A stretch of DNA of 64,000 nucleotides from an uncultured Spirochaetota bacterium (GTDB taxonomy: Bacteria > Spirochaetota > Spirochaetia > SZUA-6 > Fen-1364): positions 288,001 to 352,000 of the forward strand of contig CAVTHO010000008.1 of assembly GCA_963734545.1 (NCBI GenBank), written 5' to 3'. Shown piece by piece: positions 1 through 64,000 of the stretch. Below the pieces are notes generated by a model. That model had not been told where the DNA came from. It did no database searches and saw nothing but the letters and a program-made list of their open reading frames with translations. The translations under genes and the position numbers were made by a program. The stretch's first letter is position 1; each line of letters starts with the position of its first letter.

Positions 1-302
1 GCTTCGCAGGAAGCGCCCGTGTACGGGATGCCCAGGGTGTCGAGAAGGCTCGGCGCAAGGTGAATCAGGCTGCCCTTCCCCTCGATGGTCTCGGCCAGGT
101 TGAAGGCAAGGAGGGGCGCTGCCGCCTTCAGTACCGCTGCCGTCACACCCAGGTCGAGCGATACCGGCACGTCGAATGTCTCATGGCCCAGTGCGTGCAG
201 CGCCGCGCGGACGGTGTTCACCTGGACCAGGACGTCCGCTTCATCTGCCGGGGCCGAAGGGTCCACCCGGCCGTAGACGATGGCGATCTTCTGGTGATTC
301 AT
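1..302 (-). CDS. D-alanine--D-alanine ligase-like ATP-grasp protein, N-terminal part (runs off window start)
   Basis: Manual translation from ATG at 302: MNHQKIAIVYGRVDPSAPADEADVLVQV...LAFNLAETIEGKG...LLDTLGIPYTGAS. The FNLxE and LGIPYTG motifs are typical of the Ddl family. Confidence 0.8.
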   Translation of the reverse strand, partial: MNHQKIAIVYGRVDPSAPADEADVLVQVNTVRAALHALGHETFDVPVSLDLGVTAAVLKAAAPLLAFNLAETIEGKGSLIHLAPSLLDTLGIPYTGASCE

Positions 303-393
303 GGGGAGGCGTCGGTGTGCGGGAGAGATATGTGCGCCACGGTATTTCGTGGATTTTGCGCCGCGTCCGTTTCGGGCGCGGCGCATCGGGTGG

Positions 394-1704
394 TCATTGT
401 ACGTGTTGTCCTGCGGGATCCGGATACCGGAAAAGCAGACCCTGGTAGTTCCTCAGCACGAGGTCGTCCCCGTCCCTCCCGACGACGTACTCGGGCAGGA
501 GCGGGATCTTTCCGCCTCCCGCGGGGGCGTCGATCACGTAGGACGGCACCGCGTAGCCCGACGTGTGTCCCCGCAGGCCCTGGATGATCTCCAGTCCTCT
601 TCTGGACCGGGGTCCGGAAGTGGCGACGAGCCGACGATCGGGTCGCACTGGTACAGGTAGTAGGGCTTCACGCGGGCCTTCAGGAGGCCGTGCATGAGCC
701 GTCGTCATGGTCTCCACGGTGTCGTTGATGCCCGCCAGGAGCACGGTCTGGCTTCCCAGGGGGATGCCCGCATCCGCAAGCCGCGCGCACGCTTCCACGG
801 TCTCCGGGGTGAGCTCGTCCGGGTGAGTGAAGTGGATGCTCATCCACAGCGGGTGGATAGCGCTTCAGCACGCGGGTGAGCGAAGCGGTGATCCGCTGCG
901 GCATGACGACCGGCACCTTGGTGCCGATGCGCAGGAACTCGACGTGCGGGATCCTCCGCAGCCGGGAAAGCAGCCAGTCCAGCTTCTCGTCCGAAAGGGT
1001 CAGCGGGTCCCCGCCGGAGAGGAGCACGTCCCGGACCTCGGTATGGGCGTCGATGTAGGCGATTGCCTGCTCCCACTGGGCCTGGAAGAAGATGCTGTTG
1101 CTGTCGGGGTTTTCCACCATGCGGGAGCGGGTGCAGTAGCGGCAGTTGGACGCGCAGGAGTTGGCCACGAGGAACAGCACCCTGTCCGGGTAGCGGTGCA
1201 CGATGCAGGGCACCGGGCTGTCCTTGTCCTCGCCCAGCGGGTCTTCCGCCTCTCCCGGCGTGCGCAGGTACTCGTCGGTGACCGGGATCATGGTCCGCCG
1301 CAGGGGCTGCTCGGCGTTTTCCGGGTCCAGCAGGCTGAGGTAGTACGGGAGTGATGGCGAAGGGCAGCGAGCCCGAGTGCCGCGCGATGGCCGTGCGCTC
1401 ATCCCCGGTGAGCCGCACGATCCGTCTCCAGCGCCTCCAGGGAGCGGACGCGGTTGCGCAGCTGCCAGCGCCAGTCGCACCATTCGGCCGCAGTGGCAAG
1501 CGGAAAGAAGCGCGCGCGAAACGCTTCCGACCCAGGGGAGACGGGGAACTTGGGGGTGAGGGGAGCTGCTCTCTTGATGGAGCGGGAATAGGACGTAAAC
1601 GGCGGGATCGTAGTCCGGATGCCGGCCAGTTCGGCAAAGTCCTGGACTACGGGCATTGTACCTGGAGGTTCTGCCTCCTCAGTGCTGAGCACTTTGGTTT
1701 CCAT
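394..1704 (-). CDS. kamA: KamA-family radical SAM aminomutase (lysine 2,3-aminomutase type), broken by about six +1 indels
   Basis: Motifs spread over several frames: WCDWRWQLRN, VHRYPDRVLFL, CASNCRYC (CxxxCxxC), VLLSGGDPL, RIGTKVP, SQTVLLAGIND, PYYLYQCD, YVIDAPAGGGK. Extra single bases near 1430, 1348, 855, 700, 622 and 600. Confidence 0.9.
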
Positions 1705-1891
1705 TCTCGTCGAAACTCCTTCATACTATCGAATGTCCGAAAGCAAGCTGTGCTTCTTTCGCCGGGGTTGTCGCGTCATGCTTTGCATGGTGTGCGAACG
1801 GCGGGTCCCCTCCCTTTCGAGCCTACATCGCAATGCATACTACAACGAAAAAACAAATGCAAGGGTTTTTTGGAAGTATCTTTGAATCACG

Positions 1892-3202
1892 ATGGAGAAA
1901 GAACTCTTTACACGGGCCCTTGCGCCGCCGGGAGCCGGCGGCCGCGCAGTGCTTGTCGGAGTCGAGCTCAAGGGCGCGCAATCGACCTGGACGCTCCAGG
2001 ATTCCCTGGCCGAGCTCGGGCGTCTCGCCACCACGGCGGGGCTCGAAGTGGCGGGCGCCACCTGGCAGAAGCTGACCCGGCCCCACCCGGGCACCTGGAT
2101 CGGCTCCGGGAAGGTGCAGGAGCTCAAAGAATTGCTCGCTGCCAATGACGCTCAATTCGTGCTTTTCGACGACGAGCTCTCCCCGGGACAGCAGAAGAAG
2201 CTTGAAATGGCGCTGGGTGACGGAGTCAGGATCATCGACCGGACAAGGCTCATCCTGGACATCTTCAGCCAGCACGCGCACACCCGGGAGGGCAAGCTCC
2301 AGGTGGAGCTGGCCCAGTACCAGTACCTGCTTCCCCGCCTGGCCGGCCTGAGGGCCGGGCTTTCGCAGCAGACGGGCGGCACGGGGGCGGGGCTCGTCGG
2401 CCTGAGGGGACCTGGGGAGACACAGCTCGAGCTCGACCGCAGGCAGGCGCGGCGGAGGATCGCCACCCTGCGCCGCGGCCTGGAGGAGATGCGAAGGCAG
2501 AGGCTGCGGCATCGGATGCGCAGGGAACGCTCCGGGCTGCCGGTAGCCGCCCTCGTGGGGTATACCAATGCGGGAAAAAGCTCGCTGCTCAATGCGCTTA
2601 CCGGTGCCGGAGTGCTCGTCCAGGACAAGCTTTTCGCCACCCTGGACCCTACCACCCGCAGGCTCAGGCTCCCCGGCGGCAGGGAAGCCCTGCTCACGGA
2701 CACCGTCGGCTTCATCAGGAAGCTGCCTCATGCGCTCGTGGCGGCTTTCCGCGCGACGCTGGAAGGCATCGAGGAGGCGTCCGTGATCCTGCACGTCGTG
2801 GACAGCACTCACCCGCACGCTTCCGAGCAGATCGCCGCGGTTCAGGCCGTGCTCGCCGGACTGAAGGTGGCCCAGACGCCCCTTCTTCTCGTCTGGAACA
2901 AGATCGACCTGCTTCCCGCGGACGCCCCGACCCCGGTCCTCGGGTCCTCCCACGCGCACGCCCTGGCGATCAGCGCGAAAACCGGGGCCGGCCTCGATGC
3001 CATGCTTGCCCGGGCTGAAGCGATTCTCGGAGAGAGCCTGGTTGCCCTGGAGGTCGTCATCCCCTACGGCCGCTACGAGCTGGTGCGGATGGTGTATGAA
3101 CAGGGAACCGTAGAATCCCGCGAAGACCTGCCCGAGGGTATTCGTCTCTGCGCATCGGTCCCCCTTGCCCTTTCCGATCGCCTCAGGGAGTTCGCGGGCT
3201 GA
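1892..3202 (+). CDS. hflX: GTPase HflX
   Basis: IDRTRLILDIF, EGKLQVELAQ, RGPGETQLE, G1 GYTNAGKS, LFATLDPT, DTVGF, NKID. Confidence 0.97.
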   Translation: MEKELFTRALAPPGAGGRAVLVGVELKGAQSTWTLQDSLAELGRLATTAGLEVAGATWQKLTRPHPGTWIGSGKVQELKELLAANDAQFVLFDDELSPGQQKKLEMALGDGVRIIDRTRLILDIFSQHAHTREGKLQVELAQYQYLLPRLAGLRAGLSQQTGGTGAGLVGLRGPGETQLELDRRQARRRIATLRRGLEEMRRQRLRHRMRRERSGLPVAALVGYTNAGKSSLLNALTGAGVLVQDKLFATLDPTTRRLRLPGGREALLTDTVGFIRKLPHALVAAFRATLEGIEEASVILHVVDSTHPHASEQIAAVQAVLAGLKVAQTPLLLVWNKIDLLPADAPTPVLGSSHAHALAISAKTGAGLDAMLARAEAILGESLVALEVVIPYGRYELVRMVYEQGTVESREDLPEGIRLCASVPLALSDRLREFAG

Positions 3203-3227
3203 GGGCCTGCGCGCCGGACGTACCGGC

Positions 3228-5990
3228 TCAGACCCGGGGATCGTGCGCCTTCCTTCGATACTCGGTGTACGTCGAATACGGTTCCCCGCCTGCGTTCTCC
3301 TTGCCGGGATCCACGAATACCACCGCGTTTCTCGTGCGTTTGGCCGCGTAGAGGGCCTTGTCCGCGCGTTCCACGGCTCTTGCCAGGTCGAGGATGCCCG
3401 TGACATCCGCGACCCCGATCGACAGGGTACCGCATGGCTGGGCCCGGCTGTCACCAATGCTTTTCACGTCCTCCATTGCCTCGCGGTTGCGGACGTTGCT
3501 CTCCTGGGCATGACGGAGCCGCTCCGCGAGGATGATGCCCGTGTGCAGGTTGGAGGGCACCACCACGAGGATTTCCTCGCCGCCGTAGCGGATCGGAAGG
3601 TCGCCTTCCCGGACACCGTCCAGGACCATGTCCGCGGTGGCCTTCAACACCTCGTCGCCGCGGGGATGGCCCAGCTCGTCGTTCACCCACTTGAAATGGT
3701 CGACGTCGATCAGGAGCAGGGTCAGGCTCTTGTGCTTGGCGCGGAGCTTCTCCAGCCGCCGGGGAAGGTCGATCAGGAAATAGTCCTTGTTTTTCAAACC
3801 CGTGAGCGCGTCGACGAACTGCCCCGGGAACTCTTCGCGCAGGGTTTCCTGGAGCAGCTGGTAGGAATCCCGTCCACGGGCGTCCCGCTCCCGGGTCCAC
3901 ACGTCACGGTCTTCCGCCGTGGCGGCGGTCACGCCGTGGCCCGTCTGGGCGGCAAAGCTTCTCGGATCGTTCAACAGGTACTCGTAGATCTCCGCGACTC
4001 CTCGGAAGACGTCCATGAAAGCCACCGGGGCCTTGTGCGGGATGTCGCGTACGGACTCCCGAAATCGCGCCTCGATCCAGCGCTTGATCTGCCGGGCGAT
4101 GGGGCGATACTCGGCGGATCCGGTCTGCGACTTCAGGGCAAAATCGACGATCGGGTATGCCGCAAGATCCTCCACCGTCCTCCGCCGCACAGGGTCTTCA
4201 GCGGAGAGCGTGGCCTGGTTGACGATCGTGCCGGCCTCGAAGAGGCGCAGGCTGAGCTGGGCGGCGAGCTCGAACGGCTTTGGTCCGTCATAGTGCTCCC
4301 GCTCGGTGATGATGTGCCCGAAGTTCCGGATGGCCCGGTTGCGCAGCTGGTTTATCCTCTCCTCGATGCTGCGCGCCCTCTGGCTCTCCCTGAAGAGCTT
4401 TGCGAAACGCGGGTCCCCTTCGGTTTCCCGCGCGTACTCGCGGATCTCCTCCAGGTACGGCTCGAAGAATCGCAGGTACGCCTCGTGCCAGGAATCGCGC
4501 AAGGCGATGAACGCCGCGGCAACACCCTCTTTTCCGACGATCTTTTCCAGGGCATACGGCTCCAGGGACCCGAGAAGGTCGTCGAGGATCGAATGCAGCA
4601 CAATGAGAAGAGCCACCACGTCCGTGGAGGACAGCTTTTCCAGGTCCGCCAGGCGTGACTGGAAAGCCGCCGAACGATTGAATACCCTGTTGGCGAAATA
4701 GGGCAGGATGAAAGCTCCCTGCTCCATGCGTTCGATGCCGGATTCGGGGAACAGGGACTCCAGGGTGGCGAGAGTCCCCTCGAACCGCACGCCGAACTGC
4801 TCCGCCTTCTCCTGCTCCAGGCGCGCCAGCTCTTTCTCCTGGCGCTCCTTCAGGGCCTTCTCCCGCGCTTCGCGCATCCTTTTCTGCCAGCCCTCCCAGG
4901 TGAGGATTTCCTCCTCCTTGAGCCCGAGGAACTGCAGGACGGCCAGGCGCTTCCCCGGGCTCGTGTCCTCCTCCGGGTAGAAAGCGGCGATCATCTTGAG
5001 CAGGGCCGGATAGAGCTCGTGGCCGAACCGGTGGAGGTTCTGGAGTGCGGCCCGGAACAGGCTCTCCGCCTCGGCGAACTCCGAGGCGGCGCGCGCGCCC
5101 GGGGCCAGGGAGAGGTTGACCTCCCGCATGACCTCGAAGAGCATCTCCAGCTTGTCGCGTTCCAGTGCCTCCGTGATTGCGACGAGCCGGCACCCGTCCT
5201 TCACCACGCGCGCCAGCTCTGCAATCCGCACGCGTATACCGGCCCGCAGGTTGGAGCCGAGAAATTCGAGACTCTTGCGGAGCATGTCGCGGCGCTCTGT
5301 GAACACGGCAAAGAAGACGAGGACGAATGGCTCGCGCGCGCGCAGCGATTTCAGCGTCTCCTCAGCGCGCTCCGCCGCTTTCTCCTTGTCCTGAGCCTTT
5401 GTGCCGGAAGGCCCGGCGCCGAGGAGGATCCGCGCGCTGTCCCGCAGGGCATTCAGCGTGTCGATGAATGAAAGCTGGAAAGGATTCTGGTCGTGATACC
5501 CCCTCTCCGCGGCGATGAGGCGCAGCAGGGCCCTGCTGGCATAGTCCGCCCGCGTGGCGTCGAAGAGGCTCATGAAGTCATCGAAGCGTTCCGGAAGACG
5601 GGTGATGAGAAATCCGCGGCTGTACGCGTAGCGGTTGATCCGCCTGCGCAGCCAGGGGGGCACGAGGGGCAGCCAGTCCACTGCCCGCCTGTTCAGATCC
5701 TCGAGGGCAGCGGCCTGCGCAGCCTGCTGGGCATCCGGCCGGCCGTCGGCCGGTGCCGGGCGCGCGCTCGCGGGCTCGGGTGGGAGCGGGGTACCCTGGC
5801 GTCTCTCTTCGAGCTCATTCTGAGTCTTCGCCTTCTGCAAGGCGGCGCGGGATCTCCGCTGCGCCTCCTCCTCGCCGTAGCCCCTGCCGCGAAGGGTCTT
5901 ATAGACCTTCTTTATCTCTTCCTTGGGCACGCCCCGGCGAAGGAGATCTTCCTTGAAATCCGCTTCTTCTTTCTTACCGGGGGCCGCCAT
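3228..5990 (-). CDS. Large soluble GGDEF diguanylate cyclase
   Basis: C-terminal DALTGLKN, IDVDHFKWVNDELGHPRGD, RxxD I-site (REGD), RYGGEEI, ADKALYAAK. About 720 aa of unrecognised N-terminal sequence. Confidence 0.9.
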   Translation of the reverse strand: MAAPGKKEEADFKEDLLRRGVPKEEIKKVYKTLRGRGYGEEEAQRRSRAALQKAKTQNELEERRQGTPLPPEPASARPAPADGRPDAQQAAQAAALEDLNRRAVDWLPLVPPWLRRRINRYAYSRGFLITRLPERFDDFMSLFDATRADYASRALLRLIAAERGYHDQNPFQLSFIDTLNALRDSARILLGAGPSGTKAQDKEKAAERAEETLKSLRAREPFVLVFFAVFTERRDMLRKSLEFLGSNLRAGIRVRIAELARVVKDGCRLVAITEALERDKLEMLFEVMREVNLSLAPGARAASEFAEAESLFRAALQNLHRFGHELYPALLKMIAAFYPEEDTSPGKRLAVLQFLGLKEEEILTWEGWQKRMREAREKALKERQEKELARLEQEKAEQFGVRFEGTLATLESLFPESGIERMEQGAFILPYFANRVFNRSAAFQSRLADLEKLSSTDVVALLIVLHSILDDLLGSLEPYALEKIVGKEGVAAAFIALRDSWHEAYLRFFEPYLEEIREYARETEGDPRFAKLFRESQRARSIEERINQLRNRAIRNFGHIITEREHYDGPKPFELAAQLSLRLFEAGTIVNQATLSAEDPVRRRTVEDLAAYPIVDFALKSQTGSAEYRPIARQIKRWIEARFRESVRDIPHKAPVAFMDVFRGVAEIYEYLLNDPRSFAAQTGHGVTAATAEDRDVWTRERDARGRDSYQLLQETLREEFPGQFVDALTGLKNKDYFLIDLPRRLEKLRAKHKSLTLLLIDVDHFKWVNDELGHPRGDEVLKATADMVLDGVREGDLPIRYGGEEILVVVPSNLHTGIILAERLRHAQESNVRNREAMEDVKSIGDSRAQPCGTLSIGVADVTGILDLARAVERADKALYAAKRTRNAVVFVDPGKENAGGEPYSTYTEYRRKAHDPRV

Positions 5991-6077
5991 ACGCCGCTCT
6001 TTCTCCTTGTCTCAGAAGAGTCTCATTCCCAATGTACCATCCCGGCAGGGAAGCGCACCGCATTTCCCTGGCGGGCT

Positions 6078-6806
6078 TCACTGCAATCGCCAGAACAGGG
6101 GCCTCGGATTTTCCTGCTCCACGCACACTGCTCCCGCATGACCGGGGGACGGAAGCAGGTCACGCATCCACCAGTCCCGGGCCGGGCCGGAAGGCGTGTC
6201 GGCCAGCACGACTCTGAATCCCGAGTCGGCATGGCCGCAGGGGGGAAGCGCAAAGCGCGCGAAGCAATCGAAAAGCCCGATGCCCAGCGCTTTCGCGGCC
6301 GCCTCCCGGCGAGTCCAGAGAAGGAAAAATGCGCGGGTCCGCTCCTCTCCTTCGTGCGATCGCAGCCAGGCTGATTCCTGCTCGCTGAAGAATCCGTTCA
6401 GGATCGCTTCCCTCTCCGGTACCTCTCTCACCCGTTCGACGTCGATGCCGACCCGGAGGCCCCGGGAGACGGCGATGAGTGCCAGATCTCCCGCATGGGA
6501 AATGTTGAATTGAATGGAAGGGTCCGCGCAATCGAGGGCGGGTTTCCCGGAATTCCCTGCCGTGAAGGAAAGTGAGCGCGGTTCCTCGAGAAGGTACTTT
6601 GCCAGGACGACGCGCAGCGAGGCGCGGGCGGCGGCACATCGTGCGCGGTCCGCCGGACGTACGAACCGACCGCACTGGTCCCTTTCCTCCGCGGAGAGAG
6701 CGCCCTCCAGGCGCTCACGCTCCTCCGCCGGCAGGGCGAGGGAGGCACGCCAGATGTGCAGGCTCCCCTGTTCCAGGAGAAGCTGCCGTGGAGGGTGAGC
6801 CCACAT
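6078..6806 (-). CDS. Sfp-type 4'-phosphopantetheinyl transferase
   Basis: GKP, FNISHAG, VGIDVE, WTRREAAAKALG. Confidence 0.93.
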   Translation of the reverse strand: MWAHPPRQLLLEQGSLHIWRASLALPAEERERLEGALSAEERDQCGRFVRPADRARCAAARASLRVVLAKYLLEEPRSLSFTAGNSGKPALDCADPSIQFNISHAGDLALIAVSRGLRVGIDVERVREVPEREAILNGFFSEQESAWLRSHEGEERTRAFFLLWTRREAAAKALGIGLFDCFARFALPPCGHADSGFRVVLADTPSGPARDWWMRDLLPSPGHAGAVCVEQENPRPLFWRLQ

Positions 6807-6879
6807 GGGGAAGGATGATACGGGTCCCTGCGCGCCTTGACAACAACCCCCTGTTTCGGTTTATAGATGCATGCATACC

Positions 6880-8127
6880 ATGAGAAATCCCACAGATGTC
6901 AGGGTCGTCATTACCGGCATGGGCACGATCAACCCGATTGGAAGCAGCGTGCCCCAGTTCTGGGAAAACCTCATCAAGGGCACCTCGGGAGTTCGGCGTA
7001 TCTCGAGCTTCCCGATCAACAACTATTCCGTCCAGATTGCCGGGGAAGTCGATCTGCCGGACCTTGCGCCGTATTTCAAGAACCGGAAGATGACAAGAAG
7101 GCTCGACCGGTTCGTCGTCCTGGCGCACATCGCCGGTGCCCAGGCCATGCGGGATTCGGGCCTGGACGTGGAAAAGGCTCCGCACCGGTACGGCGTGATC
7201 ATCGGAACCGGTGAAGGCGGCGCCGCAACACGCTATATCAACACGAAAAAAATCGTCGAGGATGGGATGCAGGCAGCGTCCCCGTTCTTCGCCATGTGCA
7301 TTCCCAGCACCGCATCGGGATTTTTCGCCATGGAGTGGAACCTCCAGGGCCCGTGTTTCTCCGTGAACTCGGCGTGTGCCACCGGAAATCATGCCATGGG
7401 AGTTTCGGCCTCGCTCATCAGGATGGGAATGGCTGACGCAATCTTTACCGGCGGGGCCGAAGCGGTGATCAACCCCACCGGGCTCGCCGCATTCGGAAAC
7501 ATCATGGCTCTTTCCGAGCGCAACGACTCTCCGGAAACCGCCTCACGTCCATTTGACAAGGACAGGGACGGGTTCGTGTTGAGCGAGGGAGCAGGCGTTC
7601 TCTGCCTGGAAGAGCTGGAGCACGCGAAACGCAGGGGTGCCACGATCTACGCCGAGCTCACCGGGTACGGATTCACCGGAGATGCCTACGATCTAGTGGC
7701 GCCGCACCCCACCTCGCGCGGCTCTGCCCGGGCCATGCAGGACGCGCTGGACAACGCGCACCTGAACCCTGACCAGGTGGACCTGATCAACTGTCACGCC
7801 GCCTCCACCTCGCTGGGGGACCTTGCGGAGAGCAAAGCGATCAGCGCGGTCTTCAAGGATCTCGCTTCGAAAGTTCCGTCCCACAGCACCAAATCCATGA
7901 CCGGCCATCCCCTTGGCGCGGCAAGCGCACTGGAAGCCATCGCCGTTATTCTGGCCATACAGAAGGGCGTGATACATCCGACCATCAATCAGTTCGAGCA
8001 GGACCCGCGGATCGCGCTCAACGTGGTGCGAAAGCCCCTGGAGGCAAAGGTCAATCACGTGGTTTCAAACGGTTTCGGGTTCGGCGGTCAGAACGCGGCG
8101 ATAACGCTCTCGCGCTACACGGGTTGA
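6880..8127 (+). CDS. fabF: Beta-ketoacyl-ACP synthase II
   Basis: RVVITGMG, SACATGNH (catalytic Cys), SRPFDKDRDGF, NCHAAST, KSMTGH, NGFGFGGQN. Alternative start at 6871. Confidence 0.93.
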   Translation: MRNPTDVRVVITGMGTINPIGSSVPQFWENLIKGTSGVRRISSFPINNYSVQIAGEVDLPDLAPYFKNRKMTRRLDRFVVLAHIAGAQAMRDSGLDVEKAPHRYGVIIGTGEGGAATRYINTKKIVEDGMQAASPFFAMCIPSTASGFFAMEWNLQGPCFSVNSACATGNHAMGVSASLIRMGMADAIFTGGAEAVINPTGLAAFGNIMALSERNDSPETASRPFDKDRDGFVLSEGAGVLCLEELEHAKRRGATIYAELTGYGFTGDAYDLVAPHPTSRGSARAMQDALDNAHLNPDQVDLINCHAASTSLGDLAESKAISAVFKDLASKVPSHSTKSMTGHPLGAASALEAIAVILAIQKGVIHPTINQFEQDPRIALNVVRKPLEAKVNHVVSNGFGFGGQNAAITLSRYTG

Positions 8128-8160
8128 CACCGAAATCGAGGCACGGATCCCGCCGTAGAC

Positions 8161-8176
8161 TACGACTTTAGTCCCA
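8161..8176. promoter_or_regulatory. Possible NarL/LuxR-type response-regulator site
   Basis: TACGACT-TT-AGTCCCA, an imperfect 7-2-7 inverted repeat upstream of the small ORF and acyltransferase. Confidence 0.35.
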
Positions 8177-8282
8177 GATCGAACCGCGACCATAAGACTT
8201 CCTCAAACCATTCCTCCGACCGACGCGCCCGCGGCGCCTGACGTGCAATGCTTGATCATGTGCAAGTCACAGGAGGAAAGAA

Positions 8283-8453
8283 ATGAACAGGACACAATCG
8301 GAAAAGCAGGCTCGACGGGAAAGCAGGACAAACCGCGGCGCGCAGCGTGAGCAGGCCAGATCAGGGCGCTCTGCCCGGGAATCTCTCAAAGCTGCCGCTG
8401 ACCGGCAGATCGCCGAGATCGAGCGGACATTCACGTCCCGCTATGAATGGTAA
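8283..8453 (+). CDS. 56-aa hypothetical basic peptide
   Basis: AGGAGG ribosome-binding site just upstream of the ATG. Sequence MNRTQSEKQARRESRTNRGAQREQARSGRSARESLKAAADRQIAEIERTFTSRYEW*, ending 10 nt before the next gene. Confidence 0.6.
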   Translation: MNRTQSEKQARRESRTNRGAQREQARSGRSARESLKAAADRQIAEIERTFTSRYEW

Positions 8454-8463
8454 GGGACCCGAA

Positions 8464-9612
8464 ATGAATGCGATCAGCATCCCTTCGTCATCAGCGGGCA
8501 TGAAACCCATGGCATCCCTGGTGCCCGCGAATCGAATCGTCTATCTGGACGTGCTGAAGGTCGTGCTCACGATCCTGGTGATCGCGCACCACGTGGGACA
8601 GGCCTATGGCCCAACCGGCGGATACTGGCCCGTGCAGGAAACAGCGCGGGCCGCCTTCCTGGGCCCCTTTTTCACCGTGAACCGCTCATTTTTCATGAGC
8701 CTGTTTTTCATGATTTCGGGGTATTTCATGGTCGGCGCGTACCAACGCAACGGGTTTGCCGCTTTCATCCGCAGCCGATTCGTGCGGCTGGGCGTGCCGG
8801 TACTCGCCTTTGCGGCACTCATGCTTCCCGCGCGGATTTTCATCTTTGGCGAGCACATTGCGCGCTGGGATGACTACATAAACGCAGGGCACCTCTGGTA
8901 CCTCGAGCACGTGCTGCTCTTCAGCGTGGTCTATGCGCTCTGGCAGAGGATTCGTGAGTCGTCGCAGCGGAACGCGCCGCAGCGCGGCCGGATATCGAAG
9001 CGCGCGGCGCCCCGCCTGCTGCCGACCTGTGCGGCCCTCCTTCTGGTGGCCGTGGCGTGCGGGGCGGTGCGGATCTGGTCTCCCATCGATCGATGGCTGA
9101 ACCTGCTGGGCTTCCTTCGCGTCGCCTTTGCCGACGTGCCCCGGGACCTTGCATTCTTCATCTTCGGTGCAATGGCCTTCAGGCACGGCTGGTTTGAAAG
9201 CTTCCCCACGCGGAGAGGCATGATCTGGCTTGCCGTTGGCGTCGTGTCGGCACTTGCCTGGTATGCATGGTCCCTGCTCCCGCACACCGGCCTCACCCTC
9301 AGCGGCATGGGCTTCGGGATCGTCTACCCGATCTGGGAGGAGCTGGTCTGCTTCGGGATGTGCATCGGGCTGCTGGTGCTGTTCCGGCAGGCGGTCTCCG
9401 GCCAGGGGCCGTTCGGCAGGCTGCTAGCCGCAAACCAGTACTCGGCGTACTTCTGGCACCCCCTGCTGATCGTCGGGATCCAGATGGGCTTCCTTGCCCT
9501 GTCCCTCGGCCCGTTCGTCAAGTTCGTCGCCGTCACGGCGCTGGGCGTGCCCGTTGTCTTCTTCTGGAGCTGGCTGGTACGAAGAATCCCGGCCGTGCGC
9601 TCGGTGCTGTAG
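8464..9612 (+). CDS. Acyltransferase family 3 membrane protein (OpgC/MdoC-like)
   Basis: RIVYLDVLK, VIAHH, FFMSLFFMISGYF, RFVRLGVP, GHLWYL and about 10 TM segments. Start could also be 8500. Confidence 0.9.
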   Translation: MNAISIPSSSAGMKPMASLVPANRIVYLDVLKVVLTILVIAHHVGQAYGPTGGYWPVQETARAAFLGPFFTVNRSFFMSLFFMISGYFMVGAYQRNGFAAFIRSRFVRLGVPVLAFAALMLPARIFIFGEHIARWDDYINAGHLWYLEHVLLFSVVYALWQRIRESSQRNAPQRGRISKRAAPRLLPTCAALLLVAVACGAVRIWSPIDRWLNLLGFLRVAFADVPRDLAFFIFGAMAFRHGWFESFPTRRGMIWLAVGVVSALAWYAWSLLPHTGLTLSGMGFGIVYPIWEELVCFGMCIGLLVLFRQAVSGQGPFGRLLAANQYSAYFWHPLLIVGIQMGFLALSLGPFVKFVAVTALGVPVVFFWSWLVRRIPAVRSVL

Positions 9613-9621
9613 ATCTCCCCC

Positions 9622-9649
9622 AGGTCGCCTGTGATTTCACGGGCGACCT
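9622..9649. terminator. Hairpin between convergent genes
   Basis: AGGTCGCCTGTGA-TT-TCACGGGCGACCT. Confidence 0.5.
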
Positions 9650-9792
9650 TCGCGGGATTTTCCCGACCACCCCGCCGAACCTCACGAAAATGCGGAATTC
9701 AGAAATGCGCCTTCTAAAATCGCCGAAAACATGAGGGTCACGGCCCGCCTCGGCGTTTTTTGCAGGGAATCGGGGACGAGTCCGGCGGACCT

Positions 9793-10314
9793 CTAAGGGA
9801 AGCAGACTTCGCCGATGGCGGTGCAGGCAACCTTGCCGTCCGCGATGACCTGTCCGATCATCGTGGCAAAGTACTCGTCGTACTCCAGCTTCCTGGCAAG
9901 CAGAACGACCTCGCGGCCGGGCAGGACGGGCGCCAGGTAGTACGCGCCCACGATTCGGGTGGCCCGCACATTCATCGGCTGATTCTGAGCCGGGACCGCC
10001 GTGCTGCGGCTGCCCAGGAAATAGTGCAGGCAGAGGCCGAGCTGGCCGATCATCTCCACCTCCAGGCAGCCCGGATATACAGGATAGTCGGGAAAGTGAC
10101 CGGCAAATATCGGATCGTCGGAAGAGATGAAACGCGACCCTGCGATCGCCTCTTCATCGAAGCTGACCCCCGTCAATCGATCCACGAGCAGGAACGGCTC
10201 CCGATGCGGGAGGATGCGCTTGATGTCGTCCCTTCCCCATGCAAGGGACGTGAGACGGTCTATCGGAATGAGCGGCTTCTTTCGATTCTCCCGGAGAAGA
10301 GCGTCGTGGTCCAC
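9793..10314 (-). CDS. fabZ: FabZ-like beta-hydroxyacyl-ACP dehydratase
   Basis: LPHREPFLLVD and FAGHFPDYPVYPGCLEVEMIGQ. GTG start. Confidence 0.88.
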   Translation of the reverse strand: MDHDALLRENRKKPLIPIDRLTSLAWGRDDIKRILPHREPFLLVDRLTGVSFDEEAIAGSRFISSDDPIFAGHFPDYPVYPGCLEVEMIGQLGLCLHYFLGSRSTAVPAQNQPMNVRATRIVGAYYLAPVLPGREVVLLARKLEYDEYFATMIGQVIADGKVACTAIGEVCFP

Positions 10315-10315
10315 T

Positions 10316-11575
10316 CTACGCGCGGAGGCCTTTGGCGATCACGTCCTCGATGATATTGAGGGCCGTGTCCATCTGCTCTTTCGTGAACTGCGTGGACACC
10401 GAGATGCGGAATCTCCGTGAATCCGCCGGCACCGCGGGAAAGTCCACGGGCTGGAGAAACAGCCCGCGCCGCTGTATCTCGTAGGCGAACTGGATGAGCT
10501 TTTCACCCGAGGAGCCGATGATGATCGGTATCACCTGGGATTCGCTCTGACCGAGATTCAGCTTCAGGGCCTGGAGGCCTTTCTTCAGATACGCGACGTT
10601 CTTCCAGAGCAGGTCACGGAGGCTCGAATCACGCGTGGCCACTTCCAGCGCTTTCATCAGCCCCCCTACGACTGGAGGTGAGGGCGCGCAGGAGAAGTTC
10701 CAGGGAGAGGAATATCCCTTGAGGTACTGGATGATGCGGGCGTTGGAACAGATGAACCCGCCCACACCGCCGAAGGACTTGCTGAACGTCCCGAAGCTCA
10801 CGCCGATGTCGTGCTCGAGACCGAAATGCTCGGCCACGCCCCGGCCATTCGGGCCGAACATGAGCGTGGAATGTGCTTCGTCGATATAGGTGGCCGCCTT
10901 GTAGTGGGCGCATACCTTCAGGATTTCCGGCAGCCGTACCAGGTCACCGTCCATTGAATAGACGCCTTCGAAGGCAACCAGCACGCGCTTGCCCTTGCAC
11001 TTCTCCAGCATGGCTTCCAGGGAGACCGGGTCGTTGTGGGAGAAGAACAGCATCTTTGCGCCGGAGAGGGTGCCGCCGTCTATCAGGCTCTTGTGGCACT
11101 TTTCATCAAGGACGAACATGTCCCCCTTGCGCAGGAGCCCCTGGATTGCGCCGACATTCCCGCCCAGCCCGCTGGAAAACAGCAGGCAGTCTTCCTTCTG
11201 CTTGAACTCCGCCAGCTGGCGCGCGAACTTCACGTGCAGGTCGAAAGTGCCGGACAGAAGCGGGGCGCCGGACGCGCCCAGCCCGTAGATATCCAGCGCT
11301 TCCTTTGCCGCCTGGATGACCTCGGGATGCGTGGAGAGCCCGAGGTAGTTGTACGAGGTCATGTTGATGACTTTGCGGCGCTTGCCGTCGAGGCTGCTCA
11401 GGACCTCCGTGCCCGCGCGCGGGGCGGCCAGGAGCTGCTGCCCGAAGAGACCCATGGCGGCCTGGATCTTCGGGTGCTCGATCCACGACTGGAAATCGCT
11501 CGGAGGGGTCAGGACGTCCGGGCTGTCATTGAAGAAAAAGTCCGCCAGGCTGAAGCTGAGGGCCTTGTCAGCCAT
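10316..11575 (-). CDS. PLP-dependent alpha-oxoamine synthase, serine palmitoyltransferase-like
   Basis: SYNYLGL, HKSLIDG, FSHND, EGVYSMDGD, DEAHS, GTFSKSFGGVGGF (PLP Lys). Confidence 0.85.
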   Translation of the reverse strand: MADKALSFSLADFFFNDSPDVLTPPSDFQSWIEHPKIQAAMGLFGQQLLAAPRAGTEVLSSLDGKRRKVINMTSYNYLGLSTHPEVIQAAKEALDIYGLGASGAPLLSGTFDLHVKFARQLAEFKQKEDCLLFSSGLGGNVGAIQGLLRKGDMFVLDEKCHKSLIDGGTLSGAKMLFFSHNDPVSLEAMLEKCKGKRVLVAFEGVYSMDGDLVRLPEILKVCAHYKAATYIDEAHSTLMFGPNGRGVAEHFGLEHDIGVSFGTFSKSFGGVGGFICSNARIIQYLKGYSSPWNFSCAPSPPVVGGLMKALEVATRDSSLRDLLWKNVAYLKKGLQALKLNLGQSESQVIPIIIGSSGEKLIQFAYEIQRRGLFLQPVDFPAVPADSRRFRISVSTQFTKEQMDTALNIIEDVIAKGLRA

Positions 11576-11822
11576 TGCCTTTGTTCACGTATTCGAGGAA
11601 TTTCACCGCCAGCTCGTCGATGTTGTTGATGTCCGTCAGCTCGGAGCGTGGAACCTTGATTTTCAGCTCCCGCATGGACGTGGAAACCACTTCGATCATG
11701 TCCAGGCTGTTTGCGCCATAATCTTTCATGGATTTCTGAGGGTCGATGCTGGCGGCGTCGATATCGTCGCTGTTGGCGGCGATGTTCTTCTTGATCACCT
11801 CGATCACCGCTTCTTTTGTCAT
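11568..11822 (-). CDS. Acyl carrier protein, AcpK-like (GANS motif)
   Basis: 84 aa with MKDYGANSLDMIEVV. Confidence 0.92.
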   Translation of the reverse strand: MTKEAVIEVIKKNIAANSDDIDAASIDPQKSMKDYGANSLDMIEVVSTSMRELKIKVPRSELTDINNIDELAVKFLEYVNKGNG

Positions 11823-11840
11823 TTCGCGCTCCTTATCTTG

Positions 11841-12656
11841 TTAAGTCTCTTTATCTGGGGACCGTTCCGCAAGATACCGGCCCATCGCATTATCCCGAAA
11901 GGGGAGGCCGTAGTCAACGCTGATTATCTGGCCGTTCACGGCGTCCAAAAGCCCGCTGCAGAGGGCCAGGACGGCCTTTCCGCACTCCGCGGGGGTCAAA
12001 ATCATGCTGGAGGGAATACCTTGCGTGGCTATGTACTTGAAGAAATCCTCTCCGAAGATCGCCTTGAAGGAATCCGTGTTCACCGTGCCGAACCGCAGCA
12101 CGTTCACCCGTGATCCCTCGGCCTGAAGAGGCACGGAGAGGTACCGGGAAAAAAACTCCAGAAGTGCCTTCGAAGCCGCCACGAAGTCGTACCCAGGGTA
12201 GAAATGGTCCGGGCCGTCGCTGGAGATGGCGAGGACATACTTCGGATAGCTGCCGAACCTCTCCTTGATCCTGCGGGTATAGTCGATGAGCGGCCAGGTG
12301 CTGTACTCGAGGGTCTTGAAGAGCGACCTCTTCTTGTAGTCCGCCAGCGTGAGGGTGCGCAGCGCGAAGCTCACATTGCTGATGAAGATGTCGATCTTCC
12401 CCGCGACCGACGCGATCTGCTCCATCAGCCGGACGGTATCCTCCTCCTCCGCGGCATCCGCTTCGTAGAACATCGGGCGCAGGGCGCCCCGCGACTCGAA
12501 CTCCGCCGCCACCTTCTCCTGGTCGGCGCTTCCCCACTTGTAGGTCAGGTATACCTGTGCCCCGGCTTCGGCGAGCGAGAGCGCAGATGCGAGTCCGATC
12601 CCCTTGGTTCCCCCCGTAATGAGAGCTGTCTTCCCCCGCAGATCCACGCTGACCAT
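11841..12656 (-). CDS. FabL-like enoyl-ACP reductase (SDR)
   Basis: TGGTKGIG and YPGYDFVAASKALLE (Yx6K pattern of FabI/FabL). Confidence 0.75.
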   Translation of the reverse strand: MVSVDLRGKTALITGGTKGIGLASALSLAEAGAQVYLTYKWGSADQEKVAAEFESRGALRPMFYEADAAEEEDTVRLMEQIASVAGKIDIFISNVSFALRTLTLADYKKRSLFKTLEYSTWPLIDYTRRIKERFGSYPKYVLAISSDGPDHFYPGYDFVAASKALLEFFSRYLSVPLQAEGSRVNVLRFGTVNTDSFKAIFGEDFFKYIATQGIPSSMILTPAECGKAVLALCSGLLDAVNGQIISVDYGLPFRDNAMGRYLAERSPDKET

Positions 12657-12673
12657 GACTGCCGCCTTCTTTC

Positions 12674-13423
12674 CTATTCGGGGTAGAGCTCGTTGATCGT
12701 GCGGCGGGTTTCCGGGAAGGAAAAACTGATCCGGTGCATCAAGTCTTCCTGGAGCCGCGCATCCACCAGGAGCTTCTTTTTCTTCGCGCTCAGGGTGTGC
12801 TTCAGCAGGGATATGGATCGGGCATCCTTCTCCGCGATCTGCTCGGCCAAGTCCCGGGCCCGGGCCAGGACCTCGCTCCTCGGCAGGATGTAGTTGATAT
12901 GGGTGCCTCTGCCCTCGAGCTCGCTGCCCCGGAAGCGCTTGCCGGTGAACATCATCTCGTTTGCAAGAAAGGGACCGACGAGCTCCGCCAGCAGGGTCGT
13001 GGTGCCCATGCCGGGGGTGAAGCCGAGGCTCATGAATACCGCCCCGTACCGGCTTTCTCTGGCCGCGATCACAATGTCGCAGCAGAACCCGACCGCGAGT
13101 CCCCCTCCTATGGCGTGACCCTCCATCGCGGCGATCACCGGAAAGGGCATCTCGAGAAGCCGCTCGCAGATCACGAAATCCTTGACCGCCGCCTTGCCGT
13201 CGCACAGATCGATCAGCTCCTTCTTGTGCGCGCCGCCGCAGAAGACATCCGGGAGGCCGGAGAGAACGAGGACCTTGGGCCGGCGTTCCTGTTCCAGCTC
13301 TTCCAGTGCCTCGAGGAGCTCCGCGATGAACTCCGAAGAGAAAATATTGCGGCCCCTGGTGTCATTCATCTTCAACCAGGAGACTCCGGAGGGCTCGGAG
13401 GTCAGCTTCATCCGTTCGCTCAT
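12674..13423 (-). CDS. Enoyl-CoA hydratase-family decarboxylase ECH2 (PksI-like)
   Basis: MEGHAIGGG, FMSLGFTPGMGTT, EMMFTG, EDLMHRISF. Confidence 0.88.
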   Translation of the reverse strand: MSERMKLTSEPSGVSWLKMNDTRGRNIFSSEFIAELLEALEELEQERRPKVLVLSGLPDVFCGGAHKKELIDLCDGKAAVKDFVICERLLEMPFPVIAAMEGHAIGGGLAVGFCCDIVIAARESRYGAVFMSLGFTPGMGTTTLLAELVGPFLANEMMFTGKRFRGSELEGRGTHINYILPRSEVLARARDLAEQIAEKDARSISLLKHTLSAKKKKLLVDARLQEDLMHRISFSFPETRRTINELYPE

Positions 13424-14262
13424 GGCGCACCCGCCTTCCCTTCCCGCGCGCTCGAAAGGGCAAGAGAACGCGACGGCCTGAACCGGGAGAACCAGGCCGG
13501 CACGTGCCCCTCCTGGAATGCCTTCACACCGTCCAGGGTGGGTGGATCGTGCATCATCTCCACCAATCTGCGGCGCGCGAGCAGGCTGCCCTGCTTCGGC
13601 GTCTTGCCGATCAGCTCCGCGGTAAACTCCTTGACAGCGGCAAGCGCGCGGGGGGACGAGCACAGGAGGCGCTTGAAGATCTCGCGCACGCGGCGCTCGA
13701 TATCCGCGCCGGCCACCAGCTCGTCCACGAGATTCAGACGCAGCGCTTCGGAGGCGGAGATCCGGTGCGAGCTCATCACGAGGTAGCGCGCCGTCTGCGG
13801 CGTCACGCGCAGCGCGAGCATGTAGGGCAGCACGTTCGCGGGTATCAGCCCGAAAATCACCTCCCCCAGCTCGAATGTGGCCCGCTCCCCGGCCACCACG
13901 ATGTCGCACGCGCACGCCAGACCGACCCCGCCGGCCTTCACCTCACCCTCGACAAGGCAGACAACCGGCAGTGCCGCGGAGAATATCGTCTCCAGCACGC
14001 CGGCGTAGCTGTCCACCGCCTTCTCCGCATCCGCCCGGGCCGCGGACCCGTGCGCCGCCAGCAGCGCAAGGTCCATGCCCAGGCAGAAGACAGGCCCGTT
14101 GGAGCGCAGGAGAACGGCGCGCACGCGCGGGTCCTTCAGGGAGCGATCCAGCGCGGCTCTCAGCTCCCGCAGGCCTTCGGGGCTCAGGAGGTTGCCGTGC
14201 TCTCCGTCATTCAGGGTGATCACCGCGACGTGGGAGTCCTCGTACTGCTCGATCAGCGCCAC
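13420..14262 (-). CDS. Enoyl-CoA hydratase-family dehydratase ECH1 (PksH-like)
   Basis: VFCLGMDL, VKAGGVGLACACDIV, FELGEVIFGLIPA. GTG start inferred. Confidence 0.85.
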   Translation of the reverse strand: MALIEQYEDSHVAVITLNDGEHGNLLSPEGLRELRAALDRSLKDPRVRAVLLRSNGPVFCLGMDLALLAAHGSAARADAEKAVDSYAGVLETIFSAALPVVCLVEGEVKAGGVGLACACDIVVAGERATFELGEVIFGLIPANVLPYMLALRVTPQTARYLVMSSHRISASEALRLNLVDELVAGADIERRVREIFKRLLCSSPRALAAVKEFTAELIGKTPKQGSLLARRRLVEMMHDPPTLDGVKAFQEGHVPAWFSRFRPSRSLALSSAREGKAGAP

Positions 14263-15497
14263 CGGCTGAGCTCCACTCGTAGGAGCGGTAGAAATCCTTG
14301 ACCTGACGAAGCACGAGGCGCTTCCTGCCCCGGTAGTGCCGGTCATACCAGCCCTCCGGGCAGGGATAAATCGGGCGTGAAGCAGGGCTGCTCAATGGCC
14401 TCCTCCCGCATTTTCTCGATGGTCTCGTACTCCGCCACGCTCACCTCGCGGCGGGCATCCAGCTCGGCGTCGATGCCCATGCCGGCAACTACCTCCCGGG
14501 CCTCGGGACACAGAAATCCGCTGTAGAACTCGCCGATTGCCCCGGAGCCGTAGGAAAAAAAGCTGATACGGTCTCCGGCCTTCACGCCCTGCGCGCTCAT
14601 TGCGATCCCGCATATGCCGAGGAAGTTGCTCGCCCCATAGGTGGAGCCGCATCGGCGGGCATACAGGAGCGAGGGTTGGGTCTTCTGCGTGAAGCTTTCC
14701 CGTATCTCGATCTTGGTGCGCGCCCGGGCCAGGTTGCAGAGGGTCCGGTGCGCCTGGAATGCCATGCCGGGAAAGGGAGTGTGGTAGCAGTTCTGGGCAA
14801 AGTAGCTGTCGAAATCCACCGTCTCCCCGGTCGTTTCCACATAATCCCGATAGGACCCTTCCAGGGCATCGAGATACGTGTACAGGCTCACCTCGTTGTT
14901 GCCCATCTCGTGCCGTGCACTGGGCCGGAATGTATCGTAGACATCGGAGGTCCACGTGCCTCTCTTGGACAGCTCGTACTCCACCACCCTTGGTGAGTCG
15001 CTCACGAGAGCGGCCGCGGCCACGCCGCCGAGGACGAACTCTTCCTTCGCGTTCAGGTGCATGCGGGAAAAGTCGGTCGAGATGACCAGCGCTTTCCGCC
15101 CCCGATTCAGCCCGGAGGCGATCCAGTTGAGCGCCGTGTCCAGGGCCGCCACGCCGCTGTAGCAGGCGTGTTTCGTCTCGAAGTTCCGCACGTTGGCGGG
15201 CAGACCCAGCGCGCCGTGCATGTTGGTGCTGATGGGTTTGCCGAAATCAACCGAGCTCTCGGTTCCGACCACGAGCATGCCGATGGCCTGCCTGTCCTCC
15301 CCCTCCAGCATCGGGGCGGCCGCGTTGACCCCCATGGTCACGGTGTCCTCGTAGAGGGGATTCAGGGAGCGTGTGTCGATCAGGAAATCCGCAACCACTT
15401 TCTGCGGGTCCATGCCCCTGGCCTCGGCCAGCTTCTTCTGGTCCAGTATCAGGGAGCTGCCGTAGATGTTGATCTTTTCGATGCCGATGCGGCGCAT
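14207..15497 (-). CDS. HMG-CoA synthase-like beta-branching enzyme (PksG-like), +1 indel near 14355
   Basis: IGIEKINIY, VGTESSVDFGKP, FETKHACYSG, YHTPF, FSYGSG. The C-terminal RLVLRQVKDFYRSYEWS lies in the adjacent frame, so the exact stop is uncertain. Confidence 0.9.
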
Positions 15498-15505
15498 ATT
15501 ACTCC

Positions 15506-16261
15506 TTATGGCGCGTAGCTCAGTCCGCCGGCCACCCGGATCACCTCGCCGTTGATGAATCCGGCTTCCGCGCCCGCGAGGTAGTGCACAAGGCTGGCAA
15601 TCTCCTCCGCGGTGCCGATCCGCTTGATCGGACAGTATTCCAGCCAGATCTCGTGCAGCTTTGTGGCCATATGCTGGTCCGTCATGTCCGTTTCCACGTA
15701 GCCGACGGTGACGATATTGGACGTGATGCCTCGGGGGCCGTATTCTCGCGCGAGGGTCTTGGTGAGCCCGATGAGCCCGGCCTTGGCCGCGGCATAATTG
15801 ACCTGGCCGCTGGAGCCCTCCTGCGCGAGAGAGGAGATATTGATGATACGGCCCCAGCGTTTGCTCATGAGGTGAGTGAGAAAGCTGCGGATCACGAAAA
15901 ACGGGCCGGAGAGATCGGCGGCGATCACTTCCTGCCACTGTTCGTCGCTCATCATCGCGGCCGTGTTGTTTCTGACGATGCCGGCATTGTTCACCACGAT
16001 GCCCAGGCTCGGAAAATCCTCCATCACCTGGTCCGCCACCCTCTCCACCTCGGCGCTGTCCGTGACATTCATCCGGTAGGCTTTCAGCGCTGCCGCGCCC
16101 TCCAGCCCGGCAGCCAGGGTCTGTGTCTCCCGCATGGCCGCCTCGTTGCCGACATACGTGAACGCGGTCGGGATGCCCTCCTTGACCAGGCGCAGAACTA
16201 TGGCGCGCCCTATGCCGCGGGAACCGCCCGTCACGAAAGCTGCCGGTAAACCTGGTTCCAT
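15506..16261 (-). CDS. fabG: 3-oxoacyl-ACP reductase
   Basis: TGGSRGIG, NNAGI, INISS, GQVNYAAAK. Confidence 0.88.
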   Translation of the reverse strand: MEPGLPAAFVTGGSRGIGRAIVLRLVKEGIPTAFTYVGNEAAMRETQTLAAGLEGAAALKAYRMNVTDSAEVERVADQVMEDFPSLGIVVNNAGIVRNNTAAMMSDEQWQEVIAADLSGPFFVIRSFLTHLMSKRWGRIINISSLAQEGSSGQVNYAAAKAGLIGLTKTLAREYGPRGITSNIVTVGYVETDMTDQHMATKLHEIWLEYCPIKRIGTAEEIASLVHYLAGAEAGFINGEVIRVAGGLSYAP

Positions 16262-16264
16262 TCC

Positions 16265-17548
16265 CTACCCCTCGTAGCGCCTGATCAGGCTGCAGGCGTT
16301 GATGCCGCCGAACCCGAAGGAGTTTTTCAACATGTAGCGGACCTTGTGCTCCACGGGGCCCCTGGCGCAGACATCGAGGTCCACTTCCGGGTCCAGGCGG
16401 TCGATGTTGATCGTGGGATGGAGGCGGCCGTGCTTCATCTGGAGGAGCCCGGCAATGGTCTCCACGATGGGGGATGCCCAGCAGGTGTGTCCCAGCATCG
16501 ACTTGGCGGCGTTGAGCTTCATCCGGTACGCGTGCGCGCCGAATGCTTCCTTGATGGCCCTGATCTCTTCAAGGTCCCCGCCCGGCGTGCCCGTGGCGTG
16601 ACAGCTCGCGAAATCGACTTCCGAGGGGTCTGTCCCGGTGGACACCAGCAGCTCGCGGATCAGGCGTGCCTGGATTCCAGCAGCAGGCGCGGGCAGGTGA
16701 CAGGCGTTGGCATTGGCCCTTACGCCCATCACTTCCCCATGAATTCGGGCGCCGCGGCTCAACGCGTGCCCCAGCTCTTCCAGCATCAGCGTCCCGGCCC
16801 CGTGCGAGTAGACGAACCCGGCCCGGTCGGCGTCGAACGGCCGCGAAGCCTTTTCCGGGTGATCCTGGAATTCCGGCTTTACAACGACAGCATTGATGAT
16901 CACGGAGGCCTGGATGTCACCGGGGGACATATCGAAAAGCCCGCCGGCAATCACCGCCAGGTCGGACTCCCCGCTCATGATGTCGCGGAAGCCCTCCCGG
17001 AGGGCGAGGTTGCCGCTCGCGCAGGCCCCGCCGATGGTGAAGGTGGGGCCATGCAGTCCCAGGAGCTCCGTGATGACGGCAGGCACGTTCGGATCGATAC
17101 CCTCGACCCCGCTGAGGGGATCCAGGTACTCCACGTCCTGAAGGAAGCGCTTGGAATTCTCGTGGATGTAGTTCGAGTTCAGGTTATGTCCGCCCACGAT
17201 GACGCTGGTGCGGAATGGATCGGTCTCCGAGGCGAAGAGCCCGGCATCCTGCCAGGCAGCGAGAGTGCAGAGAACGGCCATTTTCGCTGAAAAGGTCGTG
17301 GAACGGAACATCTTCTTTGCCTTTTTGAAGGTGTCCGCACCCAAAGCGTCCTTGAAACGTTCCAGGGCCCCCAGGCAGTCGTAATCGCCCAGGTCACCCC
17401 CGATTTTGCACTCTATATTGGTCATATCGAGGCTCTGCCAGCGGCGGATCCCCGATTTCCCGCTTATCAGGTTCTGATAATAGCCCTCCAGCGTATCACC
17501 GAGCGGGTTGATGGTCCCCATGCCGGTGATAACGGCGCGACGTTTCAT
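16265..17548 (-). CDS. Stand-alone beta-ketoacyl synthase, PksF-like but with active-site Cys
   Basis: RAVITGMG, IVGGHNL, TIGGACASGN, SRPFDADRAGFVY, CHATGT, KSMLGH, NSFGFGGIN. GGGGAGG ribosome-binding site. Confidence 0.88.
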   Translation of the reverse strand: MKRRAVITGMGTINPLGDTLEGYYQNLISGKSGIRRWQSLDMTNIECKIGGDLGDYDCLGALERFKDALGADTFKKAKKMFRSTTFSAKMAVLCTLAAWQDAGLFASETDPFRTSVIVGGHNLNSNYIHENSKRFLQDVEYLDPLSGVEGIDPNVPAVITELLGLHGPTFTIGGACASGNLALREGFRDIMSGESDLAVIAGGLFDMSPGDIQASVIINAVVVKPEFQDHPEKASRPFDADRAGFVYSHGAGTLMLEELGHALSRGARIHGEVMGVRANANACHLPAPAAGIQARLIRELLVSTGTDPSEVDFASCHATGTPGGDLEEIRAIKEAFGAHAYRMKLNAAKSMLGHTCWASPIVETIAGLLQMKHGRLHPTINIDRLDPEVDLDVCARGPVEHKVRYMLKNSFGFGGINACSLIRRYEG

Positions 17549-17701
17549 CTCGCGCGCCTCCCCTTGTGCGATACGGCGTACTCGCCGAACGGGTACTCCC
17601 GTACTCCGCACAATCTCGCGGTATTCCGCGCAGTTGTCGGTCTTTCCAGGGCCTGGTGCCATCCCATGATGGGTGAGTGTAATATTTCAGCACCCCTCGA
17701 T

Positions 17702-18675
17702 TCAATAGCTGCCTCGGGCCCCGATGCGCGCCGCGAAAGCCTGAATTTCGTCACTTCTGCCCGAAAAAGCGCAAAGAGAGGTCTTCCAGACAACGCGTCT
17801 CTTGCCGGTCGGGCCCAGCGGCGGCGAACAGCAGGAAAACTCGATGCTGTCAGGCACGCCGCCGGTTCGGCAATCCACCCGGGCGTCATCCCTGCCCTCC
17901 TCCCTCGCAAAATCCTTGACCAGGAGCTGTGCGCGCCCGGACTCACGCTCCTCGAGGCAGAGGATCCGGTTTCCCGCATCCGCGCCCGGGATTTCGATCT
18001 TCGCGGACTGGGGACCCCGCAATCGTACTACCGCGCAGTCTTCGGCGAATTCGAGGCTGCGGGAGGGCAGGGTCACGAGGCTCGTCTCCGTCCACCGTTT
18101 GCGGAGAGGCACGCGAATCTCCGCCCCCATGCGCGCCTGGGTGATGTTCCAGAGCCACACGGGCGCGCGGCAATCGCCCGAGATCTCGAGGACCGTCTCC
18201 TCCTCATACCCGGCCTGGCGCAGCCAGGTCGTGCCCCAGAGGTCGGCCAGCCGCGCCTCTGTCATCGGCCTCACCCGGCGGATGAGCCTGAACCGGATCC
18301 GGGACCCCGTCTTCCAGGCCAGCGCCTCGCCCTTGTTCTCCATGGCATATCCGGATTTCTCGGATGAGCGGGCAAACTGGCCCGGGTCGATGGCGGGGGG
18401 GACCTCGGGGCCTTCGGCGAGGAACTCCTCTTCCGGAGCCAGCCACATCCGGTCCCCCCCGGGTTGATCCAGCCGTCGTCCTTTGATCCGATGTGCAGAA
18501 GACGCAGAAATCCGGGATTCACCCAGAGCGCGTTGTCACCCCGCCAATGGGGCCACACCCCGAGCACGCGCCCGTACTCGGGCAGCACGAGCACGGCGCC
18601 GTCCGCGCCCGATTCGAGGACCGCGTACTCGACGCCGAGGGTCTTCAGGCTGACAACGGTCTCTTCGAGTCCCAT
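17702..18675 (-). CDS. Conserved hypothetical protein (DUF6786-like), frameshifted in a G7 run near 18455
   Basis: Two overlapping ORFs join as ...YGRVLG...GWINPGG/DRMWLAPE if one G is added. Confidence 0.6.
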
Positions 18676-19119
18676 TCAGTTTGCCGGCGCGCGCCGCGCA
18701 ATCACGTCCTGGGACATGACGAGCAGGGTCGTGCGCTCCTGCCAGCCGATTTTTCTCCAGAATCGCCGGCCGGCCCGGTTTTTCGCCAGGACGAAGATGT
18801 GGCACTTCCGCATGCCCAGATCGGCGAGCGCGGCGAGGCTTCGCTCGACCAGGGCGCGGCCGATACCCGTGCGCCGATGGCTGTGCGCGACGGCCAGATG
18901 ATTGAGGAATCCCCTGCGGCCGTCGCTGCCGCCCAGCAGCGCCCCCACGAGAGTGCCGTCCTCCTCCGCGACAAAGCTCAATCCTGGGTTGTGCGCGAGG
19001 TACCGGGCGATGTTCCGCTTTTCGTCCGCCTCGCTCAGCCCGATCCCCTCCATGCTCTGCCAGAGGGCATACGCCGCCTCGTAGTCGGCGATTGTGAACT
19101 CACGCAGCGTCACGCTCAT
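18676..19119 (-). CDS. GNAT acetyltransferase (YpeA-like)
   Basis: DGRRGFLNHLAV, HRRTGIGRAL, FWRKIGW. Confidence 0.9.
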   Translation of the reverse strand: MSVTLREFTIADYEAAYALWQSMEGIGLSEADEKRNIARYLAHNPGLSFVAEEDGTLVGALLGGSDGRRGFLNHLAVAHSHRRTGIGRALVERSLAALADLGMRKCHIFVLAKNRAGRRFWRKIGWQERTTLLVMSQDVIARRAPAN

Positions 19120-19225
19120 GCCGCCGGTGTATCCGCCGCTTCCGGCCGCGTCAAGTGCGCATTTGCGCGCAGGTGCGGATTTGTGCCGTAGAAGAATGCG
19201 GCCGCCTTCCTTATAGTTCGCACAC

Positions 19226-20275
19226 ATGGAGACCCTGGAGTTGCGAAACCTGCCGAAGGTGGAGCTGCACCGGCACCTGGACGGGAGCGTGCGGGCAGGC
19301 ACCATCTGGGAGATCGCGCAGGAGCACGGCCTCGATCCGGGCTTCGCCTCGAAGGAAGAGCTGGAGCGCGGCGCCGTCATCAGCGCGCCCATGCAGGACC
19401 TGGACAGCGTCCTTGCCCGGTTCGCCACCCAGCAGGCCGTGCTGTGCTCCTTCGAGGCCATCAGCCGCGTCACGTTCGAGAACGTGGAGGACGCCTGGCG
19501 GGACGGGGTGACGCTCGTCGAGCTGCGCTTCGCGCCGTCCTACATCGCGCACGGCAAGAGCCTCTCGAACGACGAGATCATCGCCGGGGTGCTGGACGGC
19601 ATGCGCCGCGCAATGGCGGCCTGGCCCGTCGAGGTCGGCCTGATCGGCATCCTCCCCCGTCGTTTTCCGCTGGAGAAGAACAGGCAGGCCACCCGGGACC
19701 TGATCCGCTGGAAGATGAGCGGGGAGCCCGGCGCCGCGCGTATCTGCGGCTTCGACCTCGCGGACGGCGAGGCGGACTGTGACCCCGCGGTATTCGTGCC
19801 GCTGGTGGAGCAGGCGCGCAATGCGGGGATGGGCATCACCATCCACAGCGGCGAGGACACGGATGCGGCCCACGTGGCCCGGACCCTCGCGCTCTTCCAT
19901 CCTTCACGCATCGGTCACGGGATCCGAAGCTGGGGGAATGAAGAGGTCATGCGCCGCCTGATGGACGAGAACGTGCTGCTCGAGGTGAGCCCCACTTCGA
20001 ACTGGATCACCAGCGCCGTGCCGTCCCTGTCCGCTCATCCCCTGCCGGGGCTCTTCCGCGCAGGGGTGCCTGTGTGCATCAACTCGGACGATCCGAATCT
20101 CTTCGGCATCGACCTCGTCCACGAATACGAGCTGTGCGCGCGTGAGTTCCAGTTCGGCGAGCATGAGTTCAGGGTCATGAACCGGGCCGCTGCGCAGCAC
20201 TCGTTTCTGCCGGAGGAGACGAAGAGGCGCGTGGCCGAGACACTGCAGGCGGCTGCGCGGAGGGTGCGGCCGTAA
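19226..20275 (+). CDS. add: Adenosine deaminase
   Basis: ELHRHLDGS, ELRFAP, IHSGE, RIGHG, PTSN, INSDDP. Confidence 0.93.
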   Translation: METLELRNLPKVELHRHLDGSVRAGTIWEIAQEHGLDPGFASKEELERGAVISAPMQDLDSVLARFATQQAVLCSFEAISRVTFENVEDAWRDGVTLVELRFAPSYIAHGKSLSNDEIIAGVLDGMRRAMAAWPVEVGLIGILPRRFPLEKNRQATRDLIRWKMSGEPGAARICGFDLADGEADCDPAVFVPLVEQARNAGMGITIHSGEDTDAAHVARTLALFHPSRIGHGIRSWGNEEVMRRLMDENVLLEVSPTSNWITSAVPSLSAHPLPGLFRAGVPVCINSDDPNLFGIDLVHEYELCAREFQFGEHEFRVMNRAAAQHSFLPEETKRRVAETLQAAARRVRP

Positions 20276-20293
20276 CCCCGCGCGGTACGAGCG

Positions 20294-21139
20294 TCAATCC
20301 TCCCTGGCCAGTCCCTTGCCCCAGATTCTTTCGATCGTGAGCGGTGCGCTGCCCTCGTAGTGATTGTTCACGTTCAGATACACGGTGAGACTCCGGCCCC
20401 GCATGTCCCTGATCATCTCGACGACCTGTGACAGCTCGTCGTCCTTCGGGGCGACGATGCTGTGCCAGCTCTCCCCCGTCGCCTGCTCGATCCCCTCCCT
20501 GTCGGGCCCGTGCAGCCGCACAACAGCGGCACTGCGCAGCAGGTGCCCGCACTTCCGGTATGTCTCCACGATCGGCGGCATGTGGTAGCCCTGCAGGAAA
20601 ACGTGGCTGAGCCCCCTGTCGGAGAGAAACCTGAAGTACCGCTGGTCCAGCCACCGGGGATTGCGCGGCTCGACGGCGCAGGGAATCGAACGAGGTACAG
20701 CGTCGAAAAAGGGTCCGAGCCGGGCCAGGAACTCCGCCTGGGTCGGCATCTTCTGCGTGTTGAGATACTCGAACTGGAGCATGAGCATTCCGATCTTCCC
20801 GCGCAGCGGCTCGAGCAGGCCGAGAACTTCCTCGAACAGCCGCGGAGAGAGGAAGTCCGGGTTCGGACGCGACTGGGTCTCCCCTTTTGTCCTGCGCAGG
20901 TGCGTCAGCGTGAGCATATTGGGGAGCTTGATGGTGAACTGGAAATTGTCAGGAGTCGCGGCGGCGTAAGCAGCAGCGACCTTCGGGTCGGGAAGCGCAT
21001 AGAACCATTGGTCGACCTCCACGGTGGTGTATTTCCGCGCGTACTCGGCCAGGTAGTCGATGCCTGCCGCGCGGGAGTACACCAATCCTTTCCACGACGG
21101 ATACTTCCAGCTGCACGTTCCCACCCTGAGTCCCTGCAT
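20294..21139 (-). CDS. DUF72 family protein
   Basis: VGTCSWKYPSW, TVEVDQWFY, AVEPRN, VRLHG, VNNHYEG. Confidence 0.9.
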   Translation of the reverse strand: MQGLRVGTCSWKYPSWKGLVYSRAAGIDYLAEYARKYTTVEVDQWFYALPDPKVAAAYAAATPDNFQFTIKLPNMLTLTHLRRTKGETQSRPNPDFLSPRLFEEVLGLLEPLRGKIGMLMLQFEYLNTQKMPTQAEFLARLGPFFDAVPRSIPCAVEPRNPRWLDQRYFRFLSDRGLSHVFLQGYHMPPIVETYRKCGHLLRSAAVVRLHGPDREGIEQATGESWHSIVAPKDDELSQVVEMIRDMRGRSLTVYLNVNNHYEGSAPLTIERIWGKGLARED

Positions 21140-21184
21140 GCGGACAGTATAGCAGACCCGCACGCTCGCGGATGCAAACCTGCA

Positions 21185-21234
21185 AATCGCGCAAGCTCGC
21201 GCGCGTGCTCAATCGCGCAAGCTCGCGCGCGTGC
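21185..21234. repeat. Direct repeat, 24 bp x2
   Basis: AATCGCGCAAGCTCGCGCGCGTGC at 21185 and 21211, in a divergent intergenic region. Confidence 0.85.
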
Positions 21235-21281
21235 GGGATACCATGGATTTGACGCGCGATATCAGCTAATATTGCGGTGCC

Positions 21282-24269
21282 GTGAAAAAGAAAAAAGCCG
21301 TTGTCACCACTCTTCGCCAGGCTCTGTCCTACGAACCGGTGGAGCTCGCGTTTGGAACCAGCGGATTGCGCGGGCGGGTGAGTGACATCACCAGCCTGGA
21401 GGCGTACGTGAACACCAGGGGGTTTCTCACGCGGCTTCTCGAGACGGGTGATATCGCCCGGGGGAACACGGTGTTCGTTTCCGGTGATCTGCGGCCGAGC
21501 ACCGACACGCTCGTGGCGGAAGAGGGCTCGCGCGGAGAAATTCTCCAGGCCGTGTGCCGGGCCATCGCGGATTCGGATCTCGCGGCAGGCTACGTGGGCA
21601 GGGTCCCCACGCCCGCTCTCGTGCTCCACGCCATGAAACGCGGGGCCGCGTGCGTCATGGTGACCGGAAGCCACATCCCCTTCGACAGGAACGGCATCAA
21701 GCTCAACAAGCCCTCGGGGGAGCTGCGGAAGCATGACGAAGCCCCGATCCTCGCCGCGGTGAAGAAGGTACGCGACGAAGAATACGCCCGCCCGCTGGAC
21801 GAGAGCCTCTTCGATGAGCAGGGCATGCTGCGCGAGCAGGGCGCGCTTCCGGAACAAGCCACCGGGGCCGCGGAAGAGTACGCGCAGCGCTACACCGCAG
21901 CCTTCCCGCGGGGCGTCCTGGCGGGCAGGAAAATCCTCGTGTGGCAGCACTCCGCGGTGGGCCGGGACCTCGTGGTGAAGATACTGGCAGACCTTGGCGC
22001 CGAGCCGGTTCCCGCCGGGAGGAGCGACTCGTTCATGGCCGTGGACACCGAGGCGGTGAACGACCAGATGGTGCAGGACATCCAGGCGCTCGTGGATGCG
22101 CACGGGAGTGCCTCGATCGCCGCGGTCGTATCGACCGACGGTGACAGTGACCGGCCGCTCGTCCTGTCGGTGGACAACGGCAGGGTGCGCTTCTTTCCCG
22201 GCGACCTGCTCGGCCTGGTTGCCGCGGACTACCTGGGCGCCGGTCATATCGCGGTCCCCGTCAGCGTGAGCGATGCGATCGATCTGCACCTCGGGCCCCG
22301 GCATGTGGTCACGGTCCGGACAAAGATCGGCTCACCCCATGTCATCGCTGCCATGAAGGAAGTCGGCTGGGAGGGAAACGGCGGATTTCTCACGGCGGCC
22401 CCCGTGCGCATTCCGGAAGGCGGCGTGCTGGAGCCGCTTCCCACACGCGACGCGATGCTTCCCATTCTCGCGGCCCTGTACGCCTCCCTCGGCCGCGGAA
22501 AAAGCCTGGGTGCGCTCCTCGATTCTCTTCCCAGGCGGTTCGGAAAGACCGCGCTCGTGCGCGACTTTCCCATGGACGCGGGAAAGGAGATCGTGACGTG
22601 GCTTTCTCCCACCGATCCCTCTGTCCTCGAAGCGCGCTTTGCCTCCGCGGGAATCAGCGTGAAGACGCAGGAGGGCGAGGAGCGCGGGCTCGCAGCGGGA
22701 GATCCGCTGGCGGAAGAGCTCGCCGGAATACGCAGCCGGCTGCAGAGGTACTTTTCCCCGGACGGATTTGGCGAAGTGACCTGGATCAACTGGCGTGACG
22801 GCGTGCGCGTCGGGTTCGACAACGACGAGGTGGCGCATGTGCGGCCGTCGGGCAACGCGCCTGAAATGCGCTTCTACGCCATCGCGGACACCGAGGAACG
22901 GGCGAGCTCCATTTCGACGGGTGCCGTTGGTGAGGACGGGCTCCTGCATCGCATGAGGCAGGACTCCAGCGAGCGCAGCGCCATTGCCGGCATCCGTGTG
23001 TCCCCCCGGGCGCTCACCCTCCGCCCTGCCGTCCAGCATTACGAGTGGGGAGGGTACGAGTTCATTCCCGGCCTGCTGGGCGTGCAGAACACGGAGCGCC
23101 GTCCGTTCGCAGAGCTGTGGATGGGGACCCATCCGCGCGGGCCCGCGCGGGCGGAGATCGACGGAACCCTCCTCTCGCTGGACAGGCTGATTGCCGCCGA
23201 GCCATGGCAGATCCTCGGCACCGATGTCGCGCTTCGTTTTGCGGGCCGGCTGCCCTACCTTTTCAAGGTGCTCGACGTGCGGATCATGGCGTCTCTCCAG
23301 GCGCATCCGTCCAAGGGCCAGGCGGCAGAGGGCTTTGCGCGGGAGAACGCGGCCGGCATACCCCTGGACTCCCCCGAGCGAAACTACAGGGATGAAAACC
23401 ACAAGCCCGAGGTGCACGTGGTCCTCACGGATTTCTGGATGCTGCACGGATTCCGGCCCCTGGAGGAGATCTCCGAGGCGCTCACCGCGGAACCCGAGCT
23501 CAGCGGCATCATGCCGAGCTTCGACGAAAAGCTGAGCGCATCCCACGGGGACCCGGCAGGCAGATCGGCGCTCCTGCGCGAGCTCTACGCGCGGGTGATG
23601 ACAATGGCGCAGGCAGAGGTGGATGCGATCCTGACACCGCTCATTGCCCGGCTGGAGGCGGCGGAGAACCAGGGGGCACTGCGCAGGAACAGCCACGGGT
23701 TCTGGGCCCTGCGGGCCGCGCGGACATTTCCGCTGCCCGGAGGCCACGGTGACCGGGGGATCATTTCCATGTACCTGCTCAATCTGCTGGAGCTGAAGCC
23801 GGGGCAGGGCAGCTACCAGCCCGCCGGCACGCTCCACGCCTACCTGGAAGGCGCGGACGTGGAGCTCATGGCCAGCTCCGACAATGTGCTTCGGGGCGGT
23901 CTGACCCCCAAGTACGTGGACGTTCCCGAGCTCCTGGCCACTCTCTCGTTCACTGACGGCCGCCCGCCGATCCTCGAGGGACGCGCCGCATCCGAGACGG
24001 GACGCGAATACGAAACCCCGGCAGAGGAGTTTGCGCTGGAGAGGATCGAGATCTCCCCGGGCACGCCCTATTCGGGCGGAAGGGACCACAGCGCGGATTG
24101 TCTCATCGTGATCGAAGGCGCGGCGGCGGTGATCGCGGGCGGGCGCACGGTCATGCTCCCCCGCGGCGGGGCGGCAATGGTGCCAGCCGCTCTTCCCTAC
24201 TCGATCGCGGCCCGGTCCCCGCGCGCGGTCCTCTTCAAGGCGGGTGTGCCACTCCGCGAGGGTGCGTAA
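21282..24269 (+). CDS. Phosphomannomutase fused to class I mannose-6-phosphate isomerase
   Basis: N-half: FGTSGLRG, TGSHIP, STDGDSDRP, VRPSGNAPE. C-half: QHYEWG, AELWMGTHP, LFKVL, SLQAHP, NYRDENHKPE, HAYLEG, SDNVLRGGLT. Confidence 0.92.
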   Translation: MKKKKAVVTTLRQALSYEPVELAFGTSGLRGRVSDITSLEAYVNTRGFLTRLLETGDIARGNTVFVSGDLRPSTDTLVAEEGSRGEILQAVCRAIADSDLAAGYVGRVPTPALVLHAMKRGAACVMVTGSHIPFDRNGIKLNKPSGELRKHDEAPILAAVKKVRDEEYARPLDESLFDEQGMLREQGALPEQATGAAEEYAQRYTAAFPRGVLAGRKILVWQHSAVGRDLVVKILADLGAEPVPAGRSDSFMAVDTEAVNDQMVQDIQALVDAHGSASIAAVVSTDGDSDRPLVLSVDNGRVRFFPGDLLGLVAADYLGAGHIAVPVSVSDAIDLHLGPRHVVTVRTKIGSPHVIAAMKEVGWEGNGGFLTAAPVRIPEGGVLEPLPTRDAMLPILAALYASLGRGKSLGALLDSLPRRFGKTALVRDFPMDAGKEIVTWLSPTDPSVLEARFASAGISVKTQEGEERGLAAGDPLAEELAGIRSRLQRYFSPDGFGEVTWINWRDGVRVGFDNDEVAHVRPSGNAPEMRFYAIADTEERASSISTGAVGEDGLLHRMRQDSSERSAIAGIRVSPRALTLRPAVQHYEWGGYEFIPGLLGVQNTERRPFAELWMGTHPRGPARAEIDGTLLSLDRLIAAEPWQILGTDVALRFAGRLPYLFKVLDVRIMASLQAHPSKGQAAEGFARENAAGIPLDSPERNYRDENHKPEVHVVLTDFWMLHGFRPLEEISEALTAEPELSGIMPSFDEKLSASHGDPAGRSALLRELYARVMTMAQAEVDAILTPLIARLEAAENQGALRRNSHGFWALRAARTFPLPGGHGDRGIISMYLLNLLELKPGQGSYQPAGTLHAYLEGADVELMASSDNVLRGGLTPKYVDVPELLATLSFTDGRPPILEGRAASETGREYETPAEEFALERIEISPGTPYSGGRDHSADCLIVIEGAAAVIAGGRTVMLPRGGAAMVPAALPYSIAARSPRAVLFKAGVPLREGA

Positions 24270-24290
24270 GGGCCACGAGCGGCGGAAGCC

Positions 24291-25385
24291 TCAGACGTAG
24301 TCCGGGCCGAATCGCTCCGCGGCAAGCGCGTGCAGCCTTTTCAGGTCTTCCGCCCTGTCCTTCCTGCAGACGAGCGTCGCCGTGGGGGTGTGCACGATCA
24401 CGAGGTCCTCACAGCCAAGGGCGGCAATGAGGTGGGCAGGATCGCTCGAGGAGACGAGCGTCCCCGTGGTGTCCAGGAGCAGTGATCTCTCGGCGCCCAG
24501 CGCATTGCCGCTCTCGTCCCTGGGGCACGTCTCCGCGAACGCGGGCCATGAGCCGATATCCATCCATGAAACAGCCATGGGAACGGCTGCCACCTTGAGG
24601 AGGGGGTCGCGGGATGCCTTCTCCATGACGGCAAAATCAACGCTGCTCTTCTTCAACGTCGGGTAGACGGCCGCGATAGTCGACGCGAATCGCGCCGAGC
24701 CCCACGCATCCGCGATGCGGGAAACGCTCTCGAATACGGCAGGCTCGTATCTTCTGACGCACTCCAGAAACACGCGGGCCTTCCAGACGAACATGCCGCT
24801 GTTCCAGAGGTAGTGATCCGGACCCTCGGCCACCCAGCGTTCCGCGGTGGCCCTGTCCGGCTTTTCCCGGAACTCGACCACGATGCGGGACTCCCCGAGG
24901 AAGACCGGGCCCATGTGCAGGTACCCGTAGCCGGTTGCGGCGGAAGAAGGCGTGATGCCGAATGTGACAAGAACCTGTCCTCCCTGCTCGGCGATATCGT
25001 ATCCGCGCGCCACTATCCGGCGGAACACTTCGTCAGGCTCGATGAGGTGATCAGCAGTGAACACGCCGATCGTCGCGTCCGGGTCGCGCCTGGCGATCAC
25101 GGCCGCCGCATACGCAAGGGCGGCGAGAGTGTCCCGTCCCGCGGGCTCGCCCAGGAATTCCTCCTGCCCGAGTCCGGGCAGCTCTTCGAGAATGGCCCGG
25201 CGATGCGATTCTCCCGCGCACACGAGGCACCTGCCGTCTTCTACAAGGCCTTGCAGCCGGTTGTGGGCGAGGGTGAGGAGGCTTTTGCCCCGAATGAAAG
25301 GAACGAGCTGTTTGGGCATGGCCGTCCGGCTCATGGGCCACAGCCTGGTGCCGGAACCGCCGGCGAGGATCAACGCGAACCTCAT
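24291..25385 (-). CDS. manC: Mannose-1-phosphate guanylyltransferase (monofunctional)
   Basis: ILAGGSGTRLWPMSR, PKQ, EPAGRDT, ADHLI, TGYGY, FREKP, WNSGMF, SVDFAVMEK, WMDIGSW. Confidence 0.93.
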   Translation of the reverse strand: MRFALILAGGSGTRLWPMSRTAMPKQLVPFIRGKSLLTLAHNRLQGLVEDGRCLVCAGESHRRAILEELPGLGQEEFLGEPAGRDTLAALAYAAAVIARRDPDATIGVFTADHLIEPDEVFRRIVARGYDIAEQGGQVLVTFGITPSSAATGYGYLHMGPVFLGESRIVVEFREKPDRATAERWVAEGPDHYLWNSGMFVWKARVFLECVRRYEPAVFESVSRIADAWGSARFASTIAAVYPTLKKSSVDFAVMEKASRDPLLKVAAVPMAVSWMDIGSWPAFAETCPRDESGNALGAERSLLLDTTGTLVSSSDPAHLIAALGCEDLVIVHTPTATLVCRKDRAEDLKRLHALAAERFGPDYV

Positions 25386-25469
25386 CCCGGTACGATAGCA
25401 GGCTGGACATCCCATGTACATCACGGGCGCGCCCGTGCGCCGGACACGGCTATCGAGGCCCGGGCATTG

Positions 25470-25513
25470 CTACCTGAATGTAGGAAGAAAAATAAATGGC
25501 TACAGAAATGTAG
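25470..25513. promoter_or_regulatory. Paired palindromes, candidate enhancer for a sigma54 activator
   Basis: CTACCTGAATGTAG (25470) and CTACAGAAATGTAG (25500), 30 bp apart. Confidence 0.55.
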
Positions 25514-25575
25514 TTTCTTATCGGCTACCCGATCATAAAAGCCATCAAAATGCGGGAAAATCGCAGAATCCTGCA

Positions 25576-25591
25576 TGGCACGCCAATTGCA
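25576..25591 (+). promoter_or_regulatory. Sigma54 (-24/-12) promoter
   Basis: TGGCAC-GCCAA-TTGCA matches the consensus, 40 nt upstream of the P-II gene. Confidence 0.85.
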
Positions 25592-25631
25592 TGATCAATC
25601 ACATTGTCCGCAAGGGCAGAGGGAGAAATCT

Positions 25632-26009
25632 ATGACCCGAAAAATCGAGGCGATCCTCAGGGAGGAATCGCTTGATGCGGTGAAAGACGCCCTGCACGAG
25701 ATCGGCATCGTGGGCATGAATGTCTTCGAGATACGCGGTCACGGGCGGCAAGGGGGAATCGAGATGTCCTGGCGGGGCACTTCGTACAGGATGGACCTGA
25801 TTCCCAAGATTCAGCTCAACATCATCCTCAGCGACCACAACGTGGAAAAAGCCATCGAGGCGATTTCCAGGGCCGCGCGGTCCGGCAAGGAAGGTGACGG
25901 CATCATCTTCATCTACCCGGTGGAGGACGTGGTGCGCATCCGCACCGGTGAGCGCGGCCACGACGCCATCATGTATCCCGACGACATCGACACGAGGCAG
26001 CCGAAATAG
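25632..26009 (+). CDS. glnB: P-II family nitrogen regulator (GlnB/GlnK)
   Basis: KIEAILR, GHGRQGG, RGTSY (Tyr51 equivalent), GDGIIF, VRIRTGERG. Confidence 0.92.
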   Translation: MTRKIEAILREESLDAVKDALHEIGIVGMNVFEIRGHGRQGGIEMSWRGTSYRMDLIPKIQLNIILSDHNVEKAIEAISRAARSGKEGDGIIFIYPVEDVVRIRTGERGHDAIMYPDDIDTRQPK

Positions 26010-26015
26010 CGGGCC

Positions 26016-27452
26016 TCAGGAGCCGGGGGCACGCGCGCGGGCGGCCGCAAGCTCGAGGGCCCGCCCCGTCATGCGGCGCACGTCCTGCAGGGAGGTGTCG
26101 GGATTCATGAACGCGGCGCGCAGGTAGCGTCTGCCGTCCAGCTCGGCGGTGGAAAGATAGAAGCTGCCTTCGGCGATGAGCGCGTCCCGCACGGCAATCT
26201 GCAGCGCGTCGTCCCCGCGGATGCGGAAGCAGAGGATATTCGCCTCCGGCGGCACGGGACATTCGAGCTCGGGAAGGGAGACGAGGTACGCATGCGCCTC
26301 CTGCGCAAGCGCGAACTGCCTTTCGACGTACCGGGCAAGTCCCTGCTCGCCCAGGGATGCGAGCACGGCAAAGAAACGCAGGCCGAGAGCGGCCTTGGTG
26401 CATTCCACCGTGCGGTGAATGAAATCCACCCCCGGCTGCTCCTTGTCATGAAACAGATAGCTCGCCTCCTGCTGGAACGCCCCATCGAGCATTCGCGCGT
26501 CGCGGACAAGGACCGCCGCGCAGAGCGTCGGCGTGCGCATGAGCTTGTGCGCATCCCATACCAGGGAGTCCGCGGCCTCCACGCCTCGCAGAAGCCCGCG
26601 ATGCCGTTTGCTCAGGAGCGCGCTCGCACCGTGCGCGCCGTCCACGTGCAGCCAGACGCCGTGCGCGCGGCAGGCCTGCGCGATTTCCGTCAGCGGATCG
26701 TAGAGACCGACCGCGGTGCTGCACGCGTTGGCTACAAGCGCCATCGGCCTCCGTGCGTCCGCTTCCACGCGGGCAAACGCGGCCGGGATCCGGTCCGGGA
26801 CCACCCTGCCATGGGCGTCCACCTCCAGGGAATACAGAGCGTCCCTGCCGATACCAAGCAGCCCCGCAGCCCGGGCGATCGAGTAGTGGGACTCTGCCGG
26901 TGCCAGCACGGCGAGGTCCCCCGGCGACCCCTTCTCCCATGAATCGGGTGCCAGGTGTGTCCGCGCGGCAAGCAGTGCCGTGAGATTTGCCAGGGACCCA
27001 CCATGGGTCAGAACTCCCCCCGCGTGGGCTCCCGTGCCGCTGCTTTCCCGCGGATAGGGGGCGGGGATCCAGCCCACTTTCTCGATCATCCAGTTCAGCA
27101 CAAAGAACTCGATCGCCGCGGCCGCCGGTCCCATCTCGTAGATGGCCATGGCATTGTTGGTGAACCCGTCCACCAGGGCAGCGAGGGCGCCCGCATACGC
27201 GGGCACGGCTACCTGGTGCGCCATGTAGGCAGGATGGTGGAGGCGCGTGCTGGATTCGAGATACCGGTCCATGAAGCGTGAGAGTTTCCTCCCTCGCAGA
27301 CCGCCGTGTCTCGTGAAGTCCTTCAGGCCCAGCGCGGCAACGATGTCCTCGATGGGCGCCTGGGAAATCACGCGGCTTCTCCCCTTTACGGAAAGACGGT
27401 GGAACCGGTCCAGCGCCCTGGTCACTATCCGTGCATCGGAGAGGAAGCTCAT
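26016..27452 (-). CDS. Group II PLP-dependent amino-acid decarboxylase
   Basis: YMAHQV, GGSLANL, SHYSI, WLHVDGAHG, DSLVWDAHK. Confidence 0.92.
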   Translation of the reverse strand: MSFLSDARIVTRALDRFHRLSVKGRSRVISQAPIEDIVAALGLKDFTRHGGLRGRKLSRFMDRYLESSTRLHHPAYMAHQVAVPAYAGALAALVDGFTNNAMAIYEMGPAAAAIEFFVLNWMIEKVGWIPAPYPRESSGTGAHAGGVLTHGGSLANLTALLAARTHLAPDSWEKGSPGDLAVLAPAESHYSIARAAGLLGIGRDALYSLEVDAHGRVVPDRIPAAFARVEADARRPMALVANACSTAVGLYDPLTEIAQACRAHGVWLHVDGAHGASALLSKRHRGLLRGVEAADSLVWDAHKLMRTPTLCAAVLVRDARMLDGAFQQEASYLFHDKEQPGVDFIHRTVECTKAALGLRFFAVLASLGEQGLARYVERQFALAQEAHAYLVSLPELECPVPPEANILCFRIRGDDALQIAVRDALIAEGSFYLSTAELDGRRYLRAAFMNPDTSLQDVRRMTGRALELAAARARAPGS

Positions 27453-27583
27453 GCCGTACCTGCTCTCGTCGGCAGCGCGATGCTGACCACGATCACATCG
27501 AGGACCGACATCAGGACGCCCGCCAGGACAATGACGAGGATGACGTACGTGTGAGTGCGGTGAGCGGGGGAAGCCGTGTTCAT
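27449..27583 (-). pseudogene. 44-codon remnant of a DHA2 (EmrB/QacA) MFS transporter, first TM helix only
   Basis: AGGAGG ribosome-binding site. MNTASPAHRTHTYVILVIVLAGVLMSVLDVIVVSIALPTRAGTA* contains the LDxxxVxxALP motif. ATGA overlap with the decarboxylase. Confidence 0.7.
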
Positions 27584-27910
27584 GGGCCTCCTGTATACCA
27601 CCGGAAGACGAGGCAGTCAAACGCAGGATCAGCCGACCGCGCAAGTCGGCGGCCACTTCCGCGATTTTGCGCTTGCGCCGCGCGCCAAAACAGAATATTC
27701 TGCTTTTCGTATAGTCTAGAGATCATGTTGCGCATCGATTCCCGTTGAAAGCCTCGGCACTGACAAATGCGAACTGGCCGAGTTCCAACGGCTGAGCACG
27801 GGCGATGCTCGAGGAGGCCCAGTATGGCGAACTCGTTCCATGACGCCCTGCCCGAAAGCATGACCGGTGACAGCGCTGCCCGGGGAACAATGAGAGGCCG
27901 CGGCTCCGCG

Positions 27911-30055
27911 ATGCACCCCGCCCCCGCGTTGCTTCTCATGCTGTTCCTTGTCCTCGCGGCCTCGCCGGCTCCCGCTGAGGACTGGGTCTTCACCGCTTCT
28001 CCGCTGTACTCGCTTCCGATCGGCGCCCAGGAGGGCGTGTTCACGCCCCTCTCGCTCGGCGGCACTCTATCCGCCTCCCTGCCGTTCGCACTGTTCGGCC
28101 TCTCCTGGCTTACTCCCGAGGTCGGCCTGGGTTATGTGTACTCCGGCCTCAGCGTGACCTCCAGCTCGCTTTCCGCCCTGGAGATCCAGGCCGGGCTGAC
28201 TGGCCGTTTCCCCATGGCCGCCTGGGTCGATCTTCAGGCCCTGCTCGCCGCTCGCCTTGGCTACTACCTGCTCAGCGCGGACCCGCAGTCCACCAACGGG
28301 GCCTCCCCGGGGGTAGAGGCAGGGCTTGGCGCGGATTTCCATTTGACCCCGACGTTTTCCCTGGGGGTCGGCGCTCAGGGTGTCTATGACTTCGGCATGT
28401 ACTTCTTTGTCCGCCCCTATCTATCAGCCTCGCTCCGCATAGGGGGAGGCGCGGCGCAGGGAACCGCGGCGCCGAGGCAGGAGGCCCCCCCTGCCAAGCC
28501 CGCCCCGCTCACCGGAGAAAACGCGCAGAAACCGCAGCCTGCCGCAATGGAAGGTGACGCGGTGGAAGTTACGGTAGACGGCGTGTTCCCTGTTTTCTAC
28601 AAGTACTATGAGAATCATCCGTTCGGAACCGTCACGGTGTCGAATCGAGGGAAGAGCCGGTGGACCGATGTAAAGGTCACGTTCTCCGTCAAACAGTTCA
28701 TGGACCTCGAGACAACGCTGCCTGTTGTTGCTTCGATCGACCCGGGCAAGGCGGTCAAGCTCGATCTTGTCACGCTGTTCAACGACAGCATCCTTTCTGT
28801 CACCGAGGCCACGAAGATCACCGGGGAGCTTCTGGTCGAGTACAGGGAGAACGGCAAGACGGCGCAGCTGAACCGTTCCGTGTCGCTGCGCGTCTACGAT
28901 CGTAACGCCATGACCTGGGCCGACGATCGTCGTGCCGCGGCTTTCGTCACGGCAAAGGATCCGGCGATCCTCACGTTCGCCAAGAGCCTTGCCGGAGACG
29001 TGAGCGCAAGCAGGAATCCGGCCATAAGCGACAAGCTGCAGGTGGCGGCAGCCGTGCATGAGGCCCTGATCATCTATGGGGTCAACTATGTCCGCGATCC
29101 GACCGGCATCTTTTCCGGCGCCAAGGGCAAGGACGAGGTGGACTTCCTGCAGTTCCCCCGGCAGACACTCGAGTACCGCGCGGGCGATTGCGACGATCTC
29201 TCGATCCTGTACAGCGCCTTCTTCGAAGCGGTGGGCATCGAGTCGGCATTCGTCACGGTTCCCGGTCACATTTTCGTTGCGGTCTCCCTGGACATGACTC
29301 CCGAGGAGGCAAAGGGGCGCTTTGGCAGATTCGATGACCTGATTTCCCGCGAGGGGAAGACCTGGCTCCCCATCGAGATTACCATGCGCAAAGGCGGATT
29401 TCTCGCCGCATGGACCGAAGGCGCCAGGGAGTGGCGCGAGAGCTCGGCGCGCGGTCAGGCTGCATTCTCTCCCGTGCGCAGCGCGTGGGAGCTCTATGAG
29501 CCGGTGGCATTGCCCGGTTCCTCGAACATCCCTCCGCTGCAGAACGCAAAGGCTATTGATGCCATGAAGGCCGACGTCGAGAGTTTCGTCTCCTCCGAAA
29601 TCGCCGAACGCGTGGCAAGACTGCAGGCCGACAGCAGGAAGGCCCAGAGTGCGTCGAAGGCGATCAATGGGCTCGGCATCCTTTATGCGCAGTACGGTCT
29701 GTATGACAAGGCCGCTGCACAGTTCAAGAGCGTTCTGTCGAAAGTGGAATACGTCCCGTCTCTCGTGAATCTCGGCTACATCTACAAGGCCCGCGGGGAC
29801 AGCGAGGCTGCTCTCGCCTACTTCGATCGCGCCTTCAAGAAGGCGCCGACCAGCGTGCCCGTCCTGCTCGCTGAGGCGACAATCAATCACGAGATGGAGA
29901 ACTATGGTGCGGTAAGGAAATACTACCTGGAGCTCAAGAGGCGCGATCCCGCGCTTGCCGACCGCTATGCGTATCTGGACTTGCGAGGGAGCGAGGGTGC
30001 AAAGGCCGCCGATGCTGCGGGCCTCAGGAACATGATCGATTGGGTGGAGGAATAG
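27911..30055 (+). CDS. Exported protein with beta-barrel-like N-terminus, transglutaminase-like domain and TPRs
   Basis: Signal peptide, amphipathic beta strands, Pro/Ala linker, GDCDDLSILY, PGHIFVA, PIEIT, TPR-like NGLGILYAQYG and NLGYIY. Start uncertain. Confidence 0.75.
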   Translation: MHPAPALLLMLFLVLAASPAPAEDWVFTASPLYSLPIGAQEGVFTPLSLGGTLSASLPFALFGLSWLTPEVGLGYVYSGLSVTSSSLSALEIQAGLTGRFPMAAWVDLQALLAARLGYYLLSADPQSTNGASPGVEAGLGADFHLTPTFSLGVGAQGVYDFGMYFFVRPYLSASLRIGGGAAQGTAAPRQEAPPAKPAPLTGENAQKPQPAAMEGDAVEVTVDGVFPVFYKYYENHPFGTVTVSNRGKSRWTDVKVTFSVKQFMDLETTLPVVASIDPGKAVKLDLVTLFNDSILSVTEATKITGELLVEYRENGKTAQLNRSVSLRVYDRNAMTWADDRRAAAFVTAKDPAILTFAKSLAGDVSASRNPAISDKLQVAAAVHEALIIYGVNYVRDPTGIFSGAKGKDEVDFLQFPRQTLEYRAGDCDDLSILYSAFFEAVGIESAFVTVPGHIFVAVSLDMTPEEAKGRFGRFDDLISREGKTWLPIEITMRKGGFLAAWTEGAREWRESSARGQAAFSPVRSAWELYEPVALPGSSNIPPLQNAKAIDAMKADVESFVSSEIAERVARLQADSRKAQSASKAINGLGILYAQYGLYDKAAAQFKSVLSKVEYVPSLVNLGYIYKARGDSEAALAYFDRAFKKAPTSVPVLLAEATINHEMENYGAVRKYYLELKRRDPALADRYAYLDLRGSEGAKAADAAGLRNMIDWVEE

Positions 30056-30057
30056 TG

Positions 30058-30516
30058 ATGAAAGCAATCAGGGAAAGGAGCAGGATTCTATTCCTTGCAC
30101 TGGGGCTCGCGCTTGCCGTTTTCTTGATGGCCGGGTGCGCCAACCCGGTGGCCGATGTGCTGAATGCGGACGAATGGGGCCTGGTCGGCACGTGGGTCGC
30201 GACCAGCGGCTTCGCGGCTCCAAGCCCGAACAATTCGGCCAAGCTCATATTGAATGCCGACGGGACATTCAAGGCCGCGGACCAGAGCGGAACTATGTTC
30301 ACCACAGGGCAGTATACAATTGCGGGCGTTTCGATTAAGAAAGACACCCGGACCTATCAATTAGACTTTGTGATGAGCCCTGCGATGACCCATACCTACC
30401 AGCTGGCAAGGATCACTGACGCGACAACTTATGAGCTCAACGCCGCACCGCTCCCGCCGTACCCTTCATCGATCAATACGAGTGACCCAAATTACTTCAA
30501 GTACACGCGCAAGTGA
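30058..30516 (+). CDS. Putative lipoprotein
   Basis: MKAIRERSRILFLALGLALAVFLMAG-C lipobox, followed by LVGTW. Confidence 0.8.
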   Translation: MKAIRERSRILFLALGLALAVFLMAGCANPVADVLNADEWGLVGTWVATSGFAAPSPNNSAKLILNADGTFKAADQSGTMFTTGQYTIAGVSIKKDTRTYQLDFVMSPAMTHTYQLARITDATTYELNAAPLPPYPSSINTSDPNYFKYTRK

Positions 30517-30642
30517 TCGAACGCACTTGCTCGAGCGCCAGGGCATGCACGTGCTCTTCCGTGCTGCCCCGCTCGAGCAGCAATAGCCGCAGCCCTGGCG
30601 CCGCGTTGGCGCCCGCCCAGCGCCGATCCGGCGCGCGGAACC

Positions 30643-32769
30643 CTAGCGATCGAGGATCTCGCGCACCCGGGCGGCGAGGGCTTGGCCGGTAAAGGGCTTT
30701 GTAAGCAGTTCCATCTCGCCGCCCTTCATGATGTGACTGCTGATCACGTCCCGCTGGTATCCCGACATGAACAGCACCTTCACGCCCGGCATCGTTTCAC
30801 GCAGCCGTTCCAGCAGCTCCGTCCCATTCATGCGCGGCATGACCACGTCCGTGACGAGTATATGGATGACGCCGGCGTGCTCGGCTGAAAGATGCAGGGC
30901 AAGGACGCCATCAGCGGCCTCCAGCACCGTGTAGCCGAGGGCGCGAAGGTGGCGCGAGAGCAGGGAACGGATCGCCGCCTCGTCCTCCACGAGAAGGATG
31001 GTCTCACTCCCCCCGGCAGGTTGTTCCGGCTGGGAGGTGAGCGCATCGCGCCCCAGGTCCATGCCGCGGGGAAGGTGAATCATGAACCGTGTTCCCGCGC
31101 CGGGCCGGCTGTCGACTTCGATGCTTCCGTTGTGCTGCTTCACGATGCTGTAGACGGTGGAGAGCCCCAGGCCGGTGCCCTTGTCCGGTTCCTTCGTCGT
31201 GAAAAACGGGTCGAAGATCTTCCCCACCGTTTCCGCGTCCATGCCGGCTCCCGTGTCGCTGACGGTGAGCAGGATATAGCGGCCGGGCGGGAGATCCTTC
31301 TGGCGCCTCGCGAATGCGCCGCTCAGGAGCACCTCGGTCGTGGCAACGGTAAGCCGCCCTTCTCGGGGTATCGCGTCCTGCGCGTTGAGCGCGAGATTCA
31401 GCAGCACCTCTTCCATCCGTCCGGAGTCGGCAGTGACCGGGCAGGGGGAGGCGAAGAGCTGATAGTCGATGGTGATGTTCTCCCGAAGCGCATGGCGCAG
31501 CATCGAGCTGCTGTCCCGCACGACCTTGTTGAGGTCCAGGGGCTTCAGCTCGAACGCCTGCCTCCTGCCCAGGGCAAGGAGCTGGCTGATGAGGTCACGC
31601 GAGCGGTAGCCGGCCTTCGTGATCTCGCGCACCGAGGACGCGGAGTCGAGGTCCTCCGGCAGAGTCTCCCGCAGCAGCTCCGCATGACCGATGATGACAG
31701 TGAGAAGGTTGTTGAAATTGTGGGCCAGACCGCCGGCGAGGATCCCCAGGCTTTCCAGCCTCTGCGAGGAGGCGATGCGGCGCTCGAGGTCCAGCCTCTC
31801 CGCCTCGGCGCGCTTGCGCTCCGTGATGTCGACGAGGGATCCCTCCAGGATCCCCGGCCCGGCGAACAGCTTCAGCGATTGCAGACAGCTGCGCACCTCT
31901 CCCCGCGCGTTCAGAAGCCGGCATTCGTAGTTCGTCACCCCGCCATCGCGGGCCAGCATGCCTTGCATCTCCTCGCGCTCGCGCGGATCCGCCCAGAGGC
32001 TCGCGGACTGACTGCCGATCACCTCCTCGCGTGTCCGCCCGGTGAGCTCCAGGAACTTGCGGTTGACGTCGATCACTTCCCATCCGTCCAGCCGCATACG
32101 GAACATGCCCACTTCCGCGTTCTCGAACAGGTCGTGGAATTTCTTCTCACTCTCCCGCAGCGCATCCTCCGCGCGTTTCAGCTCGGTCCGGCCCCGATGG
32201 TCCTTCACGCTCAGTGTTTCCTGGTACAGGCCGAAGATCGACACCACGATGGCCATTGCAGCGGGATTGCTGATCAGCCATACGCGCTCCGTCTGCGTCA
32301 GGACCTCCCCTGCGGCCGCGACAGAGATGCTCATTGCAGCCAGAGGCGGGACAATGATGGCAAAGAGGTACTTGCGTGCCCCTCCGGCGAACACGAAATC
32401 GGCGAAGATGCAGACCAGGAGGGAGGAGATCAACGCGGTCTTCCCGAACTGGGGGAACTCCGGCCGGGTCGCCAGCTCGGCGCTGATCCCGCACATCATG
32501 ATGATCAGGCCGGAGAGCTGCACGATGTGCAAAGGGACCGCCAGATGCGGGTGCCGGGGGAACGCGAAGAGGGCATAGGGAAGGAAGAAGAAAGCAGGAA
32601 CGAGCGCCCCGATCCTCCAGCCGATGATTCCATGAAGAGAGGGTGTCACGTGGTCGATATACATGAAGACGAGCACCAGCGGCACGAGCAGCAGGCTCAT
32701 GACCAGGCCGATATTCCGGGTTTTCGTGCTCGTTTCAAATGAGTAGGAAGAGTCGCTTTCCATGTCCAT
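30643..32769 (-). CDS. Membrane hybrid sensor histidine kinase (TM-PAS-HisKA-HATPase-REC)
   Basis: LAHNFNNLL, LNLALNAQDA, FDPFFTTK, GTGLGLS, LLVEDE, VTDVVMP. Confidence 0.95.
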   Translation of the reverse strand: MDMESDSSYSFETSTKTRNIGLVMSLLLVPLVLVFMYIDHVTPSLHGIIGWRIGALVPAFFFLPYALFAFPRHPHLAVPLHIVQLSGLIIMMCGISAELATRPEFPQFGKTALISSLLVCIFADFVFAGGARKYLFAIIVPPLAAMSISVAAAGEVLTQTERVWLISNPAAMAIVVSIFGLYQETLSVKDHRGRTELKRAEDALRESEKKFHDLFENAEVGMFRMRLDGWEVIDVNRKFLELTGRTREEVIGSQSASLWADPREREEMQGMLARDGGVTNYECRLLNARGEVRSCLQSLKLFAGPGILEGSLVDITERKRAEAERLDLERRIASSQRLESLGILAGGLAHNFNNLLTVIIGHAELLRETLPEDLDSASSVREITKAGYRSRDLISQLLALGRRQAFELKPLDLNKVVRDSSSMLRHALRENITIDYQLFASPCPVTADSGRMEEVLLNLALNAQDAIPREGRLTVATTEVLLSGAFARRQKDLPPGRYILLTVSDTGAGMDAETVGKIFDPFFTTKEPDKGTGLGLSTVYSIVKQHNGSIEVDSRPGAGTRFMIHLPRGMDLGRDALTSQPEQPAGGSETILLVEDEAAIRSLLSRHLRALGYTVLEAADGVLALHLSAEHAGVIHILVTDVVMPRMNGTELLERLRETMPGVKVLFMSGYQRDVISSHIMKGGEMELLTKPFTGQALAARVREILDR

Positions 32770-32886
32770 CCCTTTTTGGTCCGCCTCGGCTGCTTATTAC
32801 GGGTAGAGTGAAGCAGATGAATATATCATAGCGCGCATAATGTGCCGAGCGGGTTGGTTGGCCTGACGGGGTCGGGCCGCTCTTTG

Positions 32887-33810
32887 CTATCCCGAGTTCC
32901 GTGTCCCCCGCATCAATCGGTGGATGAGCTGATAGCGGGTCTTGATTCCCATCTTCTCGAACACGTTGTGAAGGTGCTTCTTCACCGTGGGCACGGAAAT
33001 GAAAAGCTTCTCCCCGATCGCCAGGTTGCTTGCCCCGGACGCGACGAGCTCCATGACCTCGATCTCGCGGTCCGAGAGGCCGTATTGGCCCCGCCTCAGA
33101 GGCGCGATGTCCGGCACGTTGCCCGCCGGGGCCGCCGCGGCCTGGCCGTAGTATCGAAGGAAATACCGGGCGAAGCAGACTCCCTGAAAGCAGTAGAAAA
33201 GCGGAAAGGTGACGAGCTGCACGGGCACGGGCCCCGCGACCGGCAGGAGATACTGCTCGAAGAAGAGGGGAAGGAATATGAGGGGCGTGAACACGGAAAG
33301 GCCCACGATCATGATGCGCGCAAAACCTCTCTCCCTGATCTCTGCGTTCTTCAGGGAGACGATGCTGACGACGAGGGAATACACGCTTGCCGCCGCCAGG
33401 AGAATATACGCGGGTCCGTTCGACTGGCCTTCCGGGAAGGCATTGAAAATGAGAAGGCCGAGCGCCAGCGAATAGAAGATCCACTCCACGAACACGAGCC
33501 GCCGGGAAGAATACAACCGGTCCATGAGAGAGACGATGGTGCAGGAGAAGAAAAGGGTCGTCCAGATATCGATCCTCTCCACCGTGCGGGCGAGCGCAGG
33601 ATCCGCCAGATTCACGACGATGTAGACGTTGAGGCCCGACAAGACGACCTTGAGCGTGAATGCGAGGTAGAACACCGCGTACGTCAAAATGAGCCTCGCG
33701 CGGGTCCGGAAATACACGATCGAGATGACGATCAACGCTGCGAAACCGACGGTGTAAATGAGAAGAAAGTAGAGAAACAGGACATGAGGCACGAGCGGTA
33801 CCTGCTCCAT
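32887..33810 (-). CDS. Membrane-anchored LuxR-family regulator
   Basis: About 7 TM segments followed by LSDREIEVMELVASGASNLAIGEKLFISVPTVKKHLHNVFEK. Confidence 0.9.
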   Translation of the reverse strand: MEQVPLVPHVLFLYFLLIYTVGFAALIVISIVYFRTRARLILTYAVFYLAFTLKVVLSGLNVYIVVNLADPALARTVERIDIWTTLFFSCTIVSLMDRLYSSRRLVFVEWIFYSLALGLLIFNAFPEGQSNGPAYILLAAASVYSLVVSIVSLKNAEIRERGFARIMIVGLSVFTPLIFLPLFFEQYLLPVAGPVPVQLVTFPLFYCFQGVCFARYFLRYYGQAAAAPAGNVPDIAPLRRGQYGLSDREIEVMELVASGASNLAIGEKLFISVPTVKKHLHNVFEKMGIKTRYQLIHRLMRGTRNSG

Positions 33811-33816
33811 CCGAAG

Positions 33817-33832
33817 TATACCCGGAAGTATA
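33817..33832. promoter_or_regulatory. Possible LuxR-family operator
   Basis: TATAC-CCGGAA-GTATA palindrome (also GAAGTATACC x2) between the LuxR gene and its divergent neighbour. Confidence 0.45.
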
Positions 33833-33930
33833 CCTAGGTAGTCTTGTGATCCGGTGCGGGATTGGCAATGTTTATACCACGAAAATCGGCGCGGATCAAT
33901 GACGCGCACGCCAGCCGGGGAGGAGATCGT

Positions 33931-34920
33931 GTGAAGAAATATGCGCTCATGGTCAGCAGTCTCGTCCTGTTCTATTCCATTGCCGTCGGATTCTGGCTCC
34001 TCTTTGATCAGATCTTCTATCTCTACAACTTCGCGATCATCGGCACTTCCATCGGGGTCAGCCTGGGCCTCTGGCCGATCCTGCCGAAGAACAGGAAGCA
34101 CATCGCACGAAAACTCTGCCAGGTCCTCGTGGGCGGGTACATGTTCATCGGGCTCGGCCTGGGATTCGTCTACCTCGGATTCGGCGTCATTCGGCCTGAA
34201 AACATGCAGATCGAGGGGTTCTGGTTTCTCCTCCTGGGCGGAATGTTCGCGGCTTCAGTCATGCACTACACAATCGCCAAAATCGCAGGGCCATTCCTCT
34301 CCGGCAGGACCTGGTGCGGCTGGGCCTGCTGGACGGCGGGTATCCTGGATATCCTCCCGTGGCAGAGAAGCCCGGGCAGGCTGCACTCCCGCTGGGGATT
34401 CGTTCGATACGTCATCTTTCTCCTCAGCGCCGGGCTCGTATTCCTTCTTGTCTACGCGGGCCAGTACACCGCTCGCTCCACCGCGGGGATCGTGGACCTG
34501 ACAGGAATGAACCATCGCGAGTTCGTCTACAGGAACCTCTTCTTCATCCCCGAGTTCTGGTGGTTTGCGGCAGGCAACCTCGTCTACTATCTCGCAGGCC
34601 TTGTCTCGGCTGCCGTCCTCAAGGACAATCGCGCATTCTGCAAATACGTCTGCCCGATCACCGCGTTCCTCAAGGTGGGCACCCGTTTCGCCCTCCTGCG
34701 GATCGGGGCGAAGGAGGGGTGCACCGGGTGCGGAAAATGCGATTCACTCTGTCCCATGGATGTAAGGATCAGCGAGTACGTCATGAAGGGCACACGGGTC
34801 ACGTCCACAGAATGCATCCTCTGCATGACGTGCGTGAACACCTGTCCGCGCAACGTCCTCGCGCCGTCATTCCGGTTGGACATGGCAACGAGGGAGCGTC
34901 TCAGGAAAATCAGTGAGTGA
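33931..34920 (+). CDS. Membrane 4Fe-4S binding protein (NapH/MauN-like)
   Basis: GRTWCGWAC, RAFCKYVCP, CTGCGKCDSLCP, CILCMTCVNTCP. GTG start after GGAGGAG. Confidence 0.9.
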   Translation: MKKYALMVSSLVLFYSIAVGFWLLFDQIFYLYNFAIIGTSIGVSLGLWPILPKNRKHIARKLCQVLVGGYMFIGLGLGFVYLGFGVIRPENMQIEGFWFLLLGGMFAASVMHYTIAKIAGPFLSGRTWCGWACWTAGILDILPWQRSPGRLHSRWGFVRYVIFLLSAGLVFLLVYAGQYTARSTAGIVDLTGMNHREFVYRNLFFIPEFWWFAAGNLVYYLAGLVSAAVLKDNRAFCKYVCPITAFLKVGTRFALLRIGAKEGCTGCGKCDSLCPMDVRISEYVMKGTRVTSTECILCMTCVNTCPRNVLAPSFRLDMATRERLRKISE

Positions 34921-34938
34921 TGCGCGTTCCCCTCACCT

Positions 34939-35427
34939 TCAGAACGACCCCTTCCGCAGATCGATGCCGTATTGAAGGTATGCCTTCAGGCAGCAGCTCA
35001 TGTGCATCCAGCCCGAACAGTTCTGATAGGACCCCTGCAGACCGCCCTCCGTGGACCGCCACCCGCTTTCGGTGATCTTGACGAGCGTTTCGTTGTCATT
35101 GAGGGCGTCAAAGGCTATTTCCACGGTATTGTCGTACCCGGCGGGCCGGGGCACCGTGCCGGCCTGTGCGTCGTATACGCCTTCGCTCGCTTCCCAGGCG
35201 AACCTGATCAGCTTGTTCTGCACGGTTTTCTGCACTTTCACCGGCACGGTGATCGTCCGGCCGGCAACCTCACCGAAAGTCCAGTGAACCGTCGTGCCCT
35301 CCACCAGGGCCCCGCTGGACCCGGCATTGGTAAAGTACGCGCTGAGCGTGCGGGGATTGTACACCGCGTCGAACACCTCGTTCACGGGCTTCTGGATTTT
35401 CGTCTGGACGGAGAATTTCAGTTCCAT
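34939..35427 (-). CDS. SRPBCC/AHSA1 domain protein
   Basis: PVNEVFDAV, TLVKITESGW, GWMHMSCCLKAYL. GAGGAGG ribosome-binding site. Confidence 0.88.
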   Translation of the reverse strand: MELKFSVQTKIQKPVNEVFDAVYNPRTLSAYFTNAGSSGALVEGTTVHWTFGEVAGRTITVPVKVQKTVQNKLIRFAWEASEGVYDAQAGTVPRPAGYDNTVEIAFDALNDNETLVKITESGWRSTEGGLQGSYQNCSGWMHMSCCLKAYLQYGIDLRKGSF

Positions 35428-35456
35428 TCGCGCTTCCTCCTCTTGACCTCTCAACG

Positions 35457-35753
35457 GCGGACCCGCGAAGGCGGGAAATGCTCGATCTGCTGAAGACGAA
35501 GGCCCGTACGACCGGCCAGCTCTGTGCGCACTTCCAGACGCTGGACCGCTGCACGGTGATGCAGCATCTCGGCGTGCTCGAAAGGGCGGATCTCGTCATC
35601 GCGCAGCGTGCCGGTCGTGTGCGCTGGAACTACCTCAATCCTCTTCCCCTCCAGGAGGTGCACGACCGCTGGATCAGCCGCCATGCGGTCCCTGCCGTCG
35701 ACCTGCTTGCCAGGATGAAACAGGGCATCGAAGGACAGGGATCCCCGGACTGA
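35457..35753 (+). pseudogene. ArsR/SmtB regulator, apparently 5'-truncated
   Basis: ADPRRREMLDLLK...TVMQHLGVLERADL...GRVRWNYLN. Family similarity extends upstream of the ATG at 35478, but there is no in-frame start or RBS before the neighbouring gene. Confidence 0.7.
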
Positions 35754-35859
35754 TGGGGCGGCCGCGACTGTGAAGGAGTACTACAGCCTTTCCTGGCAGG
35801 AGCGACCGAGATGAACGCGCCGGCGCGGGATCTCTGAGCGCGGATCGACGCCTGCCGCT

Positions 35860-36558
35860 CTACGTGTCCCCCACCAGGAAGCGTACGCCAGCCTCCACGT
35901 GCGCATCCATGCTGTCGATGCGGGGGACGGTCAGATCCTCCTGCTGGACGATCAGGGGAAGCTCGGTGCATCCCAGGATGATCCCCTGTGCGCCGCGCGC
36001 CGCCAGCCGACGTGCTTCTTCACGCACAAATGCGCGGGAGGCATCCAGGAACTTTCCCTCGCACAGCTCCGTGAAGATGATGGCGTTGATCTTCGCCCGC
36101 TCTTCCTCCGCGGGAATGAGGGACTCGATTCCGAACCTTTCGCTCAGTCTCTTGCGATAGAAGTCCTTCTCCATGGAATATCGGGTACCCAGAAGGCCCA
36201 CCGTACCCAGGGAAAGCGAGCCGATCCTTACCCCCACTGCGTCCGCAATGTGCAGGAGCGGCAGGCAGGCGGCGTCCTCGATTTCATCCGCGAACACATG
36301 CATGGTATTGGAGGCGACAAGGATTGCATCTGCCCCTGCCGCCGCCAGGCGCTTCGCCTCGGTCACAAGGACAGTCTTCACCGCCGCCCAGTCTCCGTCC
36401 GCCATGGAGTCAGACAGCCCCTGGAAATCGATGGAGCTCACCACGAGACGCGCAGAGTGCAGCCCGCCCAATTCCCTGCGGATCCCTTCGTTGAGGAGCC
36501 GGTAGTACTCGAGCGTGGAGACCCAGCTCATGCCACCCAGGATGCCCAGTGTTCTCAT
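35860..36558 (-). CDS. Aspartate/glutamate racemase family protein (YgeA-like)
   Basis: GILGGMSWVST, ASNTMH, GLLGT, ILGCTELP. Confidence 0.92.
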   Translation of the reverse strand: MRTLGILGGMSWVSTLEYYRLLNEGIRRELGGLHSARLVVSSIDFQGLSDSMADGDWAAVKTVLVTEAKRLAAAGADAILVASNTMHVFADEIEDAACLPLLHIADAVGVRIGSLSLGTVGLLGTRYSMEKDFYRKRLSERFGIESLIPAEEERAKINAIIFTELCEGKFLDASRAFVREEARRLAARGAQGIILGCTELPLIVQQEDLTVPRIDSMDAHVEAGVRFLVGDT

Positions 36559-36589
36559 ACCGTTTCCGCCTTCCGCAAAGCTTCCTCGC

Positions 36590-37375
36590 TCAGTCCACCT
36601 GCGCACCGGCAGTCACGTTGGCCACCGTTGCGGTCATAGCCCGGGCAAAGTCGGAAGCCAGCAGGACCACTGCATCCGCGACCTCGGCGAGGCTGGAAAG
36701 ATGCCGGAGGGGCGTCCCTGAACCGGCTCTGCGTTCGAACTCCTCGAGCGTGATCCCCTGCGCCGCCGCATGGATTTGGAACACTTCCCTCAGGCCGGGC
36801 GAGTCGGGCGAGCCCGGTGAGCGCACACAGCATGCCCGCACGCCGAACGGTCCGTTTTCCACCGCGAGATGACGGATGAAGTGCTCGATTGCCCCTGAGG
36901 CCACGCCGAATCCGCCCACGTTGCCGTACGCCTCCCGGGCCGCGTTTGCCGATATTCCGATGATGACCCCGCCCCCGTTTGCCGCCATGTGGCGCGCGAC
37001 GGCTGTCCCTGTGGTGAACCAGGTCTGCATGGCCTTGAGTATCGGCTCGATGAAGCGCGTGCGGTCGAGCTCCGTGAGCGGTATGCCCTGGGTGTCTTCA
37101 AGACCGACGGAATTGAACATGATCTTCACCGGCCCTGCACTCGCGACGATGCGTTCCAGGTGCGCGGCGACGGCTGCTTCGTCCACGGCATCTACGGGGG
37201 CGACATGCGATATGCCGCCTGAGCTGCTGATGGCCGCAGCCACCCTTTCAAGCGGCTCGCGCGTTCGGCCTGAGAGAAACACCCGGGCGCCCTGCCCGGC
37301 AAGCGCCTTTGCCACGGCGCCGCCAACGGCGCCTCCCGCGCCATACACGATGGCATTCCTGTCCTTCAGCAGCAT
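36590..37375 (-). CDS. Atypical SDR oxidoreductase
   Basis: AIVYGAGGAVG Rossmann motif, no canonical YxxxK. Confidence 0.85.
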   Translation of the reverse strand: MLLKDRNAIVYGAGGAVGGAVAKALAGQGARVFLSGRTREPLERVAAAISSSGGISHVAPVDAVDEAAVAAHLERIVASAGPVKIMFNSVGLEDTQGIPLTELDRTRFIEPILKAMQTWFTTGTAVARHMAANGGGVIIGISANAAREAYGNVGGFGVASGAIEHFIRHLAVENGPFGVRACCVRSPGSPDSPGLREVFQIHAAAQGITLEEFERRAGSGTPLRHLSSLAEVADAVVLLASDFARAMTATVANVTAGAQVD

Positions 37376-37454
37376 CTCATACCTCTCCTCGGTCAGAATG
37401 GCGTCCCTAATATAACGGCACGGGAACGATGAGTGAGAGTGCGGCTGCGACAAT

Positions 37455-38051
37455 TCAAGGGGCTGACCGCGCCAACCGCAGCTCGAGAAGTTTTTTCACA
37501 TCGGGCCATTCGCTCGCCAGGATGCTATACATGACGGTGTCACGCACCGACCCGTCCCGGCGTGCCCTATGGTGGCGAATGACGCCGTCTTTCCTGGCGC
37601 CCAGGCCCTCGATTGCCCGCTGCGAGGTACGATTGTAGAAGTCGGTGCGCAAGCCGACCACCTTGCACCCGAGGCCTTCGAACGCATGACCGAGCAGCAG
37701 CCGCTTACAGCCCGTGTTGACATGGGTGCGCTGCCAGCTCTTTGCGTACCAGGTGTAGCCGATCTCGACGCGATCGATCGAGGCGACGATGTCGTGGTAG
37801 CGTGTGCTGCCGACTATCGCGCCGGTCGAGAGTTCCCGCACCGCCCACGGCAGCATGTGGCCGGCCTCCTGCCCCGCAAGCGCCTCCGCAATGTAGGCGT
37901 GTGTCTGCCCGGGCTCCGGTACTACGGTGAACCACAACTCCCAGAGCATGCCGTCCGCCGCAGCGGCAGCCAGCCCGTCATGATGCGTGTGAGAGAGGGG
38001 TTCCAGCCGGACGCCGTGCCCTTCGAGCGTCAGAGGCTGAATCTGGATCAT
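37455..38051 (-). CDS. RimJ/RimL-type GNAT
   Basis: VRLEPL, VEIGYTW, QRTHVN, SQRAIEGLGA, RDTVMYSIL. Confidence 0.92.
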   Translation of the reverse strand: MIQIQPLTLEGHGVRLEPLSHTHHDGLAAAAADGMLWELWFTVVPEPGQTHAYIAEALAGQEAGHMLPWAVRELSTGAIVGSTRYHDIVASIDRVEIGYTWYAKSWQRTHVNTGCKRLLLGHAFEGLGCKVVGLRTDFYNRTSQRAIEGLGARKDGVIRHHRARRDGSVRDTVMYSILASEWPDVKKLLELRLARSAP

Positions 38052-38204
38052 ACTTGTTGTAGAAAATGGGCAGGATGCGGGCAAAGGTCAAGCATGGATT
38101 TCCACGAAAGGACTGGCGTCTTACGCGAAGCTCGGTGATGTGGTAGCGTTCGTCTTGAGAGGTTGGTGGCATCCATTCATGTTGCTCAAGAAAAGGAGCA
38201 TTCT

Positions 38205-39314
38205 ATGGCAGTCACTGTTGAGAAAGTCATAACGAAAAGGCAGATACGGGAGTTCATAAGGTTTCCGTATGCTTTGTACAAGAATGACCACAATTGGGTC
38301 CCCCCGCTGCTGATGGATGACTACCGAAAGATCAACCGAAGGAAGCATCCCTTCTACCAGCATGCAGAAGCAGAGTTTTTCCTTGCCCGCAAGGACGGAG
38401 CGGCTGCAGGCCGGATAGCGGCTATCCATGACACGATCTGGGAGCAGACACACAAGGAAAAGGCAGCGTACTGGGGGTGGTTCGAGTGCAGGGAAGACCA
38501 TGCAGTGGCACAACAGCTCTTCGACGCAGCTTTGGACTGGGCGCGCGGGAGGGGCTGCACGCGCATCATCGGTCCCATGTCGCCGAATGCAAACGACTAC
38601 ATCGGCTGTCAGATCGAGGGTTTCGAAGGATCGCCCGTCCTGTTCATGACCTACAACCCGGCATACTATGACCGGCTCATCCAGGGCTGCGGAAACCGCA
38701 AATGGAAGGATCTCGTCGCATGGCTGGTCGGACAGGATGCACCCGAGCGGCTGGCAAGGATCATGCCGCGCGTCGAGGCAAAGGGCGGATTTACCCTGAG
38801 AACGGTGAACATGAAGGACTTCAGGGGCGAGCTTGAGCGTTTCAATGACCTGTATAACCAGTTCGAGCAGGTGAACGCTGTTTTCACTCCCATGACGCCG
38901 GCGGAGGTCGACCTCATTGCCAAGGACCTGAAGATGGCGATCGACCCTGAGCTTGTCTTTTTTGCCGAAGTGGACGGGAAGCCGGTCGGAGTATCGCTGT
39001 CCGTTCCAGACTTCAACGTGGCCTTCAAGGCGGCTTATGGTCGCCTCTTCCCCTTCGGTCTTTTCCGTCTTCTTGCTGCGCGGAAGCGGATCCCCATCAT
39101 TCGGACGATCAGCATGGGGGTTCTCCAGGACTACCGGAATCGTGGTATCGACCTGTCCTTCTACTACAACACGTTTGTCAATGGAAAGCGGAAAGGATAC
39201 AAGGGGGCCGAATTGTCCTGGGTGGAAGAAGACAACGTGGCAATGACCAATACTGCGACAAAGATCGGCGCCACTCCGTATCGCAAATACAGGGTCTACG
39301 AGCAGGCACTCTAG
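38205..39314 (+). CDS. YghO-like GNAT, the family of bacterial ceramide synthase bCerS
   Basis: FIRFPYALY..D.NWVPPL, FFLA, GRIAA, GWFEC, IIGP, YNPAYY, ELSWVEEDN, YRKYRVY. AAGGAG ribosome-binding site. Confidence 0.8.
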   Translation: MAVTVEKVITKRQIREFIRFPYALYKNDHNWVPPLLMDDYRKINRRKHPFYQHAEAEFFLARKDGAAAGRIAAIHDTIWEQTHKEKAAYWGWFECREDHAVAQQLFDAALDWARGRGCTRIIGPMSPNANDYIGCQIEGFEGSPVLFMTYNPAYYDRLIQGCGNRKWKDLVAWLVGQDAPERLARIMPRVEAKGGFTLRTVNMKDFRGELERFNDLYNQFEQVNAVFTPMTPAEVDLIAKDLKMAIDPELVFFAEVDGKPVGVSLSVPDFNVAFKAAYGRLFPFGLFRLLAARKRIPIIRTISMGVLQDYRNRGIDLSFYYNTFVNGKRKGYKGAELSWVEEDNVAMTNTATKIGATPYRKYRVYEQAL

Positions 39315-39377
39315 GAGGACTCCTCGACGAGTGGGTGATTCTTCAGTCTTTCTTTCACGGCAGGTGACTGCGCTGAC

Positions 39378-39405
39378 TTGACTTCCCCCCGGCCAATGAT
39401 ATGAT
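39378..39405 (+). promoter_or_regulatory. Putative sigma70 promoter of the ABC operon
   Basis: TTGACT-N16-TATGAT with extended TG. Confidence 0.5.
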
Positions 39406-39665
39406 AGAGGCCCTGAATGTGAGAGGAAGGATGAGAAACCCTGTGCTTCCTCGGAACGGCAACTCCCATCTTACCGACCGTCTGAACGTTCTCGAATACG
39501 CCGGATAACCATCGCTCGATTTTGGATCGGGTCGATCGGGAGTCCGTGCCGGGGCGCATGAGGAAGGAGGTGATGCGGGCCATCGAAAGAGGGGCGTGAG
39601 AGCGGCGACATGCCGTCTCGCGCGCGTTTCCAGAACGTCATCCCATTCATACAGGAGGCTGAAAG

Positions 39666-41295
39666 ATGAGAAGGTTCGTGGTATTCGCATGTGTCATCGC
39701 TGTCCTCTGTCTGGGAGCGGCTGGCGCGGGGTGGGCCCAGATGATCAGCGGCTTCCCGACGACCAGCCAGCAGGAAGCGGATACGGCCCAGGCCGCCTTC
39801 GATAAGGCTGACAAAGGCAATCCCGATCCCGCCTGGAAAGGGGAAAAGTTCACCATCGGGGTGTACTCGGCGGGCCAGCGCGGCGCCATCTCGGGCCCGT
39901 GCTATTTCTGGAGAAACAAGTTCGAGGAGTTGACGGGGGCCACGTACGACATCGTGGAGATCCCTTTCGCCGAAATGAGAGAGAAGGTATTCACGGACAT
40001 GCAGACAGGGACCGGGCAGGTACGACATCCTCATCAACTGCTCCACCTTCTACGGCGACTACATTGCCAACGATTGGATCCTCCCCCTGGATAAATACTT
40101 CAGCGATCCGAGAATGCCGAAGTGGGACCGGGATTCGATCTCTCCCGCGGTCGCCAGCCTTTACAAGTGGGGCAACCACTGGTATGGGAGCAACAACGAC
40201 CACGACGCCCAGGTCCTGTATTTCCGCAAGGACATCATCGGTGACCCGAAGTGGCAGGCAGCGTTCAAGAAGGAAGTCGGACACGCCATGCCGGTGAAGA
40301 TGGACACCTGGGACGATGTGTACGAGATCTGCAAGTTCTTCAACGGGAAGGACTGGAACGGCGACGGCAAGCCTGACCACGGAATCTCGCTGCACCTGAA
40401 GGTCGGCGGCCAGGGTTTCTTCCATTTCATGGCTCTTTCCGCTCCTTACGTGGTCATCCCGTACCCCGGCAAGCCCATCACAAAGGTTGACCGGTACCAC
40501 AATGTGTACTGGTTCGACCCGGTGACCATGGAGCCTCTCATCAACTCTCCCGGTCACGTGGCAGCCCTCGAGATGCTCATCAAGCTGTCGAAAACCGGTA
40601 CCCCGGCCATGTGGGGCTGGAGCCTCGGCGAAGCATGGGCTGACTTCCTCTCGGGCAAAGCCATTGCAACGTTCTCCTGGGGGGACGTCGGGTCGCTTGC
40701 GGAAGACCCCACGCAGTCAGTGATCACGGGCAAGCTGGGAGCGCGCGGAATACCCGGTACCAGGTTCCCCTATGACATGCAGCAGAAGAAGTTCCTGAAG
40801 CTCGACAAGCCGAACATGGTCGGCAACCAGGTAGGATGCTCGTGGCACCCGGTGCTTTCGAAGTTTTCGAAGAATCCTGACCTGGCCTACTATTGGATGG
40901 CGTGGCAGGCAACGCCGGCCATCAACCACTGGAACGTGTACATGGGCTGGACCGGAGTCGATCCCGGAACCACGTACGACTGGTTCCCGCCGTACGGCAC
41001 GGCAACGGTGAAGGAGTACGTGGACGGAGGGTACAACGCGGACGACGCCAAGGCGTTCATCAACTCCTTCCAGGACAACTTCTACAACTACCCGATCTTC
41101 CAGAACTACATGCGCATCCCCGGCACCTCCGAAATGGACGAAATCTGGGACGTGCACCTGTCCGAGGCCATCACCGGCCAGGTCAGCGCCAAGGTCGCGC
41201 TGGACAGGACCGCTGCGGACTGGAAGCGCATCATCAATGACATAGGCAAGGCAGAGTCGCTGAAGCTCTACCAGGAGTCCATCGGATACAAGTAG
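39666..41295 (+). CDS. Sugar ABC transporter substrate-binding protein, +1 indel near 40020
   Basis: Signal peptide. FEELTGA...TGTGQ/YDIL joins two ORFs. LYFRKD, DWNGDG, RIPG. Confidence 0.88.
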
Positions 41296-41313
41296 GAGCT
41301 GCGCTCTTCACTC

Positions 41314-41347
41314 GAGGGGAGGGCCTCTCTCGGAGGCCCTCCCTCTC
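41314..41347 (+). other. Intercistronic stem-loop
   Basis: GAGGGGAGGGCCTC-TCTCG-GAGGCCCTCCCTCTC after the binding-protein gene. Confidence 0.6.
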
Positions 41348-41377
41348 TCATGCGGGTTCCGAGAGAAAGGGGTCAGG

Positions 41378-42250
41378 ATGAAGAGAGAGCCAGTGAAGTT
41401 CCTGTTCGTCGTTCCCGGCATCGCCTGGGTGCTGGTGTTCACCCTGTTCCCGCTTCTGTACTCCCTGCGGCTTGCCTTTATGAAAGCGCGCCTCACCGGG
41501 CCTCAGAGCTTCATCTGGTTCTCCAACTTCGGCCAGGCCTTCAGCGACTATCGATTCTGGACCGTGCTGCAGACCACCGTGTTCTTCGTCGTCTTCGATG
41601 TGGCCGTCAGTGTTGCCCTGGGCCTCATCCTGGCACTTCTCTTCTCCCGCCCTCTGAGAAAGGCGCTGGCAGGAAGCAGGTTCTTCCGCAGCCTCTTCAC
41701 CATGCCTATGTTCACCGCTCCCATCGCCCTGGGCTATTTGGGGCTGACGATCTTCCACGAGGACGTGGGAGCGGTGAACACCGTGCTGAAAGCCCTGGGC
41801 ATGATCGATGCCCCGCGCTGGTTCTCCAGCGTGTGGCTGGCCCGGTTTGCCATCTCCATCGTCGATATCTGGCAGTGGACCCCCTTCTGCTTCCTGGTGC
41901 TGCTGGCAGGGCTGCAATCCCTGCCCGAGGAGGTCTACGAGGCGGCCGTGCTTGACACATCCTCCGGGTGGCAGATGTTCAGAAAGATCACCTTTCCCAT
42001 GCTGGGCCCGGTGCTTTTCACCGTGATCATCCTGCGGGTGGTGGAGACCTTCAAGCTGCTGGATATTCCCTTCGCCCTGACATCCGGGGGACCCGGCATG
42101 GCAACCCAGACCTACAGTTTTTTCATCTACCTCACGGGCTTGCGCAACTTCAATTCCGGCTACGCCTCGGCGCTGGCCTACATCCTGCTGGTCATCATGC
42201 TGCTGATCAGCTCCTTTTTCTTCCGACGGCTTCGGGCCAACTACGATTGA
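41378..42250 (+). CDS. Carbohydrate ABC permease
   Basis: DIWQWTPF, LQSLPEEVYEAA..D (EAA loop), GGPG. Confidence 0.95.
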   Translation: MKREPVKFLFVVPGIAWVLVFTLFPLLYSLRLAFMKARLTGPQSFIWFSNFGQAFSDYRFWTVLQTTVFFVVFDVAVSVALGLILALLFSRPLRKALAGSRFFRSLFTMPMFTAPIALGYLGLTIFHEDVGAVNTVLKALGMIDAPRWFSSVWLARFAISIVDIWQWTPFCFLVLLAGLQSLPEEVYEAAVLDTSSGWQMFRKITFPMLGPVLFTVIILRVVETFKLLDIPFALTSGGPGMATQTYSFFIYLTGLRNFNSGYASALAYILLVIMLLISSFFFRRLRANYD

Positions 42251-42262
42251 GGAGGCGCATCC

Positions 42263-43117
42263 ATGATGGTTACGCGGAAGCATAGCGGGGCAACCTTCCT
42301 CATCTGGGTCGTGGTCATCGTGGCTGCCTGTTGGGCCTTCTTCCCCTTCTACTGGGCCATCATCACCAGCTTCAAGCCGCCCGGAGTCATCCTCACCAAG
42401 CCCTCCCTGGTGCCCTGGCTGCAGTACACCCCCACCACTGCCAACTGGGAGAACGAATACGTCACCCGGGGCAAGGAGATCGGCAGCGCCCTCCGCAACT
42501 CCGTCATTATCGCCGGGGGAGCCACCATCATCGCCGTTGCGCTGGGCACCATGGCAGGATACGGCCTTGCGCGATTCCGCTTCCACCGCTGGAAGAACAA
42601 AGACATGACCCTGTGGTTCCTCTCCCAGCGCTTCCTGCCCCCCATGGCCACGGCCATCCCCTTTTTCCTGGTCATGAAGTACTTCAGGCTTCTGGACACC
42701 CACTGGGCCCTCATCATCGCCAACGCCACATTCGTCATGCCCTTCGCCGTCCTGATCCTGCGTGACGTGTTCAAGGAGCTGCCCGTGGAACTGGAGGAGG
42801 CGGCCCTGGTGGACGGGGCCTCACGCTTCGGCACTTTCCTTCGCATCGGGCTTCCCCTGGCGGCGCCCGCCATTGCGGTGGCCGCGGTGATCTGCTTCTC
42901 CTTTGCGTGGAATGAGTTTCTCTTCGGACTGATCCTGACCTACCAGAAAGCGCAGCCGGTAACGGTGATCATCGCGGGGGTGGAGCACACGCAGGGCATC
43001 CAGTTCTGGTTCATCGCCACGCGGCTTCTGGCGGCCATCGTTCCCCCGGCCGTCCTGGCGCTGCTGGCCCAGCGATACGTGGTACGCGCACTGACGTTCG
43101 GTGCCATCAAGGGGTAA
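42263..43117 (+). CDS. Carbohydrate ABC permease
   Basis: LPVELEEAALVDGA, WNEF, GAIKG. Confidence 0.95.
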   Translation: MMVTRKHSGATFLIWVVVIVAACWAFFPFYWAIITSFKPPGVILTKPSLVPWLQYTPTTANWENEYVTRGKEIGSALRNSVIIAGGATIIAVALGTMAGYGLARFRFHRWKNKDMTLWFLSQRFLPPMATAIPFFLVMKYFRLLDTHWALIIANATFVMPFAVLILRDVFKELPVELEEAALVDGASRFGTFLRIGLPLAAPAIAVAAVICFSFAWNEFLFGLILTYQKAQPVTVIIAGVEHTQGIQFWFIATRLLAAIVPPAVLALLAQRYVVRALTFGAIKG

Positions 43118-43129
43118 CCGGGGTTTCGT

Positions 43130-43627
43130 ATGGCGAGAAAAACGACGCGGCTTTCTCTTCTCATCACTGCTTCGCTTCTTTTTCTGGGCGCCGGCCTCCT
43201 GTCGGCCGATGATACGCGCGCACCCCCCTCGTCCGGTCGTGGCGTGACTGCTTCTCAGCTTTGGGAGATGCTGCAGAAGAAGGACTTCTTCCTCGTCAGA
43301 GTAGTCTCGTCTGAAAAGGAGATTCCCCACACCGACGCGCACATCGCGTACATGGACACCCTTTCCAGATTGATCGAGTACCCACGGGACAGATCGGCCA
43401 GAATCATCGTGTACTGCATGACCGGCCGCACCTCCGCGCTGGCCCTGAAGGACCTCCAGGACGCGGGCTTCTCCAACGTGCAGATGCTGGAAGGCGGCAT
43501 GAAGGCGTGGGAGCAGGCAGGACTCCCGCTGGTCAGCCCTGGCGCCGCGCCAGAGGCTCTGTATCCAGCGGCTTCTGCGCAGCCACCGGCGACGCCTCCC
43601 CAGCCTTGTCCCTGCGGGCTGGAGTGA
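43130..43627 (+). CDS. Exported rhodanese-like protein
   Basis: Signal peptide, IIVYCMTGRTS, LEGGMKAW, C-terminal PCPCGLE. Confidence 0.85.
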   Translation: MARKTTRLSLLITASLLFLGAGLLSADDTRAPPSSGRGVTASQLWEMLQKKDFFLVRVVSSEKEIPHTDAHIAYMDTLSRLIEYPRDRSARIIVYCMTGRTSALALKDLQDAGFSNVQMLEGGMKAWEQAGLPLVSPGAAPEALYPAASAQPPATPPQPCPCGLE

Positions 43628-43713
43628 TCGGGCGCTGCAAAAGCCCGGCGCCCCCCCCTCCCATACGCCCTGCCTCGCGGTCCTGCCGCGGCACGCGACG
43701 AGCGGAGCCCCTG

Positions 43714-44189
43714 TCAGCCCGTCTTCCGGCTCAGGAGCAGGTCCACCGCCTCCCGGTTCTTCCACAGCGCGCACCCGCCTGCGGTCTCGGCGAACAGCGC
43801 ATGGTTCTCCCGTATGAGACCGAGGAAGCGCGAACGCAGAGCTTCCCTGAGCGGCACCTTCAGCAGGTTCGTGTCAGAATACGGGGCGAACGGGCAGGGC
43901 TCCAGGTCCCCGGTGGCGCTGATGTGCACGAAGCCGCGCCCCGAGGCCAGGCACCCTCCCTGCTCTTCCTCGTCCCACGGCACGGCAATGAACACGGCAG
44001 GGAAGCGCCGGCGGAAAGAGGCGACCAGGCTCTTCATGGCATCCCGCTGACCGTCGGTGATGACCCACTCGTCCGTGCGAGCAGGAGGAAAAGGCGGCAC
44101 CCGTCGTTGACGGCGCTCTGCACAAATGATTCGTCGGTGACAGTGCCGAAATTCGTCCGTGTCACGGTGAAAGAAAGACTGAAGAAGAT
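43714..44189 (-). pseudogene. Duplicated 3' fragment of the radical SAM/SPASM gene at 48066-49151
   Basis: Near-identical DNA to 48066-48563 over its middle and 5' part, with a 22-nt deletion at 44078/44079. No 5' half. Confidence 0.9.
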
Positions 44190-44202
44190 CATTCACCGAT
44201 AT

Positions 44203-45027
44203 CTATCCGGGCGTCCCGTCGTGCTTTCTTTTTTTGGCGAGCTGCTGCAGTTGTCCTGCGTGCACGTCGCTCACCCATTCCCAGCCTTTCTTGGCCGATG
44301 GGCCGATCCGCGGGTCGTCGGGAACACCGCCGTCATGCAGGGCATGCACGTACGCGCGATCCCGTTTGATCCGTGCGCGTACCTGATCAGCTCCGCCGAC
44401 GGACCCGTGACCGGGGATGAAGACATCGACATCGTCCGCCACGTCCTCGAGCAGCCGCAGCGCGGCGAGGTAGTCCTCGATCGGATCAGCGGCGCTCAAG
44501 TCGAGCATCGGAATTAGGACATCAGAAAGCATGTCGCCGGCGACGAGAACCCTGCGCTCCTCAATCAACAGGGCCGCATGGCCCGAAGCGTGCGCTTGAT
44601 GCTCGATAATCCGGACTTTAGGGCCGTCCCAAGGAATCTGCGCAGTTTTGGCGGGCAGACCGGTAATGAGGCCGAACAGGTCCAGCGGTACCTCGATTTC
44701 CGGCGGTAACTCCTCGGCGACTTGGGCCTTCCAGTCCGCCTTCGACAGAAGATCTCGGATATCAGCCGCGCAGCGGGCCGTGCCATAACGGGGCGCGGAG
44801 CCGAGCCGGGCGTGCCAGAGCAGGTGATCCCAATGTGGGTGCGTCGAGAAGCCTGCTGCAACGGTCTGGCCCGAATCGGACAGGTCACCAGCGAGGCAGG
44901 CCATTTCGTGGTCCTGTATCCCGGGGTCGATGAGCAACACGCCGGACGGGCCTTGTACGACAACGGCGTTACACTGGCAGAACTCGCTCTCGTGGATTTG
45001 TACACCCTCCGCGACCTGCTTCAGCAC
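44203..45027 (-). CDS. Metallo-beta-lactamase-fold hydrolase
   Basis: LLIDPG, THPHWDH, AHASGH, AGDML, IPGHG. GTG start after AAGGAG. Confidence 0.92.
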   Translation of the reverse strand: MLKQVAEGVQIHESEFCQCNAVVVQGPSGVLLIDPGIQDHEMACLAGDLSDSGQTVAAGFSTHPHWDHLLWHARLGSAPRYGTARCAADIRDLLSKADWKAQVAEELPPEIEVPLDLFGLITGLPAKTAQIPWDGPKVRIIEHQAHASGHAALLIEERRVLVAGDMLSDVLIPMLDLSAADPIEDYLAALRLLEDVADDVDVFIPGHGSVGGADQVRARIKRDRAYVHALHDGGVPDDPRIGPSAKKGWEWVSDVHAGQLQQLAKKRKHDGTPG

Positions 45028-45095
45028 GGGTGGCTCCTTCTATTCTTGACGCGATCCATAGGGTCCTCTCTAACGTCGCCCGGATTCGACATGTC

Positions 45096-45458
45096 TCATA
45101 CCGTTTCCGCGGGAAGGCCGCGTATCTCCTGGATGGGCCGTATCTCGATGGTCCCGACTCCCGCAACCGGGATTCGGCCGGCTATTTCGATGGCCTCATC
45201 CAGGTCCCGGACATCAACAAGGTAGTATCCCCCAAGCTGCTCGTGCGTCTCCGCGAACGGACCGTCGCTGACGACACGCTTCCCTCCGCGCACCCTGACG
45301 CAGGTTGCCGTGAACACGGACTGCAGAGGAGACGCGCCGAGGTAGCGGCCGCCGGCGGCGAGGTCACGAGCAAGCCGCGCCGAATCGCGGTAGCAGGCTT
45401 CCCGCTCGGCCTCGCTCAGCGCGTTTTCATCCAGGTAGACCAGGAGCATGTACTTCAT
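45096..45458 (-). CDS. YciI/DGPF family protein
   Basis: MKYMLLVY, DGPFAETHEQLGGYY, IEIRP. Confidence 0.93.
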   Translation of the reverse strand: MKYMLLVYLDENALSEAEREACYRDSARLARDLAAGGRYLGASPLQSVFTATCVRVRGGKRVVSDGPFAETHEQLGGYYLVDVRDLDEAIEIAGRIPVAGVGTIEIRPIQEIRGLPAETV

Positions 45459-45461
45459 ATG

Positions 45462-45872
45462 CTATGCCGGCGCTCCTGGCGCATTCTCTGCCCTCGTGAT
45501 GCGGGCATAACGGCCGTCCTCCCTGAGCTCCGGCTCGACGGGGCGCACTTCTATGCTGCCCAGTCGGGCCGAGGGCCAGCGGGAGGCCAGTCGGATGGCC
45601 TCATTCAGGTCCTGGGCGTCGATGAGGAAGAATCCGCCGAGAGACTCTTTTGTCTCGGCAAACGGACCGTCGGTGATGGAGAGCTCTCCGTTTCGGATGC
45701 GGACCGTCGCTGCGGTTCGCGTGCTCTGCAGGGGCTCTGTCGCGATGAGATGGCCGTCCAGTCTGAGCTGGTCGACGTAGTCCAGGGTCTCGCGTCGAAG
45801 CTGATCCCATTCGCTTTGGGAAAGGGCGTTCAGCTTTGTTTCCTCTTCGTAGGCAAGACAAAGGTATTTCAT
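45462..45872 (-). CDS. YciI/DGPF family protein
   Basis: [28 protein letters not shown]. Confidence 0.93.
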
Positions 45873-47143
45873 CTCTGTTCTCCTTCCGTGTATGAAGGGT
45901 CAAGCTCCCGCATCTTTCTTCTCAGGAAGCGGCGCTCCGGCTCCTGTCGGGTCAGGGCAAGGGCGGAGCGGAAAGACTCTCGGGCTTCGTCCGTTCTCCC
46001 CAACCTTCGGCACAGCTCTGCACGGGCCGCGTGCGCCAAGTGATACTCGGCGAGCTCGCCCCGAGCCAGCAAGGCATCGATGAGGTCCAGGCCGGGCCGC
46101 GGACCGTCACGCATCGCCACCGCCACCGCCCGGTTGAGCTCCACCACCGGCGAAGGGTTGGTCTGATACAGCAGGTCATAGAGCTCGGCAATCCGGGGCC
46201 ACTCCGTGGCCGCGGCCGTCAGGGATGCAGCGTGGACCGCCGCGATGCTGGCCTGGAGCGTGTAGGGGCCGGCGGGGCCGGACGCCCAGGCCCGTCCCAC
46301 CAGATCGATTCCCTCCGCGATCTGGTGCCGATCCCACAGCAATCGGTCCTGGTCCTCGAGAAGGACGAGATCGCCTTCTGGCGTCGATCGCGCGGCTCGG
46401 CGCGACTCCTGCAGCAGCATCAAGGCCAAGAGCCCTATCGCCTCCGGCGCCGGCAGAAGCTGCGCCAGAAGTCGTCCCAGGCGGATCGCCTCTCCCGAGA
46501 GATCCGCACGTGTCAGCGACTCCCCCGATGTCGCCGAGTAACCCTCGTTGAAAACCAGATAGACGACCCGGAGCACGGCATCGAGCCGCCCAGGCAGGTC
46601 TTTCTCCGAGGGCACTTCGTAGGGGATGCGGGCACCGCGGATTTTTGCCTTGGCTCGGACGATCCGCTGCGCGATCGTGACCGGGCTGGTCAGAAAAGCC
46701 CGGGCTATCTCCTCCGTGGTGAGCCCGCACACCTCCCTCAGCGTCAACGCCGGACGCGCGTCCGAGGACAGGGCCGTGTGACAGCAGGTAAAGATCAGTC
46801 GAAGCTGATCGTCAGGAACGGCCTCCAGGGAAGGAGAGTCCTGTTCGTAGGAGACCAGCAGAGGAGAGGCCAGCGCGGGAAGCGCCCTGTCGAAGCGGGA
46901 GCGACGCCGCAAGGCGTCAATCGCCTTGAAGCGCCCCGTCGATATCAACCATGAGCGCGGGTTGGCCGGCAGACCCTGCTCGGGCCACTGCCGCGCGGCG
47001 GCCGCGAAAGCATCGTGGAGGGCGTCCTCGGCCGTGTCGAAGTCGCCGAGCAGACGGATCAGGGTGGCCAGGATCCGCCGTGACTCAGCCCGATAGATTC
47101 TGTCCAGTATGGCGCCGACGGCTTCGGCCTCATGGGCACCCAT
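45869..47143 (-). CDS. ECF sigma factor with C-terminal TPR extension (ECF42-like)
   Basis: [52 protein letters not shown]. Adjacent to DGPF genes. Confidence 0.92.
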
Positions 47144-47152
47144 CTCCCGCTG

Positions 47153-47686
47153 TTACCGTCCTTCGTACGCCCGCTTCAGGGTGGCGATGTCTATCTTCTT
47201 CATCTGCAGCATGGCATTCATGACCCTGGTGGATCTTTCCCGATCGGGGCCGCCCATCAGCTCCGGCAGCGCCTTCGGGATCACCTGCCATGACACGCCA
47301 TACGTGTCTTTCAGCCAGCCGCACTGCTCCGCCCGGGGGTCGGCTGAGAGCTTTTCCCAGAAGTAGTCCACCTCCCTCTGGTCAGCGCATTCGAGGTAGA
47401 GGGAAATGGCCTCCGTGAACTTGAACATGGGACCTCCATCGAGCGCCATGAACCGCTGCCCCGCCAGTACGAATACGCCGGTGAGGACCTTCCCCTCCAT
47501 GCCTTTCATGAGCTCGTCCAGCGCCTTGTCCGGATACTCCAGGCCGCCATGCCGGCTGATACTGAGGATCTTCGAGTCACCATTCTTTGGCGACCCCGCG
47601 AAGACCGAGACGTAGAAGTTCATCGCCTCCTCGGCCTGCCTGTCGAACCACAGAAACGGGGTGATTGCCTGTGTCTCTGCCTTCAT
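47153..47686 (-). CDS. VOC/PhnB family protein
   Basis: ITPFLWFD, AEEAMNFY, FMALDGGP, CGWLKDTYGVSWQ. Confidence 0.92.
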   Translation of the reverse strand: MKAETQAITPFLWFDRQAEEAMNFYVSVFAGSPKNGDSKILSISRHGGLEYPDKALDELMKGMEGKVLTGVFVLAGQRFMALDGGPMFKFTEAISLYLECADQREVDYFWEKLSADPRAEQCGWLKDTYGVSWQVIPKALPELMGGPDRERSTRVMNAMLQMKKIDIATLKRAYEGR

Positions 47687-48065
47687 GCCTGCTTCCTCCT
47701 GAGTCCGGCGACACCGCCAGCTCAAGATATTGTCGTTTCCGGGGAAAGGAAATCGACAGGGAAGGAGCTGCTTTCTCGCGCTCGCCGCAATGGCAGGCAC
47801 CCGTTCGGTGTCACTCACTTGTCAGGAGTCTCATGAGGGCGCGGGGCGAAGAGGCCAATCTGGGGGAAATCCTGGACGAGCTTGAGACCCGTGGTGCGTA
47901 GGGGAGCGTCTCCCTCATCTTTCTGGATGGCAACGGGCAGGGACATGGTTCGCCGACACCAACCAGGCCTTCCTATCGGCTGGCTTCTCTACGAACGCAG
48001 CGAGCCCGGAGTCCCCGCTCCCTGATGAGCGGTACCCCGGCCATGGCAGGGAAGCTTTACCCGAG

Positions 48066-49151
48066 CTACACGGCTTTTCCGGCCAGCATCGCTTCGACCG
48101 CGTCCCTGTTCTTCCACAGCGCGCAGCCTCCCGACGTCTCGGCGAACATGTCGTGGTTCTCTCGCATGCTGACGAGGAAGGGGGACTTCAGCGCTTCGCG
48201 GAGCGGTGCGTTCTTCAGATTGATGTCCGAGTACGGTGCAAACGGACAGGGCTCCAGGTCACCGGTGGCGCTGATGTGGACGAAGCCGCGCCCCGAGGCC
48301 AGGCACCCTCCCTGCTCTTCCTCGTCCCACGGCACGGCAATGAACACGGCAGGGAAGCGCCGGCGGAAAGACGCGACCAGGCTTTTCATGGCATCCCGCT
48401 GACCGTCGGTGATGACCCACTCGTCCGTGCCCTCCCGGATGGGGGTGTACTCGAGGAAGAGGAAAAGGCGGCATCCGTCGTCGATGGCGCTCTGCACAAA
48501 TGCTTCATCAGTGACCGTGCCGAAATTCGTCCGCGTCACGGTGAAAGAAAGACTGAAGAAGATTCCCGCCTTCTTGAGCTCAGCCATCTTCACCAGCAGG
48601 CGCTCATGCACGCCCCGGCCGCGTCTCCCGTCGGTCTCTGCCTGGTTGCCTTCGATGCTCAAGACGGGCACCGTGTTGCGCTGCGCCTTCAGCCTCTCGA
48701 TGAGCGGCGCGTCGAGCAGAAGGCCGTTTGTCACGAGGAGAAATATGATATGAGGGAAGTCCCGCGCGATGTCCACGATTTCAGGCCGCGTGAGGGGCTC
48801 ACCGCCCGCGATCACGAAAAAGGAGACGCCCAGCTCGTCTGCCTCCTTCACAATGCCGCGCAGCTTGTCGGCGGAAAGCTCGTCCGGTGCGTCGCCTCGA
48901 ATCGCCTGCGCGTAGCAGCCTTTGCATTTGAGGTTGCACCTGTTGGTGATGCTGAAAATGGCGATGGGCGGAACCGTGACACCTTCCGCCGCCAGCCGGG
49001 CCCGTCGGCGCGCCGCACTGCCCTGCCAGAGCACGGTCCTGGCAAAAAAGAGCGCCTGGCCGGGGTGCCGCAGGCTCACACGCACGAACTCGGAGAAGAA
49101 AATGCGGATGCCCAGGTTGAGCTTCGAGGTCGCGGACATTTGGATTGCCAT
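48066..49151 (-). CDS. Radical SAM protein with SPASM/twitch-like C-terminus
   Basis: CNLKCKGC, GGEP, TNG, GCLASGRGFVHISATGDLEPCPF. Confidence 0.92.
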   Translation of the reverse strand: MAIQMSATSKLNLGIRIFFSEFVRVSLRHPGQALFFARTVLWQGSAARRRARLAAEGVTVPPIAIFSITNRCNLKCKGCYAQAIRGDAPDELSADKLRGIVKEADELGVSFFVIAGGEPLTRPEIVDIARDFPHIIFLLVTNGLLLDAPLIERLKAQRNTVPVLSIEGNQAETDGRRGRGVHERLLVKMAELKKAGIFFSLSFTVTRTNFGTVTDEAFVQSAIDDGCRLFLFLEYTPIREGTDEWVITDGQRDAMKSLVASFRRRFPAVFIAVPWDEEEQGGCLASGRGFVHISATGDLEPCPFAPYSDINLKNAPLREALKSPFLVSMRENHDMFAETSGGCALWKNRDAVEAMLAGKAV

Positions 49152-49467
49152 GGTGTCGGTGTTCTCCTGGTACGATGAATGGGAACGCCCGCAGCATAGC
49201 ATATGCAGGGCTCCCCTGGGAATGAAACACCGACCAGCCCTGCTTTTGTCCCGTGAAAAGCAATCGGAGCGGCTGGCGACCCAACTCTTCCTGTATCGAC
49301 TGCCAGAGAGCACTCATATTCTGGCAGGCCGCCTCAAGGTCGCGTACAAGGCGTCGTGGTGCCGCGCGGAGGCTCCTGTCAGGTGTCCTGACCCTGCCCC
49401 GCCGGCCGTTCCGGGCCGCGGCCTGTTTCTCCAGGGCCGGGCCCGGTGGCTGGACTGCAAGAGTGCG

Positions 49468-49947
49468 CTAGGAAGTATGCGCCCGCTCGCCGTCCGTGAT
49501 GGCCTGCCCGACGTTGGGCTGCCCTTTGCCTTTGACAATCAAGCTCTGCAAGCTGCCCTTGATATATGTGCCCCATGCGTCTGAACAGACGTCGTAGCAC
49601 TCATACTCGGGGACGAGACCCACGTGCGTGAAGCGGACTTCGGTCTTGTCGCCCTTTCGGGAAATCTCAAACCTGATATCCGTGCCCTTCCACTCGGTCT
49701 TGTCCTTCGTAAAACTGAAGTGGTTGTCCAGGACCCGCCAAACGACTTCTTTACCGGGAGTCAATGCTGTTATCCGCATTCTGCAGCGATGGACGTCCTT
49801 GAAATGATAGCGAAACTCCGCCCCGAGTCTATCGGTATCACCTTCGACTTCTTCTGACCACCATCCACGAACATTGTTGATGGCAGCGAAGACCTCTTCC
49901 GGAGTCTGGCCTACCGCAAAGGTAGTGGAGTAGTTCTTCCCACTCAT
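49468..49947 (-). CDS. SRPBCC domain protein
   Basis: TPEEVFAAINNVRGWW, FTHVGLVPEYECYDVCSDAW. Confidence 0.9.
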   Translation of the reverse strand: MSGKNYSTTFAVGQTPEEVFAAINNVRGWWSEEVEGDTDRLGAEFRYHFKDVHRCRMRITALTPGKEVVWRVLDNHFSFTKDKTEWKGTDIRFEISRKGDKTEVRFTHVGLVPEYECYDVCSDAWGTYIKGSLQSLIVKGKGQPNVGQAITDGERAHTS

Positions 49948-50397
49948 GTCTGCCGTTCCTTCTGGGCCTTGCCCGTAGTGATCAAGCTCCGCAAGCTGCC
50001 CTTCACGTAGGAGCCCCATGCGTTTGAGCAGGCATCGAAACACTCAAAATCGGGAACCAGGCCCGCGTGAGTGAAGCGGACCTCGGTTTTGTTTCCCTTT
50101 TTCGAGATATTCAAAAGTGATTTCCGTGCCCTTCCACTCCGTCTTGTCCCTGGTGAAATCAAGGCGTGCGTCGAGCACACGCCAAACGACTCTCTTGCCG
50201 GGGATGAGCTCAGTCACTTTCTGCTTGCTGTAATGGACGGGTTCGTAGCGATAGGTAAACTCGTCACCGAGCTTGTCGGTGCTCCCTTCAACTCCCGGCT
50301 TCCCTGTCCACCATCCACGAACATTGTTGATGGCAGCGAAGACTTCTTCCGGAGTCTGGCCGACCGCAAATGCCGCTGTGAAATCCTGCCCGCTCAT
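49944..50397 (-). CDS. SRPBCC domain protein (tandem paralog), +1 indel near 50110
   Basis: MSGQDFTAAFAVGQTPEEVFAAINNVRGWW...ITFE/ISKKGNKTEVRFTHAGL. Confidence 0.85.
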
Positions 50398-50433
50398 GAC
50401 CCTCTCCTTTCCGCGGACGAATATACTCATTTC

Positions 50434-50450
50434 ACTTGCAAATTGCAAGT
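50434..50450. promoter_or_regulatory. Candidate HxlR operator
   Basis: Perfect ACTTGCA-AAT-TGCAAGT between the divergent SRPBCC and HxlR genes. Confidence 0.7.
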
Positions 50451-50474
50451 TATTTTGGTAGTATTGATGCGGCC

Positions 50475-50924
50475 ATGAAAAAGGGAACGAACAAGCTTCG
50501 ATCACACTGCCCGGTGAACTATGGTCTTGAAGCATTTGGCGACCGTTGGGCGCTGCTGATCCTTCGAGACATTGTTTTTCGGGGCAAGCGCACCTTCGGA
50601 GAGTTTCTGAAATCAGAAGAGAGTTTTGCCACCAACATTCTTGCCTCGCGCCTGGCTCACCTCATGACGGCAGGGATTCTTCAGCGTGAGGCGGATGAAA
50701 CGGACGGAAGGAAAGACATCTATTCCCTTACGGAAAAGGGTCTGGATCTCATTCCTTTGCTCTTTGAAATGGTTCTGTGGAGTGCGAAGTACGACGATCG
50801 GTCAGAGGCCAGACGTATCGTTCGCCTTGTCGAGCTCATCAGGAAAGACAATCGCAAAATCAGTCAGCACGTGATGGAACAGGTAAGGCGGGGCGAAGGG
50901 ATTGTGGCAGGGTATGTGTCGTAA
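50475..50924 (+). CDS. HxlR-family winged-helix regulator
   Basis: RSHCPV, GDRWALLILRD, YSLTEKG. Confidence 0.93.
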   Translation: MKKGTNKLRSHCPVNYGLEAFGDRWALLILRDIVFRGKRTFGEFLKSEESFATNILASRLAHLMTAGILQREADETDGRKDIYSLTEKGLDLIPLLFEMVLWSAKYDDRSEARRIVRLVELIRKDNRKISQHVMEQVRRGEGIVAGYVS

Positions 50925-50995
50925 AGTCCCGCGCCGCCGCTGCGCCTGACTGGACTACTTCTCCGTGTACTCCTGCGGACCCTTGCCGCCCGTGT

Positions 50996-52252
50996 CTACG
51001 GGGCGAGATCGGGATAAAGCTTGCGCATGCAGTCAGGACAAATGTCGTGGGAGAACTGGGCATCCGTGTGATCCGTGATGTATCTTTCGAGTCCACTCCA
51101 GGAGCCCTTGTCATCCCGGATCTTTTTACACGAGGCGCAGATGGGGAGCAGGCCCCTGAGGGTCTTGATGTCCCCGAGCGCCGCCTGCAGCTCCGTGATG
51201 AGTTTCTCCCGCTCCAGCTCCAGCGCTCGACGCTCGCTCAGGTCATGGATCACGAGTACGCTTCCCGAGGTGCTCCCATCACGGTCAAGCAGGGGCGACA
51301 GGCGCATGTCGATGTAGCGCCCGGGATCCCCCGGCAGAGACATCTCCACATGGTCGACGGTCTGTTCACGAAGCCCGGCAATCGCGGCGCCCAGCGGGCC
51401 GGGAACCTCATCCACGGGTCTGCCGACGATCTCGGCCATGCCGCCCATAAGAGAGCGCGCCGTCGGATTCACGTCCACGACCCGGTTCGACGCATCCAGG
51501 ACCAGGAGACCGTCCGCCATGCTTTCCACCAGGAAATGGCGCGCCACCGGCACGACGTCCAGGAGCTGGAACCGCCTCATGCCCACAATGACCAGGAGTC
51601 CGGTGATGGCAAATCCGAGGGGGGGCAGGTCCAGACCCGGGAAGGGGCTGATCGGCAGGATATAGATCACGGAGAAGATCCACGGAACGAGCAGGCCCGC
51701 CAGGAGAATCACGGTCTGCCGGACGAACATCCGCTGCGCTCTCCATGCGGCCCAGCCGATTGTGATGGCCGCCAGAACCCCCAGCACGGCATAGTATGCC
51801 ACGGCAACAAAGAACCAGGGTCCGTGACCGAAAATCAGGATATTCGATCCGGGCACAGGGCCGGGTGTGAAGCCCGTCCATATCAGTCCGTGCCATCTGT
51901 TGGTTGCCGCGAGTACGAGGGTAGCCACGGGGATGAGCCACAAGGCGGCCAGCTGCCACCACGTCGGCTTCCAGGAGTGCTTGCGATAGCGAAGCGCAAA
52001 GAGGAGGCAGAGGGGAGACACGTTGCTCGATCCCACGTAGCCCATAACTGCCAGGAACACCTTTCGATCCTCGCCGATTGCCGCTGACCCGATGCCCGAG
52101 CTGAGCGCCCAGACAAAAACGGCGCACATCATGAGGGAGAACTCAGTTGCCCCCGGAATGGCGCGGCGACGCCAGCCCATGATCACCACCACCAGGGCCA
52201 GGAGGGCCGCGATGAAGGCAACCATAACCGGCGCGGCGAGCATGTATCTCAC
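50996..52252 (-). CDS. 7TM (HisKA_7TM-like)-PAS protein with C-terminal Cys/His domain
   Basis: Seven TM segments, TNRWHGL, PAS (MADGLLVLD...VNP), then LLPICASCKKIRDD...FSHDICPDC. Confidence 0.85.
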   Translation of the reverse strand: MRYMLAAPVMVAFIAALLALVVVIMGWRRRAIPGATEFSLMMCAVFVWALSSGIGSAAIGEDRKVFLAVMGYVGSSNVSPLCLLFALRYRKHSWKPTWWQLAALWLIPVATLVLAATNRWHGLIWTGFTPGPVPGSNILIFGHGPWFFVAVAYYAVLGVLAAITIGWAAWRAQRMFVRQTVILLAGLLVPWIFSVIYILPISPFPGLDLPPLGFAITGLLVIVGMRRFQLLDVVPVARHFLVESMADGLLVLDASNRVVDVNPTARSLMGGMAEIVGRPVDEVPGPLGAAIAGLREQTVDHVEMSLPGDPGRYIDMRLSPLLDRDGSTSGSVLVIHDLSERRALELEREKLITELQAALGDIKTLRGLLPICASCKKIRDDKGSWSGLERYITDHTDAQFSHDICPDCMRKLYPDLAP

Positions 52253-52309
52253 TCCACCTCCCCTTTGCGCTCAATCATAATACAAGCGCAAGCGATGGTG
52301 GAGGGGCGA

Positions 52310-52684
52310 CTACGACCTGCCGGGCTGCCGCGCGTCCGACCCGTGGTGAGTGCTTTCCCGCCCTGCCAGCAGGACCGCGGCTATGAGCATGCCGAAAGCC
52401 GCCGCCTCCAGAAGGCCAAAAAGAATCGAGCTCACGGCCAGCATTCTCGCCATGGAGGCGTTGGTCCACCCCTTCTCGACTCGTCCGACAAGAATCGCAT
52501 TGGCAAGAAAAACGTGTGCGATCCTGCCGAGGAGGAAAAGCGCAAAGGAAGCGGCCGAGAGTACGCACGCCCGCACGGAACGCCGCATCATGACAAGGAA
52601 AATCACGATCCCCGCGAGCAGGGCCAGGAGGGTCGGGAGCTGCGACAGGAGCTGCATGATGGAGCTTGATACGATCTGATTCAC
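52310..52684 (-). CDS. Small membrane hypothetical protein
   Basis: Three hydrophobic segments filling the intergenic gap. Confidence 0.6.
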   Translation of the reverse strand: MNQIVSSSIMQLLSQLPTLLALLAGIVIFLVMMRRSVRACVLSAASFALFLLGRIAHVFLANAILVGRVEKGWTNASMARMLAVSSILFGLLEAAAFGMLIAAVLLAGRESTHHGSDARQPGRS

Positions 52685-52764
52685 AGGCGGCCTCCGGGCT
52701 GCGCGTCAAAAGGAAATGCCGAGGCGTCTCCTGGCAGGCGTGGCCCTGCGGGCCGTCGCCAATG

Positions 52765-53574
52765 TCAATAAGTCCCTGCGCCTTCGCCGCCGGTCACGAT
52801 CGCGACGCTGGAGACGCAGCCGATCCGGCTGGCCCCGGCGCCTATGAGCGCAATGGCGTTCTTGTACGTGCGCACGCCGCCGCTTGCTTTCACGCCCATG
52901 TCCCTGCCCACCACCCGCCGCATGAGGGCAATATCCTCCACGGTTGCGCCCCCGCCGGAGAAGCCGGTGCAGGTCTTCACAAAGTCCGCACCCGCCTTCT
53001 TGGAGAGCTCGCAGGCCATCACCTTCTCGTCCTGCGTGAGGAGCGCGGTCTCGATGATCACCTTGAGGATGGTGGTCCCCCGCGTGGCGCGGCGGACGGC
53101 GCGGATATCCTCCTCCACCCCGTGATCATCACCCGACTTGAGAAGCCCGATGTTGATCACCATGTCGATCTCGGAGGCGCCGTCAGAGAGCGCCTCGCGC
53201 GTCTCAAAGGCCTTGGACCTGCTCGTCATGGCGCCCAGGGGGAACCCGACCACCGAGCAGACCTTGACCCCGGAGCCCTGCAGCTTGCGCGCAACATAGG
53301 CGATCCGGCAGGAGTTCACGCACACTCCGAAGAACTTGTAGGTGAGCGCTTCCTGGCAGAGCTTGTCGAAGGCGGCCGTGGGGGCCTCGGGGCGCAGCAT
53401 GGTGTGGTCGATGTAGCTGGCAACGTCCGCCGGCGCCAGCGCGGGCAGGGCGGAGACGCTGGAGGCTGCCGACTCCAGAGCCTTTCCGGAGGCTGGGGAG
53501 GGCTTCGCGCCCTGCGCGCCCATGCGCGCCACAACCTCGGCGACAATCTTTTCTATCAGCTGGTTCTGGTCCAT
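52765..53574 (-). CDS. deoC: Deoxyribose-phosphate aldolase with N-terminal encapsulation peptide
   Basis: LIEKIVAEVVARM plus linker, IDHT, VVGFPLG, EIDMVIN, FVKTCTGF, VKASGGVR. Confidence 0.95.
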   Translation of the reverse strand: MDQNQLIEKIVAEVVARMGAQGAKPSPASGKALESAASSVSALPALAPADVASYIDHTMLRPEAPTAAFDKLCQEALTYKFFGVCVNSCRIAYVARKLQGSGVKVCSVVGFPLGAMTSRSKAFETREALSDGASEIDMVINIGLLKSGDDHGVEEDIRAVRRATRGTTILKVIIETALLTQDEKVMACELSKKAGADFVKTCTGFSGGGATVEDIALMRRVVGRDMGVKASGGVRTYKNAIALIGAGASRIGCVSSVAIVTGGEGAGTY

Positions 53575-53615
53575 CAGTCTCCAAACCTCCCCGGCGACCG
53601 CGTCAGCGGGCGCAT

Positions 53616-54095
53616 TTATAGTCGTTCAATCGCCATGATCTTGTTCACCCGCACCATGTGCCGGCCGCCCCCGAACCGCGTCTGGAGCCACGTGCGCGCC
53701 ATGTCGCAGAGCTGCGATGCGTCGTGCAGCGGACCGCCCAGCGTGAGCACGTTGGCATTGTTGTGCTCGCGGCTGTTCATGACCGTGCGCAGGTCATAGC
53801 AGAGCGCGGCGCGGATTCCCTTGATCTTGTTCGCCGCCATGCACGAGCCGATGCCCGCGCCGTCAAGGATTATCCCGCGCTCGCAGTCGCCGTTCACCAC
53901 TTTGCGGCACACGGCAATGGCGATGTCCGGGTAGTCCACCTTCTCCCCTCCCGAGCAGCCCACGTCTACCACGCGATAGCCGAGGGTCTCCAGGTAGCGC
54001 CGCAGGGCCTCTTTCTGCGTGAAGGCGCCGTGATCGGAGCCGATGGCAACGCTGCGCACCGCATCTCCTCGGCCGTGCGAGTCATGTTCGCTCAA
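53616..54095 (-). CDS. rpiB: RpiB/LacAB-family sugar-phosphate isomerase
   Basis: IGSDHG, VDYPD, LDGAGIGS, ANKIKGIRAA, REHNNANVL, FGGGRH. Confidence 0.92.
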   Translation of the reverse strand: MSEHDSHGRGDAVRSVAIGSDHGAFTQKEALRRYLETLGYRVVDVGCSGGEKVDYPDIAIAVCRKVVNGDCERGIILDGAGIGSCMAANKIKGIRAALCYDLRTVMNSREHNNANVLTLGGPLHDASQLCDMARTWLQTRFGGGRHMVRVNKIMAIERL

Positions 54096-54382
54096 TGGGG
54101 CCCTCCGGCGTCTTCAATATCTATCCTGTCGACGATGCCGCAGATGGCCGTGCGGATGGTGACCGCGGTTTCGTCTCCGATGACCGCGCGGGCAGAACCA
54201 CCCTCGTCCACCACGAGGACACGATCTCCGATACCGGCCTGTACTCCGTCCACCGCCAGGAGACTCCTGCCCTTCGGCTTTCCCTCCGCATCGATGGGTT
54301 GGACGACGAGAATCTTGTGACCTTTGTAATGGGGGTGCTTTTCCGTCGACACCACGTTCGCCACCACCCGGGCAAGCATCAT
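54092..54382 (-). CDS. BMC pentamer (EutN/CcmL)
   Basis: MLARVVANVVST, AVDGVQAGIGD, ICGIVD. Confidence 0.92.
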   Translation of the reverse strand: MMLARVVANVVSTEKHPHYKGHKILVVQPIDAEGKPKGRSLLAVDGVQAGIGDRVLVVDEGGSARAVIGDETAVTIRTAICGIVDRIDIEDAGGPH

Positions 54383-54669
54383 TTGCGGCCCCCGGATTTG
54401 ACGCCGCTGTCCACCGCGTCCACCACGCCGATGATCGCCGCGTCCGCGGGATTGAACCACCCGTTGGGGTTCGCCTGTGCGGCTTCCTTTCCCGCTTCGA
54501 AAAACACCAGGTCCCCCTCCCCTGCCCGCGCGATGTCGAACGCCACGAGCGCGACACCCGCGTCCTTTCCGTTCTCGTCCACCGGCTGCACCAGGAGCAG
54601 CTTCAGGCCCTCGAGGCACTCCATCTTCTGTGTGCAGACCACCCTGCCGATCACTCGTCCCAGCTTCAT
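54379..54669 (-). CDS. BMC pentamer (EutN/CcmL)
   Basis: MKLGRVIGRVVCT, AGEGD, DAAIIGVVD. Confidence 0.93.
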   Translation of the reverse strand: MKLGRVIGRVVCTQKMECLEGLKLLLVQPVDENGKDAGVALVAFDIARAGEGDLVFFEAGKEAAQANPNGWFNPADAAIIGVVDAVDSGVKSGGRK

Positions 54670-56123
54670 ATGATCCTGAAATAATCCACGAGGGTGCAGC
54701 GCCTCTCGCGCGTATAGGTGCGGGCACGGGTCACCCCTTCCCCGGTCGGGCTCGCGATGGTGAAGGAAGCATATCCCGCTCCTCCCTCGCCAAGGCCGGC
54801 GAAGTTGGGACCGTTCTTTATGAACAGGGAGCAGTTCATCAGCCGTGCCATCTTCGAAAGCTTTTCTATGTCGTGCGAATGGATCGAGGCGGTGTGCCGG
54901 AACCCGTGCTCCACCTTCACCGCGAACTCGATGGCCTCGTCCACGCTGCGCATCCGCACGAGGGGGATGACGGGCATGAGCTGCTCGGACCAGACCATGG
55001 GATGATCGCTCGCTACATCCATGAGAAGGATCCGGGTCTCCACAGGCACCTCGATACCGGCTGCCCGGGCAATGACGTAGGGGTCCTTGCCCACCAGGTC
55101 CTTGTTCGGCGGGCTGTGTCTGCCGGGGCCGGCGTTCTGCGGAAGCGCCACCTTCGTCACCGCCTCGATCTGGCTGCCCGTCAGCTCGAAGGCCCCGTTC
55201 TTCTTCATCTCTTCCTTGAGCCTGTCGGCGATGCTGTCCACCGCCAGGATTTCCTTTTCATCGGTACAGACCACGTTGTTGTCAAATCCCGCGCCCCTGA
55301 CGATGTCCCTGCCTGCCTTGGCAAGGTCGGCGGTCGGGTCCACGACGCACGGCGGGTTGCCCGGCCCGGCGCAGATGGCTTTCTTCCCGCTCGCCATGGC
55401 GGCTTTCACAACCCCGGGACCGCCCGTCACGACCAGCAGGGCCACGCCGCGGTGCTTCATCAGCTCATTCGCGCTCTCGATCGTCGGGTTGGCCACCGCG
55501 CTCAGAACGTTCCGCGGGCCGCCTTCCCGTACGATCACGTCGTTGAGCAGCGACACCAGCCGGCAGGAGACCCCTTTTGCGCCCGGGTGCACATTGAACA
55601 CGACCGAGTTCCCCGCTGAAATCATGCCGATCGAGTTGCTCGTGATGGTCGCAAGGGGATTCGTCACGGGCGTGATGGCGCCGATTACTCCGTAGGGAGC
55701 GTGCTCGGTGATTGTCAGACCATGCTCATCCGAGTACGCGGAGGGCTCCACATCTTCGACGCCGGGAGTCTTCTCCGCGGCAAGTGCGGTCTTCACCTTC
55801 TTGTCCCGCACGTTGCCTAGACCGGTCTCCGCCACGGCCTCCGCGCACAACGAGTCATTGGCCTCCAGCACGGCCCGGCGCATGGCGGCAATCATCTTCC
55901 TGCGTGTGTCCAGGGGGAGCGCGACCAGCTCGCGCTGGGCGGCCCCCGCGGCGGCCACTGCCGTGTCGATATCCGCGAAGACGCCGGTCCCGAGCTGCGC
56001 CGCAGGGGAGGCGCCGCCGGATTTTGCGCCGCCCGCAGAGGACACGCCGAGGAGAGTCTGCATGTCGTAGCTCTTGAGGACCTGCTCGACAATGAGGCGT
56101 ATGTCATCCGCCATGTTCGCCAT
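54666..56123 (-). CDS. CoA-acylating aldehyde dehydrogenase (EutE/PduP) with encapsulation peptide
   Basis: DDIRLIVEQVLKS plus linker, ETGLG, PYGVIGAITPVTNP, VTGGPGVV, AGPGNPP, FDNNVVCTDEK, TIASPTGEG. Confidence 0.95.
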   Translation of the reverse strand: MANMADDIRLIVEQVLKSYDMQTLLGVSSAGGAKSGGASPAAQLGTGVFADIDTAVAAAGAAQRELVALPLDTRRKMIAAMRRAVLEANDSLCAEAVAETGLGNVRDKKVKTALAAEKTPGVEDVEPSAYSDEHGLTITEHAPYGVIGAITPVTNPLATITSNSIGMISAGNSVVFNVHPGAKGVSCRLVSLLNDVIVREGGPRNVLSAVANPTIESANELMKHRGVALLVVTGGPGVVKAAMASGKKAICAGPGNPPCVVDPTADLAKAGRDIVRGAGFDNNVVCTDEKEILAVDSIADRLKEEMKKNGAFELTGSQIEAVTKVALPQNAGPGRHSPPNKDLVGKDPYVIARAAGIEVPVETRILLMDVASDHPMVWSEQLMPVIPLVRMRSVDEAIEFAVKVEHGFRHTASIHSHDIEKLSKMARLMNCSLFIKNGPNFAGLGEGGAGYASFTIASPTGEGVTRARTYTRERRCTLVDYFRII

Positions 56124-56149
56124 AACCCGTTCCCCTTGCCCCGCCGCCC

Positions 56150-56443
56150 TCAGCCCTGGCCGGCGTAGGTCACCACGCCGCGCTCGTCGATATGATCGAC
56201 GATGGCCACCGCGAGGGTATCCATCGGACGGTCATCGGTCCGGAACGTCCACCGGCACGAGCTGCCCTGCGTGAGCAGCACGAGCTGGCCCCTGCCGGCT
56301 CCGATCATGTCCAGCGCCACGAGGTATTCATTCCGCCCCGCACCGCGCTGATCGCATTCCTCCACGAGGAGAAAGCGTGCGCCGTCCACCTTGTCCGACC
56401 GTCGTGTCGCCACCACCGTCCCCCGCACACGCGCAATGTTCAT
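56150..56443 (-). CDS. BMC pentamer (EutN/CcmL)
   Basis: IARVRGTVVAT, VALDMIGAG, QGSS, VAIVD. Confidence 0.92.
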   Translation of the reverse strand: MNIARVRGTVVATRRSDKVDGARFLLVEECDQRGAGRNEYLVALDMIGAGRGQLVLLTQGSSCRWTFRTDDRPMDTLAVAIVDHIDERGVVTYAGQG

Positions 56444-56793
56444 TGCGCCACCGTACGCGGCGGATTCTGCGCCGCCCTCCGGGCGGACTCATCTTTTCCC
56501 GCGGCCTTGTCGTAAGTGAGGGTCCCGTCCTTCTCTATGGCATCCACGATCGCAATGATCGTGGCATCAGACGGCTTGCCCTTGGTCGTGTCGGTCATGC
56601 GCGCGCTGGATCCGGTGACGTAAAAAACGATCTCCCCGGCGTTCGCGCCCACGCTGTCGATCCCGACCACAAAGTCACCTTTGCCCTTGAGGGTGACAGG
56701 GTCGATCTTCTCCAGCAGGAGAAGCCTCAGCCCTTCCATGGGGGGAGATTTGTGGGTGGCAACTACCGTGCCCTTCACTCGCGCGAGTACCAT
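56440..56793 (-). CDS. BMC pentamer (EutN/CcmL)
   Basis: LARVKGTVVAT, DSVGA, GSSAR, DATIIAIVD. Confidence 0.93.
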   Translation of the reverse strand: MVLARVKGTVVATHKSPPMEGLRLLLLEKIDPVTLKGKGDFVVGIDSVGANAGEIVFYVTGSSARMTDTTKGKPSDATIIAIVDAIEKDGTLTYDKAAGKDESARRAAQNPPRTVAQ

Positions 56794-56811
56794 TGATATG
56801 TCCCGGTGGAG

Positions 56812-57123
56812 CTATTTCTTCGAGGGCGCAGGCTTCCTGCCGAGGGGCAGGGCCGCGTCCACCGACTCGTGCGGCCGCGGGATGACATGGGTCGTCACGA
56901 TCTCCCCCACCTTCTCCGCCGCCCGCGCGCCCGCGTCCACCGCTGCCCGGCATGCCGCCACGTCACCGCGCACGATCGCGGTCACGTAGCCGCCGCCGAT
57001 CTTTTCATATCCCACCAGGTCGACCTTTGCGGCCTTGACCATTGCGTCCGCCGCTTCCACCATCGCCGCGAATCCGCGGGTCTCGATCATTCCCAATGCT
57101 TCAAAACTCACGTTGTCCGCCAT
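56812..57123 (-). CDS. BMC hexamer shell protein (EutM/PduA-like)
   Basis: [36 protein letters not shown]. Confidence 0.97.
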
Positions 57124-57214
57124 ATGTCCCTTCCTTGCTCTCTCAACGGCTCTCGCCGTCTGCTTCGCAGCCGGCTGCCGCCACTGCGATACCGGCGTCT
57201 TACACTGATGCCCT

Positions 57215-57856
57215 CTATATTCTCTGGGTGTTGGCCGCGATCTCGCGTCCGCTCAAACCGCCCAGGCGTGATTCCACCACCTTGCGCGCTTCGATCACTT
57301 CCGCCTCGTCACCCGCGATGTACACCCGCCCGAACGCCCCGAAGCCCAGCACCTCGATGATATTCACCTTCGCCGTCTTCTCCGCCTCGTTGGCGGCATA
57401 GTACGCATACCCCGCAGGCTCCACCTCCAGCACGTACAGCGTGTCCCCGCGCAGCACCATGTTGCCGTGGCGCACCTTGTTGATGAGCTGGGCATGATGG
57501 TCGGATATGTTCTTGATGAGCTGGCTGGTCATCACGCGCGGCTTCAGACGGTCGTTCTCCGTCTTCTTCAGCTCACGCAGCACCGCCTCTCCCGCCATGC
57601 GCGCATCGCCCTGGCTGTCCGAGTGCACCTCCAGCAGGCCGTAGGCCCGCTCAACGATCTGGAGGCCTGGGGTCACATTCGTGGCTTTCAGGGCGATGTC
57701 GGTGAGCCTGTTGATTTCGATGCCCGGGGCGATCTCGATCACGCAGCAGGCCTGCATCCCGATGGGGTAGTATCCCTTGCTCACCGTTGCGATGAACGAG
57801 GCGTTCTGCAGCTGCAGGGAGTCCAGGAAAACGTATGTCCTGAGATCTACGGCCAT
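57215..57856 (-). CDS. BMC trimer shell protein (CcmP-like BMC-T)
   Basis: [44 protein letters not shown]. Confidence 0.93.
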
Positions 57857-57859
57857 GGC

Positions 57860-58162
57860 CTACTTCTCCTTGCCTTTCATGCCCAGCGGAAGGGCGTCGT
57901 CCACCGAGGAATGCGGCCGGGGAATGACGTGCGTGGTGACGATCTCTCCCACCTTCTCCGCCGCACGCGCGCCCGCGTCCACTGCCGCCCGGCAGGCGGC
58001 AACGTCACCGCGCACAATCGCGGTCACGTAGCCTCCGCCGATCTTTTCGTAGCCCACCAGATCGACCTTTGCCGCTTTCACCATTGCGTCCGCGGCCTCC
58101 ACCATCGCCGCGAACCCGCGGGTCTCGATCATCCCCAAAGCGTCGAAACCGTTCTCTGCCAT
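57860..58162 (-). CDS. BMC hexamer shell protein (EutM/PduA-like)
   Basis: Core protein sequence identical to that of 56812-57123. AGGAGG ribosome-binding site. Confidence 0.97.
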
Positions 58163-58224
58163 GTCTCCTCCTAAACTTGCTTTGCCCGCCTGGGGCGACT
58201 AGTCCAAAATGCCGTTCGTGCGGC

Positions 58225-58254
58225 AGTGCGCGAATACGGGAGTGCGCGAATACG
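58225..58254. repeat. Direct repeat, 14 bp x2
   Basis: AGTGCGCGAATACG at 58225 and 58241, upstream of the first BMC-H gene. Confidence 0.75.
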
Positions 58255-58320
58255 CGCTCCAACGGCTGGGGTGGCCCTCGGGGCCACGGTCGCCGTTCGT
58301 ACACCCGAAAGACCGCTCTC

Positions 58321-59100
58321 TCAGTGCATCTCGCGGCCGCCGGTGACGTTGAACGCCTGACCGGTGCAATAGTCTCCGTCGATGGTTAAGAATTTCACGA
58401 ATGACACCACGTCGTCAATCCGGCACAGTCGCCCCAGGGGGACCTTGGCGGTGAACTCCTTCACCACGTCCGCCTCTTCCATTTTGAGGTTTTCCACATA
58501 CCCCTTGCTCACCGAGCCCCAAACGCCGGTTTTCTCCACTATGCCGGGGCAAAGGCAGTTTACCTTGATGTTCTGCTTGGCGTACTCGTACGCGAGCGCC
58601 TGGGTGATCGCAATGATGGCGCCCTTGGCCCCCGAGTAGGCGGCCATGAGCTTGGAGCCCGTCTTGCCCGACTTGGATGAAAAGTTGATGATGCGGCCGT
58701 CTTTCAGGCCCTTCATGCTCTTCAGCGCCGCCTGCGCACAGAACACGGAACCATTGATGTTGATCCTGTTCATCTTGTCCAGCCGCTCAGCAGTGATTTC
58801 CTCGAACTCCTGCTGGTCCACGGCACCGGCCACATTGGCAAGCGCGAAGATGTTCCCAAGGTTCTTTGTGATGTCCTCAAAGCATGCGAAAACTGCCTTC
58901 TGATCGGTGATATCGAGGATGTACCCCCGAACGGCGTGCCCGGCTTTTGCCAGGCGTTCCGACTGCTCCTTGACCTCGGGATTGATGTCGATCATCGCCA
59001 CCTTTGCGCCGAGGCTGCAATACATCTCGGCGATCCCCAAACCGATGCTGCGCGCGGCGCCTGTCACCACGCAGGTTTTGCCTCTCAGGTCAACGCTCAT
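58321..59100 (-). CDS. SDR, sorbitol-6-phosphate 2-dehydrogenase (SrlD)-like
   Basis: TGAARSIG, INFSSKSGKTGS, AAYSGAK, KVPLGR, YCTGQAFNVTGG. Confidence 0.8.
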   Translation of the reverse strand: MSVDLRGKTCVVTGAARSIGLGIAEMYCSLGAKVAMIDINPEVKEQSERLAKAGHAVRGYILDITDQKAVFACFEDITKNLGNIFALANVAGAVDQQEFEEITAERLDKMNRININGSVFCAQAALKSMKGLKDGRIINFSSKSGKTGSKLMAAYSGAKGAIIAITQALAYEYAKQNIKVNCLCPGIVEKTGVWGSVSKGYVENLKMEEADVVKEFTAKVPLGRLCRIDDVVSFVKFLTIDGDYCTGQAFNVTGGREMH

Positions 59101-59119
59101 GAACCTTCCTCCGTTTGCC

Positions 59120-59209
59120 CTATCAAATCATGATTTCACTAGTGATGTCAAGCTGTTTCTTCTAATAAAACAACATTTCTTTAATAAAACCTCTCCGGGA
59201 GTCTGTCAA
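59120..59209 (-). promoter_or_regulatory. Promoter/operator region of the SDR-BMC operon
   Basis: Two minus-strand TTGACA hexamers (59209-59204, followed after 17 nt by TATTAA, and 59151-59146). Palindrome TGATTTCACTAGTGATGTCA at 59131-59150. Confidence 0.55.
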
Positions 59210-59240
59210 GGCAGCGATTTAGCCCCTCCCGGGCTCGGGC

Positions 59241-62339
<3,099 letters not shown>

Positions 62340-62364
62340 TCAGCTCTGCGAGGTTCGCACATGC

Positions 62365-64000
62365 CTACTTCTCAGTGAGCTCCACGACCCCGGTCCATCC
62401 GGACGGCGGTGGCGACCGTGTGAATGCCGTGCACCGGGTCAGGAAAAGCTGGGCGCAGTGATCCTGGGGGAGCAGGGAGAGCTCTTCCCGGAAAGCCCTG
62501 CCCGCCTGGTCGAACTTCTTTTCATAGTAGAGGGCAAGGGCTTCCTCGTGCTTCTTCCATGCGCCTTCCTCCGCGTCCGTGAGCCGGCGCCGGACCTCGT
62601 ATATCCCCGAGCCGTGGCTGCGGCCTTTCACCGCCACCTTGTCCAGGAGCCGGTAGCGCGCGGCGCCCAGGATCTTCCTTTGAACGGACTCCGAAACGAT
62701 CATGGGAGCATGGTATCTCTTGGTGAGGCTCTCCAGGCGCGAGGCCAGGTTGACCATGTCACCGATGACCGTATAGTCCATCTTCTGCTCGGACCCGATA
62801 TTGCCGACGGTCACGTTGCCGTAGTTGATCCCGACCCCGGAGTGCCAGGGGCTTCGTCCTTTGCTTTTCTGCCACGAATTGAACTCTTCGAGAGCATCTA
62901 TCATGTCGAGTCCGGTCATCACGGACTGAATCGCGTCATCCTCGTGTTTCTCGGGCGCGCCGAAATATGCCATGATCGCGTCCCCGATGTACTTGTCCAC
63001 CAGGCCTCCACGCGCCATGATGATTTTCACCATCCGGCCGAAGTACTGGTTCAGGGACTCCACGATTTCGTCGGGCTGCATCTTCTCCGAAATGGTCGTG
63101 AAGTCGCGCACGTCGGAGAAAAGCACCGCGAGGATCCTGTTCTCCCCGACGAGCATCTGCTCAGGGCTGGCAATGAACTGCTCGATCACGGTCTTGGGCA
63201 CATATTTCTGGAACACGGTGCGGAGCTTCTGTTCCTTTGTCTGGGCCACCGCGGCGTGCAGCGCGAAGCCCTTGATCTGGTCGTACGCTTTGCCGAGCTC
63301 CTCGCTCATGAGGTTGAAGGTGTGCCCCAGCCGTCCCGTCTCGTCCTTGTAGAGGACGTCCACCCTTCGCGACAGGTCGTTCGTGGCGATGATCTCTGTC
63401 ATGGCGTCGGCAACCTGCTCCAGCGGCCGGGTGAGATAGCGCGCAAAGAACAGAAGCAGAATCAACGAAACCAGCAGGGAGGCGCCAAGGATGTCAGCCG
63501 GTCTGGCGCACGATGGCATCGGTGGACCGGTAAAATGTGCCTGCCTCTTCGGTCACGAAAAAGGTCCAGTGGAACGGGGTGAACCCCGCCAGGTGGGCCA
63601 CCCGGTCCACTTCCCCGATCCGCAGCCTCTGCCATCCCGACGCTCCATCGGCCCGCAGCCTGTTCAGGCCTTCCATTTCCGCCGCGCTCGCGCTAAACTC
63701 ATTGGAGCGCAGCGCCACGGTGCCGTCGGCGGCAAGGGCGAAGATGCTTTCCGTCTGGGAGCGCACGAGACTTTTCGCGAAACTCTCCACCGCTGCCTTG
63801 GAGGCCTCCACGTACGCCTGATTGGCATCCAGGGCGTTGGCGCTCAACAGGTTCCATTGTCCCTCCGCGTAGGTGACAAGCTGCTCGGCCTTGAACTGAA
63901 GGAGTCCCGCGGCAACCGCGGTGATGCCATTGCGCGCCGAAAGGGTGGAAATGACTCCAATAAGCACGAGGGGAGTGATGATGAGCGGAAGCACGACGAG
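62365..64000 (-). CDS. Membrane HAMP-domain class III adenylate cyclase, +1 indel near 63495, 5' end outside window
   Basis: TM-periplasmic-TM, HAMP (DETGRL..FN.M), LFSDVRDFT, DKYIGDAIM, DYTVIGDMVNLASRLE. Confidence 0.92.

What the first reader, a model, noticed from the sequence alone, without database searches (positions are those of the whole stretch)
9793..17548. Stand-alone beta-branching cassette coupled to an SPT-like enzyme and type II FAS genes, with no modular PKS
Seen: nine tightly coupled genes, KS-FabG-HMGS-ECH1-ECH2-FabL-ACP-oxoamine synthase-FabZ, with a PPTase, a second FabF and an AT3 acyltransferase next door. Established: AcpK/PksF/PksG/PksH/PksI-type cassettes add beta-methyl branches on modular PKSs (e.g. 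Bacillus pksX) and can turn acetoacetyl-ACP into 3-methylcrotonyl-ACP. Alpha-oxoamine synthases condense acyl thioesters with amino acids. Inference: a discrete ACP-bound route to methyl-branched acyl chains that are then condensed with serine or a similar amino acid into a branched sphingoid or aminolipid. One option is isovaleryl-ACP made by HMGS+ECH1+ECH2+FabL, an ACP analogue of the myxobacterial AIB pathway that gives iso-branched chains without leucine. Another is mid-chain or repeated branching that gives isoprenoid-like chains. I do not know of a characterised operon with this architecture.
Basis: partly seen in the sequence, partly recalled or inferred. Interest (0 to 1): 0.88.

Follow-up and report, generated by a model that had tools for sequence, protein, structure and literature searches.

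The report
PKS-free beta-branching lipid operon
A tightly packed operon, conserved in soil spirochaetes and marine myxobacteria, joins the methyl-branching enzymes normally seen on polyketide assembly lines to a private fatty-acid synthase and a sphingolipid-type condensing enzyme, which points to an undescribed way of making branched amino-lipids.

Summary
Nine co-directional minus-strand genes (9793-17548) lie at most 18 nt apart or overlap. They encode KS, FabG, HMG synthase, ECH1, ECH2 (PksI type), a FabI/FabL-type enoyl reductase, an ACP, an alpha-oxoamine synthase (AONS) and FabZ. A second FabF and a PPTase sit next door. The genome has only four discrete KS genes and no modular PKS, and two closed relatives also have none. 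All nine genes were found in 36 of 46 related loci with enough flanking DNA. They occur in the same order in Spirochaetota MAGs and in a permuted order in Nannocystaceae, including cultured Enhygromyxa, Plesiocystis and Nannocystis. Relatives add a FabD-like acyltransferase, a tandem-GNAT N-acyltransferase and an extended-SDR reductase. This matches the Spt/ACP/acyltransferase/reductase logic of bacterial ceramide synthesis. The KS keeps its Cys-His-His triad, unlike the condensation-dead KS0 of PKS cassettes. The AONS forms its own clade with family-specific active-site changes, so its amino-acid substrate is open. My best reading is a self-contained, ACP-bound route from malonyl units to a methyl-branched (probably iso-) acyl-ACP, which is then condensed with an amino acid into a sphingoid-like lipid. 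Eight answered full-text searches found no description of it. The product is inferred, not shown.

The parts
16265..17548 (-). Beta-ketoacyl-ACP synthase (KS), 427 aa. It is nearest the 'polyketide beta-ketoacyl:ACP synthase' model but keeps the Cys-His-His triad.
   Evidence: Pfam PF00109/PF02801. NF005490 308.5 bits (cut-off 445) against FabF 293.4. ATG at 17548 with a GGGGAGG upstream. The triad is kept in all 12 cluster KS examined. 35% identical to FabF2.
15506..16261 (-). FabG-type 3-oxoacyl-ACP reductase, 251 aa
   Evidence: PF13561/PF00106. TIGR01830 240.3 bits, cut-off 297.75. Y-x3-K is seen in the translation.
14343..15497 (-). HMG synthase (HMGS), 384 aa, a second specialised copy
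   Evidence: PF01154/PF08540. The nearest solved structures are CurD 232.9, 8s81 230.6, 5hwq 222.3 and PksG 217.7 bits. Only 31% identical to the genome's other HMGS, which lies among mevalonate-pathway genes.
13420..14346 (-). ECH1, a crotonase-fold dehydratase, 308 aa (or 280 aa from the GTG at 14262)
   Evidence: PF00378. NF005675 146.7 and NF005498 142.4 bits, both below cut-off. The nearest solved structures are generic or isohexenylglutaconyl-CoA hydratases at about 100 bits.
12674..13423 (-). ECH2, a PksI/CurF-type decarboxylase, 249 aa
   Evidence: NF005496 269.7 bits, above its cut-off of 215. The nearest solved structures are PksI 153.5 and CurF 136.4 bits, against at most 103.5 for ordinary hydratases.
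11841..12656 (-). FabI/FabL-type enoyl-ACP reductase, 271 aa
   Evidence: PF13561. The best NCBIfam match is FabL at 103.5 bits, cut-off 328. The Y-x6-K motif 'YDFVAASK' is seen in the translation.
11568..11822 (-). Dedicated acyl carrier protein, 84 aa, overlapping the AONS start by 8 nt
   Evidence: PF00550. NF005502 54.7 bits, cut-off 79. The core 'KSMKD.GANSLD.IEVVS.SMREL' is conserved from spirochaetes to Nannocystaceae, and there is no Trp after the Ser.
10316..11575 (-). Alpha-oxoamine synthase (PLP), 419 aa, a cluster-specific subfamily
   Evidence: PF00155. No NCBIfam cut-off is reached: TIGR01825 332.7, bioF 322.9, SPT-CFB 311.5, KBL 302.9. The nearest solved structure is Sphingobacterium multivorum SPT at 257.1 bits. 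Own clade. S-Y-N-Y signature in 50 of 50.
9793..10314 (-). FabZ-like 3-hydroxyacyl-ACP dehydratase, 173 aa
   Evidence: PF07977. NF000582 81.5 bits, cut-off 113.
6871..8127 (+). Second KS (FabF2), 418 aa, convergent with the operon
   Evidence: TIGR03150 484.9 bits (cut-off 493.75). The subfamily model NF005589 gives 469.9, above its cut-off of 387. Present in 24 of 32 spirochaete-type loci and 0 of 13 myxobacterial loci.
6078..6806 (-). Sfp/HetI-type 4'-phosphopantetheinyl transferase, 242 aa
   Evidence: PF01648/PF22624. HetI model 133 bits, below cut-off. A PPTase of one of two types lies in 22 of 32 spirochaete-type loci.
38163..39314 (+). Tandem-GNAT acyltransferase, a paralogue of the cluster-linked 'GNc9' gene of relatives. 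It is a possible but unlinked partner, about 20 kb away.
   Evidence: tblastn gives 41% identity to L018 GNc9 and 38% to L072 GNc9. PF00583 33.2 bits. Membership in the pathway is not shown.

Best explanation
The operon encodes a self-contained assembly system that runs on its own ACP and needs no polyketide synthase. The following steps are inferred. Malonyl units are loaded on the dedicated ACP, by the housekeeping FabD here and by a cluster FabD-like AT in most relatives. The Cys-containing KS supplies acetyl-ACP by decarboxylation and condenses it with malonyl-ACP to a beta-ketoacyl-ACP, most simply acetoacetyl-ACP. HMGS adds an acetate unit to give an HMG-type thioester. ECH1 dehydrates it and ECH2 decarboxylates it, leaving a beta-methyl enoyl-ACP (3-methylcrotonyl-ACP). 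The FabI/FabL-type reductase saturates this to isovaleryl-ACP. KS and FabF2 with FabG, FabZ and the reductase then run ordinary elongation cycles on the same ACP. The AONS, which is translationally coupled to the ACP, condenses the finished methyl-branched acyl-ACP with an amino acid (serine-like, unproven) to a 2-amino-3-keto lipid. In relatives a neighbouring tandem-GNAT enzyme would N-acylate this lipid and an extended-SDR would reduce its ketone, giving a ceramide-like membrane lipid. The families, active-site motifs, gene order, co-inheritance and absence of a PKS are shown here. Every chemical step, the branch position and the amino acid are inferred.
For: All nine families are present and tightly coupled. 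ECH2 passes the PksI-type cut-off and is nearest PksI and CurF. HMGS is nearest ACP-dependent CurD and PksG and is distinct (31%) from the genome's mevalonate HMGS. The KS keeps Cys-His-His in 12 of 12 cluster KS, so it can condense. The reductase has the enoyl-reductase Y-x6-K motif. No modular PKS is found in the own genome or in 5 relatives, 2 of them closed. All nine genes are present in 36 of 46 full-context loci across Spirochaetota-type and Nannocystaceae genomes. The 50 cluster-linked AONS group together, apart from two other AONS paralogues of this genome. The nearest solved structure to the AONS is a serine palmitoyltransferase, and its PLP residues His/Asp/His/Lys are conserved. A tandem-GNAT gene lies in 11/32 spirochaete-type and 7/13 myxobacterial loci. 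Its fold model has pLDDT 87 and matches amine N-acyltransferases. An epimerase-family SDR lies beside the cluster in 17 loci of both phyla, and its best named matches include lipid keto-reductases such as OleD. Published bacterial ceramide synthesis uses Spt, a special ACP, an N-acyltransferase and a reductase, and these are often clustered (passages read). The genome has no biotin synthase, so the AONS is not BioF. Reduced HMGS-ECH1(-ECH2) sets without KS, ACP or AONS exist in some spirochaetes (L050, L052-L055). L040 keeps KS and FabG as well. This fits action on a small universal beta-keto thioester.
Against: No product is known and there are no expression data. Every family score except ECH2 (and the FabF2 subfamily model) is below the curated cut-off. 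The AONS fails all three SPT models. It has Tyr where S. multivorum SPT has Asn52 (which contacts the serine hydroxyl through water) and Ala-Pro where SPT has Ser81-Arg, so serine may be wrong. In this window's own lineage the GNAT, SDR and AT genes are not adjacent. I could not test whether the GNAT and SDR are homologues of bCerS and CerR. Three of 13 full-context myxobacterial loci have the FAS/HMGS core but no AONS nearby, so the acyl-ACP can have other fates. The only ACP has no Trp 'flag', although that flag is not absolute. If only isovaleryl-ACP were needed, FabG and FabZ would be superfluous, yet FabG is kept even in the reduced L040 set. Cluster presence does not track loss of LpxC.
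Confidence: 0.55

Rival explanations
1. The operon makes a small diffusible molecule rather than a membrane lipid, for example a branched alpha-amino- or alpha-hydroxy-ketone signal (CAI-1/LAI-1-like) or a pyrazine or pyrrole derived from a short branched amino-ketone. In this reading the AONS acts directly on a C5-C10 branched acyl-ACP.
For: AONS enzymes also make quorum signals, and the CqsA-type model does hit at 177.7 bits. GGDEF signalling proteins lie beside the cluster in the window and in L004 and L047. The AONS substrate site differs from SPT. The tandem-GNAT fold relatives are mostly acetyl-transferases for small amines.
Against: The CqsA model is far below its cut-off (177.7 against 428) and ranks ninth of eleven. 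A full KS/KR/DH/ER set plus a second KS or second ER argues for several elongation rounds. No sensor gene is conserved with the cluster. The neighbours seen in single loci are lipid enzymes: a CDP-alcohol phosphatidyltransferase, LPG_synthase_TM, an LpxO-like hydroxylase and FabH.
Confidence: 0.15
2. The conserved core is mainly a leucine-independent supply of iso-branched (isovaleryl-primed) acyl-ACP for general fatty-acid and lipid synthesis. It would be an ACP-bound analogue of the myxobacterial alternative isovaleryl-CoA pathway, and the AONS would be only one of several consumers.
For: Three of 13 full-context myxobacterial loci keep AT-FabZ-KS-FabG-HMGS-ECH1-ECH2-ER-ACP-ER without an AONS nearby. 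Reduced HMGS-ECH sets exist alone. HMGS scores almost as well against entry 5hwq (222 bits) as against CurD. I recall 5hwq as the Myxococcus enzyme of that pathway, but the call gives only the molecule name.
Against: The AONS is inside the operon and translationally coupled to the ACP in the window. It is present in 36 of the 39 full-context loci that have the ER-ACP part. The cluster AONS forms a dedicated clade that splits in step with the two host groups. A private ACP and PPTase suggest insulation from housekeeping FAS.
Confidence: 0.12
3. This is an ordinary beta-branching cassette that serves a modular (trans-AT) PKS encoded elsewhere.
For: The HMGS, ECH2, ACP and KS are all nearest to PKS-cassette models. 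The own genome is only 89% complete. Nannocystaceae genomes are rich in PKS genes (recalled, not tested).
Against: Only discrete KS frames occur in the own genome (4 matches) and in 5 relatives, including two closed 99%-complete genomes (23 matches, frames of 356-451 aa). The KS is condensation-competent by sequence, unlike the KS0 that defines cassettes. The cassette is embedded among KR/DH/ER/AONS genes in every full locus.
Confidence: 0.03
4. The AONS is a housekeeping BioF (biotin) or Kbl (threonine catabolism) that happens to lie next to fatty-acid genes.
For: The bioF and Kbl models score 322.9 and 302.9 bits.
Against: Both scores are below cut-off. No biotin synthase is found in the genome (best 30.6 bits against a cut-off of 225). 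E. coli-type BioF structures are the most distant of the solved AONS classes (about 160 bits). The gene is co-inherited with the cluster in two phyla. The genome holds at least three further AONS paralogues for such roles.
Confidence: 0.02

Closest known systems
HMGS beta-branching cassette of polyketide synthases (Bacillus pksX AcpK/PksC/PksF/PksG/PksH/PksI; curacin CurB-F; virginiamycin VirC-E)
   Same: It has the same enzyme set: an HMG synthase, an ECH1 dehydratase, an ECH2 decarboxylase, a small discrete ACP, a discrete KS and (in relatives) a malonyl-loading AT. ECH2 passes the PksI-type model, and PksI, CurF, CurD and PksG are the nearest solved structures.
   Different: There is no modular PKS and no acceptor ACP domain. 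There is one ACP type only. The KS keeps the condensing Cys-His-His triad, whereas the cassette KS is a condensation-inactive KS0 (passages read; triad). The cassette is fused into an operon with KR, DH, ER and an AONS.
Bacterial ceramide pathway Spt + AcpR + AasR + bCerS + CerR (Caulobacter and other Rhodobacteria)
   Same: An AONS is coupled to a dedicated ACP. In relatives an N-acyltransferase and an NAD(P) reductase lie beside them. The literature describes exactly this set, often clustered (passages read).
   Different: The acyl-ACP synthetase AasR, which loads a ready-made fatty acid, is replaced by a complete de novo KS/KR/DH/ER machine plus a branching cassette. The AONS is outside the curated SPT models and has Tyr for Asn52. 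Homology of the GNAT and SDR to bCerS and CerR was not testable here. In this window's lineage those two genes are not adjacent.
Myxobacterial alternative isovaleryl-CoA (AIB) pathway: MvaS, LiuC, AibA/B, AibC
   Same: It has the same chemical logic for a C5 iso-unit made from acetate: HMG thioester, dehydration, decarboxylation, reduction. ECH1 resembles methylglutaconyl-type hydratases.
   Different: Here the chemistry is presumably ACP-bound, not CoA-bound. The decarboxylase is a crotonase-fold ECH2 and the reductase is a FabI/FabL-type SDR. The system is linked to chain elongation and an AONS.
Type II PKS with beta-alkylation genes (fogacin, Actinoplanes missouriensis; seen only as a reference title)
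   Same: It is a precedent for an HMGS cassette working with discrete (type II) carrier proteins rather than a modular PKS.
   Different: That system is an aromatic KS-CLF polyketide synthase. Here there is no CLF, full reduction enzymes are present, and off-loading is by an AONS.

Membership tests
PKS-type HMGS beta-branching cassette | HMG synthase homologue | tested here: met
   PF01154/PF08540. Nearest solved structures are CurD 232.9 and PksG 217.7 bits. TIGR01835 267.7 bits is below its cut-off of 360.35.
PKS-type HMGS beta-branching cassette | ECH2 decarboxylase of PksI/CurF type | tested here: met
   NF005496 269.7 bits, above the cut-off of 215. PksI 153.5 and CurF 136.4 bits, against at most 103.5 for other crotonases.
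PKS-type HMGS beta-branching cassette | ECH1 dehydratase of PksH type | tested here: inconclusive
   NF005498 142.4 bits, cut-off 250. A generic crotonase model scores slightly higher at 146.7. The nearest solved structures are generic hydratases.
PKS-type HMGS beta-branching cassette | Condensation-inactive, decarboxylating KS0 | tested here: not met
   The Cys-His-His triad is intact in the window KS and in all 12 cluster KS aligned. The KS0 definition comes from passages read.
PKS-type HMGS beta-branching cassette | Acceptor ACP on a modular PKS | tested here: not met
   There are 4 discrete KS frames in the own genome, and 23 discrete KS frames with no long multi-domain frame in 5 relatives. 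The single ACP has no Trp flag. I recall the position of the flag from memory. says the flag is predictive but not absolute.
Serine palmitoyltransferase (Spt) | AONS fold with the PLP-binding Lys and the His/Asp/His set | tested here: met
   In the alignment to S. multivorum SPT, the equivalents of His138, Asp210, His213 and Lys244 are conserved. They are conserved in 50 of 50 cluster AONS. The numbering offset of +1 is my inference from the Lys position.
Serine palmitoyltransferase (Spt) | Passes a curated SPT model | tested here: not met
   SPT-CFB 311.5/640, SPT-beta 276.6/500, SPT-alpha 230.1/670.
Serine palmitoyltransferase (Spt) | Residues around the serine side chain (Asn52, Gly80-Ser81 in S. 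multivorum) | tested here: not met
   Asn52 is Tyr in 50 of 50. The Gly is kept. Ser81 is Ala or Ser. The contacts in SPT are water-mediated, so this does not exclude serine.
Serine palmitoyltransferase (Spt) | Uses serine and a long-chain acyl thioester | not testable with these tools
   This needs an enzyme assay.
Bacterial ceramide gene set (Spt, AcpR, AasR, bCerS, CerR) | Dedicated ACP next to the AONS | tested here: met
   The ACP stop overlaps the AONS start by 8 nt. The ACP-AONS pair is seen in the spirochaete-type loci.
Bacterial ceramide gene set (Spt, AcpR, AasR, bCerS, CerR) | N-acyltransferase and keto-reductase encoded nearby | tested here: inconclusive
   In relatives a tandem GNAT lies in 11/32 and 7/13 loci, and an epimerase-family SDR lies in 17 loci. 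They are not adjacent in the window. Homology to bCerS and CerR could not be tested, because no reference sequence was available and the key paper is not held.
Bacterial ceramide gene set (Spt, AcpR, AasR, bCerS, CerR) | Acyl-ACP synthetase AasR | tested here: not met
   No AMP-binding gene was seen in the cluster or its flanks. An AMP-binding gene sits beside a different AONS paralogue on contig C9.
Type II fatty-acid synthase | Discrete KS, KR, DH, ER and ACP (plus AT) | tested here: met
   All five families are present. The enoyl-reductase Y-x6-K motif is seen. A FabD-like AT lies in the cluster in 10/32 and 13/13 relatives. Here only the housekeeping FabD on C5 is found. Equivalog cut-offs are not reached.

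The most novel reading that the evidence does not exclude
The HMGS cassette does not act once on acetoacetyl-ACP. It acts repeatedly, or at a defined later round, inside an iterative type II synthase. Alternating 'branch' and 'reduce' cycles would then build isoprenoid-like, multiply methyl-branched chains purely from malonyl units. The AONS would turn these into pseudo-isoprenoid sphingoid bases that serve as bulk outer-membrane lipids in environmental spirochaetes, several of which lack LpxC. The duplicated KS (spirochaetes) or duplicated ER (Nannocystaceae) would be the two 'programmes'.
Probability: 0.12. Interest if true: 0.92.

Novelty: new variant of a known kind. Interest (0 to 1): 0.74.

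Why it matters
HMGS beta-branching cassettes are described in what I read as accessories of polyketide synthases: modular ones and, by a reference title only, one type II system. Bacterial sphingolipid synthesis is described as starting from ready-made fatty acids that an acyl-ACP synthetase loads on a special ACP. This operon joins the two. If the reading holds, it is a third, ACP-bound way to put methyl branches on lipid chains, beside branched-amino-acid primers and SAM methylation. It would also be a de novo, pathway-private supply of the sphingoid chain. It also occurs in cultured Nannocystaceae, so it can be tested directly by knockout, labelling and lipidomics. It could explain orphan branched amino-lipids in soils and sediments, and it offers discrete, portable enzymes for engineering branched lipids.

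Tried and rejected
Biotin (BioF) reading: rejected, because no bioB was found.

The second HMGS as part of the system: rejected, because it lies with mevalonate kinase, decarboxylase and IDI-type genes.

The large family-f20 signal in the phylum scan (73 of 75 genomes at about 160 bits): three below-cut-off matches were checked, two of them in family f20 (L085, L086) and one in another family (L088). Each is a lone crotonase with no cluster. I therefore counted only matches above the cut-off.

L050's 2309-aa neighbour as a PKS: rejected. It is a Glug/cadherin surface protein.

AT3 acyltransferase as a cluster member: not supported (1 of 32).

X248 upstream of the KS: it has no Pfam family and is restricted to close relatives.

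Link to loss of LPS: not supported. LpxC is absent from the own genome and from 3 of 5 carriers, but present in 2 of 5.

Promoter and terminator scan: uninformative. It gave 1 promoter-like site against 1.5 expected, and no convincing terminator after FabZ.

Expression: no RNA holder was listed, and read laying was not used.

NCBIfam and PDB sequence searches gave nothing for the tandem GNAT, and the Atlas gave only 'GNAT'.

bCerS and CerR homology: not testable. The defining paper is not held and supplements are closed, so reference accessions in those supplements could bear on this claim.

The AONS tree is the quick tree, because the careful search did not finish in time. The two paralogue branches are very long, so only the grouping is used.

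MIBiG, antiSMASH and cblaster were not available.

Full report
**1. What is in the sequence**

The minus strand between 9793 and 17548 carries nine open frames.
- ketoacyl synthase (KS)
- FabG-type SDR
- HMG-CoA-synthase N and C domains
- two crotonase-fold proteins (ECH1, ECH2)
- an adh_short_C2 SDR
- a PP-binding ACP
- a class I/II aminotransferase-fold protein (AONS)
- a FabA/FabZ hot-dog protein

The longest-ORF list overstates several genes. Using start codons preceded by purine-rich sites, the genes are: KS 16265-17548, FabG 15506-16261, HMGS 14343-15497, ECH1 13420-14346, ECH2 12674-13423, ER 11841-12656, ACP 11568-11822, AONS 10316-11575 and FabZ 9793-10314. Neighbouring genes are 1-18 nt apart or overlap by 4-8 nt. 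The ACP stop overlaps the AONS start by 8 nt.

The flanks hold an Sfp/HetI-type PPTase (6078-6806, minus), a near-canonical FabF (6871-8127, plus) and an AT3-family membrane acyltransferase (8347-9612, plus). The frame directly upstream of the KS (17702-18448) has no family.

**2. Finer classification**

Only ECH2 passes a curated NCBIfam cut-off: NF005496, 269.7 bits against 215. Its nearest solved structures are PksI and CurF ECH2 (153.5 and 136.4 bits). Ordinary hydratases score at most 103.5.

The other proteins are as follows.
- **HMGS** is nearest CurD, 8s81, 5hwq and PksG (233-218 bits).
- **KS** scores slightly better on the 'polyketide beta-ketoacyl:ACP synthase' model than on FabF (308.5 against 293.4 bits), both below cut-off.
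- **ECH1** looks like a methylglutaconyl- or isohexenylglutaconyl-type hydratase.
- **The second SDR** carries the Y-x6-K spacing of FabI/FabL enoyl reductases. FabG carries Y-x3-K. Both are read from the translations.
- **AONS** reaches no cut-off: BioF/Kbl-related subfamily 332.7, BioF 322.9, Bacteroidetes-type SPT 311.5, Kbl 302.9. Among solved structures it is closest to Sphingobacterium multivorum serine palmitoyltransferase (257 bits). Thermus BioF/KBL (222), Kbl (211), ALAS (208), Sphingomonas SPT (199) and E. coli BioF (161) follow.

**3. No polyketide synthase**

The window lies in a 5.14-Mb, 10-contig genome that is 89% complete. A whole-genome search with PF00109 finds four KS matches in frames of 428-539 aa. 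Two of them are in the window.

The marker ECH2 passes its cut-off in 31 of 401 sampled genomes of the same phylum, counting this one. A much larger set of weaker matches sits in family f20. In the two f20 genomes checked (L085, L086), and in one further below-cut-off genome of another family (L088), the match is a lone crotonase.

Five carriers, two of them closed single-contig genomes at 99% completeness, have 23 KS matches in all. Every one lies in a frame of 356-451 aa. So the cassette operates in genomes without any modular PKS.

**4. Conservation**

A scan of 185,579 species genomes with the HMGS returned 97 relatives. The best 80 were kept. By their record titles they are mostly Spirochaetota MAGs (HMGS identity 95-60%). 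A few are labelled Brevinematales, FCPU426, Aminicenantes or 'delta proteobacterium'. At 45-50% identity come Myxococcota of the Nannocystaceae and Polyangia, including Enhygromyxa salina SWB005, Plesiocystis pacifica SIR-1, Nannocystis punicea FL3 and Nannocystis sp. RBIL2.

I labelled every locus with tblastn using the window's proteins. I counted only the 46 loci with at least 5.5 kb on each side of the HMGS, which left out 34 short ones. All nine genes are present in 36 of these 46.

The gene orders are:
- **Spirochaete-type loci:** KS-FabG-HMGS-ECH1-ECH2-ER-ACP-AONS-FabZ, as in the window.
- **Myxobacterial loci:** AONS-AT-FabZ-KS-FabG-HMGS-ECH1-ECH2-ER-ER-ACP. In four loci the end reads ER-ACP-ER.

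The ten exceptions are:
- Six spirochaete loci with reduced sets. L040 has KS-FabG-HMGS-ECH1-ECH2 only. L050 has HMGS-ECH1-ECH2. L052-L055 have HMGS-ECH1.
- Three myxobacterial loci with the full FAS/HMGS core but no AONS nearby (L056, L057, L070).
- One Acidobacteria cassette (L073).

Two loci that first seemed to lack genes (L037, L051) carry them in frameshifted pieces.

**5. Genes that travel with the core**

| Gene | Spirochaete-type loci (n=32) | Myxobacterial loci (n=13) |
|---|---|---|
| FabF2 | 24 | 0 |
| PPTase (two types) | 22 | 0 |
| FabD-like malonyl transferase | 10 | 13 |
| Tandem GNAT, about 380 aa ('GNc9') | 11 | 7 |
| Second ER copy | none seen | present (13 of 13 have ER) |
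| AT3 acyltransferase | 1 | 0 |

The tandem-GNAT protein has no NCBIfam match. Modelled from 21 sequences it folds with pLDDT 87.2 and pTM 0.86. It matches tandem-repeat GNAT amine N-acyltransferases: MAB_4324, glucosamine N-acetyltransferase and mycothiol synthase, at E 2.5e-15 to 4e-11.

An NAD-dependent epimerase/3beta-HSD-family SDR lies beside the cluster in 17 loci of both phyla. It is often directly next to the GNAT gene, as in L075, L046 and L035. Its best named matches, all below cut-off, are HpnA, the lipid keto-reductase OleD and a sterol enzyme.

A closed genome (G332, locus L087) shows the fullest spirochaete form: GNAT-AT-KS-FabG-HMGS-ECH1-ECH2-ER-ACP-AONS-FabZ, then FabF2, a PPTase and an LpxO-like hydroxylase. 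Single loci add a CDP-alcohol phosphatidyltransferase, an LPG-synthase-type membrane protein or FabH. In the window's own lineage (L001-L012) the AT, GNAT and SDR genes are not adjacent. A GNAT paralogue lies 20 kb away at 38163-39314.

**6. Features that bear on mechanism**

(a) The KS keeps the Cys-His-His triad in the window and in all 12 cluster KS aligned. PKS cassettes are defined as using a condensation-inactive KS0 that only decarboxylates malonyl-ACP (passages read).

(b) There is one ACP type. It is very conserved (51-100% identity across the two phyla). It has an Asn-Ser attachment motif and no Trp after the Ser. The Trp flag is predictive but not absolute.

(c) The genome's other HMGS sits with mevalonate-pathway genes and is 31% identical. 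The cluster copy is therefore specialised.

(d) The 50 cluster-linked AONS group together, apart from two paralogues of the same genome. The spirochaete-type set forms one clade with SH-aLRT 100 (quick tree). The AONS has therefore been inherited with the operon.

(e) The PLP residues corresponding to His138, Asp210, His213 and Lys244 of the S. multivorum enzyme are conserved. All 50 have Ser-Tyr-Asn-Tyr where that SPT has Ser-Asn-Ser-Tyr. The SPT residue Asn52 contacts the serine hydroxyl through water. All 50 also have Ala/Ser-Pro where the SPT has Ser81-Arg.

(f) The genome has no biotin synthase and at least three more AONS paralogues. One sits beside an AMP-binding enzyme. Another sits in a cluster with a lipid-kinase-like gene, a KS and a radical-SAM gene.

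**7. Most likely mechanism**

The cluster contains everything needed to start from malonyl-ACP and end with an amino-lipid. The simplest scheme is an ACP-bound copy of the early mevalonate and alternative-isovalerate logic:

1. KS makes acetyl- and acetoacetyl-ACP.
2. HMGS makes HMG-ACP.
3. ECH1 and ECH2 give 3-methylcrotonyl-ACP.
4. The FabI-like reductase gives isovaleryl-ACP.
5. KS and FabF2 with FabG, FabZ and ER elongate the chain.
6. The AONS releases it by decarboxylative condensation with an amino acid.
7. In relatives, the GNAT and SDR would then give an N-acylated, 3-hydroxy product.

This parallels the published Spt, special ACP, N-acyltransferase and reductase route. The acyl-ACP synthetase is replaced by de novo synthesis.

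I favour a single branch introduced at the C4 stage for two reasons. An unprogrammed iterative system gets its selectivity most easily from chain length. Reduced HMGS-ECH sets also exist without the rest of the machinery. This is inference. A later or repeated branch is not excluded.

**8. Comparison with what is known, and novelty**

The operon works like a PKS beta-branching cassette, but it fails two of that system's defining features: the KS0 and the PKS-borne acceptor ACP. It works like a bacterial ceramide cluster, but it lacks AasR and its AONS lies outside the curated SPT models.

Eight answered full-text searches found no paper describing an HMGS cassette joined to an AONS or to a type II FAS. 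I also searched the text of three papers: one on conserved myxobacterial BGCs, one on marine myxobacterial genomes and one on environmental sphingolipid producers. None mentions such a cluster. Supplements were closed and the key ceramide paper is not held.

I therefore rate it a new variant of known kinds. It is well conserved and experimentally accessible. Its chemistry is still to be shown.

Noticed in passing
window 17702-18675 (minus): The family-less frame upstream of the KS matches a 324-aa protein of L004 in two pieces: residues 1-74 at 18675-18454 and residues 71-324 at 18466-17705. This suggests a frameshift or assembly error near 18454-18466. The gene occurs only in the closest relatives.
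   Followed up: partly
window 8347-9612 (plus): An AT3-family membrane acyltransferase (weak MdoC/NolL-like matches) is inserted between FabF2 and FabZ. It is found in only 1 of 32 related spirochaete-type loci, so it is probably a lineage-specific insertion and not part of the pathway.
   Followed up: yes
own genome G000:C8:846661-853437 (outside the window; locus L081): A second AONS gene is followed by a DAG-kinase-like lipid kinase, an AIR-synthase-related protein, a KS, a 171-aa unknown and a radical-SAM/SPASM enzyme. This is another unusual amino-lipid-type cluster.
   Followed up: partly
own genome G000:C9:168766-171900 (locus L084) and C7:898021-898953: A third AONS paralogue is directly followed by a 677-aa AMP-binding enzyme, an arrangement like Spt-AasR. 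A further AONS on C7 is split over several frames and is possibly a pseudogene.
   Followed up: no
own genome, whole: No biotin synthase (best 30.6 bits against a cut-off of 225) and no LpxC were found in an 89%-complete genome. The organism may be a biotin auxotroph and may lack lipid A.
   Followed up: partly
own genome G000:C6:130966-136286 (locus L082): The housekeeping HMG-CoA synthase lies with a type-2 IDI-like FMN enzyme, two GHMP kinases and a diphosphomevalonate decarboxylase. This is a mevalonate-pathway island.
   Followed up: yes
window 21282-24269 (plus): A 995-aa frame joins phosphoglucomutase/phosphomannomutase domains (residues 23-419) to a type I phosphomannose isomerase (579-970). 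It may be a fused bifunctional sugar-phosphate enzyme.
   Followed up: no
window 36590-39314: An SDR (287 aa), a small GNAT (209 aa) and the tandem-GNAT paralogue (383 aa) lie together. The genome holds about six tandem-GNAT paralogues in all.
   Followed up: no
This reduced form has an unknown role.
   Followed up: partly
loci L037 and L051: These two MAG loci carry the cluster with many frameshifts, and identity to the window jumps between genes (46-98%). This suggests long-read errors or chimeric assembly.
   Followed up: no
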